Shown: in pieces, positions 1-37,367 of the stretch
Position numbering within the stretch: position 1 is the first letter of the stretch
How the letters are laid out: every line of letters begins with the position of its first letter
Source: Phycisphaerae bacterium
GTDB lineage: Bacteria; Planctomycetota; Phycisphaerae; UBA1845
Direction of reading: 5' to 3'
Length of the DNA stretch: 37,367 bases
Assembly (NCBI GenBank): GCA_046754265.1
Contig: JBHHVM010000002.1
Span: forward strand, 1 to 37,367
Translations under genes and position numbers: made by a program
The notes under the pieces: model-generated
What the model was told of the DNA's origin: nothing
The model's database searches: none
Seen by the model: the letters and a program-made list of their open reading frames with translations, nothing else

Positions 1-95
1 CCCGGCTTGGATGACATGGCGGAACGGGCTGGGCATGAAGCCATCGTACTTGGGCCGATTGATGCTGCCAACAACCATTTGCGCTCCGCAGGCGC

Positions 96-2144
96 ATGTT
101 GCCTTGCGGTCTGTGGCCGGGACCATTACAATCAATTAGGAAAGCCTGTGCGCACGAGCTAATGAAAGATGCCAGCTCAACATCTCCAGCGCATGAGTCC
201 GGCGTGAATCGGCCATTGTGGTTGGTCACCGCCCTCTTCGTCGTGGGCATCGTGACCGGCTCCTACTGGTTCGCCAAGTCCAGAACACCCGCACCGGCGG
301 ATCCCGGGACGCTTAACGTCCTCCTGATCACCCTCGACACAACTCGGGCCGATTTCCTGGGATGCTACGGTTCACAGGCTGTGCAAACGCCGAACCTCGA
401 TCAGCTCGCGAGCCAAGGCGCCCTGTTTGAGAACTGCACGACCTGCACCTCGCTGACGCTTCCATCCCATTGCAGCATCATGACCGGCGTCTACCCCTTC
501 GTCCATGGCGTGCGAAAGAACGGCACCAACCGGTTACCATCCAACAGCGAGACGCTTGCAGAAATCCTGAAGGCGGCTGGATTGCATACCCGGGCAATTG
601 TGGCGTCGTTCGTGCTCAATCGAATGTTTGGAATCGATCAGGGTTTCGAGGGATTCAGCGAAGTGTCTCGTGGGGCCAACACCATCGCCCTTCATGCTGA
701 GCGCCGCGGCGACGAAGTTTGCGAAGATGCCTTGGGTGCCCTGCGAGACCTGTCATCCGATCGGTTTTTTCTATGGGTACACTTCTACGACCCGCATTAT
801 CCGTATGTGGCCACGGGTGCCGGGTTGTCTAGCCCGACCCAGGCCTACGCTCAAGAGATCGAGTTTACCGACCGTCAGATTGGTCGATTGATCGAGGAGC
901 TCGCGGTGTTGGGCTTGACCTCGCGAACGTTGGTGGTCGTGGTGGGCGACCACGGTGAAGCGTTTAGTGAGCACGAAGAATACCAACACGGATATTTTGT
1001 CTACGACACCACCCTACGCGTCCCGCTGATCTTTCGATGCCCCGGCACGGTACCGCCGGGCCGGAAGGTCCAGGGGCGCGTTCGCACCATCGACGTAGCA
1101 GCCACGATTTGTGATTTCCTGCATCAGAAACCGCTCAGCCGGCAACAAGGCCATAGCCTGATGTCGCTGATTCGCGGCGACAGCCAGGATCTCGACCTGA
1201 ATGCCTACGGCGAATCCCTGGAAGGACACCTGCAATTTGGCCTGTCACCGCTCCGCAGTCTTCACCACGAATCGTGGAAGTATATACTGGCCCCCAGACC
1301 GGAGCTTTATGATCTGCACGACGATCCGGGCGAGTTGAACAACCTGATAGATCGCTTTCCGGAGCGAGCGGCCCAAATGCGCCAACGCCTGCGATCGATC
1401 ATCGCCGCCGCCCCTCCGCCGCCTCCGGACGACGCAGCGGCTCTGGAATTGAGCGCCGCCGACCTGGCCATGCTGCAATCGCTCGGTTACACCGGTGGCA
1501 TAGACACCCAGGCCCTTCAAGGCGATGAGCAAGAGCGGTTTGAGCCGATAGGAAAGGATCCAAAGGACTTCACCGAAGCCATAACCTTGTATTCCCAGTC
1601 TCATTGGGCCTTGACCGCCGGCCAACTGGAATACGGCGAGTCGTTGCTGCGAAGATTGGTCGACCGCGTTCCGTCGGCAGCACATATACGGGCCGATCTC
1701 GCCTTTGTCCTCCAGGAGCAGCAGAAGACCGCCGAGGCCCTTGTCCAGTACGAGCGAGCCGTCGCCCTGGCGCCGGATGACGGCTACGTTCGCCGGATGT
1801 ACGGTGGACTGCTCATGAGGATGGGACGTTGGGACGCTGCGGTCGAGCAGTTGACCCGGGCCGTCGCTGATCGGCCTGACGACCTGGAAGGCTGGTACAA
1901 TTTGGGCGTAGCCGTCGCCTCCCAGGGGCGATTCGCCCAGGCCAGGAATCACTTCGAGCGGGCGTTGGTCATCGATCCCAAGCATGTGAGCTCGATTCAC
2001 GCCTTGGGTGCAGCCTACTTGCGGGAAGGAATGCTCCATGAAGCCGAAGATTGTTTTGGCCGGGCGCTCCGAATCAACCCAAGCCATCGCAGATCGCAAC
2101 AAGACCTGCAACGCGTTCAGCAACGATTGCACCAGAGAGGGTAG
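96..2144 (+). CDS. Membrane-anchored alkaline-phosphatase-superfamily (sulfatase/NPP-like) hydrolase with C-terminal TPR repeats
   Basis: 682-aa ORF; an in-frame alternative ATG at 162 would give MKDASS... TM helix LWLVTALFVVGIVTGSYWF. Metal/active-site blocks NVLLITLDTTRADFLGCYG, TLPSHCSIMTGVYPFVHG and VVVVGDHGEAFSEHEEYQHG. The last ~190 aa are TPR-like repeats (e.g. WYNLGVAVASQGRFAQARNHFERALVIDP). Confidence 0.8.
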   Translation: MLPCGLWPGPLQSIRKACAHELMKDASSTSPAHESGVNRPLWLVTALFVVGIVTGSYWFAKSRTPAPADPGTLNVLLITLDTTRADFLGCYGSQAVQTPNLDQLASQGALFENCTTCTSLTLPSHCSIMTGVYPFVHGVRKNGTNRLPSNSETLAEILKAAGLHTRAIVASFVLNRMFGIDQGFEGFSEVSRGANTIALHAERRGDEVCEDALGALRDLSSDRFFLWVHFYDPHYPYVATGAGLSSPTQAYAQEIEFTDRQIGRLIEELAVLGLTSRTLVVVVGDHGEAFSEHEEYQHGYFVYDTTLRVPLIFRCPGTVPPGRKVQGRVRTIDVAATICDFLHQKPLSRQQGHSLMSLIRGDSQDLDLNAYGESLEGHLQFGLSPLRSLHHESWKYILAPRPELYDLHDDPGELNNLIDRFPERAAQMRQRLRSIIAAAPPPPPDDAAALELSAADLAMLQSLGYTGGIDTQALQGDEQERFEPIGKDPKDFTEAITLYSQSHWALTAGQLEYGESLLRRLVDRVPSAAHIRADLAFVLQEQQKTAEALVQYERAVALAPDDGYVRRMYGGLLMRMGRWDAAVEQLTRAVADRPDDLEGWYNLGVAVASQGRFAQARNHFERALVIDPKHVSSIHALGAAYLREGMLHEAEDCFGRALRINPSHRRSQQDLQRVQQRLHQRG

Positions 2145-2151
2145 GGCATTT

Positions 2152-3945
2152 TCAAGTGGGTGTTGGAGTCTGGGTCTTTCCGAAGAACAGCCAGGCTGGA
2201 ATACCGAACGCAACGGTGGCAACCATAGGGATGGCTGCATCCGAGTACTCCTGTAGCACTAACTTCCCGATGGTAAAGGTAAGTGCGTACAATGCCGCAG
2301 CCGAAAGAGGCCAGGCCAGCAACGACTGCCAGGTCAACTCTGATCGCCCAGCCTCCGGGCATCGCCGTTTCACCGCGTTCCAGAGAAAACCACTGGGGCG
2401 GGCTTGGCGATAAAAGCGTTGCAGTGTGTCCCAATCTGAGTGAGGCGTAAGCAAGGTAACGGTGACCCAAACCAGGGAGCAGGTTACCGACGTGGCCAGG
2501 ATGCAGGTGGTCGCGCTCCAGTCGGTCAACGTTCGAAAGGCAGTCGTGCTCACCAGCGAAGCCACCATGGCGGATATCTCCGACCAGGCGTTGACCCGCC
2601 ACCAGAACCAACGCACCATGAGCACCAAACCGATGCCCGCCTGCAGGTTGAAGAGCACCAGCCAGGCGTCTTTGATGCTGTTCATAAAGTACGCCAGGAC
2701 AATCGACAACAGGGCAAACCCCAGCGTGGCTAGACGCGAAACCCGTATGCACTGCCGTTCATTGGCCAGGGGCCGCCAGAATCGTTTATAGAAATCGTTG
2801 ACGAAGTACGACGCGTTCCAATTAAGATGCGTGTCCACGGTGGACATGAACGCAGCCAGCAGTGAGGCGATCATCAGGCCGCGAAGCCCGATGGGAAGAA
2901 CGTCCATAATCAGCATGGGATAACCCGATTCGCGGTCGGCAAGATCGGGATAGTAGACCAGAGCCACCAGCGCTACGACGATCCAAGGCCAGGGGCGCAA
3001 CGCAAAGTGGGCCACGCTGTACCAGACGGCGGTGAGCACCGAATCTCTTTCCGAGCGGGCGCTGAACATCCTCTGCGTCCCTATGCCTCCGCTACAATCT
3101 CCCCACCACAGAATCGAAAGGTAGACGACAAACGCACTGAGCGGCATCCATTCCGAGCCGCTGCCGGGCCAAAACGCCAGCAGATCCGAGGCCTGATCGG
3201 CGCCAAGCCGGTCCGCCAGCTTCGTTTTGAGGGATTCGACGCCGCCAACGGCATCCACAGCATAGAACGCAAACAGCATCGAGGCGACGATGGCCACTCC
3301 GAATTGGAACAGGTCCGTGATGACGATGCCCCAGAACCCGGACATAACCGTATACAGGGTGGCCGTCACGAAGAGCGCAATCAGCACGATCCATTTCCAG
3401 GCGTCGAACGACCCGGCTGCCCAGCCAAACGAGTTGGCGATGGCCTGCTCCAGAGAAACCACCCAGTGGGGTTCTGCAATCGTCGCACTGACGATCTTCT
3501 GCATGGCCAGCATCACCCAGGCCAGAGTGAAAGTACTGAAGATCACCGAAACATAGAATGCCTTGAACCCCCGAAGAAATGCGCCCGGCCGCCCTCCGTA
3601 GCGCAGTTCGATGAACTCGGCATCGGTGATCACCCCCACGCGACGCCACAGCCTGGCAAAGACGGCGATGGCCAGCGTCCAGGCGACCACCTGGTTCCAC
3701 CACAACCAGTTTCCGGCGATGCCCTTTTCAGCAACGATGCCGGTAATTGCCAGAGGGGTGTCAGCCGCAAAAGAGGTGGCCACCAGCGAGGTTCCGGCGA
3801 TCCACCAGGGCAGCCTGCGTCCAGCCACGAAGAACTCGGCCACACTACCGCCGGCCCGGCGCATGAACAGCAGCCCGATCGTCGTCACCAAAGCGATATA
3901 ACACCCGATGATTGACCAATCCAGCCAATGCATCAGCGACGACAT
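2152..3945 (-). CDS. Sodium:solute symporter (SSF) family transporter
   Basis: 597-aa highly hydrophobic multi-helix ORF. The N-terminal block FFVAGRRLPWWIAGTSLVATSFAADTPLAITG is typical of the SSF family. Its start overlaps the stop of the upstream gene by 13 nt (3933-3945), suggesting co-translation in an operon. Confidence 0.85.
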   Translation of the reverse strand: MSSLMHWLDWSIIGCYIALVTTIGLLFMRRAGGSVAEFFVAGRRLPWWIAGTSLVATSFAADTPLAITGIVAEKGIAGNWLWWNQVVAWTLAIAVFARLWRRVGVITDAEFIELRYGGRPGAFLRGFKAFYVSVIFSTFTLAWVMLAMQKIVSATIAEPHWVVSLEQAIANSFGWAAGSFDAWKWIVLIALFVTATLYTVMSGFWGIVITDLFQFGVAIVASMLFAFYAVDAVGGVESLKTKLADRLGADQASDLLAFWPGSGSEWMPLSAFVVYLSILWWGDCSGGIGTQRMFSARSERDSVLTAVWYSVAHFALRPWPWIVVALVALVYYPDLADRESGYPMLIMDVLPIGLRGLMIASLLAAFMSTVDTHLNWNASYFVNDFYKRFWRPLANERQCIRVSRLATLGFALLSIVLAYFMNSIKDAWLVLFNLQAGIGLVLMVRWFWWRVNAWSEISAMVASLVSTTAFRTLTDWSATTCILATSVTCSLVWVTVTLLTPHSDWDTLQRFYRQARPSGFLWNAVKRRCPEAGRSELTWQSLLAWPLSAAALYALTFTIGKLVLQEYSDAAIPMVATVAFGIPAWLFFGKTQTPTPT

Positions 3946-5735
3946 TCAGGGGCGATCGGCCCGGAGATTCCCGGGCCCGTGAAGCAGTTCCCAAACAGAG
4001 AGAAGTCGCCCAGGTCCACGACCAGATCGAGGTTCAAGTCACCATCGACCGCCAGTCCGGAGGCGGCGTTGGCCGGGCCTGCAAGCATGGCGCGGAAGTC
4101 GGCGAAGTCATCCCAGTCTGCGTCACCATCCCCATCCAGGTCCGCAACGTTCCGAGGATCGGGAAATTGATTGGCGTAACCGTCGAAGTGAAACACACTG
4201 AATCCCTCCAACGCCTGCAACTGGCTCGGCGTCAAAAGAGTGTGCAGCCATTCCAGCGCGGTGGTCATGGCTGAGTATGGTGTCGGGGTCATGTTGTCTG
4301 CAAACGAATTGATCGGCACCTCGGGTGGCACGGGCTGAATGTCCGCCGCCAGCAGAACGCGTCTCCCCTTGCCCGCAGCCTGGTCCAATTCATGCGTGAC
4401 CCAGTTCAATAGTCCGCCGGGCGAGTCGATGTAACTCATAAAGGTCAGCTCATCTGCATGATCCATCACATGCTCGTTGAAGAGCTGCGTCACGCCGTCA
4501 TACACAAATGGGTTGGGCAACATCCCGGCGATGTTGAAGTGGGCGGATAAATCGGCCCCAACGCCCATGGCCGGCTCACCGTTGGCATCCAGGTGGTTTC
4601 GGGCATTGACCAGCACGTTGTCGAGAAACTGCCGGGCAACGTTCTGTCGCTCGGATTCCACGGAAGTCCAGCCCACGCTGATCCAGAATTCGATGTCATA
4701 ATGCATGTCGTCGAAGTTGTCGAGAGAGTTCCCCGGAGTCTCAGCGTGAAATGTCAAGATGTCGTCGATACTGGAGCGGATTAAAACGGGATCTTGATAC
4801 ACTTCAATGGCACTGATCAATGCCGCGACGCGGATGCCGCTGCTATGGGCGGTGGTGAGGAAGGTTCTCAAGTTATCGCGCAATGTCGCGGCGCCGGCCC
4901 AGGCGTCGAACGCGCCGAAGTAGATGCGGTTGATCCCTTCGGCGGCGCAGAAATCCAGTATGCGTTGCGACTCGGCCGCATCGTCTACCCGCAGGTTGTT
5001 GGGAAAAGTGTACAGCCACATCGCGCGAACCGCATCACCGTCGGGAGGTGGGCGAAGAACAACGGGAGTCAATTCGAACGGCCCCCCGCCCACATGGGTC
5101 ACTCCGAAAACTTCATCGAAATCGAATCGCGAAATCCCAGTCTGATCGTTGGTTTCCAGGACCAGTTTGGGCCGCCCGGAGGTAAGATCCAACGGCCCGG
5201 TCCCGGTGGTGCGAGTCATCGCCGTAAATGCAAACGTGAAGGTCTGATAGACCGACGAAATGGGAACGGCCGGAGTGGACCATTCGGTGGCATTAGGCAA
5301 ATCCAGAGCGAAGCGCAACAAGGGCGTGCCGGTGTGTCCACCCAAGTCCACCGAGCGGGCATCCACGCGCACCGCCTCGAAGCCGGACAAGTCCACCACC
5401 CCCTGCATGATTTCACCGATGCCGAACGTGGCGCTGGCCCAGTTCGCCGAATGAAACGCGCCGTTGCCGATAGAGCCGCCGGCCTGTACGCCCGCGTCGG
5501 TAGTGGGCACACCAAAAGCAAACCAATTCTCACGCGGATTCATGCTGCCCAACGGAGAGGCATTAAAGTCGGTGATGATGACGTCGGCCAGCGCGACCGA
5601 GCCGGACAGCGCGACCGCAACGACCACCCCGGCCAAGCTGGAGCGGCACGCCACACCCCTTGGCAGGCGTGTTGAGGTGCATGGAAATGGTCTAGGGGGT
5701 GTGCAGTCGAGCAATTGTTCGCCCCAGTGGCGCAT
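3933..5735 (-). CDS. Secreted protein: N-terminal CBM-like module, central glycoside-hydrolase-like TIM-barrel domain, C-terminal dockerin-like repeat pair
   Basis: 600-aa ORF with a hydrophobic signal-like segment (LAGVVVAVALSGSVALA). Central region is paralogous to ORF 6609-8102 (ILDFCAAEGINRIY, TTAHSSGIRVAAL, MHYDIEFW, LTFMSYID). C-terminus carries Asp-rich EF-hand/dockerin-like repeats DLDGDGDADWDDFADFRAMLAGP and DGDLNLDLVVDLGDFSLFGNCFTGPG. Confidence 0.7.
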   Translation of the reverse strand: MRHWGEQLLDCTPPRPFPCTSTRLPRGVACRSSLAGVVVAVALSGSVALADVIITDFNASPLGSMNPRENWFAFGVPTTDAGVQAGGSIGNGAFHSANWASATFGIGEIMQGVVDLSGFEAVRVDARSVDLGGHTGTPLLRFALDLPNATEWSTPAVPISSVYQTFTFAFTAMTRTTGTGPLDLTSGRPKLVLETNDQTGISRFDFDEVFGVTHVGGGPFELTPVVLRPPPDGDAVRAMWLYTFPNNLRVDDAAESQRILDFCAAEGINRIYFGAFDAWAGAATLRDNLRTFLTTAHSSGIRVAALISAIEVYQDPVLIRSSIDDILTFHAETPGNSLDNFDDMHYDIEFWISVGWTSVESERQNVARQFLDNVLVNARNHLDANGEPAMGVGADLSAHFNIAGMLPNPFVYDGVTQLFNEHVMDHADELTFMSYIDSPGGLLNWVTHELDQAAGKGRRVLLAADIQPVPPEVPINSFADNMTPTPYSAMTTALEWLHTLLTPSQLQALEGFSVFHFDGYANQFPDPRNVADLDGDGDADWDDFADFRAMLAGPANAASGLAVDGDLNLDLVVDLGDFSLFGNCFTGPGISGPIAPECRR

Positions 5736-5736
5736 T

Positions 5737-6612
5737 CTACAAGCCGCCTGGAATAGCGGCGGGGTCCCCTTTCCAAACTTTCCAACTGACCTGATTGTAG
5801 CTTATCTTGTCGGGTCTGAGCGATTCGACGTGAGTATCCACAGTCAGGCCGTTGGTTCGTCCCGAGTGGCGGCCCCCAATGATTCGGCGGAATTTGAAGA
5901 CCTTCTCGGGCAGGGCCGGCGCACCGTTGGGCAGTCGATAGCCACTGAAAAATGCCTCTCCACCATCGCGATAGAATCGCCATCCCGGAGACGCCGGGGT
6001 CTTGATGGGCCAGGCATTTCCCACAACGGTCAATACGGCGCTGGTCCGTCGGCAGTTGTCGATCTTGTTAACATATGGCGGGATGGGAGGCGGCCCCCTG
6101 AACCCCAATTCCAGCTTCTCACCTTTGCGGTGGATCTCGCCATTGTAAGCATAGCTTCCACCGACTTCCACGCGGTCAACCGTGTGGGGGGGGTCGGTGC
6201 CGTTGTTCCATTTTTTGATCTCCCGAGGGGCCCGCTCCGACGGACACAGGAAAATCGATTTTTTCGCCCCGCGGATTCGCTTGTTCGTGGCTGGGTCGTA
6301 CTTGCCCAATTGGTCGTTGATGATGCCTCCGTTATGAAACGGAACGGGCCAGCGGTTTTGCAGGCCCAGGGTGTCCACCGCAGGTGGCCAGACGCCACCA
6401 TAGCATTCGGCGTACATCGTAAACGCGGTGCCGATGCCCTTGAGGTTAGCCCGGCACTTGACATCCTTGGCCTGGGCCCGGGCCCGTTTCAAGCTCGGCA
6501 GCAGGATGGAAATCAACAGGGCGATGATTGACACCACCACCAGCAACTCGATCAGCGTGAAACATCGCTTTCTTCCACTCCCGTCGAACGCTCGGCGATG
6601 TTTGGCCGTCAT
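5737..6612 (-). CDS. Prepilin-type N-terminal cleavage/methylation domain protein (DUF1559-like pseudopilin)
   Basis: The N-terminus RKRCFTLIELLVVVSIIALLISILLPSL is the classic type IV pilin/T2SS pseudopilin methylation motif. Near the C-terminus there is an H-X9-D(G/T)-like block, GGRHSGRTNGLTVDTHV. The stop lies 1 nt from the next gene's start, and the ATG overlaps the upstream gene's stop (ATGA, 6609-6612). Confidence 0.85.
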   Translation of the reverse strand: MTAKHRRAFDGSGRKRCFTLIELLVVVSIIALLISILLPSLKRARAQAKDVKCRANLKGIGTAFTMYAECYGGVWPPAVDTLGLQNRWPVPFHNGGIINDQLGKYDPATNKRIRGAKKSIFLCPSERAPREIKKWNNGTDPPHTVDRVEVGGSYAYNGEIHRKGEKLELGFRGPPPIPPYVNKIDNCRRTSAVLTVVGNAWPIKTPASPGWRFYRDGGEAFFSGYRLPNGAPALPEKVFKFRRIIGGRHSGRTNGLTVDTHVESLRPDKISYNQVSWKVWKGDPAAIPGGL

Positions 6613-8093
6613 GGCTGACTCTCCAGTTTACGATACGGATCGTAGTAATGAATCGCGATTCCTGCACAGCCCGCCGTGCGCGAAGCGATCCTTGCCAGCG
6701 TGCTCAACTGATCCCGAAAATACTCGAATGGATAAACCCCGAAGGTCGTGCCCGCTTCCACCTCCGGTCCGGTGCCCAACTCCACCGAAGCAAAGACGTT
6801 GACGCCGAACTCTTTCCCGAGTTGAAACTCACGAGCACAACAAGCCACAACGCCGTTGGAACCGGTGATGCGTTCCCGATACGACATGACCCCGACGTTA
6901 TCCACTACGCCAAACAAGGCTTCCAGCAGCGGCTTCCTCACTGATCCGAGTTTCACCTCGAAACGAGGTCGACCTTGTGCATCCGTCTGATCAAACCAGA
7001 AGGGGATATCGACGCCGAACTTCATCCCTGCCTGGTTCGATTGCTGCCGTAACGTCCGATTCAACTCCAGGTAGTCGTTCAGCACGATCTTTCTGGAGGA
7101 TTCCTCCTGCCACTCCGGCAGAATGTACGGTTCGTTGTCCAGATGGACGGCGTCGTAGCGTTGCCGGGCGGTGCCCTGCCGATTGAAGTCGGCCAACGCC
7201 GCCACCAGACGCTCCATTCGACCATGATTCTTCTTGAGCACGTATTGGGGGCGACCGTCGAGGGCATGCACGGTCATGCCTCGCTCGTGGGCAGCCCCGA
7301 TCAGCGATCGTTGATGCTCCGCCAGACGAAGGCTGACCATCCCGTTTTCATAAGTGTAGGGCACCTGAACGAATAAATCCGTGATCCCGTGACCCTGGCT
7401 GAAATCGAGCAGTTCCTTCCTGTTGGCTGCATCCGGAAGAATCCGGTCCTTCTTCCATACCCACAGCGCATAGCGAAGATCCCGCGAAGGTTCACCGTCT
7501 TTGGGGCCAACCACCGGAAGATGTCCATCGCCACGCACCACGTGAATCGAGTCCAGGGCAAACCAGGCTGACCCTTGACCCTCAAGCAGCATGTGGAGAA
7601 GCGCGGACCCGTCCCACCCCGGCGGCAGCGGCACCAACAGTTGGCGCCAACTCCCATCACTCAAGTCGGAGGCGCCAAACTCCGCCAGCATTGGCTCAGA
7701 GGGTCCCCCTGCGGCGCTAGACCGCAGTTCCAAGCGCAGCTTCCTGGCGCCGAGAGCACCCACCGCCTGCAGGGCAAGAAAACGCCGCCCAGAATTGTCG
7801 GCCCGGCTGGAGTTGTGCTTGGAGGGTGGTGCGCTCAGCGGGACCACAGCCCCGACGCCCGAGGCCGCCGCCTTGGCCGACACTTCGACGCGCCAGGCCC
7901 ACCTGGCCGGCTCTCCTTGCAGGTCGATTCGATCCGCAATGGTATCGGGTCTACCGCCGGCGCATCCGAAGAACGAACCCGCTTCGGTTTGCGCGGACGT
8001 CCCAAAGTCGACCACAAGCCGTGACGCCGCCTTGGGCGAAGCACATATCGCCCCAAGGCAGGCGTAAACGAGCGGCGTCAATGTGGCCGTCAT
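6609..8093 (-). CDS. Secreted glycoside-hydrolase-like TIM-barrel protein (paralog of 3933-5735)
   Basis: ORF 6609-8102. I prefer the ATG at 8093 (MTATLTPLVYACLGAICA, signal-like), which is preceded by GAGGAG. (beta/alpha)8-like pattern with LLDFSQGHGITDLF, GAAHERGMTVHAL, VHLDNEPY (clan GH-A style NEP acid/base motif), VGVMSYRE and VFASVELG. Confidence 0.7.
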   Translation of the reverse strand: MTATLTPLVYACLGAICASPKAASRLVVDFGTSAQTEAGSFFGCAGGRPDTIADRIDLQGEPARWAWRVEVSAKAAASGVGAVVPLSAPPSKHNSSRADNSGRRFLALQAVGALGARKLRLELRSSAAGGPSEPMLAEFGASDLSDGSWRQLLVPLPPGWDGSALLHMLLEGQGSAWFALDSIHVVRGDGHLPVVGPKDGEPSRDLRYALWVWKKDRILPDAANRKELLDFSQGHGITDLFVQVPYTYENGMVSLRLAEHQRSLIGAAHERGMTVHALDGRPQYVLKKNHGRMERLVAALADFNRQGTARQRYDAVHLDNEPYILPEWQEESSRKIVLNDYLELNRTLRQQSNQAGMKFGVDIPFWFDQTDAQGRPRFEVKLGSVRKPLLEALFGVVDNVGVMSYRERITGSNGVVACCAREFQLGKEFGVNVFASVELGTGPEVEAGTTFGVYPFEYFRDQLSTLARIASRTAGCAGIAIHYYDPYRKLESQP

Positions 8094-8144
8094 GTAGAGC
8101 ACGTCTCCTCGTCTCCGTTCTGACCGCGAGGCAACTCGGCCAGG

Positions 8145-8803
8145 CTAAGTCCGTCGGCGACGCCTGAACCAGACCAATCCACCGGCCACTAGTAGACCCG
8201 CCGCAGTCGGCTCGGGCGTGATGCCGATGATCTGGTCGTAGTGCCACCGCCCGACCCCAGTGTTTGCCCCCTTGGGCATTACCAACTTAAGCTGCAAACT
8301 CGGGTCGTTCAAGTTGGGCAAGCTCCCAAAAAAGGGAGCGAGATTCGCGTAATAGTTTGGGGTCAGGTTGACAAAATCGCAAACGTCTGGTAATTGGAAG
8401 TTGGCACCACCGTGGTAGACCACTCTGCGTATCCAAGGGCCATCAGGAACTTCATTTCCGGAGTCCCGCCAAACGGCACCTGACCGCCGACCAGGTCGGT
8501 GGGTATATCGAATCTGGCATCGACGCTCATGCCGATGAACGGCGACAGGTCTACCCCCACTGGCGATACGTCAACGATGCCAAAAGTCATGGCCGGGTCG
8601 CTGAAATCGGCGGTGTGGAATCGGGCAATACCGGTACCGGCCGATCCCGGAACCTCGTTGCCGCTATCGGTGGTGCCGCCGCCAAACGAACCCCACCCTT
8701 GTGCTCCGGTCTCGAAGTCAAAAAGAACGCTGTCGGCGATGGCCACTGGAGCGGCCGCCGCCATCACCAGTGCAGTGAGTCCTACAAGCTTTTTGCTCTT
8801 CAT
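8145..8803 (-). pseudogene. PEP-CTERM-anchored secreted protein carrying the shared CBM-like module, interrupted by a 1-nt frameshift
   Basis: Two overlapping same-strand ORFs, 8363-8824 and 8145-8423. The first has SD GAGGAGG plus ATG at 8803 and the signal peptide MKSKKLVGLTALVMAAAAPVAIA. The second ends in ITPEPTAAGLLVAGGLVWFRRRRRT (PEP motif, TM segment, Arg cluster). Alignment to the C-terminal module of ORF 16302-17945 runs continuously across the frame change near the T4/A4 run at 8372-8375. Confidence 0.7.
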
Positions 8804-8880
8804 CTTCTTATTCCTCCTCATCAAGAACCTGTGCTAGGATATGCACAATCCAAGCAACGCAACCCTTAAGCCCGGAACCC

Positions 8881-9861
8881 TTAATAACACCAGGACGGGA
8901 AACTAGCGTTGTTTCCCGGGCCCTGAAGACATTCGTTAAAATTGGCCGTGTCCAAGTCGTCGAAAGCGGCATTGCGATTCGCATCCAGCGAGGCACAGCC
9001 CACATCGGTCGGAACACCTGGAAAACAATTCTGGAGTACCCGGAAATCACCCAGGTCCACGTCATTGTCGGAATCCTTGTCGGCCCATAACACCGGCGGG
9101 GTTCCAATCAGCGTGATTTCATCAAAATGGATGATGTTGACGTTCTGTGACGTGGGGCCCGGGCGCCAGATCATGCGAATGGCTTTGATGTCAGCCAAGT
9201 TCAGGGGATCGTTGCCGGCCACCGCATCGTTGTCAAACCCGTCGTCCAGTGCGGCAAAATGGATGGTCACCGTCTCCCATTGCTCGAGCCCGTTGGGCTG
9301 GAATCGCCGGTCAATCCACGGCTTGCCCGGGATATCAGCCGGGACCACGGCCACCGTGTCGCCATCGTCAGGCGCAGGTGGCGGATCCGAATCAATCAAC
9401 TGAAACTGCATGCGTACACCGGGCGTGCCCTGGGTGGCCGGCGGAAAATCGCCCGGGGGCAGTTCCAGCATCACGCGCATGCTGATGCCGGTCCCCTGAC
9501 TCAAGTCCAGATTGATATCGGCGATGCCCGAGCCTTGTGGGCCGCACAGAGGTTGGCCCGGAGGAAACGGTCCAATGCCCACGCCATGGCCCAGGAACGG
9601 CCCCCCCGGCACCAGCCAGTCACCGGTGTGAAACGCCCCGTTGCCGTCTTCTGAGACCACACCTGTGCCGGACGGATCCGCTCCAAAATCCGTCGTCGGG
9701 GTCCCGAAGAAATTCCAATTATCCGGGTCGCAACCATTCGAGTTGATATCAAAATCGAATAGCACCGTGCCCACCGGTACCTGGGCGTGAGCCTGCCGTA
9801 CGCCCCCTACGGTCAGGACTGCGGTTGCCACAACCATGGCGATTCCTAGCCGGCTATCCAT
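8881..9861 (-). CDS. Secreted CBM-like module protein with C-terminal dockerin-like repeat pair
   Basis: ORF 8881-9915. The start at 9861 (MDSRLGIAMVVATAVLTVGGVRQAHA) has a strong SD, GGAGG, 6 nt upstream. N-terminal VLFDFDINSNGCDPDNWNFFGTPTTDFG...GNGAFHTGDW is homologous to the N-terminus of ORF 3933-5735. C-terminal repeats are DKDSDNDVDLGDFRVLQNCFPG and DANRNAAFDDLDTANFNECLQGPG. Confidence 0.75.
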   Translation of the reverse strand: MDSRLGIAMVVATAVLTVGGVRQAHAQVPVGTVLFDFDINSNGCDPDNWNFFGTPTTDFGADPSGTGVVSEDGNGAFHTGDWLVPGGPFLGHGVGIGPFPPGQPLCGPQGSGIADINLDLSQGTGISMRVMLELPPGDFPPATQGTPGVRMQFQLIDSDPPPAPDDGDTVAVVPADIPGKPWIDRRFQPNGLEQWETVTIHFAALDDGFDNDAVAGNDPLNLADIKAIRMIWRPGPTSQNVNIIHFDEITLIGTPPVLWADKDSDNDVDLGDFRVLQNCFPGVPTDVGCASLDANRNAAFDDLDTANFNECLQGPGNNASFPSWCY

Positions 9862-9918
9862 AATGCCCCTCCTCTTGTCTTGCTTGACAATGCCTCGGGC
9901 CCATCGAGGCCACACGGA

Positions 9919-11052
9919 TCATGACCAACGAGGCAATCGGAACACTCGTTGCAATGTCGGCACCACGGCACCGCATACGATGCCGTATTCTCCCAACGTC
10001 GAGGGAACCAGACGAGTGGTTCCGGGACTGCAAGAAAGTTTGTGCTGTTCCAGTATCTTCCCGAGTCGCTCCATAATCATCGCTTGAAAGGCCGCCACGT
10101 CGGAACCAATAACCAGCAAGCCCGGCTCCAACAGGTTGATGGTGTGAACAACCAGGGTAGATAAATCGGAAATGGTGCGATTCAAGGCTGCGACAGCCTT
10201 GGGATCCTGGCTTTCCACGTCACCGATAAAGCCTGCGACATCCAGTCCTCCCTCGGGGCCTGAGCCCTGGGCGCGGACCGCCGGATGAACGATGGGCACG
10301 GTGATTTCGCCAGCCGCACCAAACTCACCGTGATAAGGCTCGCCGTTCACGATGATACCGGCGCCGATGCCCACCACACCGTGCGACGCATCCATGAATC
10401 GAAGATTCAAAAAGACCAGGCTCTTGATGCCCCGTGCTCCCCCAAGAAAGCTCGCGGCCATTCCGCCCGCCAGTGAGTCGTTCACCACATCGGTAGTAGT
10501 CTGCCAACGGGCTTCACACATTTCACGAAAATGAACGTCGTGCCAATCGAATGGCTTGCTCCAGCGAACGATGCCCTCAGCCCCATGCACATCGCCGGGT
10601 AGTGCCACACCCACGCCCAACATCTCGGATTGTTCAATCCCCATCTCGGTCAGGATTTGCTTGCGAATGTCATCTACCCGGTCCAGGGTCCGTTCGGGCA
10701 TAGCAGGGGAAAACGGCTCGCGAATCTGGGCGAGCAAGCTACCACTCAAGTCACATACGCCCGCCAGGATTGCCGTCTCGGTGATCTCAAAACCCAGCGC
10801 CTGAGCCACGCCGCGCCTCAATGCCACCATACGTGGTGCCCTCCCGCCCCTGGTCTTGCCAGCCCCGATCTCCTCCACCAGGCCTTCATCGAGAAGTTGA
10901 TTGACCACCGCCCCCACCGTCGGGGGACGGATCCGTGTCAACTCCGCCAATTCGGCACGGGAAACAGCCCCGTTTTTTCTGATCCTTTCCAAGACCAACT
11001 GGCGGTTGACCACTCGGCTGAGCTGCGGTTTTCCTGTCAGCATATTTGGCAT
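9919..11052 (-). CDS. ROK-family transcriptional regulator (NagC/XylR-like)
   Basis: N-terminal wHTH NRQLVLERIRKNGAVSRAELAELTRIRPPTVGAVVNQLLDEGLVEE followed by a ROK sugar-kinase-like fold (GVALPGDV, GIGAGIIVNGEPYHGEFGAAGE). The ORF-track start at 11088 would use AT-rich, atypical codons, so I prefer ATG 11052 (MPNMLTGK) or 11043. Confidence 0.85.
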   Translation of the reverse strand: MPNMLTGKPQLSRVVNRQLVLERIRKNGAVSRAELAELTRIRPPTVGAVVNQLLDEGLVEEIGAGKTRGGRAPRMVALRRGVAQALGFEITETAILAGVCDLSGSLLAQIREPFSPAMPERTLDRVDDIRKQILTEMGIEQSEMLGVGVALPGDVHGAEGIVRWSKPFDWHDVHFREMCEARWQTTTDVVNDSLAGGMAASFLGGARGIKSLVFLNLRFMDASHGVVGIGAGIIVNGEPYHGEFGAAGEITVPIVHPAVRAQGSGPEGGLDVAGFIGDVESQDPKAVAALNRTISDLSTLVVHTINLLEPGLLVIGSDVAAFQAMIMERLGKILEQHKLSCSPGTTRLVPSTLGEYGIVCGAVVPTLQRVFRLPRWS

Positions 11053-11063
11053 AGAAACAATCT

Positions 11064-11083
11064 TAATAAAGGAGTATAATAAA
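11064..11083. promoter_or_regulatory. AT-rich patch with direct TAATAAA repeats and a perfect TATAAT hexamer in the ROK/GH94 divergent region
   Basis: TAATAAA at 11064-11070 and 11077-11083, separated by 6 nt. TATAAT on the + strand at 11075-11080. This is a conspicuous AT island in an otherwise GC-rich window, immediately upstream of the preferred ROK start. Confidence 0.25.
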
Positions 11084-11374
11084 CTCAATGGCCTACGGAA
11101 AAAAAATCGAAGATTGCACGAAAAGATGCGTTCGGGACCAATAGGCCCCTGATTGACGTGTTTCTGAGGTGGAACAAGCGCCGAAAATGACAGAGAATCC
11201 TCTGATGATGCGACGGGGTTTGAATCTACTCCCCTGGCTTCCCACGGCAGATTTGGGCAAAACCGTCATGCAACGAAGGCTGATTTCAATATCCCCAATC
11301 ACCCATATTGCCCATTGTGTTGCCTGCGCTCTGGTTCGTGGGGGGATTTGCTGAGTTAATTGGGATGAACGCAC

Positions 11375-14248
11375 ATGACCCCACACGAAACGCAATTGGC
11401 TGAATCTGCAGGACCGCCCGCTGAATCCCGGGTCGGCCCCAAGAGCCTGACGCGCCCGGATGGGCTGCGGGATGAACTGGAGCGCATCTCTCATCTGGTT
11501 GGACAGGCCAAAACCGAAATGGCCAACGGTGTGACCCACATGATGCCGGGGCAAGCGTGCTTTTTGGCGGATGGCCGGGTGATGTGCCGTGAGCGAGAGC
11601 GGGGCGACAGCCGATTCCCCTACGGAAAGGGTGGATTCAACTTCTGGGCCTATGCTTCGGGGCGGATGCACTGCAATGACGGGCTGTTTTTCGTGTTCTT
11701 GCCGACTCGCGGTGGGCAAGAGCCACCGGTCGCCTTTTTTGCCGGGACTCGCGCTGAGGCCAACGAGTCGTTTGAGAGCGTTTCGTTGCTTCCGGTGCCA
11801 TTCCTGGAAGGGAGCGAGCCTTCGGTCGAAGATCGCTATGCGATTATTGGACCGGACGCGGTGTATTACATCACCAAGACTCAAGATCTCTTCTCAGCCG
11901 TACGCGTGTTTCTGGATCAATCGCAGGCCAGCAGCACGCACATCTGTTTCACTGTATACCTTCAGAACTTGTCCAAACGCTCGCTGGATACGTTCACTTC
12001 GGCCTATATGAACCCGTTGTGCCGTCATCAGTTCATGGAGACGAACGAGGATCAGTGGTTTAAGAAGATCCAAGTAGACCCGTCCGCTGCTTTGATGGCC
12101 ATGGATCCCCAAGAGCACGCCATAAATGCAGGACGATCACTTCCTCCTTTTGTCGTGGAAGTCAATGAAGACGGTAAACGCGACAACTCAAGCCTAAACC
12201 ACGCGGTTGTCCGGCGGGCCATCGAGATGCGATCGGTCGAGACTGGTCACGCCTTGACGCTGACGGTCGCGGGTTTAGCCGACCAAATGCTGGGAAGAAA
12301 GCGCCCCCAGCGCGGAATGTTGCATTGCCAGGTATGCACGGCCCGGCTGAGCTACGTCGGATGCGCCCGCCGGACCCTGGGCACAGCCAGGTTCCTTCGC
12401 ACCGGACAGTTCGATGGCAACGTCCCGGTGACGGTTTTCAACGACAATGCGGTGATCGGTGATTTGTGCCGATTTGATCTTCTCCCGAACCATTTCGTAC
12501 GTGTGGACTACGTCTTATCGATTCCGAGCAGTGCCGACCAAGAGGAACTGGACTTCTTGCAACCCGTCGGTGCTAGGACAATCGACCTAGCGTATCAACG
12601 GATTCGCAAGCAGTCCACAGGAATTGTAAACGGGCTGCAAATGCGAGTCAGCGGCTCTTCACTGGGCGGGCTGGATGACAAGACCTTCAACCATTTCTTT
12701 CCGCTGCTCAAAGCCCAGGTAGCGCTGTGTGCCGAAACCAAAGGCTTCATGCATCCCTCTCCCAACTCGTTAATCGGAATGCGCGACGTATTCCAGGCCA
12801 TCGAGGGGCATTTGCTAAGCGACTCGGAGGCAGCCAAGCGAAAGATACTTGAAGCCCTGGGTTTTGTGATGCCCGACGGTCAATGCCCGCGGCAATACTC
12901 CCTGCCTGCTAGGAATGGCCCGTGCAAGGCAGACCTGCGGGAGTTCATTGACCAAGGTGCCTGGGTCATATCGACGGTTTACACCTATCTCGCCACCACA
13001 GGAGATTGGCCAATACTGGATGAAATCGTGGGCTACCACCGCATCGACGGGCAGAACGGCGATGCTTTGGAACCGACAAGGGAACGGGACTCGGTGGCCG
13101 ATCATCTGGTCCGCATCATGGACTACCTCTTGAAACACCGCGACTCGGCCACGGGACTCGTGTTGGCCTTGTACGGCGATTGGAACGATGCACTGGACGG
13201 ACTGGGCGTTCCCTCTCGATCTTGCACGCGCTTCGGCAACGGCGTGAGCGTCATGGCCAGTTTACAGGTGTATCGAAACTGCAGGGAAATGATCGAAGTG
13301 CTGTCGCGATATGGACCGGACGAATACGCATCCTTGATCGAACAGTACCGCCTCGCGCGGGAAGGGCTTCGCCGGGGCTTGCAAGAGCACGCCGTTGTGG
13401 AGCGAGACGGAAGCCGCCGTATTGTGCATGGCTGGGGTGACAACCGAGAATACTTGATCTGCAGCTTTGAAGACAGCGACGGGAAAGCTCGTGACGGACT
13501 GACATCCAATGCGTTCTGGGTTCTGTCCGGATTGTTGCAAGACACTCAGGACGATCTCAAGCCCGAGATCCTGAAAGCGATGCGCCGACTGGATTCCTCG
13601 TTTGGATTGCGAACCTTCGCCCCCGGATTCTCTCCGGACGCCCCGGGCGTCGGTCGTATCGCCAAGCTGCCTATCGGAACGGCCGAGAACGGGGCCACCT
13701 ACGTCCACGCCACCACCTTCGGAATCATGGCCCTTTTCATGATGGACGAACCGGAATTCGCGTGGGAGCAGGTACTCAAGATTCTTCCTTTCGCTCCGCA
13801 TCAGCAGGGGATCAGCCACTCTCCGTTTGTGATGCCCAACGCCTATGCGTTCAACCCCGAACTCAATCTCGGCGGGCAGAACATGAACGACTGGCAGACG
13901 GGCAGCTCGAACGTCCTCTTGAAGACGTTGGTCCGGCACGCCTTCGGATTCCGACCTGGTTTCGACGCCCTGCGGATCGTGCCGGCTGCCTGGTCGCCGT
14001 TTCAGCGCATGGAGTTGTCGGCGTGGGCTCACCGTCGGCCCATCAGAATCGTGCGTACTCAGGGTGAAGCGAAGGAAAGGCGTTTCGCCGTCAACGGCCG
14101 ACCGGCGGAGAAGCAGTACCTGGTAGGGTTCGGCACCTCGATGAGCCTGGAGATCCGTTATACCGAGCTCTCCAAAGAATGTGAAAATCTCATCGAGATT
14201 CGTGACCCCGATTCATCACCTCTAACCTGCAAGACGAACCATGATTAA
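11375..14248 (+). CDS. GH94-like glycoside phosphorylase (cellobiose/chitobiose-phosphorylase superfamily)
   Basis: 957-aa ORF. The catalytic-domain hallmark LALYGDWNDALDGLG matches the GDWND acid motif of GH94-type (alpha/alpha)6 phosphorylases. It also has ENGATYVHATTFGIMALFM (phosphate-site His region) and QNMNDWQTGSSNVLLK. Its stop overlaps the next gene's start by 8 nt. Confidence 0.75.
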   Translation: MTPHETQLAESAGPPAESRVGPKSLTRPDGLRDELERISHLVGQAKTEMANGVTHMMPGQACFLADGRVMCRERERGDSRFPYGKGGFNFWAYASGRMHCNDGLFFVFLPTRGGQEPPVAFFAGTRAEANESFESVSLLPVPFLEGSEPSVEDRYAIIGPDAVYYITKTQDLFSAVRVFLDQSQASSTHICFTVYLQNLSKRSLDTFTSAYMNPLCRHQFMETNEDQWFKKIQVDPSAALMAMDPQEHAINAGRSLPPFVVEVNEDGKRDNSSLNHAVVRRAIEMRSVETGHALTLTVAGLADQMLGRKRPQRGMLHCQVCTARLSYVGCARRTLGTARFLRTGQFDGNVPVTVFNDNAVIGDLCRFDLLPNHFVRVDYVLSIPSSADQEELDFLQPVGARTIDLAYQRIRKQSTGIVNGLQMRVSGSSLGGLDDKTFNHFFPLLKAQVALCAETKGFMHPSPNSLIGMRDVFQAIEGHLLSDSEAAKRKILEALGFVMPDGQCPRQYSLPARNGPCKADLREFIDQGAWVISTVYTYLATTGDWPILDEIVGYHRIDGQNGDALEPTRERDSVADHLVRIMDYLLKHRDSATGLVLALYGDWNDALDGLGVPSRSCTRFGNGVSVMASLQVYRNCREMIEVLSRYGPDEYASLIEQYRLAREGLRRGLQEHAVVERDGSRRIVHGWGDNREYLICSFEDSDGKARDGLTSNAFWVLSGLLQDTQDDLKPEILKAMRRLDSSFGLRTFAPGFSPDAPGVGRIAKLPIGTAENGATYVHATTFGIMALFMMDEPEFAWEQVLKILPFAPHQQGISHSPFVMPNAYAFNPELNLGGQNMNDWQTGSSNVLLKTLVRHAFGFRPGFDALRIVPAAWSPFQRMELSAWAHRRPIRIVRTQGEAKERRFAVNGRPAEKQYLVGFGTSMSLEIRYTELSKECENLIEIRDPDSSPLTCKTNHD

Positions 14249-16106
14249 GACAACGGCCCACCGATCGTTGGAACGCATCGCGACACAGGTCTATGCTTCG
14301 GATCACGAGGCGTGTGCAGCCGTCGGACAGCGGATCGCGGATCTGATCGCCCAACGAAATGCTGAGTGCAAAGCCACCGTACTGGGGCTCGCCACCGGGC
14401 ACACACCCATCGGTGTGTATCGAGAGCTCATCGGCCACCACGAGCGAGGCCTGGATTTCTCGAGAGTGATTACCTTCAACCTGGACGAGTATTACCCCAT
14501 GGCGCCCGGAGGGCTACAGAGCTACCGTCGCTGGATGTGGGAGAATCTCTTCGAACACGTCAACGTGCGCCAAGACAACGTCCATATCCCAGATGGCACC
14601 ATTGAACCTGAGCGGGTGGTCCAGTATTGCGCCGATTTTGAGCGCAAGATTGCCGAGGCTGGCGGTATTGATGTCCAACTGTTGGGCATCGGCCGGACGG
14701 GGCACGTCGGCTTTAACGAACCGGGCTCGTCCATCGTATCCCGGACGCGGCGCATCGCACTGGATCCGATCACGCGCCGGGACGCTGCATCCGACTTCTT
14801 TGGCGAGTCGAGCGTGCCACGTGAGGCCATCACCATGGGTATCGGTACCATCCTCGAGGCCAACGAGGTGGTTCTACTGGCTTTCGGTGAGCAAAAAGCG
14901 CCGATCATCCAACGGGCCGTGGAAGGCGAAGTCACCGATTCGGTCCCGGCGACATTTCTTCACGAACATCCCAACGCCCTGGTCGTGCTCGATGAGGCCG
15001 CCGCGGCCAACCTGACACGGATTCAATGCCCTTGGCTGGTGGAGGATCTTGATTGGACAGCTCAACGCGTCAAGCAAGCTGTTGTCTGGCTCAGCCAGAA
15101 AACCAAGACCAGCATCCTCAAATTGGGGCGGGACGATTACGACCGTTGCGGCCTGGCGCCCCTGCTGCGCACACATGAGTCCGTGGACGCGCTCAACCGT
15201 ATGGTGTTCCGCGAACTGGCGGACACCATACGCGGTCGCGCCGGACTACCCCGCGACAAGAACATCCTGGTATTCAGCCCGCATCCGGACGACGACTCCA
15301 TCAGTATGGGCGGCACGATCCACAAACTCGTCCAGAACGCCAACCGCGTTCACGTGGCCTATATGACCAGCGGCAACATCGCCGTATTCGATGATGATGC
15401 CCTGCAAACGGCCGAACTGGTTGGGGCCTTGAATCAAGCATTCGGCTTCGCTGTCGATCACAGCGCCTCGTTCGTAGAAGAGACTCGGTGTTCTTTGGCC
15501 GAGAAAAAAACCGGAGAGCCGGACGCGCCGCCGGTCCAGCGCATCAAATCCTTGATGCGCCGATCGGAGGCCCGGGCGGCCTGCCGCCAGATGGGGGTCG
15601 ACCAGAAACACGTGCATTTCCTGGACATGCCCTTCTATCAGACCGGCCTGGTACGAAAACTCCCCATCTCGTCCGAAGACGTCCGGATCTGCCATGACCT
15701 GATCAAACAGATCAGGCCTCAATGGGTGTTCTTCGCGGGTGAGATGTCGGACCCTCACGGGACGCATCGACTATGCGCCGACGCCGTCATGCGCGCGTTG
15801 TCCGACTTTAGACCCGACACAAAACCCGAAGCCGTCTGGATGTACCGCGGCGCATGGCAGGAATGGGAGCCGGAAGTCGTGGACCTGGTGGTTCCCCTGA
15901 GCAGGGACGAGCTGACTCACAAGATCTTCGGCATTTTCAAGCACGAGTCCCAGAAGGACAAAGCCTTGTTTCCGGGGCCCTACGACGACCGCGAATTCTG
16001 GCAGCGGGCCGAAGCTCGAAACCGGCGCTTCGCCGATCTCTTCGATCAACTCGGGCTTCCGGAATATTTCGCCATGGAAGCGTTCGTCCGCTGGACCGGC
16101 GGATAG
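14241..16106 (+). CDS. nagB: Glucosamine-6-phosphate deaminase (NagB) fused to a C-terminal PIG-L/LmbE-type N-acetylglucosaminyl deacetylase domain
   Basis: N-terminal half has NagB motifs: VLGLATGHTPIGVYREL, FNLDEYYP, QLLGIGRTGHVGFNEPGS. C-terminal half has the LmbE/PIG-L motif ILVFSPHPDDDSISMGGTIHKL plus a second His/Asp block, GEMSDPHGTHR. Confidence 0.85.
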   Translation: MIKTTAHRSLERIATQVYASDHEACAAVGQRIADLIAQRNAECKATVLGLATGHTPIGVYRELIGHHERGLDFSRVITFNLDEYYPMAPGGLQSYRRWMWENLFEHVNVRQDNVHIPDGTIEPERVVQYCADFERKIAEAGGIDVQLLGIGRTGHVGFNEPGSSIVSRTRRIALDPITRRDAASDFFGESSVPREAITMGIGTILEANEVVLLAFGEQKAPIIQRAVEGEVTDSVPATFLHEHPNALVVLDEAAAANLTRIQCPWLVEDLDWTAQRVKQAVVWLSQKTKTSILKLGRDDYDRCGLAPLLRTHESVDALNRMVFRELADTIRGRAGLPRDKNILVFSPHPDDDSISMGGTIHKLVQNANRVHVAYMTSGNIAVFDDDALQTAELVGALNQAFGFAVDHSASFVEETRCSLAEKKTGEPDAPPVQRIKSLMRRSEARAACRQMGVDQKHVHFLDMPFYQTGLVRKLPISSEDVRICHDLIKQIRPQWVFFAGEMSDPHGTHRLCADAVMRALSDFRPDTKPEAVWMYRGAWQEWEPEVVDLVVPLSRDELTHKIFGIFKHESQKDKALFPGPYDDREFWQRAEARNRRFADLFDQLGLPEYFAMEAFVRWTGG

Positions 16107-16221
16107 TCAATGATTTGGAATTGCCGGCGATACCATGGGATGACGCCACCGTTTCGACGACATCGTGCAAGTGCCCATGCCGCAAACACCCGCTCTGTGA
16201 ATCGAATGAACGCGGAGCCTG

Positions 16222-16250
16222 TTGAATCGAGGCGACACCACAACTATGAT
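16222..16250 (+). promoter_or_regulatory. Candidate sigma70-like promoter for the GH16-like gene
   Basis: TTGAAT (16222-16227), 17-nt spacer, TATGAT (16245-16250), about 50 nt upstream of the ATG at 16302. That ATG has its own GGAGG SD 6 nt upstream. Confidence 0.35.
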
Positions 16251-16301
16251 GGTGCGTTGAGCTGACGGGCAAACCCAGTTGCGGAACCTCGGAGGGTTAG
16301 G

Positions 16302-17945
16302 ATGCGCCAACTAAATCAGTCGGGGGACGTTGCTACGGTTATTCAACCCTGGCGACGATGTTGCAGGCATAGGATCACAGCCCTGAGGTCGGACCGGGAG
16401 CGCCCATTCCGCGGAACGACGGTTTTGGCCGCAATGTGGGTCCTGTCGGGCTCGATCGCCCAGCCGGCGGCGGCCGGCACCATCCAATTCGCTGGGCTCA
16501 CCTGGAACGTGAAAGTGGGCGGGCCTGCGGGTCCAGGACCCAACCTGTGGTCCGATAGCCCCGAAAGCGTTTTTGTCGACGCCCAAGGACGGCTCCATCT
16601 CAAAATTCGTCAAATCGGCGGCGTGTGGCACAGCGCCGAGGTCTCCACCCAACAATCCTTCGGGCACGCCGACTACTTGTTCAACATCGACAGTAACGCC
16701 GATCTCTTCGACCGCAACGTCGTGGTTGGACTGTTCACCTTCCTGGATTGCGACAACGAAGTGGACATCGAGTTTTCCCGATGGGGCGTTCCCAGCAACA
16801 TAGCCGGGCAATACGTCACCCAGCCGGCCGTGGCCGGTAACATCAATCGCTTCGACCTGGCCCCTGCCGGCGCCGTCTCTACACACAGCTTTACCTGGCG
16901 GGCCAGCTCCATCTTTTTCCAAAGTTATCAGGGCCAGCACGCCAGCCTGCCGGCTGCACCCGGACAGTTGGTGCATGATTGGCTCTATACCGGTCCCGAC
17001 ATCCCCATCCCCTCCACGGAAAGACTGCATATCAACCTGTGGCAAGTCGGCGGCAACCCGCCATCCGATGGCCAAGAGGTCGAACTGATTGTCAGCAACG
17101 TCATCGTGACACCCATTGGCGCTTGCACCACGGACCAGGAGTGCGACGACGGGCTGTTTTGCACCGGCCCCGAAACGTGCGTCGCAAACACCTGTCAATC
17201 GGCCGGCAACCCTTGCATCGCCCCTGGATTGTCGTGCAACGAAGCCGCCGATCGGTGCGATTGCTCATTCGCCACCGTGACTATCAACGACCTGAACGCC
17301 TTCGCATCCTGCCTGTCGGGCCCCGCCGATGCGTCGGCTGTCGCCTGTTGGTGTTCGGATCGCGACGCGGACGACGACACCGATTTGGAGGATTTCGCCT
17401 GGTTTCAGCGCGACTTCTTTGACGTGGCCCCGTCCGTGTTGTTGTTTGACTTTGAGGACGGCGACCAGGGGTGGTTTTCGTTCGGTGCCGGAACCGTGGA
17501 CAGCGGTTTGCTGCCCACGGGCGGCTCCGGCGGGGCCGGGCCGCAAGGGCGATTCCACCGAGCCAACTTCGGCGACCCCACCATGACGTTCGGGTTCGGG
17601 GACATCTCTCCCCCGGGCCAGGACATGTCACCGTTTACCGGAATGAGCATTGACGCCAGGCTAACCAGTTACGATCCCCTCGATCCCTATATGGGCAACG
17701 GTATCATCGAGTTCGGGCTTTCCATCGGCTCGGCTGAATGGCACAGCTTCCACGCGCTGACTCCAGACTACCTGACCCTGGTGGTCGATTTCGTCGATCT
17801 GGTACCGGACGGAATCTTTGCCACCCAGCCTATCACCGCCGCTCAACTGGCCAACCCCAGCCTGGCGATCAAGATGGTCATGCGCAGAGCGGGCAACGGG
17901 GGGAAAGTCGAACTCGACTACGACCAGCTTCGTGGGTTGCCCTAA
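16302..17945 (+). CDS. Secreted mosaic protein: GH16-like concanavalin-fold domain, Cys-rich linker, dockerin-like repeat, C-terminal CBM-like module
   Basis: Strong SD. Signal-like VLAAMWVLSGSIAQPAAA. Jelly-roll region with an ExDxE-type motif (DCDNEVDIEFSRWG). Cys-rich segment CTTDQECDDGLFCTGPETCVANTCQSAGNPC. Dockerin-like DRDADDDTDLEDFAWFQRDFF. The C-terminal 170 aa (VLLFDFEDGDQGWFSFG...MSIDARL) are homologous to the PEP-CTERM gene at 8145-8803. Confidence 0.75.
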   Translation: MRQLNQSGDVATVIQPWRRCCRHRITALRSDRERPFRGTTVLAAMWVLSGSIAQPAAAGTIQFAGLTWNVKVGGPAGPGPNLWSDSPESVFVDAQGRLHLKIRQIGGVWHSAEVSTQQSFGHADYLFNIDSNADLFDRNVVVGLFTFLDCDNEVDIEFSRWGVPSNIAGQYVTQPAVAGNINRFDLAPAGAVSTHSFTWRASSIFFQSYQGQHASLPAAPGQLVHDWLYTGPDIPIPSTERLHINLWQVGGNPPSDGQEVELIVSNVIVTPIGACTTDQECDDGLFCTGPETCVANTCQSAGNPCIAPGLSCNEAADRCDCSFATVTINDLNAFASCLSGPADASAVACWCSDRDADDDTDLEDFAWFQRDFFDVAPSVLLFDFEDGDQGWFSFGAGTVDSGLLPTGGSGGAGPQGRFHRANFGDPTMTFGFGDISPPGQDMSPFTGMSIDARLTSYDPLDPYMGNGIIEFGLSIGSAEWHSFHALTPDYLTLVVDFVDLVPDGIFATQPITAAQLANPSLAIKMVMRRAGNGGKVELDYDQLRGLP

Positions 17946-18003
17946 GCGGGGTATGGGCAGCTCACTTTGTTTGAGAGGTACTACTGGCGTAGTCTGGGTG
18001 GCG

Positions 18004-18591
18004 ATGAAGCCGCCAGCGATTCTGGTTTTTGCCAAATGTCCACAACCCGGACGGGTCAACACGCGACTGTGCCCGTCGTTGTCGCCGCAGATCGCATCCG
18101 ACCTGCACGCGGCGTGTGTGGCCTACACCTGTGGGTGCCTGGCGCGAGCGATTCCGGCGCAGCGCAGAGTGGTGGTCTCGCCGGATGATTCGGGTGCAAG
18201 ATTCGCAGACCTGGTCGGACCGGATTGGGAGGTTTGGGCACAGGGTGATGGCAACCTGGGTGATCGATCGGATCGGAACATCGACCGGGCTCTGTCGATG
18301 GGCCACCCCAAGGTCATGTGCCTGGGCCCCTGCCGGGGCGGGGGTGTTTATCTGCTCGGAGTAGCGGGCTGTTGCCCTGGGTTGTTGGAGGGAATTGACT
18401 GGGGCGGACCGACCGTGACTGAGGGCTTGCGGGCCAATGCCGAATGCGTAGCCGGCGGCGCCGCCCTGTTGGAGGGCTGGTACGATATTGACAGGGCGGA
18501 TTCAGGCGGGCGTAGAGTTACCGACCGTTCAACGACTGGCTGGCCATGCCAGCATCCAGACGACGTTGAAGTATTACCACCACGTCAGTGA
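18004..18591 (+). CDS. DUF2064-family (nucleotidyltransferase-fold, TIGR04282-like) protein, apparently degenerate
   Basis: ATG at 18004. The N-terminus MKPPAILVFAKCPQPGRVNTRL is the DUF2064 hallmark, followed by QGDGNLGDR and GGGVYLLGV...IDWGGPTV blocks. The segment between VMCLG and the (D)GGY block looks shortened, DGGY reads GGGV, and the C-terminal ~30 codons read through an out-of-frame integrase fragment. Confidence 0.55.
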   Translation: MKPPAILVFAKCPQPGRVNTRLCPSLSPQIASDLHAACVAYTCGCLARAIPAQRRVVVSPDDSGARFADLVGPDWEVWAQGDGNLGDRSDRNIDRALSMGHPKVMCLGPCRGGGVYLLGVAGCCPGLLEGIDWGGPTVTEGLRANAECVAGGAALLEGWYDIDRADSGGRRVTDRSTTGWPCQHPDDVEVLPPRQ

Positions 18592-18640
18592 CAAGGCCCT
18601 TTGGCAAGGCGCCGCCAAGAAGCGGCAGGCGGTGGGATGA
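18506..18640 (+). pseudogene. 3'-terminal remnant of a tyrosine recombinase (phage-type integrase) gene
   Basis: No ATG, so it is absent from the ORF track. The frame beginning after the TAG at 18449 translates as ...AGVELPDVQRLAGHASIQTTLKYYHHVSDKALWQGAAKKRQAVG*. This is the conserved C-terminal LGH-x-x-x-x-T-x-x-Y-x-H box containing the catalytic Tyr. Only about 45-60 codons survive. The stop lies 92 nt upstream of tRNA-Arg. Confidence 0.6.
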
Positions 18641-18676
18641 TGCCCGGTTTCTGCGACCGTTCTGCCACGGGATACG

Positions 18677-18705
18677 TTGCCTGAAATGGCTCAAAACCCT
18701 AAGAT
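18677..18705 (+). promoter_or_regulatory. Candidate promoter for tRNA-Arg
   Basis: TTGCCT (18677-18682), 17-nt spacer, TAAGAT (18700-18705), about 27 nt upstream of the mature tRNA 5' end. Confidence 0.3.
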
Positions 18706-18731
18706 GTTGTGTGGCAGCAAGTTAAGTAAGA

Positions 18732-18806
18732 GCGCCGGTAGCTCAGTCTGGATAGAGCATCGGATTTCTAATCCGAATGTCGTGGGTTCGAGTCCCGCCC
18801 GGCGCG
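18732..18806 (+). tRNA. tRNA-Arg (anticodon UCU)
   Basis: Hand-folded cloverleaf. Acceptor GCGCCGG/CCGGCGC (7 bp). D arm GCTC-AGTCTGGATA-GAGC. Anticodon arm TCGGA-TTTCTAA-TCCGA (U33, anticodon TCT, A37). Variable loop ATGTC. T arm GTGGG-TTCGAGT-CCCGC. Discriminator G. CCA is not encoded. Confidence 0.93.
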
Positions 18807-19090
18807 ATCCACAATCCACCGCTGAGCTGGGCGAATCGCCGGGCCTGGGCTTTGGAGACGGGCATTCAACGTCATCCCTTTACACGTTCTTGACCGGCGA
18901 CCGCATGAGGTGTGGGACTCCCCGAGTCGGTCGCGTCCGAGAACACCGGTGGCGGGCGGTCGGGAGTGCCTTAGACCCGCCCGTTTAGACGACGGGGCCT
19001 GATTGGCGTCCAAATGCTGATATCCGCGGGCTGATTCGGGTATGATGGGACTTGTAGGGCGGGCCCACGATTTTGGGGAGCTATAAATCC

Positions 19091-20761
19091 ATGACCGCAG
19101 TCAGATTGTTGATGCCCGTCTTTGCTGCACTGACTTTGGCGGGTTGGGCCGAGCATCGTGCCACCGCTTCGGAGGGGCTGCACGCGGAGGTAATCCTTCC
19201 GCCGGCGAACGGCGATCGCCCGGGGCAGGCTGAACGGTTTCGCCAATGGCGAGATTGGTTGGCCGGTCATGGAATCGAGGTCTCGCGCTGCGGCTTCGAC
19301 CCGCTCCGAGGCGCGGTGACGGTGGATATCGCTTCGGCCGATGAGGTTAAGGTGCTCGAAAAGGCCGGGTTCGCGTTCGTCTCGCCGCCGAGCCCTTCGG
19401 GGCCTGCCGACCTGCTGCGGACCCAATCTCAGTACTTCGACCCTCTTGAAATCGAGGCCATGCTGCTGCAGGTCGTGACGGACCATCCCACCATCGCCAC
19501 CGTGTTCTCCGTGGCCTCGACGTTCGAGGGCCGAAACCTGCTGGCCCTCGAAATCTCCGATCAGCCGGGTGTGGCCGAGGACGAGCCCTCCATTCAGTTC
19601 AATGCCCAGCACCATGCCCGAGAGGTGGCCACCTCGAACGTGGCCATGGACATCGTCGAACAACTCACCAATGGATACGGCACCGACCCGATCATCACCC
19701 AATGGGTGGACACCTATAAGACGGTGGTGGTGCCCATGGTCAACCCCGACGGAGTGCAATACGTCTTCGACGTGGATAGCTTCTGGCGCAAGAACCGCCA
19801 AGTGTATGCCTGTGTCGGTGTGGATCAAAACCGCAACTATCCGTACCTGTGGGGCCCCGGGTGCGGGTCCAGTGGCGTCTGCACCAGTAGTACCTACCGC
19901 GGTCCATCGTCGGCCTCGGAACTGGAAACCCAAGGCATGTTGGCCCTTTGGGACCAGTACCATTTCACCATGGCGACCTCTTATCACTCCTCGGGGCGGT
20001 TCATCGACTATCCCTATGCGTGCAGCGACGGCTCGCCCAGTCAGCAGATGCCCGAACACGCCGTCATCGACGAGATGATGCGCGGCGTGGCCGACGGGAT
20101 TTTCGCCGTCGACGGCGTCACTTATTCCGTCTTTTCACCGGTGGCATTGGGCGGCGTCAACGGGGATGACACCAGTTGGTACTACGCCCATCGGGGGACC
20201 TATCCGTTCATCATCGAAGTGGGGACCAGCTTCGAACCGCCGTTCAGCCAGGTGGCGGGGATCGTGAATCGCAACCGCGGCGGTTGGCGCTACATGTACG
20301 AACGTTTGGGACAGGCTCGCATCGACGTCCACGTGACCGACGCCTGCACCGGCCAACCTTTGGAGGCGAAGGTGACGCTGACCGACTTCGCGTACGACAC
20401 CGGCGAGCTGCCCCGCAGCACGTTCTTGCCGTTCGGACGATGGACTTACGTGGTGGTGGCCAACACGACGTACACCGTGCGGGCATCGGCGGCTGGCTTC
20501 GTCACCCAGGATGTGCCCGTGTTCGTGGCCAACGCCCCGGCAGCGCTGACCATGGCCTTGGAACGGACCGTGCCACCGACCTTTGGCGATTCCAACTGTG
20601 ACGGCAACGTCGATCTGGCCGACCACACCAACTTCGCCGGCTGCTTGACCGGTCCCACCGGCGCCGTCGATGCGGGCTGCGGCATCTTCGACGACCAGCC
20701 CGACAGCCACGTTGACCTGTCCGACTACGCAGCCTTTGCCCGGGTTGTGACTTTTCCGTAG
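19091..20761 (+). CDS. Secreted M14-family zinc carboxypeptidase with C-terminal dockerin-like repeat pair
   Basis: ORF from 19073 (TTG). I prefer ATG 19091 (MTAVRLLMPVFAALTLAGWA, signal peptide), which has GGGGAG about 10 nt upstream. M14 motifs: EGRNLLALEIS, FNAQHHAREVAT (HxxE zinc site), VVVPMVNPDG, WRKNR, SYHSSG. A Cpase-regulatory-like beta domain is followed by GDSNCDGNVDLADHTNFAGCLTGP and DDQPDSHVDLSDYAAFARV. Confidence 0.85.
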   Translation: MTAVRLLMPVFAALTLAGWAEHRATASEGLHAEVILPPANGDRPGQAERFRQWRDWLAGHGIEVSRCGFDPLRGAVTVDIASADEVKVLEKAGFAFVSPPSPSGPADLLRTQSQYFDPLEIEAMLLQVVTDHPTIATVFSVASTFEGRNLLALEISDQPGVAEDEPSIQFNAQHHAREVATSNVAMDIVEQLTNGYGTDPIITQWVDTYKTVVVPMVNPDGVQYVFDVDSFWRKNRQVYACVGVDQNRNYPYLWGPGCGSSGVCTSSTYRGPSSASELETQGMLALWDQYHFTMATSYHSSGRFIDYPYACSDGSPSQQMPEHAVIDEMMRGVADGIFAVDGVTYSVFSPVALGGVNGDDTSWYYAHRGTYPFIIEVGTSFEPPFSQVAGIVNRNRGGWRYMYERLGQARIDVHVTDACTGQPLEAKVTLTDFAYDTGELPRSTFLPFGRWTYVVVANTTYTVRASAAGFVTQDVPVFVANAPAALTMALERTVPPTFGDSNCDGNVDLADHTNFAGCLTGPTGAVDAGCGIFDDQPDSHVDLSDYAAFARVVTFP

Positions 20762-20775
20762 CTTCGCCGGCCGGG

Positions 20776-20794
20776 TTTTTGATACACTGAACCC
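20776..20794 (+). repeat. Direct repeat copy 1: TTTTTGATACACTGAACCC
   Basis: Shares 13 identical leading nt (TTTTTGATACACT) plus an AA..CCC tail with the copy at 20931-20950. It is an AT-rich motif in GC-rich intergenic DNA, starting 15 nt after the M14 stop codon. Confidence 0.5.
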
Positions 20795-20837
20795 ACGGCG
20801 TAGCCCTTGGCCGCAACCGATTGAGGCTGGGCACGAA

Positions 20838-20935
20838 GGCGCGGTGGGTGGCACGGTCAAGCGCAGCTTGGCCGTGGATGTCGCCCTAGCCACGGCCTGG
20901 CTGCGCCAGACCGTGCCACCCTGCGCCGTCTTTTT
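20838..20935 (+). terminator. Very long imperfect hairpin followed by a T5 run (intrinsic-terminator-like)
   Basis: Left arm 20838-20877 pairs with right arm 20890-20927 in blocks of 5, 12, 7 and 8 bp. These include the perfect GGTGGCACGGTC/GACCGTGCCACC pair. Small internal loops separate the blocks, and the apical loop is 12 nt. GTCTTTTT follows directly (T run 20931-20935). Confidence 0.4.
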
Positions 20936-20950
20936 GATACACTCAAACCC
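20931..20950 (+). repeat. Direct repeat copy 2: TTTTTGATACACTCAAACCC
   Basis: Second copy of the motif at 20776-20794. It abuts the 3' side of the long hairpin and lies 35 nt upstream of the ATG at 20985. Confidence 0.5.
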
Positions 20951-20984
20951 TGGGGCCGACGCGGAATGATTCGGAGGGGCCGGG

Positions 20985-22385
20985 ATGACAGGCGATAGAT
21001 CTGATTGTCTTCGACCGCGATTGGTCTGCACGGCTTGCCTGCCGGCGCTTCTTCTCGGATTGGTTTCGAGCCGGACCTCGTTGGCCGATTGTACGCTGAC
21101 TTCCACCGGAAAGACGCCGCTGAATGACCTGGGAGGTGGGACGTACTTGGGGCAGGCGGGGGGTTTGTACCCTAACGGGGGCAACGTTCGGCCGGCGGCG
21201 CATTCGTCGGCTGGGCTGGACATCGCCAACAATCAGATCATCCCGCTCAACGCAGCCGGCCAACCCGACCCGATCAGCGGCGTCATCGTGTTGGTCTCGA
21301 TTGGTTTGTCAAACACGACGCAGGAATTCGCCACGCGGGGCCCCGGCGCGTTCAAGCCTCGAGCGGATGCGGACCCGGCCAAGAACCCGCAACTTGTCAT
21401 TGTCGATTGCGCCCAAGGCGGCGTCGCAGCCGTGCAGTGGGCCAACCCCGCCAACCAAGCCTGGACCGTGGCCGATCAACGGTTGGCCGGGGCGGGCGTA
21501 TCGCCGGCTCAAGTGCAAGCTGCGTGGGTCAAGCTGGCAGAGCGAAGCAGTGACCCGCCCGATAGCACCTTTCCCGCCCACGCCCAATGGCACCAGGCCA
21601 ATCTCGAGCAGGTCCTGCGCAACCTGCACGTCGAATACCCCAACCTGAAACTGGCCTTTATGACCAGCCGAACGCGATCCTATGAAGACAACCCCCAGGC
21701 CCTAAACCCCGAGCCCTTCGCCTACGAAGAAAATTTCTCGGTCAAATGGGTCGTCGAAGACCAGATTAACGGAGCCGGCAACATCAACTTCGACCCGATG
21801 ACCGGGCCGGTGCTGGCGCCCTTTGTAGTGTGGGGTCCGTACATTTGGACCGATGGCCTGGTGCCGCGTTCGGACGGATTTATATGGCGGTGCCAGGATC
21901 TGGCAGCCGACTTTACGCACCCCTCGCCGGATGGCGTCACCAAGGTGGCCGACCAGCTTGTGGCCTTCTTCAAGACCGACCCGCTGGCCACCCCCTGGTT
22001 TCTTCGCCCAAGCGTGATCGGACAACCGCCGACGGTCTCCATCGGGGCCGACGTGACCGCGGGCCCACCACCGCTTGTGGTGCAATTCTCGGCCCAGGCG
22101 GGCGATCCCGATGGCCAGATCACCGAGACGGCCTGGACGTTTGGCGACGGTGGATTCTCGCTGCAGCCCAACCCAGCCAAGACGTTTCCGATTGCAGGGG
22201 ATTACCCCGTGTATCTGACGGTCACCGACAACGACGGCAACGCGGTGACCACCTCCATGACCATCAATATCGCGCCTGGCGCTCCGGTACCGACCCTTTC
22301 GGGGTGGGGATTGGCGGGGTTGGCCCTGGTGCTGGTCGTGGCAGCAGCCAGGGTCATCGGTCGGCGGACTGTTTCAATTCCTTGA
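20985..22385 (+). CDS. Secreted SGNH/GDSL-like hydrolase with PKD domain and IPTL-CTERM sorting tail
   Basis: SD GGAGG 7 nt upstream. Signal-like CLPALLLGLVSS. SGNH-like blocks VLVSIGLSNT (block I Ser), VDCAQGG (block III) and ADFTHPSPDGVTKVADQL (block V D..H). PKD fold PPLVVQFSAQAGDPDGQITETAWTFGDGG...YPVYLTVTDNDGN. C-terminus VPTLSGWGLAGLALVLVVAAARVIGRR (IPTL-CTERM pattern). Confidence 0.75.
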   Translation: MTGDRSDCLRPRLVCTACLPALLLGLVSSRTSLADCTLTSTGKTPLNDLGGGTYLGQAGGLYPNGGNVRPAAHSSAGLDIANNQIIPLNAAGQPDPISGVIVLVSIGLSNTTQEFATRGPGAFKPRADADPAKNPQLVIVDCAQGGVAAVQWANPANQAWTVADQRLAGAGVSPAQVQAAWVKLAERSSDPPDSTFPAHAQWHQANLEQVLRNLHVEYPNLKLAFMTSRTRSYEDNPQALNPEPFAYEENFSVKWVVEDQINGAGNINFDPMTGPVLAPFVVWGPYIWTDGLVPRSDGFIWRCQDLAADFTHPSPDGVTKVADQLVAFFKTDPLATPWFLRPSVIGQPPTVSIGADVTAGPPPLVVQFSAQAGDPDGQITETAWTFGDGGFSLQPNPAKTFPIAGDYPVYLTVTDNDGNAVTTSMTINIAPGAPVPTLSGWGLAGLALVLVVAAARVIGRRTVSIP

Positions 22386-23124
22386 TCGCCAGAAGGTCGT
22401 CCTTGGGGTCGGGCCGATCCTGGATCTTTCGGGCTACGTGTCGCCAGGCGATGCGTCCCGTCTGGTCGATCAACACGTGGGCCGGCACCGCAATGTCGCC
22501 GCCGTCGAGACCGCCCCCGCGATGAACCAGGCCAAAGGCGTTGATCAGTTGGCGATCGGTGTCGCATAGAATGTCGAAGCCGAGCCCGATCTTTTCCGCC
22601 ACTTTGCGGGCCTGGTCCGGTGGATCGACGGCCACCGCCCAGAGTTGACCTCCTTGCCGAGTCAACTCCGCCTGCACCTCTCCGAGACCTCGGAGCTCTG
22701 CAATACAGGTGAGTCACCAGTGACCTCGATAAAAGACCAACAGCACCGGGCCCTTTTGTAGGGCGTCGGCCAAGGCAACTTGCCTGCCGTTGTGATCGGT
22801 GGCGACGAATTGCGGGGCCAAATCGCCCAACTTCACCGCGCCGACTGCGGGTAAACGGGCGAAGACGAAAAAATAGCCGAAAAAGATCGCCACCAAAGCG
22901 ACATCCAGGCCCACGACCAGACGGCTCAGAAATCGACGGTCCTTCCGCCAAGTGGGCACGCCAACCAGTAAACCGGTCCCCATCAGCAGAAAGGCCGGCA
23001 CGCCCGTAGATCGGACCCACGGGACGGTGAGCAGGACCCAATAGACCATGCCGCCCCCGAAAACCAGCAAAAGACTCAGCAGGACTTTGATGCGGCTGGG
23101 CACTTGCAAGGTGGATGCGTCCAT
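22354..23124 (-). CDS. Membrane-anchored peroxiredoxin-like (AhpC/TSA, PRX_like2-type) thiol oxidoreductase with in-frame UGA: probable selenoprotein (UxxC)
   Basis: ORFs 22714-23124 and 22354-22677 are in the same frame, separated only by the TGA at 22714-22716 and 12 sense codons. Joined sequence: ...GDLAPQFVATDHNGRQVALADALQKGPVLLVFYRGHW-[TGA]-LTCIAELRGLGEVQAELTRQGGQLWAVAVDPPDQARKVAEKIGLGFDILCDTD... The TGA occupies the first Cys of the family motif FYRGxWCPxC. The N-terminus has about 3 TM helices. A SECIS-like hairpin follows. Confidence 0.75.
22672..22703 (-). promoter_or_regulatory. Candidate bacterial SECIS element
   Basis: mRNA sense: UUGCA-GAG-CUCCGA-GGUC-UCGGAG-AGG-UGCAG. Lower stem 5 bp (22699-22703 pairing with 22672-22676). 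3x3 internal loop. Upper stem 6 bp (22690-22695 pairing with 22680-22685). Apical GGUC tetraloop at 22686-22689. The loop starts 24 nt after the UGA. The E. coli fdhF SECIS has GCA-GGUC-UGC starting 18 nt after its UGA. Confidence 0.6.
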
Positions 23125-23252
23125 CGTCGCTCGATCTAAGACAGTTAAGCTGAAACTCCACGTAGCCCTATGGCGCCAACCTGGGCCATGCGCGTTTGGG
23201 CGGTACGGCGCACGAGATTATGGGATCAAGGGGCGGCTGGCAATGGATTGCG

Positions 23253-23282
23253 TTGCATTGGTGGGCAAGTAAACGGTACAAT
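23253..23282 (+). promoter_or_regulatory. Candidate sigma70-like promoter for the LTD/dockerin gene
   Basis: TTGCAT (23253-23258), 18-nt spacer, TACAAT (23277-23282), about 130 nt upstream of the GTG at 23414. Confidence 0.35.
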
Positions 23283-23413
23283 TTCATACACTAGGATTGG
23301 GGCCGGCATGTGCGGAATACCTTGAAGTCACGTGCCAAGCGGGAGTTGTGCGCCCTCCAAACAGAAGGACCGGGGCCACGCCCATGTTGGCCTCAGGAAA
23401 GAGGCACTAACCT

Positions 23414-24739
23414 GTGTTGCGATGGAGGACTAAGGCGAGGCTGGCGGCCGCGATCGTCATCTGCCTTTCTGGGTGGTCGAGCCAGACCGTGGTGGTCGCC
23501 GGGGATATCGTCATCAACGAGGTGGTCATCACGCCCACCTGTGGTGGCGACCAATACGTCGAGATCGAGAACAACGGCCTCGTGCCGGTGGACACGTTCA
23601 CGTGGTGGCTGTGCCACCAACCCAGCGGCCTGTACTTTCGGCTGCTGCAAGTGCCCCAAGGAAGCGGCGGCCCACAATCGGCCAGCATCATCCTGCAGCC
23701 GGGCGACTACCTGGTGGTTCGCTGGGGGCCTTCTCCCCAGGGTCACTACACCACGCGCCCAAACTCGGCTGGGACGACCACGCACGCGGTCAATATCTTC
23801 ATTCCTGATTTCCCCACCATTCGGTTCAACTTGGCCCAGGGAAACGTCAGCCTTTGGGACCAGTCCACGCCGGATACGCCGACCTTTGACGCCGTTTCGC
23901 TCATGACCGATTTTGTCGCCTGGGGGCCCGGTGGCATCTACGTCGGTCCCAAGCGAGGTTGCATCGCCAACGCGGCTGGGCTTTGGTCGGGTCCGGTGGC
24001 GGGGGCTTGCTTTGACTTAGACGTGCAGATGCCGGCCGTGGACAGCGACCTGCTGGGCCCGGGGGATAATCTGTCCGTCGCCTATAACGGGGGCACTGCC
24101 AACGACCCCAGCGATTACGACATCTTTCCTTCCACCGAGGGCGAGCCCAGCATCTTCATCGGCGATGTCGACACCGACGGCGTCATCAGCAATGCCGACG
24201 TCCTGGCCATGGAAGGCTGTCTGGCCCAGCAACCGGTCATGGTGGGGTGCCTGGCCGCGGACCTGAACTTCGATGGGACGGTGGACTGCCTGGATTGGCC
24301 TCGATTCCTCGAGGTATGGGACCGGCTGACCGTCGATGCGGGCCAGTGTCCTGCGCTGTCATCCTGCCGGACGGCCGGCGATTTCAACCTGGACAATGAT
24401 TCAGACCTGAACGATTATCAACAGTTCCCCGCCTGCATCACAGGCCCACAGTTGGGGCCCGCCGATCCAGCCTGCGACGCGGCCGACAGCGACTTCGATC
24501 AAGACGTGGATCTGGAAGATTTCGCCCGCGTGCAAGCCCTGCTCCCCGGGGTTTTTCCCATCGGGGATTTTGACCACAGCGGGGTGTTGGACCTGGGTGA
24601 CTTTGACCGCTTGATATGCTGTTATGCAGGTCCGGGGTCGACGGGAGGCTGCGGCTGCTTGGATACCGATCTGACCGACGACAACCGCGTGGACTTGCAG
24701 GATGCCGCCCTCTTCATGGCTGCGTTTTCGAGCCCTTAG
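23414..24739 (+). CDS. Secreted lamin-tail-domain (LTD) protein with about six dockerin/EF-hand-like repeats
   Basis: GTG start with AAGAGG 9 nt upstream. Signal peptide RLAAAIVICLSGWSSQTVVVA. LTD signature IVINEVVITPTCGGDQYVEIENNGLVPVDTFTWWLC...LQPGDYLVVRWG. Repeats: GDVDTDGVISNADVLAMEGCL, ADLNFDGTVDCLDWPRFL, GDFNLDNDSDLNDYQQFPACITGP, DSDFDQDVDLEDFARV, GDFDHSGVLDLGDFDRLICCYAGPG, DLTDDNRVDLQDAALFMAAF. Confidence 0.75.
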   Translation: MLRWRTKARLAAAIVICLSGWSSQTVVVAGDIVINEVVITPTCGGDQYVEIENNGLVPVDTFTWWLCHQPSGLYFRLLQVPQGSGGPQSASIILQPGDYLVVRWGPSPQGHYTTRPNSAGTTTHAVNIFIPDFPTIRFNLAQGNVSLWDQSTPDTPTFDAVSLMTDFVAWGPGGIYVGPKRGCIANAAGLWSGPVAGACFDLDVQMPAVDSDLLGPGDNLSVAYNGGTANDPSDYDIFPSTEGEPSIFIGDVDTDGVISNADVLAMEGCLAQQPVMVGCLAADLNFDGTVDCLDWPRFLEVWDRLTVDAGQCPALSSCRTAGDFNLDNDSDLNDYQQFPACITGPQLGPADPACDAADSDFDQDVDLEDFARVQALLPGVFPIGDFDHSGVLDLGDFDRLICCYAGPGSTGGCGCLDTDLTDDNRVDLQDAALFMAAFSSP

Positions 24740-24867
24740 GGCAGCGTTGACGGGTCTGCCCGGCGTTGCCTCAGATAGCATCGGCCGGTTTTGCTCTTTT
24801 TGTTTCCAATTCCTAACCGCCCTGCGGTATCATCGGCCCGGCAGGCGACCTGCACACTGGATACGCG

Positions 24868-25587
24868 ATGAAGGCACTGTTGGGCAGCGGCGGGTTTCGC
24901 ACACCGGAGCGGGTGGACTTTCTCGCGGCGCAGATGCGCGATTTCTTCGGGCCGATCGATCGGCTCTTGTTCGTGCCCTATGCGCTGGCCGACCACGATG
25001 CATACCTATCCATGTTGACCGGGCGAGGTCTCCATGCCGGGTATGAACTGGACGGCATTCACCGGCACGACAACCCCGTCGCCGCCGTGGAAGAGGCCCA
25101 GGCGGTTTACGTCGGTGGGGGCAATACCTTCCGGCTGCTGGCGGAACTCTACAGCCAAGGGTTGATCGAGGTCATTCGCCGACGCGTCTTGGGGGGATTG
25201 CCTTACATGGGCGTCAGCGCCGGCAGCAACGTGGCCTGCCCCACCATTGGCACCACCAACGACATGCCCATCACCTGGCCTCCAAGCCTGGACGCCCTGA
25301 ACCTGGTGCCCTTTCAGATCAACGCCCACTACTTTACCGGATCGACGCACGTCCGGCTGCCCGACGGCTCTTATCGGCAGCACTTGGGAGAGACTCGCGA
25401 CGACCGCATCGGCGAATACCACGAAATGAACGATGGGCCGGTCATCGGGTTGTGGGAGGGCGGCGTGCTGCGGGTGGATGACCGACGCGTGCGCCTGGAC
25501 GGCGCCCCAGCCCGCGTTTTCTGCAAAGGTGCCGATCCGCGCGATGTCGCCGCCGGTGCCGAGCTTGGTGCATTGGTCGCCGAGTGA
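24868..25587 (+). CDS. pepE: Peptidase E (S51 alpha-aspartyl dipeptidase)
   Basis: 239 aa with S51 family blocks LLFVPYA, VYVGGGNTFRLL and YMGVSAGSNVACPTI (nucleophile Ser in GxSAG), plus FQINAHY. Confidence 0.85.
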   Translation: MKALLGSGGFRTPERVDFLAAQMRDFFGPIDRLLFVPYALADHDAYLSMLTGRGLHAGYELDGIHRHDNPVAAVEEAQAVYVGGGNTFRLLAELYSQGLIEVIRRRVLGGLPYMGVSAGSNVACPTIGTTNDMPITWPPSLDALNLVPFQINAHYFTGSTHVRLPDGSYRQHLGETRDDRIGEYHEMNDGPVIGLWEGGVLRVDDRRVRLDGAPARVFCKGADPRDVAAGAELGALVAE

Positions 25588-25594
25588 CAATCCC

Positions 25595-26290
25595 ATGAGC
25601 AGCACAAGAACCCTGCTGATCGTCGAGGACGAGGCCGACCTGGCGGAGCTCATCTGCTACAACGCCCAACGCGAAGGCTTTGAGTGTCGCTGCGTTGCCG
25701 ATGGCTTGGCCGCCCTGGAAGCCGTGGCCCAGCGCTGCCCGGACCTGATCATTCTGGACCGCATGCTTCCGCACGTTTCGGGCGACGAGGTGGCTGACCG
25801 CCTCAAACGCGATCCGCACACGGCGGGCATACCCATCATCATGCTGACCGCCAAGGTGGAAGAATCCGACCAATTGGTGGGTTTCGCCCTTGGGGCTGAC
25901 GACTATGTGTGCAAACCGTTTTCGATGAAGGTCCTGCTGGCCCGGGCCGGCGCCATGCTGCGACGATCCGACCCAGCCGCCGCACCGGCCGCCGTCATCA
26001 CGGCAGGCCCCATCCGTCTGGATGCCGGGCGACACGAGGTGCGTATCGACGACAAATCCGTGGCACTGACCGCGACCGAGTTCGGTTTGCTCCGCGTATT
26101 GATGAGCGCCGGCGAGCAGGTCATGGGTCGCGAGCAACTGATCAATCGGGTCCTGGGCGCCATGGTGGCCGTCACCGACCGGACCATCGACGTCCACGTG
26201 GCGGCCCTGCGCAAGAAAATGGGCCCGGCTGCCTCGTGGATCCAGACGGTGCGCGGGGTGGGCTATACCTTTCGCAATCCGTCGGATTAG
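25595..26290 (+). CDS. OmpR/PhoB-family response regulator
   Basis: The true start is the ATG at 25595 (MSSTRTLLIVEDEADLAELI); the longer track ORF from 25433 overlaps pepE. Receiver domain: DLIILDRMLP, IIMLTAK, GADDYVCKPF. Winged-helix output: LTATEFGLLRVLM, TIDVHVAALRKK, RGVGYTF. Confidence 0.9.
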   Translation: MSSTRTLLIVEDEADLAELICYNAQREGFECRCVADGLAALEAVAQRCPDLIILDRMLPHVSGDEVADRLKRDPHTAGIPIIMLTAKVEESDQLVGFALGADDYVCKPFSMKVLLARAGAMLRRSDPAAAPAAVITAGPIRLDAGRHEVRIDDKSVALTATEFGLLRVLMSAGEQVMGREQLINRVLGAMVAVTDRTIDVHVAALRKKMGPAASWIQTVRGVGYTFRNPSD

Positions 26291-26294
26291 GACC

Positions 26295-28232
26295 GTGATT
26301 TCCTCTCACCGCAAACGGACCGGGCGGTTCTTCTGGAAGCTTTTCCTGGGCAACGCCCTGCTTCTGGGGTTGGTGCTGGGGGCGTGTGTCTGGCTGATCG
26401 TCCAGGTCTTCGAGCGTTTCCACGCCGAAGAGCTTGGCCGAAACCTGCGCACCCAAGCCCTGGCGCTGGTGCCGGCCGTGGCGGATCGGTTCAGCCCAGT
26501 TCACCGGGGGCAACTTCAAGCGTTGATCGACAAGGTGGGCGGAAACGCTTCCGAGGGCGTCCGCATCACGCTGGTGTCAGCCGACGGCACGGTGTTGGCG
26601 GATTCCCAGGCTGACCCCGGGAGAATGGAATCGCACGCCGATCGGGCCGAGGTGCGCCAAGCCCTGGCGGAGGGCTGGGGTGAAAGCACGCGCTGGTCCA
26701 AGACCGTGTCGCGCGAGCTCAAGTACGTCGCGGTTCGGGTCGGGCCCAAGTCGAACCCGGTGGGCGTCCTGCGGGTGGCCATGGCCGTCCGGTCCATCGG
26801 CGCTCGGACCCAAGCCGAGCGGCGACTCATCTGGACCATTGCGCTGCTGGCGTTGCTGGCGGCCATCAGCCTGGCCCTGGGGCTGGCCCGAATCTGGAGC
26901 GGGCGAATCGCCCACCTCACCGCGGCGGCCCGAAGCCTGTCGCAAGGCGATCTTTCCGCCCGTATCGCCATCAGCGGACGGGACGAAGTGGCCCTGCTGG
27001 CCCGGTCTCTCAACAAGATGCGCAAACACCTGGCTGGTCAGTTGCGGACCATCGATGAGCAGCGATTGGTTCTCGAAGCCATGCTCAAACAGTTGCACGA
27101 AGGGGTGATCGTGGCCGACCACGCGGGTCGCATCGTGGTGACCAACCCAGCCGCGGACCATCTGCTTGGATTAACAAGCGGCGCATCGGCCGATGACGGA
27201 GGGGCCTCGTCCCTGACGGTGCAGAAGGACATTCACCAGCCCGCGCTGGCCCGCATGCTCGAGCCGCCTGCAAACGGTGCGTACCAAGGCCCTGATTTCG
27301 ATGCCCGAGATGCAGCCACCTTCTCCATCGAGGAGTCCCGCCTGGACCTGCCCGGTCCGGGCGGGTCGGTGTCGGTGCTGGCCCGGGCGACCGACATCCT
27401 CCTGCCGGTCGCCGCAGGCCGGGCTGCTACGGATGCGCAAGACGGCGCCCGGGAGCGCGGACGACTTTTGGTCCTGACCGACATCACCGAGCTGACCCGT
27501 ACTATTCAAATGAAGACCGATTTCGTGGCCAATGCTTCGCACGAACTTCGCACTCCGGTCTCGGCGATCCGAGCAGCCGTGGAGACGCTGACCGATTCTG
27601 ACACCCTGCAGGACCCGACTGCCGTGCAACGATTCCTGGGGGTGATCGACCGGCACAGCACCCGACTCGAGGAGATGGTCCACAGTGCTTTGGACCTTTC
27701 GCGTATTGAATCAGCCTCCGCCCGCTTCGAGCCGACATCGGTCTCACTGCAACAGGTTTGCGCCGAGTTGCACGAGCGGCGGCGCGATGCGTTGGAAGCC
27801 AAGCAGCTCCACTGGGACTGTCAACTCGATCCGCGGTGCGAACGGATCATGGTCAACCCCCACTTGCTAAGCCTGGCGCTGGGCAATCTGCTGGACAATG
27901 CCCTTCGATTCACCGACGTGGGTGGTCGGGTGTCCATCCGGGCCGAGCACGTCCGCGAGGCGGTCTCCATCACGGTGGCCGACGATGGATGTGGCATCGC
28001 CCCGCAGGAGCACCAGCGGGTTTTCGAGAGGTTTTATCAAGTTTCTGCATCGCGGTCTGGCGTAGCGGGCTCGCAGGATAGAGGCACCGGACTGGGGCTT
28101 TCCATCGTCCGGCACGCGGTCGCGGCCATGAGGGGCACGGTCGAATTGCAAAGCGCACCGGGTCGGGGCACGGAAGTGACCGTATCGCTTCCCAAATCCG
28201 CCCTGCTTGATCTCGACACGATGCACGCTTGA
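26295..28232 (+). CDS. Sensor histidine kinase (PhoR-like: TM, HAMP, PAS, HisKA, HATPase_c)
   Basis: GTG start 4 nt after the regulator's stop. Two TM segments flank a periplasmic-type domain. HAMP region RIAHLTAAARSLSQGDLSARI. H-box DFVANASHELRTPVSAIRAAVETL. N, G1 and G2 boxes: LGNLLDNALRF, DDGCGI, GTGLGLSIV. Confidence 0.9.
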   Translation: MISSHRKRTGRFFWKLFLGNALLLGLVLGACVWLIVQVFERFHAEELGRNLRTQALALVPAVADRFSPVHRGQLQALIDKVGGNASEGVRITLVSADGTVLADSQADPGRMESHADRAEVRQALAEGWGESTRWSKTVSRELKYVAVRVGPKSNPVGVLRVAMAVRSIGARTQAERRLIWTIALLALLAAISLALGLARIWSGRIAHLTAAARSLSQGDLSARIAISGRDEVALLARSLNKMRKHLAGQLRTIDEQRLVLEAMLKQLHEGVIVADHAGRIVVTNPAADHLLGLTSGASADDGGASSLTVQKDIHQPALARMLEPPANGAYQGPDFDARDAATFSIEESRLDLPGPGGSVSVLARATDILLPVAAGRAATDAQDGARERGRLLVLTDITELTRTIQMKTDFVANASHELRTPVSAIRAAVETLTDSDTLQDPTAVQRFLGVIDRHSTRLEEMVHSALDLSRIESASARFEPTSVSLQQVCAELHERRRDALEAKQLHWDCQLDPRCERIMVNPHLLSLALGNLLDNALRFTDVGGRVSIRAEHVREAVSITVADDGCGIAPQEHQRVFERFYQVSASRSGVAGSQDRGTGLGLSIVRHAVAAMRGTVELQSAPGRGTEVTVSLPKSALLDLDTMHA

Positions 28233-28419
28233 GCGATCTTCACCGCACAGCAGGTCCACGCCTGCCTTGATCCCCCGGATCTTCATCGAAAACTCATACG
28301 GTTCTCATACTGCCCTAACAGGCTTGGTGCAGAATGCGCACCGCCTCGGACGGGCCGGGCACGGTGCCCTCGCCTCGATGGCCGAGGCTCGTGGGACCGG
28401 ATCGACCGGAGACAAGCCG

Positions 28420-29559
28420 ATGAAGCCCGAACCGAGATCGCCTGGAAGCGGATTCACCCTCATCGAATTGCTGGTGGTCGTGGCCATTATCGCCCTGCTG
28501 GTGGCCATTCTTTTGCCGTCACTGGCCAGTGCCCGTGAAGCCGCCAAGGGCGCCGCCTGTGCCTCGCACCTGCGAACCTTTTCCTCGGCGTTTGAGATCT
28601 ACGCGGCCGAAGATCCCAAACATTCACGAACCAGCGGTGCTTTCGATCACCGCCGCGACGGAGACGTGCGAAGCTTCGGCTGGGTGGCCGACGTGATCCG
28701 CCTGAAGGTCGGTTCGCCGGGCCAGATGCTCTGCCCCACCAACCGCTGGCGGATCAGTGAGAAAGTGGCGGACTATACCGGTGCCGCGGCGACCGGAACG
28801 GACAACCCGCTCCGTTGGCAGGCCAATGGCGGGGCCGCTCAAGTTCCCATCATCGATCCGGCCGCCAACTCCATGGACGCCGCCGAGTTCTGGGCCAAGG
28901 GTTATAACACCAACTATGCCACATCGTGGCAGTTCGTCCGGGGCGACCCCACGGCTGCGGATGGGTACGGCTCGAACGGCGATCCCTCCGACCCCAGCAA
29001 GTGTCCCCGCGATGGCGACGGCCCGCTGAACGACGGTCATATCGGCGGTTCACCCATCTCGGCCGACCGCATCCCCATCATGGGTGATGCCCGGGCCGGC
29101 GACTCGGCCGACAGCGTGGTCACCAACAACTACGCCAATGCCATCAACACCTTTGCCGATGAGGAAGTCGTCCGCACCGGAGACTTGACCGTCGAATCGT
29201 TCTGCGACGGGATGAGCGTGGACTACTCAGCCGTCACGGGCGACACTGCCCGTCAGGGCCACGAGTTTAACGACATCGCCCCGCTGCACAGCCCCAAGAG
29301 CGGTGGCGTTGTCGGCGGGTATGCCAACGTGCTGTTTGCCGACGGACACGTCGACAAGGTTCACGACACCGGCGGGCAACTAGCCTTCTACGGTGACATC
29401 AGCGCCCCGGTCAACGACGTGCCGGACGGGTTCATCGGGCCCTACAAGACCGGCGGCGGCTTCCAGATCAATGCCAGCGCGTTTAAGGAAATCCGGTCGA
29501 GCATGTGGTATGGGCGGCTGCGCCCCAAAGCCAAGCCCGGCGGGGGTAGCATCGAATAA
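28420..29559 (+). CDS. Prepilin-type N-terminal cleavage/methylation domain protein (DUF1559-like pseudopilin)
   Basis: ATG at 28420 with GGAG 8 nt upstream gives MKPEPRSPGSGFTLIELLVVVAIIALLVAILLPSL. C-terminal GGYANVLFADGHVDKV resembles the DUF1559 terminal ..NVLFADGHV block. The track ORF from 28207 overlaps the kinase gene and is probably too long. Confidence 0.85.
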   Translation: MKPEPRSPGSGFTLIELLVVVAIIALLVAILLPSLASAREAAKGAACASHLRTFSSAFEIYAAEDPKHSRTSGAFDHRRDGDVRSFGWVADVIRLKVGSPGQMLCPTNRWRISEKVADYTGAAATGTDNPLRWQANGGAAQVPIIDPAANSMDAAEFWAKGYNTNYATSWQFVRGDPTAADGYGSNGDPSDPSKCPRDGDGPLNDGHIGGSPISADRIPIMGDARAGDSADSVVTNNYANAINTFADEEVVRTGDLTVESFCDGMSVDYSAVTGDTARQGHEFNDIAPLHSPKSGGVVGGYANVLFADGHVDKVHDTGGQLAFYGDISAPVNDVPDGFIGPYKTGGGFQINASAFKEIRSSMWYGRLRPKAKPGGGSIE

Positions 29560-29661
29560 TCGTCGGGGGTTCGGTGGCGGTAGGGTAGCGGTTCGGGTCG
29601 GTAGCCCCGGAGGGGAAGGCCCGGACCGCCCGCCGCTGCGCCCCGGCCAATTCCGCGAAGG

Positions 29662-32600
29662 TCAGCCCGGGCTGTGGGCGGTTTCTTCAGTGGGGGCGAA
29701 TCCGTGGCGGAGGGCGTTTTCGGTGATGGTGCGGGCCACGCAGAATTGCAGCAGGTAGTCGGGCCCGCCGGCTTTGCCGGTGGCGGTGCCGCTGAGCTTG
29801 AAGCCGCCGAAGGGCTGAATGTCCACCCGCGAGCCGGTGATCTTGCGATTGATATACAGGTTGCCGACGCGAAACTCTCGCCGGGCCCGATCCAGATGGG
29901 CAGGGCTGCGGGAATAGACGCCGCCGGTCAGGGCGTAGGGCGAGTCGTTGGCGATGTGCAGGGCCTGGTCGAAGTCGGCTGCCTGGATGACGGTCAACAC
30001 CGGTCCGAAAACTTCCTCACGGGCGATCGTCGACCCCGGGTCGGCATCGGCGACGATGGCCGGCCCGACGTAGTGACCGCCGCCGGGTATGCCCGACACG
30101 TCCGCCTGGTAAAGCAGGCGACCGTCCCGTCGGCCCTGGACGATCGCCTCCGTGCAGCGGTGGACGCTTGCCGGGTCGATGACCGGCCCGACCTGCGTGC
30201 CGGGCGATGCCGGGTCGCCCAGCACCAGCGTCCGGGTGGCTTCGACGAGTTTGTGACAAAAAGCGTCATAAGCCCGATCGACGACCATGACCCGGGAACA
30301 GGCGCTGCACCGTTGACCGGCAAACGCAAAAGCCGAGGCCAGGACCCCCTGGACCGCTTCATCCAACTCAGCATCGGCATCGACGATCGTGGCGTTCTTG
30401 CCGCCCAGGTCAGCCACCACGCGTTTGAGGTGATGCTGATCGGGCCGGGTGACAACAGCCGATTCGATGAGCGGCAGGCCCACGTCTTTCGAGCCGGTAA
30501 AGGCAATCGCATGGACCTGGGGGTGTTGAACCAGATGGGCCCCCACCGATTGTCCGGGCCCGGGCAGAAAGTTGACCACGCCCGCGGCGATGCCGACCTG
30601 GTGGGCCATCCGCACCCAGCGGGCCGCCGTCACCGGCACCGCTGAGGACGGCTTGATGATGACGGTGTTGCCGGCCGCCAAGGCGGCGCCGCTCATGCCC
30701 GCCAGAATCGCAATCGGAAAGCAAAAGGGCGCCAAGACGGCACAAACGCCGCAGGGCTCGTACAGCAGGACGTTGGTCTCGCCCGGCAGATCGCGGCGCC
30801 GCGGCCTTCTGGCCAGCAGCTCGGCCCGTTGGGCGTAATAGCGAATGTAGTCGGCTCCCTCTGCCACGTCGGCGACGGCGTCTCGCCAGGTCTTGCCCAC
30901 CTCCAGGACCATCAGGGCTGCCAACTCGAAGCGCTGCCGCTCCATTTCGTCGGCCAACTTGCCGAGCAGCGCGCTTCGCTGGGCGGGCGGCATGTTTCGC
31001 CAGGTGTCCAAAGCGCCGCCTGCAGCCGCCACGGCCTGATCGACGTGCCGGGTCGATGCCTTGGCCACCCGACCGATGATTTCGGCGGGCTTGGCTGGGT
31101 TGACCGAGTCGAAGGTGTCATCAGATGGCACGTCTTGCCCGTCGATGATCATCGGATAGGTACTACCCAGTGAGGCCCTGACGTTGGCCAGGGCGTCGGA
31201 CATCTGCCGTCGGTCGTCCGGGTCGGCAAATGAGACCGTCGGCGTATTGCGAAACGAACCCATGTCGAGCTCCTCGTCGGTGTCTTGATAATATCTGCGG
31301 GTCGGCGCGGCGCTGGGCGGTTGGATGACCCCCGGATCGTGCAACAGCCGTTCGGTGGATCGACCGTTGCCGAAACTCTGTCGCAGGAACGAATCGTTGG
31401 ACGTGTTTTCCAGCAGCCGTCGAACCAGATAAGCCATGCCGGCGATCATGTCGCCGCACGGGCAGTAGATGCGCAGGCACTGTTGCATCTGGGCGACCGC
31501 TTTTTTGAGCGGGTCGCCCATGCCGTGGAGCATCTGCACCTCGTAGTCGCCGGACGATAGCCCCAGGTGCTCGGCGCAGGCCAGGGCGTGGGCCAGCGAG
31601 CGGACGTTGTGGCTGGCAAACGCCGGTCGGACGCTCCGGTGATGCTCCAGGAGGATGCGGGTCAGCTTCTCGAAGCAGACGTCGGATTCCCATTTGCGGG
31701 TCCAGACTGGTGGGGCGGTGCCGTTTTGTTCGGCAAGAATCGTTTCGTGGTCCCAGTAGGCGCCCTTGACAAGTCGGATGCCGATGGGCGTGCCGCGATG
31801 CTGCACCCACTCCAGCAGTTGGCGCAGGTCGGCCTCGGCCCGTCGCAGGTAGGCCTGTACCACGATGCCCACATAAGGCCAGTCGCGAAACTCGGGCTCG
31901 CTTAGGACGGCCTTGAATAACTCGAAGGTCAGGTCGCAGACGGCGAAAGATTCCATGTCCACGTTGACAAAGGCGCCGTGTCGCTGGGCGACCCGCAGGA
32001 CCGATCGCAATCGGGCCCCCGCCCGGTCGATCGCCCCGGCGGGGTCGATGGGATCGAAGTGGGTGTCCATGCAGGTCAGTTTGACCGACACGTTGACCCG
32101 GGGCATGGGGCTTTGGCGGTCGCGGTCGATCCGTGGAATCTCGGGCCAGCGCTGGGCGGCGGGGCCCAAATGCTCGATCAGATCGATGTAGGTCTGGGTG
32201 TAGCGCTCGACTGTTTGCTCGCTGATGGCGGCTTCGCCCAGCACGTCGAGGGTAAAGGCTAGCCCTTGGCGGCGCTTGGCCTCGACCGCAGTCGCCGCTT
32301 CGAAAGGGTCCGAGCCGGTGATGAAGCGGTTGGCCATGGCCAGGGCCGCCCGCCGGGCAAGTCGCCCCAGCGACCGGGCCCACTGCGAGTCAGGCCGATC
32401 GAAAGAAAGGGCCAGCCGAAGCGGGGCAGGAACGCGCAGGTGGGCTGGGTCCATGTACTCCTTCAGGTGGGCGGCAATGTCCGCATCATCAGCCATGGCC
32501 GGCAAGGCATCGACGAAGCGGAAGGCCTGCACCTTGAGGGCTTCGTCTTGCATGGCCAGGCGGTTGCCCAGGTCCGCCCAGAAGTCCGCCTGCCAAACCC

Positions 32601-32682
32601 GGGGCTGGGCGGCTTGGGCCCGGTCGAAGATCTCGCGCCCGATTTCGCGTATCCGCGACTCGTAAGGGGCTACGACGTGCAT
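29662..32682 (-). CDS. putA: Bifunctional proline dehydrogenase / L-glutamate-gamma-semialdehyde (P5C) dehydrogenase
   Basis: N-terminal PRODH TIM barrel (NVSVKLT, FVNVDMESF, GIVVQAYL, RLVKGAYWD). C-terminal ALDH with FTGSKDVG, DLGGKNATIVD and the catalytic Cys in FAGQRCSACSRV. The preferred start ATG 32682 (MHVVAPYES) overlaps the addA stop by 13 nt. Confidence 0.9.
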   Translation of the reverse strand: MHVVAPYESRIREIGREIFDRAQAAQPRVWQADFWADLGNRLAMQDEALKVQAFRFVDALPAMADDADIAAHLKEYMDPAHLRVPAPLRLALSFDRPDSQWARSLGRLARRAALAMANRFITGSDPFEAATAVEAKRRQGLAFTLDVLGEAAISEQTVERYTQTYIDLIEHLGPAAQRWPEIPRIDRDRQSPMPRVNVSVKLTCMDTHFDPIDPAGAIDRAGARLRSVLRVAQRHGAFVNVDMESFAVCDLTFELFKAVLSEPEFRDWPYVGIVVQAYLRRAEADLRQLLEWVQHRGTPIGIRLVKGAYWDHETILAEQNGTAPPVWTRKWESDVCFEKLTRILLEHHRSVRPAFASHNVRSLAHALACAEHLGLSSGDYEVQMLHGMGDPLKKAVAQMQQCLRIYCPCGDMIAGMAYLVRRLLENTSNDSFLRQSFGNGRSTERLLHDPGVIQPPSAAPTRRYYQDTDEELDMGSFRNTPTVSFADPDDRRQMSDALANVRASLGSTYPMIIDGQDVPSDDTFDSVNPAKPAEIIGRVAKASTRHVDQAVAAAGGALDTWRNMPPAQRSALLGKLADEMERQRFELAALMVLEVGKTWRDAVADVAEGADYIRYYAQRAELLARRPRRRDLPGETNVLLYEPCGVCAVLAPFCFPIAILAGMSGAALAAGNTVIIKPSSAVPVTAARWVRMAHQVGIAAGVVNFLPGPGQSVGAHLVQHPQVHAIAFTGSKDVGLPLIESAVVTRPDQHHLKRVVADLGGKNATIVDADAELDEAVQGVLASAFAFAGQRCSACSRVMVVDRAYDAFCHKLVEATRTLVLGDPASPGTQVGPVIDPASVHRCTEAIVQGRRDGRLLYQADVSGIPGGGHYVGPAIVADADPGSTIAREEVFGPVLTVIQAADFDQALHIANDSPYALTGGVYSRSPAHLDRARREFRVGNLYINRKITGSRVDIQPFGGFKLSGTATGKAGGPDYLLQFCVARTITENALRHGFAPTEETAHSPG

Positions 32683-35600
32683 GAGCCGCTCCGCTCCAGG
32701 TTCACTTCGATGATTCGGCCAGGCGTCAGGAACACCAGCACGCCGCGGGCCACGGGTTTCTTCCATATCCGCGACACAGCCGACGCATACAAGCGCATCT
32801 GCATTTCATACCGCAAGGCCCGTTCGGGCACTTCGTCGGGGCCGATGGCATCGGTCTTGAAGTCCACGATTTCCAGGGCTTCGGGGGTGACCCACACGCC
32901 GTCGACGATGCCCCGGATCAGGACCTTCTCATCATCCAGCCCTTCCAAGGTGGGGTCAAAGCCGGTGGCGGGCTCGGTGGACACGAAACGCACTTCTCGC
33001 CGATAGTCCGGACCCGCCCGGCGCAGTGTTTGAGCCAAGTCCGTCGTGGCAAACCACTCCAGGCTCCGCGTATCGACGGCATCGGCCTCGGCCGACTCGA
33101 TCATCCCGGACTCGACCAGCCGGCTGACCACCTGCCTGGCAGGGGTCGCAAAATCCCACGCTTCCAACACCAGGTGGGTCAGCGTCCCACGGCGCAGGGA
33201 GCTTGGAGAATCGGCGGCTGATTCCAAAACCTTGGGGCGTTCCATGACCGGGGGTGTGGCCGGCCCGGTGATGGGCTTGTGCCCTTCCTCGAACGGGTCC
33301 ACCGCCCGCTTGGCTTCGCTGGCCCCCATGACCGCCCGGATGGACGAGGCTGCCAGGTGGGGATAGGTAAAGTTCAGCCGGTCCAACACGGCCGACACCT
33401 CGGCGGGGTCGTCGGGCAGAGGCTCATTTCCGGGAAGGGGTTGGAGCGCGCTGACGGATGCCAGAGTATGACACTCACTGGCCGAGCGATCCGCCGGCAC
33501 CTCCCATTCCCCGACGGCCTCGGCATCGTGACACCATACCCGATAAAGCGGCGAGGCGGGTTGCTTGCTCGGGCCGTCGTGTACCCAGGCGACGCGATCG
33601 CTCGGGGCGGTGGCCAAGGCGGGGACGATCCATTCCAGCGGGGTCCGAGACGGCGGGGCTGCCGGCGTGCCCAGGGCTGCCCCGATTCGGGACCACAGCC
33701 GGCGGGTGGCATCGACCTGGTTCAGGTTGGCTGAGCCCACCAGGAACAGTTTTCGCTTGGCCCGGGTCAGGGCGACGTACAGGATGCGCATTTCCTCGTC
33801 GCGGGTGGCTGTCTCGATCGAATCGGCCACGCGCAGGTGGGCGATCGAGGGGTATTCGATCATGCGCTCGGGTTCCACGACGCGCAACCCGATGCCGCTA
33901 TCTCGATCGTAGATGATTCGGCCATGCTTATCGCGCAAGTTGAATTGTTTACCCAAATCGGCCACGAAGACGGTGTCGAATTCCAGGCCCTTGCTGCCGT
34001 GAATACTCATGATGCGAACCGCATCGCCACCCCGACCGGCGGTCGGCTTGGCCAAAAGGTCCTGACCGCTATCGGCCAGCGAATCGACGAAGCGCAGGAA
34101 GCGGTGCAAGCCCTGGCGCTTGAATCCGCCGAACTGCCGGGCCCGGCCGTGCAAAGCCAGCAGGTTGGCCCGCCGATCGGTGCCGTGCGGCAAACCCCCA
34201 ACGTAGGCCAGGTAGCCCGATTCCTGGTAGATGCTCCAAAGCACCTCAGCCAGGGGCCGAAGGCGTATCCGGCGGCGCCAAAGGTCCAAGCGATTGAGAA
34301 TGCGCCCCAAACGCTCCTGCAATGCGTCATCGGCGCCGGCCCGCCCATAATCCTGCACCGCCCGGTGAAACGGCACAGCCTTGTCGTGGCAGCGCAGGGC
34401 CACCAGATCGTCCTCGGTCAGTGCCATGCCGGTGACGCCGGATCGCAGGACGGCCGCCAGGGGAATGTCCTGCATGGGATTGTCCAGCACGTCCAACAGG
34501 GCCAAGACGTCTCGCACTTCGGTCGAGCCCAACAAGGCTTCGCCGGCATCGGCCTGGGCGGGGATGCCCATTCGCCGCAACATATCCGCCATCGGGCCAG
34601 CCGTGTATCGCGTGGCCCGCATCAACACAGCCATGTCATCCCACGGCACCGGCGCACCGCCCGCCTGCTCGGATCGGGCCCGCAGGTCGAGAATCAACTG
34701 TCCGATCAGGTAGGCCTCTCGTTCGATGGATGCCCACTGGGCTGGGTCGGTGGGGTCGACTTGGGGCCCGTAGTCTGAATCGCCCCGGTGATTGTCATCT
34801 TGCAGACGCCGTTCGAGCACGTGCAGCTCGATAGGGGGAACCGCGCCGGGACCGGTTTGCGGGTCGGCAAGCCCCGGGCGCAGGCGGGCCAAGTCGTCGT
34901 AGTCCACCCCGCCGATCCGGCGACTCATCAACCGCTCGAACAGCAGGTTAAGACCGTCGATCAACGGAGGGACGCTACGAAAGTTATCCTGCAAGGCGAT
35001 GCAGCCGGCCTGGGATTGTTGGCGTTGGGCCTGGTCGACGCGCTGCTGCAGGACTGCGGGTTCAGCCAGGCGGAAGCGATAGATGCTCTGTTTGACGTCG
35101 CCCACACAAAAGAAGTTGCCCGGCTGGTCGGGTTGCTCGTCGCGGCTGACCAGGGTCAGAATCTCGGCTTGCAGAGGATTGATGTCCTGAAATTCATCCA
35201 CCAGGACGTAGGCAAACCGCTCACGAAGGGCCGCGCGAACTGAAGTTCGCGGCTCGGTGGATGTCGGCGGACCGGTGAGCAATTGGTAAGCACCGTGTTC
35301 CAAGTCGGCAAAATCCAGCACGTCCAGGTCCGTCTTGGCCTGTTGATAGCGCTCGGCGAAGACCTGGGCCAGGCGGCACAGCGTGGAGACGTGGGGGCTG
35401 ACCGCTTGTAGACCCGCCAGGGCTTGGTCGCGGCTGAATCGGGCCAGTGGGAGCAGGTGCTTGTCAAACAGGTGATCCTTGATTCGCTTGAATAGATCGC
35501 GGGCGGTCTCGATCTGGGCGACTTCTGCATCGTCCATCGACTTATTTTTTCGCACGCCGGATCCGGCGCTCACCTTGTAATCGGAAATGGCCCGGCGAAC

Positions 35601-36431
35601 AGCCTGATAATCCGACGACGACCAGCCAGCCAGTGCGTCGGCATAGGCTTCGAGTTTGTCTCCATAGAGCCGGGCGATGGGCAGTTCCTGTTGGATGAAG
35701 GCCGCGATGGCTTGGACCTGCTCATGCTGTCGGTCGATCTCGTCGCGCAGGCGGTCGTCGAACCAGGCCAGGGTCTGATCGGCGCCTTGGCTGACGCTTC
35801 GCCGGGCCCGGTCCAGCCAGCCCTGTGGATCGGGCAGGCTGCGGACGAAATCGGCCAGCTCCAGGACCGCCTTGGCAATGGCATCGTCCTTACCCAGGCC
35901 ATACTCGTCGATCAGGCGGGTAAACGAGTACCCCAGTTCGTCCGACGCGTCATACAGTTCCTCGAACAGGGATTCGACGGTCTCGGCTCGCAGCAGGCGG
36001 GCTTCTTCGGCTTGAAGCAACGTCGCGGCTGGGTCGATTGAGGCTTCGCTGAACCAGCGCCGCAACATCCACAGGCAAAAGGCGTGCAGCGTGGATATTT
36101 GCGCCGTGTCGATCAGGGCGGCTTGGCTGCGCAGGTAGGCGTCGCCGGGACGTTGGCGGGCCCGAGCGCGGATGGCCTCGAGGATGCGGGACTTCATCTC
36201 GGCTGCCGCGGCGTCGGTGAAGGTGACCACACACAGCCCGTCCACACCGCAGCGCTGCGCCGTTGGCAGATCGCACACCAGGTGGGCGCAGCGTTCCGCC
36301 AGCACAGCCGTCTTGCCCGAACCGGCGGCCGCGGTGACCACCAGGTTGCGGCCCACGGTCTCGATGGCCTGCTTCTGGGCGGGCGTAAACGCAATCCCGC
36401 CCGATTCACTAGGCTTCTTGGGTGACGGCAT
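32670..36431 (-). CDS. addA: ATP-dependent helicase/nuclease subunit A (UvrD-like helicase plus PD-(D/E)XK nuclease)
   Basis: Walker A AAAGSGKTAVLAER. UvrD/Rep motifs: TFTDAAAAEM, LVDEFQDINPLQ, GDVKQSIYRFR, IHGSKGLEF, LYVALTRAK. C-terminal nuclease motif IRGIVDGVW...IVDFKTD. Preferred start ATG 36431 (MPSPKKPSESGGIAFTPAQ). Confidence 0.88.
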   Translation of the reverse strand: MPSPKKPSESGGIAFTPAQKQAIETVGRNLVVTAAAGSGKTAVLAERCAHLVCDLPTAQRCGVDGLCVVTFTDAAAAEMKSRILEAIRARARQRPGDAYLRSQAALIDTAQISTLHAFCLWMLRRWFSEASIDPAATLLQAEEARLLRAETVESLFEELYDASDELGYSFTRLIDEYGLGKDDAIAKAVLELADFVRSLPDPQGWLDRARRSVSQGADQTLAWFDDRLRDEIDRQHEQVQAIAAFIQQELPIARLYGDKLEAYADALAGWSSSDYQAVRRAISDYKVSAGSGVRKNKSMDDAEVAQIETARDLFKRIKDHLFDKHLLPLARFSRDQALAGLQAVSPHVSTLCRLAQVFAERYQQAKTDLDVLDFADLEHGAYQLLTGPPTSTEPRTSVRAALRERFAYVLVDEFQDINPLQAEILTLVSRDEQPDQPGNFFCVGDVKQSIYRFRLAEPAVLQQRVDQAQRQQSQAGCIALQDNFRSVPPLIDGLNLLFERLMSRRIGGVDYDDLARLRPGLADPQTGPGAVPPIELHVLERRLQDDNHRGDSDYGPQVDPTDPAQWASIEREAYLIGQLILDLRARSEQAGGAPVPWDDMAVLMRATRYTAGPMADMLRRMGIPAQADAGEALLGSTEVRDVLALLDVLDNPMQDIPLAAVLRSGVTGMALTEDDLVALRCHDKAVPFHRAVQDYGRAGADDALQERLGRILNRLDLWRRRIRLRPLAEVLWSIYQESGYLAYVGGLPHGTDRRANLLALHGRARQFGGFKRQGLHRFLRFVDSLADSGQDLLAKPTAGRGGDAVRIMSIHGSKGLEFDTVFVADLGKQFNLRDKHGRIIYDRDSGIGLRVVEPERMIEYPSIAHLRVADSIETATRDEEMRILYVALTRAKRKLFLVGSANLNQVDATRRLWSRIGAALGTPAAPPSRTPLEWIVPALATAPSDRVAWVHDGPSKQPASPLYRVWCHDAEAVGEWEVPADRSASECHTLASVSALQPLPGNEPLPDDPAEVSAVLDRLNFTYPHLAASSIRAVMGASEAKRAVDPFEEGHKPITGPATPPVMERPKVLESAADSPSSLRRGTLTHLVLEAWDFATPARQVVSRLVESGMIESAEADAVDTRSLEWFATTDLAQTLRRAGPDYRREVRFVSTEPATGFDPTLEGLDDEKVLIRGIVDGVWVTPEALEIVDFKTDAIGPDEVPERALRYEMQMRLYASAVSRIWKKPVARGVLVFLTPGRIIEVNLERSGSCTS

Positions 36432-37367
36432 CCAACACCTGGGGTTGCGATTGGCGGGGCAACACTCTGAGGCCGCCTTGCCCGAACTCGAAGCGGCATA
36501 CACTGCGATACGAACACCAATGACAGGGCGAGAAGTTATTCAGTCGATAGGGGGCCACTTGAATCACGCCGTCCAGGATCCCGTCGGCCAATTCGCCCAG
36601 TTTGTATCGCGTGTGTTCTAGCAGAGTGGAAAACTGTTCGGGCGTGACGGCATCGGAGCGGTTGGAGTATTGGATGACCCCGTCCTTGGTCTGCACGTTG
36701 TAGGCACTGGCCTGACCGCCGGCGTAGTCGCGCTCCAGAGCGTCGATTCGGCCAACGTCCAGCAGACCTCGAGGCCTCAACTGCTTAGCATCGGAATGTT
36801 TGACCTCGTCGTACTCGTCGGGGTGATTCAGTTTCTCGTAGTCGCTGATCAGGCTGACGTAGAAGGCCCCGATCGGGCGAATAGGTCGGCCTGCCAACGT
36901 CCGGCCCTGCTCAGCCAGGGCCAGCAGATAGCCGATCAATTGCAGGGACAGTCCGTGGTAGACCCTGGCCCACTCCAATCGTTTGCCGGTGGTGCGCTTG
37001 TAGTCGATGACCACACCCAGCAGCTCGTCGGCCAACTCAGCCAGGTCGACGCGATCGATAAAACCCCGCAGCAGGACCGACCTGCCCGCGGGCGTATCGA
37101 TCCGCAGGGCGGGTAGCGAGTCGCTCCGATCATCAAAGCCGAAGGGGACTTCGGTTCCCTGGGATCGAAAGCGTCCCAGTGCCGCGACCTGTCTCTGGGC
37201 CCGCAGAACCCTGGCCAACTCTTCCCGGCTGCGGCGCAACTGATACGCTTGCCGGGCGACGGTGCGGCTTTGGGCCAATGCGGGTCGAAGGCCGATCCGC
37301 TCGGTGCTTTTTTCGAGCCGGTCCATTAGGCCGCGTTCGTCCAACTGGCCCAGCGACTGGCCCTGAT
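36409..37367 (-). CDS. addB: Helicase/nuclease subunit B, C-terminal part (5' end lies beyond the window)
   Basis: The reading frame stays open to the window edge. RecB-family nuclease motif LLRGFIDRVDL...VVIDYKRT. C-terminal Fe-S cluster cysteines FSPCHWCSYRSVCRF (CxxCx5C), typical of AddB. The stop overlaps the addA start by 23 nt. Confidence 0.8.
   Translation of the reverse strand, partial: QGQSLGQLDERGLMDRLEKSTERIGLRPALAQSRTVARQAYQLRRSREELARVLRAQRQVAALGRFRSQGTEVPFGFDDRSDSLPALRIDTPAGRSVLLRGFIDRVDLAELADELLGVVIDYKRTTGKRLEWARVYHGLSLQLIGYLLALAEQGRTLAGRPIRPIGAFYVSLISDYEKLNHPDEYDEVKHSDAKQLRPRGLLDVGRIDALERDYAGGQASAYNVQTKDGVIQYSNRSDAVTPEQFSTLLEHTRYKLGELADGILDGVIQVAPYRLNNFSPCHWCSYRSVCRFEFGQGGLRVLPRQSQPQVLDAVTQEA

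Follow-up and report, generated by a model that had tools for sequence, protein, structure and literature searches.

The window, the 37,367-nucleotide stretch of Phycisphaerae DNA analysed here, carries on its minus strand seven genes that read, from the promoter onward, as a ROK regulator (9919-11052), a CBM-like protein with a dockerin-like C-terminus (8881-9915), a PEP-CTERM CBM-like protein (8145-8824), the barrel protein TIM1 (6609-8102), a prepilin-type pseudopilin of 291 aa (5737-6612), a second barrel protein, TIM2 (3933-5735), and a Na+/solute symporter of the SSF type (597 aa; 2152-3945), the last gene of the operon. The open reading frames agree with this order, which the initial annotation had proposed. 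Its boundaries were too narrow, however, as they missed three genes on the plus strand: a divergent GH94-type phosphorylase (957 aa; 11375-14248), a NagB/PIG-L fusion (14241-16106), and a secreted GH16-fold protein (547 aa; 16302-17945). Most likely, the locus consists of two divergent transcription units around one control region of about 290 bp. Scans for consensus promoters and terminators inside the cluster gave matches at chance level. A search for RNA runs that contain the region returned none. A domain search of all large open reading frames in the window found no SusC/SusD or TonB-receptor domain, in line with the earlier claim that SusC/D are absent.

The window holds a real, conserved gene cluster of Phycisphaerae. 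Gene order, whose conservation the initial annotation had named as the test of its proposal, recurs from ROK through CBM-like, PEP-CTERM, TIM1, pseudopilin, and TIM2 to SSF, accompanied by the divergently oriented GH94 gene, in about 15 further genomes of Phycisphaerae (loci L001-L008, L011, L014, L015, L018, and L021-L027). Protein identity across these loci is only 40-60%, and their flanks are different or unrelated. Three further loci (L010, L013, and L017) hold rearranged yet linked sets of GH94, ROK, TIM1, SSF, pilin, and CBM genes, and TIM1 occurs together with GH94, ROK, or SSF in Spartobacteria (L040), Nitrospinaceae (L074), and Omnitrophota (L082). Paralogous loci of two types, 1 and 2, are present within one genome.

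Signals of translational coupling are found at several junctions. The ATGA overlap that joins the TIM1 and pilin genes (6609-6612) and the 13-nt overlap between TIM2 and SSF (3933-3945) are correct on the coordinates of the reading frames; about 19 of 21 loci retain the former, and in most syntenic loci SSF begins directly at the TIM2 stop or overlaps it. The TAG-A-ATG junction reported between pilin and TIM2, with a spacing of 1 nt, is probably an artefact of using the longest reading frame, because a GTG at 5654 gives TIM2 a length like that of its orthologues. This start, which we take as the probable true one, also yields a normal signal peptide and leaves an 82-nt gap on the pilin side. 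The CBM-like gene (344 aa by its longest reading frame) likewise probably starts further in, at an ATG at 9861.

The ROK assignment holds (PF00480, 2e-20, above the curated cut-off). The protein has an N-terminal winged helix, and of the NCBIfam models NagC fits it best (1e-25), though far under the cut-off of that model. Its longest reading frame extends to 11088, but a promoter conserved in an alignment of 17 loci occupies 11053-11088 on the minus strand and thereby fixes the start at the ATG at 11052, the end coordinate given originally. This promoter comprises a -35 element TTGAGT (11083-11088), a 17-nt spacer, and a -10 element TAAGAT (11060-11065) only 7 nt from the ATG, so the operon mRNA is apparently leaderless or nearly so. 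Overlapping the -10 element is a 10-bp palindrome with the consensus CTTAATTAAG, whose copy in the window (11062-11071) has one mismatch; the window contains one match, against 0.11 expected. Exact 11- to 13-mers occur at essentially this position only, in 16 loci. A second copy lies upstream of the split-off PEP/pilin/SSF operon in L017, and no clear copy was seen at the GH94 promoter in the window. On this pattern, the CTTAATTAAG palindrome is a probable operator candidate.

TIM1 and TIM2 share a predicted architecture of signal peptide, CBM-like beta-sandwich, and (beta/alpha)8 barrel, to which TIM2 adds a C-terminal dockerin-like double Ca-loop; TIM1 has no anchor domain. In the AlphaFold model of TIM1 (pLDDT 90.1), the beta-sandwich spans residues 27-190 and the barrel 210-495, and Foldseek neighbours include GH10 with CBM22, GH18, GH20, and GH5, with no close family. 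The model and these neighbours bear out the 'TIM-barrel GH-like' and 'CBM-like' labels for TIM1, and TIM2 is homologous to TIM1 across both domains (hhalign probability 99.2%, E 6e-20). None of 42 TIM1-family members matches Pfam, the sequence of TIM1 fits no known GH family, and TIM2 has no match in Pfam or NCBIfam. Residues invariant in TIM1 (D322, E324, P325, D365, W369, M406, Y408, R409, E425, E441, and H485) all sit at the C-terminal ends of barrel strands; those of TIM2 are H345, D347, E349, and M433-S434-Y435, with the dockerin-like aspartates at 532-577. We regard TIM1 as a candidate glycanase of an unclassified family, and the two proteins are most likely, judging by these models and alignments, paralogous CBM-plus-TIM-barrel enzymes. 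A motif resemblance of TIM1 to GH18 failed a profile test (hhalign probability 0.3% against E. coli ChiA). The only solved relative of its barrel detectable by sequence is PDB 10yv, a 275-aa 'putative GH97 from Cellulomonas fimi' (E 6e-7 with a single sequence, 8e-18 with a profile), which shares the D-x-E-P, D-x-P-x-W, and E-T motifs but has no counterpart of the N-terminal beta-sandwich, of the M-S-Y-R motif, or of the strand-8 His. TIM1 did not match the Pfam GH97 model, and no functional description of 10yv was found in the literature searched.

The CBM-like protein, whose gene is syntenic in all full loci, has no significant Pfam match; by BLASTP it resembles the N-terminal domain of TIM2 (9e-7) and its C-terminal loop (1e-3). 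The dockerin label fares unevenly: Dockerin_1 is not significant in the proteins of the window (E 0.46 or no match), while PF00404 is recorded on about 10 TIM2 homologues. The PEP-CTERM assignment is sound (TIGR02595, 22.6 against a cut-off of 16), but in the window a frameshift near 8377 splits the gene into two frames of 153 aa and 92 aa. Contigs from runs X1, X2, and X4 of the same sample have four extra bases (CGAC) after 8377, which restore a single frame of 227 aa; orthologues measure 195-221 aa. The symporter is correctly labelled (PF00474, 1e-37, above the curated cut-off). Copies in syntenic loci share 57-66% identity with it, and among solved structures the sugar transporters SGLT1/2 and vSGLT come closest (1e-21 to 1e-16).

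In the plus-strand unit, the phosphorylase belongs to clan GH-Q (PF17167, 88 bits against a cut-off of 27), lacks a signal peptide, aligns at the GH94 catalytic and phosphate-binding motifs GMRD, GDWND, ENG..Y.HA, and TGS, and in every type-1 locus is transcribed away from ROK. Its stop is overlapped by 8 nt by the start of the NagB/PIG-L gene, which encodes a glucosamine-6-phosphate deaminase (PF01182; NF002557, 863 bits, with the cut-off at 384) joined in one protein to a deacetylase domain of the PIG-L/LmbE type (PF02585). The GH16-fold protein has an E-x-D-x-E motif (E109, D111, and E113 invariant), a Cys-rich linker, and the CBM-like domain of the cluster. It has no sequence match in Pfam or the PDB; its AlphaFold model (pLDDT 91.5) retrieves GH16 proteins in all of the top 50 Foldseek matches, with target TM-scores up to 0.70. 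Orthologues with 45-50% identity lie between pilin and TIM2 in five genomes (L005/L021, L014, L018, L024, and L027).

We propose, with moderate confidence, that the locus serves the catabolic use of a beta-linked N-acetylhexosamine glycan, with chitin or chito-oligosaccharides as the simplest candidates. This reading draws on genes for NagA, NagB, PIG-L, or GH20 beside TIM1-family genes in five separate contexts across Phycisphaerae, Schlesneria, Verrucomicrobiota, and Kiritimatiellae, a recurrence that points to such a glycan and is consistent with the original suggestion of chitin or its oligosaccharides. NagC as the best named match of the ROK protein adds to this link. Besides the overlap with the phosphorylase gene in the window, these contexts are type-2 paralogous clusters (L012, L020, and L023) with the order TIM2-SSF'-NagB-NagA-GH20, in which the amino-sugar genes are on the same strand and either overlap or are separated by short gaps, as in one operon; a verrucomicrobial locus (L055) where TIM1-pilin-SSF is accompanied by a 41%-identical NagB/PIG-L orthologue and a second PIG-L gene, both on the opposite strand 1-3 kb downstream; kiritimatiellal loci (L028-L035) with TIM1 followed by GH20; and a Schlesneria locus (L076) with NagA near TIM1.

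The substrate signals predicted from sequences and models conflict, as the best matches of the GH16-fold protein and the phosphorylase are beta-glucan enzymes. With the same architecture and logic, the GH16-fold protein and the barrels could instead release gluco-oligosaccharides from a neutral beta-glucan (laminarin, mixed-linkage glucan, beta-1,2-glucan, or cellodextrins) for phosphorolysis by the GH94-type enzyme, the amino-sugar genes serving another pathway. The closest structural neighbours of the GH16-fold protein are indeed lichenases, mycobacterial beta-1,3-glucanases, and laminarinases. The best PDB match of the phosphorylase is the GH94 domain of cyclic beta-1,2-glucan synthase (5e-22), followed by cellobionate and cellobiose phosphorylases (1e-16), with chitobiose phosphorylase weaker (1e-13 to 1e-11), and NagB/PIG-L adjoins GH94 in this window only, being non-syntenic in most type-1 loci. 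The N-E-P motif after strand 4 of TIM1 and its invariant Glu after strand 7 also recall clan GH-A beta-glycanases, yet many family members have I, V, or T in place of the Asn of that motif, an unusual feature in this clan. We consider a beta-glucan substrate rather improbable, given the overlap of the NagB/PIG-L start with the phosphorylase stop and the association of amino-sugar genes with the TIM1 family in five contexts and four lineages, operon-like in the type-2 clusters.

Under the preferred amino-sugar reading, the minus-strand operon would encode ROK, five exported proteins, and an SGLT-type Na+/sugar symporter, the exported set being two CBM-like binders (one with a dockerin-like tail, one with a PEP-CTERM anchor), two barrel enzymes, and a dedicated pseudopilin. 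The glycan would be held by the surface binders and cut by TIM1, TIM2, and the GH16-fold enzyme, and the oligo- or monosaccharide products would be imported across the inner membrane by the symporter. The cytoplasmic phosphorylase could then yield a sugar-1-phosphate and a free sugar, NagB/PIG-L would convert the amino sugar to fructose-6-phosphate, and an intermediate would relieve repression by ROK.

An amino-sugar polymer need not come from outside: the locus might recycle or remodel the cell's own peptidoglycan fragments or a PNAG-like exopolysaccharide, with the PEP-CTERM and pilin-like proteins as part of an envelope or matrix apparatus. We judge this very unlikely, since none of the loci examined has genes for a glycosyltransferase, a polymerase, or an exporter within the cluster or adjoining it, several exported CBM-like binders fit the capture of an external substrate, and the set of ROK, symporter, phosphorylase, and NagA/NagB/GH20 is the hallmark of inducible catabolism. 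In its favour, PEP-CTERM proteins (TIGR02595) are generally tied to exopolysaccharide-producing, exosortase-bearing bacteria, and the TIM-barrel hydrolases PgaB, PelA, and Sph3 trim self-made amino-sugar polymers. The border protein bears on the same question. Encoded on the plus strand (96-2144) and of uncertain membership, this membrane-anchored protein combines a Sulfatase domain (1e-37) with TPR repeats, but has Thr and His (TLPSH) at the Cys and Arg positions of the formylglycine motif; with a Thr nucleophile it would be more like alkaline-phosphatase-superfamily transferases than true sulfatases. L003, L025, and L026 have homologues with 52-54% identity bordering the cluster, and six other loci have them at the GH94 end, with about 34-35%.

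The pseudopilin is a genuine member of the unit, as first proposed: its ATGA overlap is conserved, its linkage with TIM1, SSF, and CBM-like genes persists in the rearranged loci, and it forms a private orthogroup. Its leader ends in Cys-Phe (RKRC|FTLIELLVV) with Glu5 present, and the protein has an H-X9-D-T-H motif close to its C-terminus. The prepilin part of the former DUF1559 pseudopilin label stands (N_methyl 25.1 bits against a cut-off of 21.2; TIGR02532 19.6, above its cut-off), whereas DUF1559 itself falls short (21.0 against 23.3). At E <= 1e-30 the orthogroup has five representatives among the 1.84 billion searched, and other matches cover residues about 13-130 only, which suggests that the C-terminal globular domain is specific to it. 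Pilin identity across loci (42-61%) is at least equal to that of TIM1 (36-47%). Gene overlap indicates that the pilin is translationally coupled to TIM1; it would thus be made in a fixed ratio with what would be the sole exported protein without an anchor of its own. In none of the loci examined are genes for secretion or pilus assembly found near the cluster, and we think it most likely that the pilin would act with a machine from another locus, of the type II secretion or type IV pilus kind, which could export, display, or tether TIM1 and its partners.

Alternatively, the pilin could be an inner-membrane-anchored periplasmic binding protein that hands oligosaccharides to the symporter, rather than a fibre or secretion component, an idea that underlies the Pfam name SBP_bac_10 for DUF1559. 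Coupling is with TIM1 and not with the transporter, however, and the class III leader and Glu5, perfectly conserved among orthologues, argue for processing and assembly by pilin machinery; nor are SSF transporters known to use binding proteins. A binding role would accord with the place of the gene between enzymes and transporter, with the same TIM1-pilin-SSF order in the verrucomicrobial locus, with a private C-terminal domain as expected of a ligand-specific module, and with the lack of assembly genes nearby. Residue -1 is G, A, or C among orthologues, and the Cys in place of Gly in the window could impair prepilin cleavage. On balance, we regard this role as unlikely and favour action with a pilin machine.

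Bacteroidota SusC/SusD polysaccharide utilisation loci, such as the chitin utilisation locus of Flavobacterium johnsoniae, likewise combine binders, endo-acting enzymes, an importer, a regulator, and catabolism in one locus, and have paralogous loci in one genome, as do types 1 and 2 here. The present cluster differs in that import would rely on an inner-membrane SSF symporter without SusC/SusD or a TonB-dependent transporter, anchoring on PEP-CTERM and dockerin-like tails instead of lipoproteins, and degradation on unclassified enzyme families, with a translationally coupled pseudopilin as an integral member. In planctomycetes, pilus-like fibres of crateriform structures have been proposed to bind and import whole polysaccharides (Boedeker et al. 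2017, cited in PMC6474216 and PMC12673574). Such 'selfish' uptake also concerns a phylum without SusC/SusD, and the locus links a pilin-like protein genetically with glycan catabolism; as these citing articles present them, the fibres are known from microscopy. The cluster thus supplies named candidate genes for planctomycete polysaccharide uptake.

The chitin programme of Vibrio includes a (GlcNAc)2 catabolic operon with a GH94 chitobiose phosphorylase and the chitin-regulated type IV pilus ChiRP, and so joins a GH94-type phosphorylase, amino-sugar enzymes, and a type IV pilin-like protein in the response to a GlcNAc polymer, as would the present locus. In Vibrio the pilin genes lie in separate loci, uptake uses ABC or PTS systems and a chitoporin, control is by ChiS, and the chitinases are GH18/GH19; here the pilin gene is inside the operon, overlapping an enzyme gene, and a ROK repressor would take the place of ChiS. 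Pseudopilin and chitinase genes are also neighbours in E. coli K-12, where the gsp type II secretion cluster adjoins chiA, whose product is the known cargo of that system. ChiA has no detectable relation to TIM1, and in E. coli a whole machine (gspF-gspO) stands beside a single enzyme gene, whereas here an orphan pseudopilin lies among several enzymes.

We interpret the minus-strand cluster as a polysaccharide utilization locus in its logic, minus the defining SusC/SusD pair. Its new features are three enzyme modules that lie outside current family models and a private pseudopilin that is both conserved and translationally coupled. Seven consecutive ORFs occupy 2152–11088 in the order that the initial annotation gave: ROK regulator, 344-aa CBM-like protein, PEP-CTERM protein, TIM1, pilin, TIM2 and SSF symporter, with TIM1 and TIM2 each combining a CBM-like beta-sandwich and a barrel. 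Curated models recover the SSF symporter (PF00474, 1e-37), the ROK regulator (PF00480, 2e-20), the prepilin leader and the PEP-CTERM signal (TIGR02595); the remaining cluster proteins, TIM1, TIM2 and the 344-aa protein, return no Pfam or NCBIfam match. The seven genes are accompanied by a divergent GH94-type phosphorylase, a NagB/PIG-L fusion and a GH16-fold gene, making the cluster larger than was reported. The absence of SusC/D stands, as Pfam scans of all the window's large ORFs detected neither a TonB-dependent receptor nor a SusD domain, and none is listed in the related loci. The close junctions first cited in favor of co-translation hold at the ATGA overlap (6609–6612) and the 13-nt overlap (3933–3945). 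The 1-nt junction between pilin and TIM2 probably does not, since it depends on taking the longest ORF: the GTG at 5654 as the TIM2 start yields a normal signal peptide, the orthologue length and an 82-nt gap after the pilin gene. A search for RNA runs as evidence of co-transcription found none that contains the region. Overall, the proposal of a glycan capture and uptake module that includes a pseudopilin appears supported to the limit of computation.

This reading was to be given up if gene order proved not to be conserved, and conservation is extensive. We assembled 85 related loci from protein look-ups and from a single scan across 185,579 species genomes, of whose 206 genome matches the best 80 were taken, and searched these loci by tblastn with the window proteins. 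The complete arrangement, with GH94 on one strand and ROK, CBM-like, PEP-CTERM, TIM1, pilin, TIM2 and SSF on the other, is present in about 15 further Phycisphaerae genomes at 36–66% identity, with flanks that are unrelated save for a sulfatase-like/TPR gene that recurs. In four of these genomes there is also a paralogous copy of the cluster (type-2). Type-2 copies have no GH94 nearby, and in them a different SSF is followed by NagB, NagA, a GH20 hexosaminidase and an FG-GAP protein, all encoded on one strand and either overlapping or separated by short gaps. A third group of loci (L010, L013, L017) keeps a ROK-TIM1 pair adjoining GH94, with SSF, pilin and CBM-like genes rearranged close by, and distant TIM1 homologues adjoin GH94, ROK or SSF in Spartobacteria, Nitrospinaceae and Omnitrophota. 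One clade (L005/L021, L018, L024, L027) continues past its type-1 SSF with an FG-GAP gene, a second ROK (~47% identical) and a second SSF of the type-2 kind, joined further downstream in L005 by a class III aminotransferase, an M20 peptidase and a GFO/IDH/MocA oxidoreductase; these extra genes may form a further amino-sugar module. On the Kiritimatiellae contig WLWN01000001.1 (L028–L035, L044), a unit of ~11.5 kb comprising a GH16-like gene, a TIM1 homologue and GH20 is repeated in tandem at both ends of the 3.1-Mb contig, which may be a true amplification or else an artefact of assembling a circular genome.

The pseudopilin (5737–6612, minus strand) passes the prepilin models (N_methyl, 25.1 against 21.2; TIGR02532, 19.6 against 16.3) and has a class III-type leader with Phe1 and Glu5, in which F-T-L-[IV]-E-L-L-V-V is invariant among orthologues. 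At position −1, where a class III signal peptide would have Gly, the window protein has Cys and its orthologues have Gly or Ala. Its initial designation as a DUF1559 protein falls below threshold in the window (PF07596, 21.0 bits against a cut-off of 23.3, residues 43–143 only). TIGR04294, the H-X9-DG model, does not match the window pilin, where the motif reads H-X9-D-T-H, and does match the counterpart in L055, a Verrucomicrobiota MAG that also holds the TIM1-pilin-SSF triad. Searching 1.84 billion representative proteins returned ~200,000 representatives at E ≤ 0.001 and only five full-length ones at E ≤ 1e-30, after which the score falls from 1e-61 to 1e-25. Almost all other listed matches are limited to the first ~130–190 residues, and three weak ones (31–36% identity) cover nearly the whole length. 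Because full-length matches are so few, we regard the pilin as a narrow orthogroup within a huge pseudopilin superfamily, its C-terminal domain being private to the group.

Given the abundance of such genes, the pilin could have come to lie beside TIM1 by chance. We reject this for Phycisphaerae, where the orthogroup is narrow and the ATGA overlap of TIM1 stop and pilin start recurs in 18 of the 20 loci scored, plus L002, a related locus in another genome. Across loci, pilin identity (42–61%) is at least as high as that of TIM1 (36–47%). Chance adjacency may account for the looser TIM1-pilin neighborhoods of Novipirellula (L057, L060, L061), whose pilin-like genes are very numerous. TIM1 carries a Sec signal alone, with no lipobox, and is the only exported protein of the cluster lacking an anchor of its own; for this reason we propose that the pilin may export, tether or display TIM1. 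Taken further, the pilin would be a cargo- or substrate-specific subunit of a planctomycetal polysaccharide-capturing pilus or secretion apparatus that tethers or exports TIM1 and its CBM-like partners, with TIM1 and TIM2 representing new GH families acting on N-acetylhexosamine glycans. We put this extended model forward tentatively and judge it, taken whole, somewhat unlikely. If true, the locus would be the first genetically defined module of SusC/D-independent 'selfish' glycan uptake in Planctomycetota.

The two barrel proteins resemble glycosidases at the level of fold and residue pattern. An AlphaFold model of TIM1 (6609–8102, minus strand), built with an alignment of 42 homologues, reaches a pLDDT of 90 and places an N-terminal beta-sandwich at residues 27–190 and a (beta/alpha)8 barrel at 210–495. 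Foldseek ranks CBM22-GH10 xylanases on top, followed by GH18, GH20, GH5, GH164 and GH36 barrels, with TM-scores of ~0.3–0.55; the first rank reflects a shared two-domain architecture and not a family match. As only generic TIM-barrel glycosidases were returned, we dropped a family assignment by structure, and the model suggests that TIM1 is a glycosidase-like barrel with no close family. Active sites of TIM barrels lie at the C-terminal ends of the barrel strands. All the invariant residues of TIM1 map there (D322, E324, P325, D365, W369, M406, Y408, R409, E425, E441 and H485), and they are kept among relatives in at least nine phyla. TIM2 (3933–5735, minus strand) is a TIM1 paralogue across both domains (hhalign probability 99.2%) and retains H-x-D-x-E and M-S-Y.

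The residue pattern of TIM1 is compatible with clan GH-A, which has N-E-P after strand 4 and Glu after strand 7: E324, in D-N-E-P, follows strand 318–321, and the invariant E441 stands at the end of strand 435–441. The Asn of N-E-P is replaced by I, V or T in distant family members, the strand-7 position of TIM2 is Asp, and neither protein has a sequence match to clan GH-A families. The TIM1 pattern also resembles the D-x-E plus Tyr arrangement of substrate-assisted N-acetylhexosaminide enzymes. GH18-like motifs occur in both TIM1 (D317-x-x-H320-x-D322-x-E324 and M406-S-Y408-R) and TIM2 (D-x-x-H-x-D-x-E and M-S-Y). We reject membership of GH18 on the absence of any match among the 42 TIM1-family members to Pfam glycosidase families, GH18 (PF00704) included, and on an hhalign probability of 0.3% between the TIM1 barrel profile and E. 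coli ChiA. GH18 structures are also no nearer to TIM1 in Foldseek than those of GH10, GH20 or GH5, and we retain the motif likeness as a mechanistic hint only. Among PDB sequences, the barrel profile matches a single entry and solved relative, 10yv (a Cellulomonas fimi protein, deposited as putative GH97), for which a literature search yielded no functional description.

Several of the exported proteins share accessory domains. One beta-sandwich domain is common to the 344-aa CBM-like protein and the TIM2 N-terminus, and the domain of the PEP-CTERM protein is found again within 344-aa protein orthologues and as the C-terminal part of the 547-aa GH16-fold protein. The sorting signal itself lies on an ORF fragment at 8145–8423 (TIGR02595, 22.6 bits against a cut-off of 16) that reads TPEPTAAGLLVAGGLVWFRRRRRT, with the PEP motif, a transmembrane helix and a basic tail. 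This gene is split over two frames by the loss of four bases in the region 8363–8423 (CGAC, plus strand, after 8377). Independent assemblies of three runs from this hydrothermal-vent sample gave contigs that contain the CGAC, where it restores a single ORF of 227 aa, the length found in orthologues. The three intact contigs rule out a pseudogene, and we therefore attribute the frameshift to an assembly error or a minor variant. The dockerin labels of the initial annotation fare less well in the window's own proteins, as type I dockerin PF00404 gives an E-value of 0.46 for the 344-aa protein and no match for TIM2. Nevertheless, PF00404 is carried by ~10 TIM2 homologues, and the dockerin-like Asp-rich loops are kept in TIM2 itself (D532, D534, D536, D540, D543 and D564, D566, D577).

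The GH16-fold protein (16302–17945, plus strand) was recognized from its structure prediction (pLDDT 91.5). Its top 50 Foldseek matches are all GH16, with target TM-scores of 0.55–0.70, and E109, D111 and E113 of its E-x-D-x-E motif are invariant across 41 homologues. No sequence model matches it, PF00722 included, which makes it at best a sister family or a very distant GH16 member. The CBM-like domain of the cluster forms its C-terminus. We assign the gene to the system because its orthologue sits inside the cluster, between pilin and TIM2, in five other genomes. The N-terminal domain belongs to a widespread family without a Pfam model, with the ExDxE motif invariant, in Bacteroidota, KSB1 and other phyla; most of these relatives are ~318 aa long, bear T9SS (PF18962) or PEP-CTERM tails and show 40–54% identity.

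The GH94-type phosphorylase (11375–14248, plus strand; 957 aa, no signal peptide) diverges from ROK across a 286-bp spacer and contains the (alpha/alpha)6 catalytic domain of GH94/clan GH-Q (PF17167, 88.3 bits against a cut-off of 27). It matches 17 GH94 structures in the PDB at E ≤ 0.01, and its GMRD, GDWND, ENGATYVHA and TGS motifs have aligned counterparts in 8rf9, 4zle and 2cqs. We take GDWND to hold the catalytic Asp, and presume phosphate-binding roles for Arg, His and Thr/Ser from the cellobiose and chitobiose phosphorylase literature. Chitobiose phosphorylases are not its closest relatives (8bou, 2e-13; 1v7v, 2e-11), and it scores higher against a beta-1,2-glucan synthase domain and cellobiose phosphorylases. 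The start of the NagB/PIG-L fusion (14241–16106, plus strand) overlaps the phosphorylase stop, and the fusion is a full-length match to NF002557 (862.8 bits against a cut-off of 384, residues 4–619 of 621). The symporter (2152–3945, minus strand; PF00474, 130 bits against 22.8) has SGLT and vSGLT as its nearest solved relatives.

Two lines of evidence bear on the substrate, and they conflict. A plain beta-glucan would suit the GH16-fold domain, which is nearest to lichenases and beta-1,3-glucanases, as well as the phosphorylase, whose best scores are against beta-glucan-active GH94 enzymes. An amino sugar is indicated by the coupling of NagB/PIG-L to the phosphorylase in the window, by NagB-NagA-GH20 inside the type-2 operons of three genomes, and by the best named match of the regulator, NagC. 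Elsewhere, Verrucomicrobiota have NagB/PIG-L and a second PIG-L on the opposite strand 1–3 kb downstream of TIM1-pilin-SSF, GH20 follows TIM1 in Kiritimatiellae, and NagA lies near TIM1 in Schlesneria. We give the amino-sugar line more weight because its genes recur in independent lineages and within operons. GH16-fold enzymes that cleave chitin or poly-LacNAc exist, so the fold is compatible with such a substrate. From gene content, it is thus rather likely that the target glycan contains N-acetylhexosamine, the simplest examples being chitin and chito-oligosaccharides, and we consider a plain beta-glucan unlikely.

The ROK regulator (9919–11052, minus strand; PF00480, 73.9 bits against 22.9) has N-terminal HTH models just under their cut-offs (MarR_2, 25.0 against 27; HTH_24, 21.2 against 21.9), and its best named model, the NagC equivalog, reaches 90 bits, far under the cut-off of 650. 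It seems to lack the Cys-rich Zn motif CxCGxxGCxE that typifies ROK proteins, and has GEFGAAGEITVPIVHPAV at the equivalent place. A scan for consensus promoters and terminators gave counts at chance level, and the ROK promoter was detected solely by aligning orthologous upstream regions from 17 loci. Their common pattern is TTGAnn, a 17-nt spacer, TAAGAT, 7 nt and ATG, a predicted sigma-70-type promoter whose mRNA would be leaderless or nearly so. A perfect palindrome, CTTAATTAAG, is made up of the −10 element and the promoter-proximal stretch of the spacer. We counted 18 copies of its exact 11-mer across the fetched loci (~1.3 Mb), 17 of them (16 loci, with L018 counted on both strands) at the ROK promoter. 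The lone other copy, in L017, precedes a split-off PEP/pilin/SSF operon with the same −35/−10 geometry, and the window copy (11062–11071) has one mismatch. This distribution supports a common control element and makes the palindrome a candidate, and probable, ROK operator.

The cluster shares its logic with the Bacteroidota-type polysaccharide utilization locus and differs from it in that adjacent susC-like and susD-like genes are absent from the window and the related-locus listings. Its nearest functional analogue is the Vibrio chitin program, in which a GH94 chitobiose phosphorylase is combined with a chitin-regulated type IV pilus, although the components there are dispersed and differently regulated. 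A textbook case of pseudopilin genes beside a chitinase gene is E. coli K-12 (NC_000913.3, 3460000–3472000; L086), where ~1 kb separates chiA, an endochitinase gene, from the cryptic gsp operon for type II secretion, five pseudopilin genes included. That arrangement sets a whole gsp machine beside one cargo gene, whereas here one pilin lies within an enzyme operon. No account of the cluster emerged from literature searches, which covered DUF1559, H-X9-DG and Phycisphaerae with GH94 among other subjects.

For the 'selfish' polysaccharide uptake of Planctomycetota, which proceeds with no SusC/SusD, mechanism and players are stated to be unknown, with pilus-like fibres as the sole lead (PMC6474216; PMC12673574). 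The locus supplies concrete, conserved candidate genes for this SusC/D-free uptake, including that of the private pseudopilin, which is coupled in translation to the gene of an exported enzyme, as well as a candidate operator. Three putative anchoring styles (PEP-CTERM, dockerin-like and pilin) are found together, and this gene set makes the uptake question testable by expression, binding assays and genetics. The two barrel families and the GH16-like family are covered by no Pfam or NCBIfam model, and standard CAZyme annotation would probably miss the locus. Our data point to an unrecognized capacity for amino-sugar (chitin-type) degradation in uncultured Phycisphaerae from the hydrothermal-vent sample and other sampled environments.

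Outside the cluster, a sulfatase-domain/TPR membrane protein (96–2144, plus strand) recurs at the cluster edge in at least 10 loci. Its formylglycine motif reads T-L-P-S-H against C/S-x-P-x-R, which makes a true sulfatase, and with it a sulfated substrate, unlikely. G+C content is ~0.55–0.62 over 1–17000, the cluster half, and ~0.61–0.67 over 18000–37367; the lower value could stem from horizontal acquisition or from gene-class composition. Exported proteins encoded at 19073–24739 include an M14 carboxypeptidase with CarboxypepD_reg, a PKD protein bearing IPTL-CTERM as its sorting signal, and a lamin-tail-domain protein whose type I dockerin is significant (6.6e-11). On the plus strand at 25433–29559, genes for an OmpR-type response regulator and a HAMP/PAS histidine kinase precede that of a second prepilin-type protein, a 450-aa ORF with the leader GFTLIELLVVVAIIALL. 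The minus-strand genes at 29662–37344 are housekeeping and unrelated to the cluster; they encode a 1034-aa bifunctional PutA and a UvrD helicase-nuclease pair that is AddA/AddB-like.

Follow-up and report, generated by a model that had tools for sequence, protein, structure and literature searches.

The region at positions 22354..23124 (minus strand) of the window, which is the whole stretch of 37,367 nucleotides analysed here, is very probably a single selenoprotein gene, in which the UGA at codon 137 would be decoded by way of a SECIS element to yield a thiol:disulfide oxidoreductase. Directly observed are a single reading frame, Sec/Cys homology at the UGA position, conservation of the TGA, conservation of a hairpin with covariation, and the fold. 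What appears to be one real gene is reported by standard callers as two pieces, namely a truncated "AhpC/TSA" fragment and a "hypothetical membrane protein", and the same mis-annotation is found in dozens of database clusters at 50% identity. As this splitting is recurrent, it bears on pangenome counts, on the quality of annotation and on how selenium use is estimated for Planctomycetota. The concepts of selenoproteins and SECIS elements are left unchanged. The gene provides further evidence for Sec decoding in Phycisphaerae-type planctomycetes and points to a membrane-bound, probably extracytoplasmic, predicted Sec thiol:disulfide oxidoreductase.

Reading frame of the putative selenoprotein gene

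The gene starts with an ATG at 23124..23122, carries UGA as codon 137 and ends with a TGA at 22356..22354, giving a product of 256 residues. The frame is open on either side of the internal TGA, and one AhpC/TSA domain lies across it. The upstream ORF (23124..22714, minus strand) encodes 136 aa with the C-terminal end ...VFYRGHW, followed by the TGA. The downstream ORF (22677..22354, minus strand) shares this frame. The TGA at 22716..22714 is all that splits the two, and 12 sense codons lie between it and the GTG of the downstream ORF. When Cys was substituted at the stop, the read-through product gave a Pfam AhpC-TSA match at residues 100-227 (E 3.3e-25; 88.9 bits, the cutoff being 26), and the match therefore crosses codon 137. 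The first-pass annotation had proposed that two same-frame ORFs are split by a TGA, that read-through restores an uninterrupted AhpC/TSA thioredoxin-fold domain, and that standard annotation would give two fragments. All three points are borne out, the last by the fact that every public copy has been split by gene callers.

TGA is also used as an ordinary stop codon in the window, where it terminates 8 of the 18 confident genes, and an alternative genetic code with UGA read as Trp or Gly was ruled out on this basis. No further selenoprotein candidates were found in the window, as the other TGA-split same-frame ORF pairs proved to be gene ends or other frames of confident genes.

Conservation of the in-frame TGA

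When the protein was aligned with Cys homologs (P0001-P0009 and P0012), the TGA column fell on the first Cys of FYRG[HS]W-C-x-x-C. The in-frame UGA (22714..22716, minus strand) was thereby assigned as U137, the first residue of a U-L-T-C redox motif, and the same TGA is present in relatives. This placement, already proposed from the window alone, is upheld by the alignment. The accompanying description of the position as the catalytic Cys is right in that it corresponds to the N-terminal nucleophile of a thioredoxin-type CxxC motif, but wrong if taken to mean the peroxidatic Cys of a peroxiredoxin.

Seven database homologs terminate precisely at FYRGHW. In the DNA of such homologs this peptide is followed by TGA and then by xxC, with a domain-long open frame wherever the contig is long enough. 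The pattern FYRGHW-TGA-xx-TGY was found in at least 120 metagenome stretches, nearly all of which remain open for about 110-120 codons more. Every distinct Sec-type relative whose DNA was read has TGA at the U137 column, and the frame is open in nearly all of them. Similarly, among 147 new representative clusters at 50% identity, taken from the top matches, 56 are multi-TM fragments ending at the motif Trp, 26 are multi-TM CxxC forms, and 5 more are orphan C-terminal halves.

One transversion would be enough to turn a TGC or TGT into TGA, and Cys forms are present in related genomes, so that the TGA might be a sequencing or assembly error in an ordinary CxxC gene. However, the same TGA is carried by two Logan assemblies, L212 and L213, which come from different sequencing runs and are slightly diverged from the window (99.0% and 99.8% identical, respectively). 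Moreover, the TGA and the SECIS-like hairpin described below occur together in Sec-type relatives, the hairpin being missing in Cys forms. The check for a wrong base call at 22714-22716 suggested in the first-pass annotation thus excluded it, and the chance that the TGA is an error is negligible.

A genuine TGA stop would leave a pseudogene, or else the 136-residue membrane protein plus, translated separately from GTG 22677, a C-terminal fragment of 107 residues. This is how gene callers have annotated the public copies, and the source genome uses TGA as a normal stop. However, retention of the TGA in such diverse sequences, at least 120 of them in addition to the 56 clusters, is not expected of a pseudogene. 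The called downstream starts vary among homologs, from 48 to 84 nt 3' of the TGA, and in neither fragment would the fold be complete or the redox motif be present, in agreement with the earlier remark that a true stop would leave half a fold lacking its active site. L213 differs from the window at three positions inside the gene, all synonymous and all 3' of the TGA. Finally, the possibility that relatives carry two conserved, independently translated ORFs fails because the codons from the TGA to the supposed GTG encode the invariant motif xxC-x-[SA]-ELRGL, including the invariant C and ELRGL. A genuine stop is, in our judgement, highly improbable; the in-frame TGA almost certainly encodes selenocysteine, and, as judged from the sequence, Sec would actually be inserted at U137.

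A putative SECIS hairpin

A SECIS-like hairpin (22672..22703, minus strand) follows the UGA. It comprises a lower stem of 4-5 bp, a 3x3 internal loop, and an upper stem with its loop, and is laid out as UGCA / GAG / CUCCGA-GGUC-UCGGAG / AGG / UGCA with a possible extra U-G pair. The 32-nt hairpin has an MFE of -14.7 kcal/mol (z -2.61), which was matched by 1 of 200 dinucleotide shuffles. In a 71-nt context, the z-score is just -0.96, and by stability alone the hairpin is therefore mildly unusual. It is the comparative evidence that makes it convincing as a predicted element. This evidence concerns above all the conserved core, CUCCGA-GGUC-UCGGAG (22680..22695, minus strand), which has 6 bp and a GGUC loop at 22689..22686 and was delimited by the bSECIS constraints and by conserved pairing.

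The bSECIS constraints, as given in the legend to Fig. 2 of PMC13188914, comprise a loop of 3-9 nt, an upper stem of 4-16 bp, a G at loop position 1 or 2 that is usually followed by G or U, an apical loop placed 16-37 nt from the UGA, and an MFE <= -7.5 kcal/mol. The hairpin agrees with 4 of 4 structural constraints, having a 4-nt loop (GGUC), a 6-bp stem, G-G-U at the loop start and a spacing of 24 nt, while the upper stem-loop alone reaches -7.5 kcal/mol, a borderline value exactly at the threshold. The pattern VFYRG[HS]WC, derived from the query alignment having Cys in place of Sec, yielded only Cys forms, which served as controls. The constraints were passed by 81 of 118 Sec forms; among Cys forms the figure was 4 of 80, and among shuffles 7.2%. 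Local MFE also differed between Sec and Cys forms (-12.4 versus -8.2 kcal/mol, p = 4e-11).

Core pairing was retained in 8 of 8 Sec-type clade members (39 of 40 cells), with one compensatory change from C-G to U-A, as compared to 8 of 32 cells at the same positions in Cys-type clade members. The latter encode the same ELRGL using the codons CUG-CGC-GGC-CUG and have no hairpin, whereas the core encodes L-R-G-L-G-E with the rarer codons CUC, CGA, GGU, CUC and GGA. Hairpin conservation is partly confounded with conservation of the ELRGLG peptide. Among synonymous recodings, all 6 pairs arose in 1.2%, and overall stability was equalled in 20%, which is not significant. A sister subfamily displayed strong covariation, with 85 double-change cells and none as strong in 500 shuffles (0/500), although the percentage paired is biased there because this class was chosen by its hairpin.

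The first-pass annotation had located the hairpin correctly (22703..22672, with the stem beginning at the 11th nucleotide after the UGA), but conservation is limited to the upper 6-bp stem and the GGUC loop. The lower stem is not conserved among relatives (alignment A4) and is specific to the window sequence. In one clade member, L004, the stem is weaker at the core register, and a better stem lies 6 nt downstream. Rfam searches of the locus, whether at the gathering threshold or with E relaxed to 10, gave no relevant family, only chance miRNA-like matches; Rfam may hold no bacterial SECIS model.

The Sec trait is often lost in bacteria (PMC1794560), and the gene might be a relic, its sequence intact, from a lineage that lost Sec decoding recently and now makes the truncated product only. 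However, the hairpin, composed of rare codons, is intact with no sign of decay, and near-identical strains differ 3' of the TGA by synonymous changes alone (n=3). We regard a relic as exceedingly improbable and favor a selenoprotein gene still in use.

Protein architecture and predicted chemistry

The N-terminal membrane region (residues about 13-89; 22858..23088, minus strand) was delimited by hydropathy, charge counts and the AlphaFold model of P0005, and carries three hydrophobic helices. Helix 2 is weakly hydrophobic, and a K/R-rich loop, WRKDRRFLSR, lies between helices 2 and 3. The structure model is that of the Cys homolog P0005, not of the read-through protein itself, and contains three long helices before the Trx fold (pLDDT 90). 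K/R counts, taken with the positive-inside rule only, suggest that the catalytic domain may face the periplasm. The membrane domain of the window clade also contains a conserved D-x-P-x-x-R-[SA]-T-G loop, and it is conceivable that this domain, with the invariant Arg of the loop, does more than anchor the protein, for instance in docking a membrane electron donor or substrate.

The thioredoxin-fold AhpC/TSA (Prx-like) domain covers residues 100-227 (22444..22827, minus strand), as defined by Pfam, by PDB sequence matches to BCP/PrxQ and ResA, and by Foldseek matches of the homolog model to BCP/PrxQ and AhpE (TM 0.76-0.88 on target). Cys140 (TGT; 22705..22707, minus strand), the presumed resolving Cys of UxxC, is invariant in alignment A2, and the PDB alignment places it in the column of the peroxidatic Cys of BCP/PrxQ. 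When aligned with the BCP structure 2cx3, R133 stands at the peroxiredoxin Pro, U137 at Thr/Ser, and P214 at the catalytic Arg of "KRA", all three being clade-invariant. The Pro214 codon is located at 22483..22485 (minus strand), and A212 and A215 are clade-invariant together with P214 (alignment A2). Pro214 is probably the cis-Pro typical of thioredoxin-type oxidoreductases. With R133 and U137 replacing Pro and Thr of PxxxTxxC and P214 replacing the peroxiredoxin Arg, the predicted chemistry is Trx-like. The substrate and the electron donor of the UxxC protein are matters that we infer rather than observe.

In the mechanism proposed here, the ribosome would meet the UGA at codon 137, and the CUCCGA-GGUC-UCGGAG stem-loop, situated 24 nt 3' of the UGA within the coding sequence, would serve as a bacterial SECIS element, recruiting SelB-GTP-Sec-tRNA(Sec) and leading to insertion of selenocysteine. 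Translation would then run 119 codons further, to the real TGA stop. The product would have three TM helices at its N terminus and, after them, a thioredoxin-fold domain bearing U137-L-T-C140, in which Sec would be the exposed attacking nucleophile and would form a selenenylsulfide with Cys140, as in the CxxC proteins ResA, TlpA and thioredoxin. Its activity would be that of a thiol:disulfide oxidoreductase, not of a peroxiredoxin.

Sec machinery and genomic context

No selA, selB, selD or tRNA-Sec gene was detected within the 37-kb window, the sole region searched, and for this reason Sec decoding in the source organism is a deduction. Planctomycetes with complete Sec machinery are on record (PMC4807772). 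In a distant member of the family (L176), the family gene, selB and tRNA-Sec adjoin one another on one contig. Comparison of the window with L001, L214 and L215 gave no conserved gene neighbourhood; the context therefore yields no functional inference.

UGA followed by C is generally regarded as a leaky termination context. The UGA in the present gene is followed by C and, with no Sec machinery found in the window, it might be read through without selenocysteine, by near-cognate Trp or Cys insertion or by a suppressor, the hairpin acting as a generic read-through stimulator. However, the UGA stands where a redox motif has its catalytic Cys, a classic Sec/Cys exchange site, and Trp or Gly at residue 137 would abolish the redox centre. 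The hairpin has the bSECIS-specific G-G/U loop start and a spacing within the 16-37 nt range, one member of the family lies next to selB and tRNA-Sec, as noted above, and the family itself is an established predicted selenoprotein family (PMC1088965, PMC2398784, PMC13188914). Read-through of this kind is very unlikely, and decoding of the UGA as Sec is the reading that we prefer.

Comparison with known systems

The window gene is one more predicted member of the Prx-like thiol:disulfide oxidoreductase (UxxC) selenoproteins, and an ordinary one within a known family. A split gene hidden from annotation, as claimed in the first-pass annotation, is indeed real, but it does not represent a new family: Prx-like UxxC proteins were described in 2004-2005, and the family, known for some 20 years, is still split by gene callers. 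The GOS selenoproteome paper reports 225 Prx-like UxxC sequences (PMC2398784), and the 2026 review, which refers to its ref. 12 for the family, lists "Prx-like 1" (PF00578, UxxC) as "predicted with high confidence", not experimentally verified (PMC13188914). The family known from the Sargasso Sea and GOS data shares with the window protein the PF00578 domain, a UGA at the first position of UxxC, and Cys counterparts. The window clade differs in that a membrane domain of three helices, which includes the D-x-P-x-x-R-[SA]-T-G loop, is added at the N terminus. Such a membrane domain was not found in the text searched on the Prx-like UxxC family, and the word "membrane" is absent from PMC2398784. 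In addition, its nearest relatives are MAGs of Phycisphaerae and other Planctomycetota, in contrast to the Deltaproteobacteria and marine plankton of the Prx-like UxxC family. It is possible, albeit doubtful, that these proteins form a distinct, undescribed three-TM UxxC subfamily, probably periplasm-facing and with its centre in Planctomycetota (Phycisphaerae), in which Sec forms are more numerous than Cys forms and the membrane domain does more than anchor. If true, a widespread extracytoplasmic selenoenzyme would be systematically absent from annotations.

SelL in the strict sense is a UxxU protein of eukaryotes. The SelL-related model NF040769 (PRX_like2-type) gave the best NCBIfam match (E 4.2e-18) and has the Prx-like fold and the place of the redox motif in common with the window protein. 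The first-pass annotation had used the label "PRX_like2-type"; membership in NF040769 was rejected, as the match scored 65.6 bits against a cutoff of 120 and covered only residues 103-199. Sec-peroxiredoxins (TxxU; PrxU, NF040737) are likewise selenoproteins and share the superfamily fold. Their Sec is peroxidatic and occupies the C140 position, whereas that of the window protein lies three residues earlier, at the peroxiredoxin Thr. A true peroxiredoxin was rejected, as the protein has neither the PxxxT/SxxC(U) signature nor the catalytic Arg (R133, U137 and P214 stand there); NF040737, with a cutoff of 270 bits, scored 22.5.

ResA, TlpA and CcmG (DsbE), which are extracytoplasmic, resemble the window protein in having a membrane anchor followed by a Trx fold, a CxxC-type motif and a Pro where the cis-Pro stands; the domain of the window protein may likewise face outward, to judge from its K/R counts. 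ResA appears among both the PDB and the NCBIfam matches, and, as in ResA, the second Cys is followed at +3 by Glu (C140-I-A-E143), which we take to correspond to C77...E80 of ResA. The window protein differs in having three TM helices instead of one and Sec in place of Cys. Membership in ResA, DsbE or TlpA was rejected on NCBIfam scores of 54.4 versus 170, 28.7 versus 123 and 23.3 versus 230 bits, respectively, and no cytochrome c maturation genes and no ccdA or dsbD genes were seen near the gene in the window or in the neighbourhoods of relatives.

The likeness of the hairpin to the SECIS element of E. coli fdhF, raised in the first-pass annotation, is borne out: TGACACGGCCCATCGGTTGCAGGTCTGCACC is present in fdhF of 5419 of 5426 genomes. 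However, the spacing from UGA to apical loop differs, being 24 nt in the window gene and 18 nt in fdhF. Nor are the stems related in sequence, and the hairpin has no obvious bulged U. What the two elements share is a stem-loop within the coding region, 3' of UGA-C, with a GGUC apical loop that starts with G-G-U.

A single redox domain interrupted by an in-frame TGA

The upstream ORF (23124..22714, minus strand; 136 residues) ends with ...GPVLLVFYRGHW and stops at TGA 22716..22714, while the downstream ORF (22677..22354, minus strand) shares that frame, its start separated from the TGA by 12 sense codons. Translated straight through, the gene has 256 codons and a single internal stop. When Cys was put for this stop, the protein matched Pfam AhpC-TSA (E = 3.3e-25, 88.9 bits; cutoff 26) as well as Redoxin, the match covering residues 100-227 with codon 137 inside. 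Frame and match together bear out the first-pass annotation, in which one domain was read across two same-frame ORFs. The 3' end of the gene is overlapped by the final 32 nt of a convergent PKD-domain protein gene (20985-22385, plus strand); the C-terminus of this protein, ...PVPTLSGWGLAGLALVLVVAAARVIGRR, presumably resembles an IPTL/PEP-CTERM-type sorting tail.

Conservation of the TGA and its alignment with Cys

A search of 5.8 billion proteins yielded 18 relatives. Ten of these (P0001-P0009 and P0012) carry W-C-x-x-C, the first Cys of which shares a column with the window TGA, as expected if the TGA replaces the first Cys of the redox motif. Seven (P0010, P0011, P0013-P0016 and P0018) terminate precisely at FYRGHW; in their DNA the stop codon is TGA in every case and is followed by x-x-Cys, and where the contig is long enough, 113-119 further open codons complete the thioredoxin fold. 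In all seven, gene callers annotated two products, a "hypothetical" protein from the N-terminal part and a short "AhpC-TSA" ORF, the called start of which varies. Among metagenome contigs, at least 120 stretches fit the pattern FYRGHW-TGA-NNNNNN-TGY, and nearly all stay open for about 110-120 codons past the TGA. Searched with a profile, 1.84 billion cluster representatives gave 210 proteins at E <= 1e-30; the 147 new representatives examined included multi-TM fragments stopping at this Trp (56), multi-TM CxxC proteins (26) and orphan C-terminal halves starting within the xxC-x-SELRGLG segment (5). In the clade of the window gene, forms with the in-frame TGA (Sec forms) seem to be more numerous than Cys forms. 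Selenoproteins are typically recognized computationally by an in-frame TGA that is conserved at a catalytic Cys column in many diverged sequences, the pattern seen here, which agrees with the criteria applied in PMC1088965.

Two relatives depart from this pattern. P0028 (278 aa), a multi-TM protein, has SxxC, neither CxxC nor UxxC, and is possibly a single-Cys variant of the clade. In contig L187 (291-344, minus strand), the frame past the UGA reads PFCSASWRTTAS..., apparently through a 1-nt deletion relative to its homologs; this family member is either a pseudogene or an assembly error.

That the TGA is a sequencing error is virtually inconceivable, as the base call at 22714-22716 recurs in two contigs independently assembled from different runs (L212 and L213, 99.0% and 99.8% identical to the window), and L213 differs within the gene by three changes, each of them synonymous and downstream of the TGA. 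It is also very unlikely that the TGA is a true stop, separating two ORFs or marking a pseudogene: the 12 codons from the TGA to the GTG include those for the invariant Cys and ELRGL, and conservation of the TGA is far beyond that expected of a pseudogene. A recoded genome was considered and rejected, 8 of the 18 confident window genes ending in TGA, as does the gene under discussion itself.

The proposed SECIS hairpin

The hairpin lies where the first-pass annotation placed it (22703..22672, minus strand), with a lower stem of 4-5 bp and, beyond a 3x3 internal loop, a 6-bp stem (CUCCGA/UCGGAG) capped by a GGUC loop. The whole hairpin has an MFE of -14.7 kcal/mol (z = -2.61), a stability reached by 1 of 200 shuffles, but the z-score in a 71-nt context is only -0.96, so that hairpin stability alone is unconvincing. 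The bacterial SECIS model given in the Fig. 2 legend of PMC13188914 allows 3-9 nt for the apical loop and 4-16 bp for the upper stem, places a G within the first two loop positions, sets the UGA-to-loop distance at 16-37 nt and requires an MFE <= -7.5 kcal/mol. The window agrees with these constraints as coded (loop GGUC, 6-bp stem, spacing 24 nt), its upper stem alone having -7.5 kcal/mol against the threshold of <= -7.5. The stem codons (CUC, CGA, GGU, CUC and GGA) each account for 14-18% of the codons for their amino acid in the contig, and only 1.2% of synonymous recodings have all six pairs. The comparison with the E. coli fdhF SECIS proved sound, the 46-nt sequence compared being present in fdhF of 5419 of 5426 E. 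coli genomes, although the GGUC loop lies 18 nt from the UGA there and 24 nt in the window.

In eight Sec forms of the clade, picked by protein motif and not by structure, pairs 22-26 with 33-37 were formed in 39 of 40 cells, with one compensatory change (C-G to U-A, in L180); in two cases U-A had become U-G. Shifting the 3' arm by 1-3 columns lowered overall pairing from 80% to 28-52%. What relatives keep of the proposed hairpin is the upper 6-bp stem/GGUC core; the lower stem is not conserved. The four closest Cys-type homologs (L012-L015, from Phycisphaerae or Planctomycetales MAGs) retain the E-L-R/K-G-L peptide with codons CUG-CGC-GGC-CUG and show pairing in just 8 of 32 cells.

Across the family, 81 of 118 distinct Sec-type sequences passed the constraints from PMC13188914; among Cys-type homologs 4 of 80 passed, and the rate for shuffles was 7.2%. 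Mean local folding energy at nt 10-51 was lower in Sec forms (-12.4 kcal/mol) than in Cys forms (-8.2 kcal/mol; Mann-Whitney p = 4e-11). Apical loops (AGUUG, GGN or GGU(C)) are borne on quite different stems and start preferentially at nt 20, 25 or 28, counted from the U of the UGA. Covariation is very strong in a sister subfamily of 50 sequences (85 double-change cells, attained by 0 of 500 shuffles), the percentage paired being biased there, as the subfamily was defined by possession of the hairpin. One Cys-type homolog (CPFCMSELQDLQ; L017:2695-2755) retains a hairpin, GCUGCAG-GAU-CUGCAGC, where the SECIS lies in Sec forms, reflecting either a recent Sec-to-Cys conversion or a by-product of palindromic Leu-Gln codons.

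Sec machinery and genomic context

No selA, selB, selD or tRNA-Sec was found within the 37-kb window. For this reason some weight stays with two explanations: that the UGA is read through without Sec insertion, which is very unlikely, and that the gene is a relic whose Sec decoding has been lost, which is extremely improbable. Indirect support for Sec decoding comes from two sides. In metagenome contig L176 (74-2264, minus strand), a selB-like ORF (2264..429), a tRNA-SeC (476..381) and a Prx-like FYRGHW-UGA-PYC gene directly adjoin one another; thus a distant family member is physically linked to Sec machinery. Planctomycetes with complete Sec machinery have also been documented (PMC4807772). 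Taken with the Sec/Cys homology, the conserved TGA and the SECIS element, which uphold both the initial observation and its interpretation, this makes it very probable that the gene encodes a true selenoprotein.

Other window genes encode a sulfatase-TPR protein, N-terminal methylation-motif proteins, dockerin/LTD and PKD proteins, PutA and AddA/AddB-like nuclease-helicases, a content typical of Planctomycetota that agrees with the nearest homologs being from Phycisphaerae MAGs. One tRNA-Arg(TCT) lies at 18732-18806. At 8881-11088 (minus strand), a ROK-family ORF stops at TGA 9919-9921 and the next same-frame ORF (8881..9915), which has no Pfam match, begins 3 nt on; this is probably mere adjacency.

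Membrane region

Three hydrophobic helices, the second only weakly so, span residues 13-89. In the AlphaFold model of Cys homolog P0005 (pLDDT 90, pTM 0.83), helices 8-37, 42-67 and 72-94 precede the thioredoxin fold. Lys and Arg residues cluster in the N-tail and the helix 2-3 loop (2-5 per homolog), with one in loop 1 and 0-2 in the segment past helix 3; the positive-inside rule would therefore have the catalytic domain face outward. The short loop joining helices 1 and 2 (PWVRSTG, residues 35-41; 23002-23022, minus strand) carries a conserved D-x-P-x-x-R-[SA]-T-G motif, R38 being invariant in the 11 homologs aligned, which suggests that the membrane domain may be more than an anchor.

Comparison with known redox families

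The nearest solved structures of the catalytic domain are BCP/PrxQ, AhpE and ResA. The peroxiredoxin signature PxxxTxxC is absent. In the alignment with BCP, C140 occupies the position of the peroxidatic Cys, U137 that of the Thr/Ser of PxxxTxxC, R133 that of the Pro, and the invariant P214 that of the catalytic Arg. A CxxC-type motif together with Pro where BCP has its catalytic Arg is the arrangement of thioredoxin/ResA. Most likely, therefore, judging from these motifs, the protein would catalyze thiol:disulfide exchange, during which U137 and C140 would form a selenenylsulfide, rather than peroxide reduction. The best NCBIfam matches, SelL-related redox protein (65.6 bits; cutoff 120) and ResA (54.4 bits; cutoff 170), both fall under their cutoffs. 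No common gene neighbourhood was found, those of the window and of related stretches L001, L214 and L215 being wholly different.

The passages on the Prx-like family in PMC2398784, PMC1794560 and PMC13188914 do not describe a three-TM N-terminal architecture or a planctomycete distribution. Public data annotate such genes wrongly, as two fragments. The gene belongs to the known "Prx-like" UxxC selenoprotein family, of which it is one more member. For GOS, "Prx-like 1, pfam00578, UxxC" is given with 225 selenoproteins, next to 2,740 homologs with Cys (PMC2398784), the family is listed for Geobacter, Syntrophus and Desulfotalea (PMC1794560), and a 2026 review counts "Prx-like thiol:disulfide oxidoreductase, PF00578, UxxC/UxxU" among those predicted with high confidence (PMC13188914).
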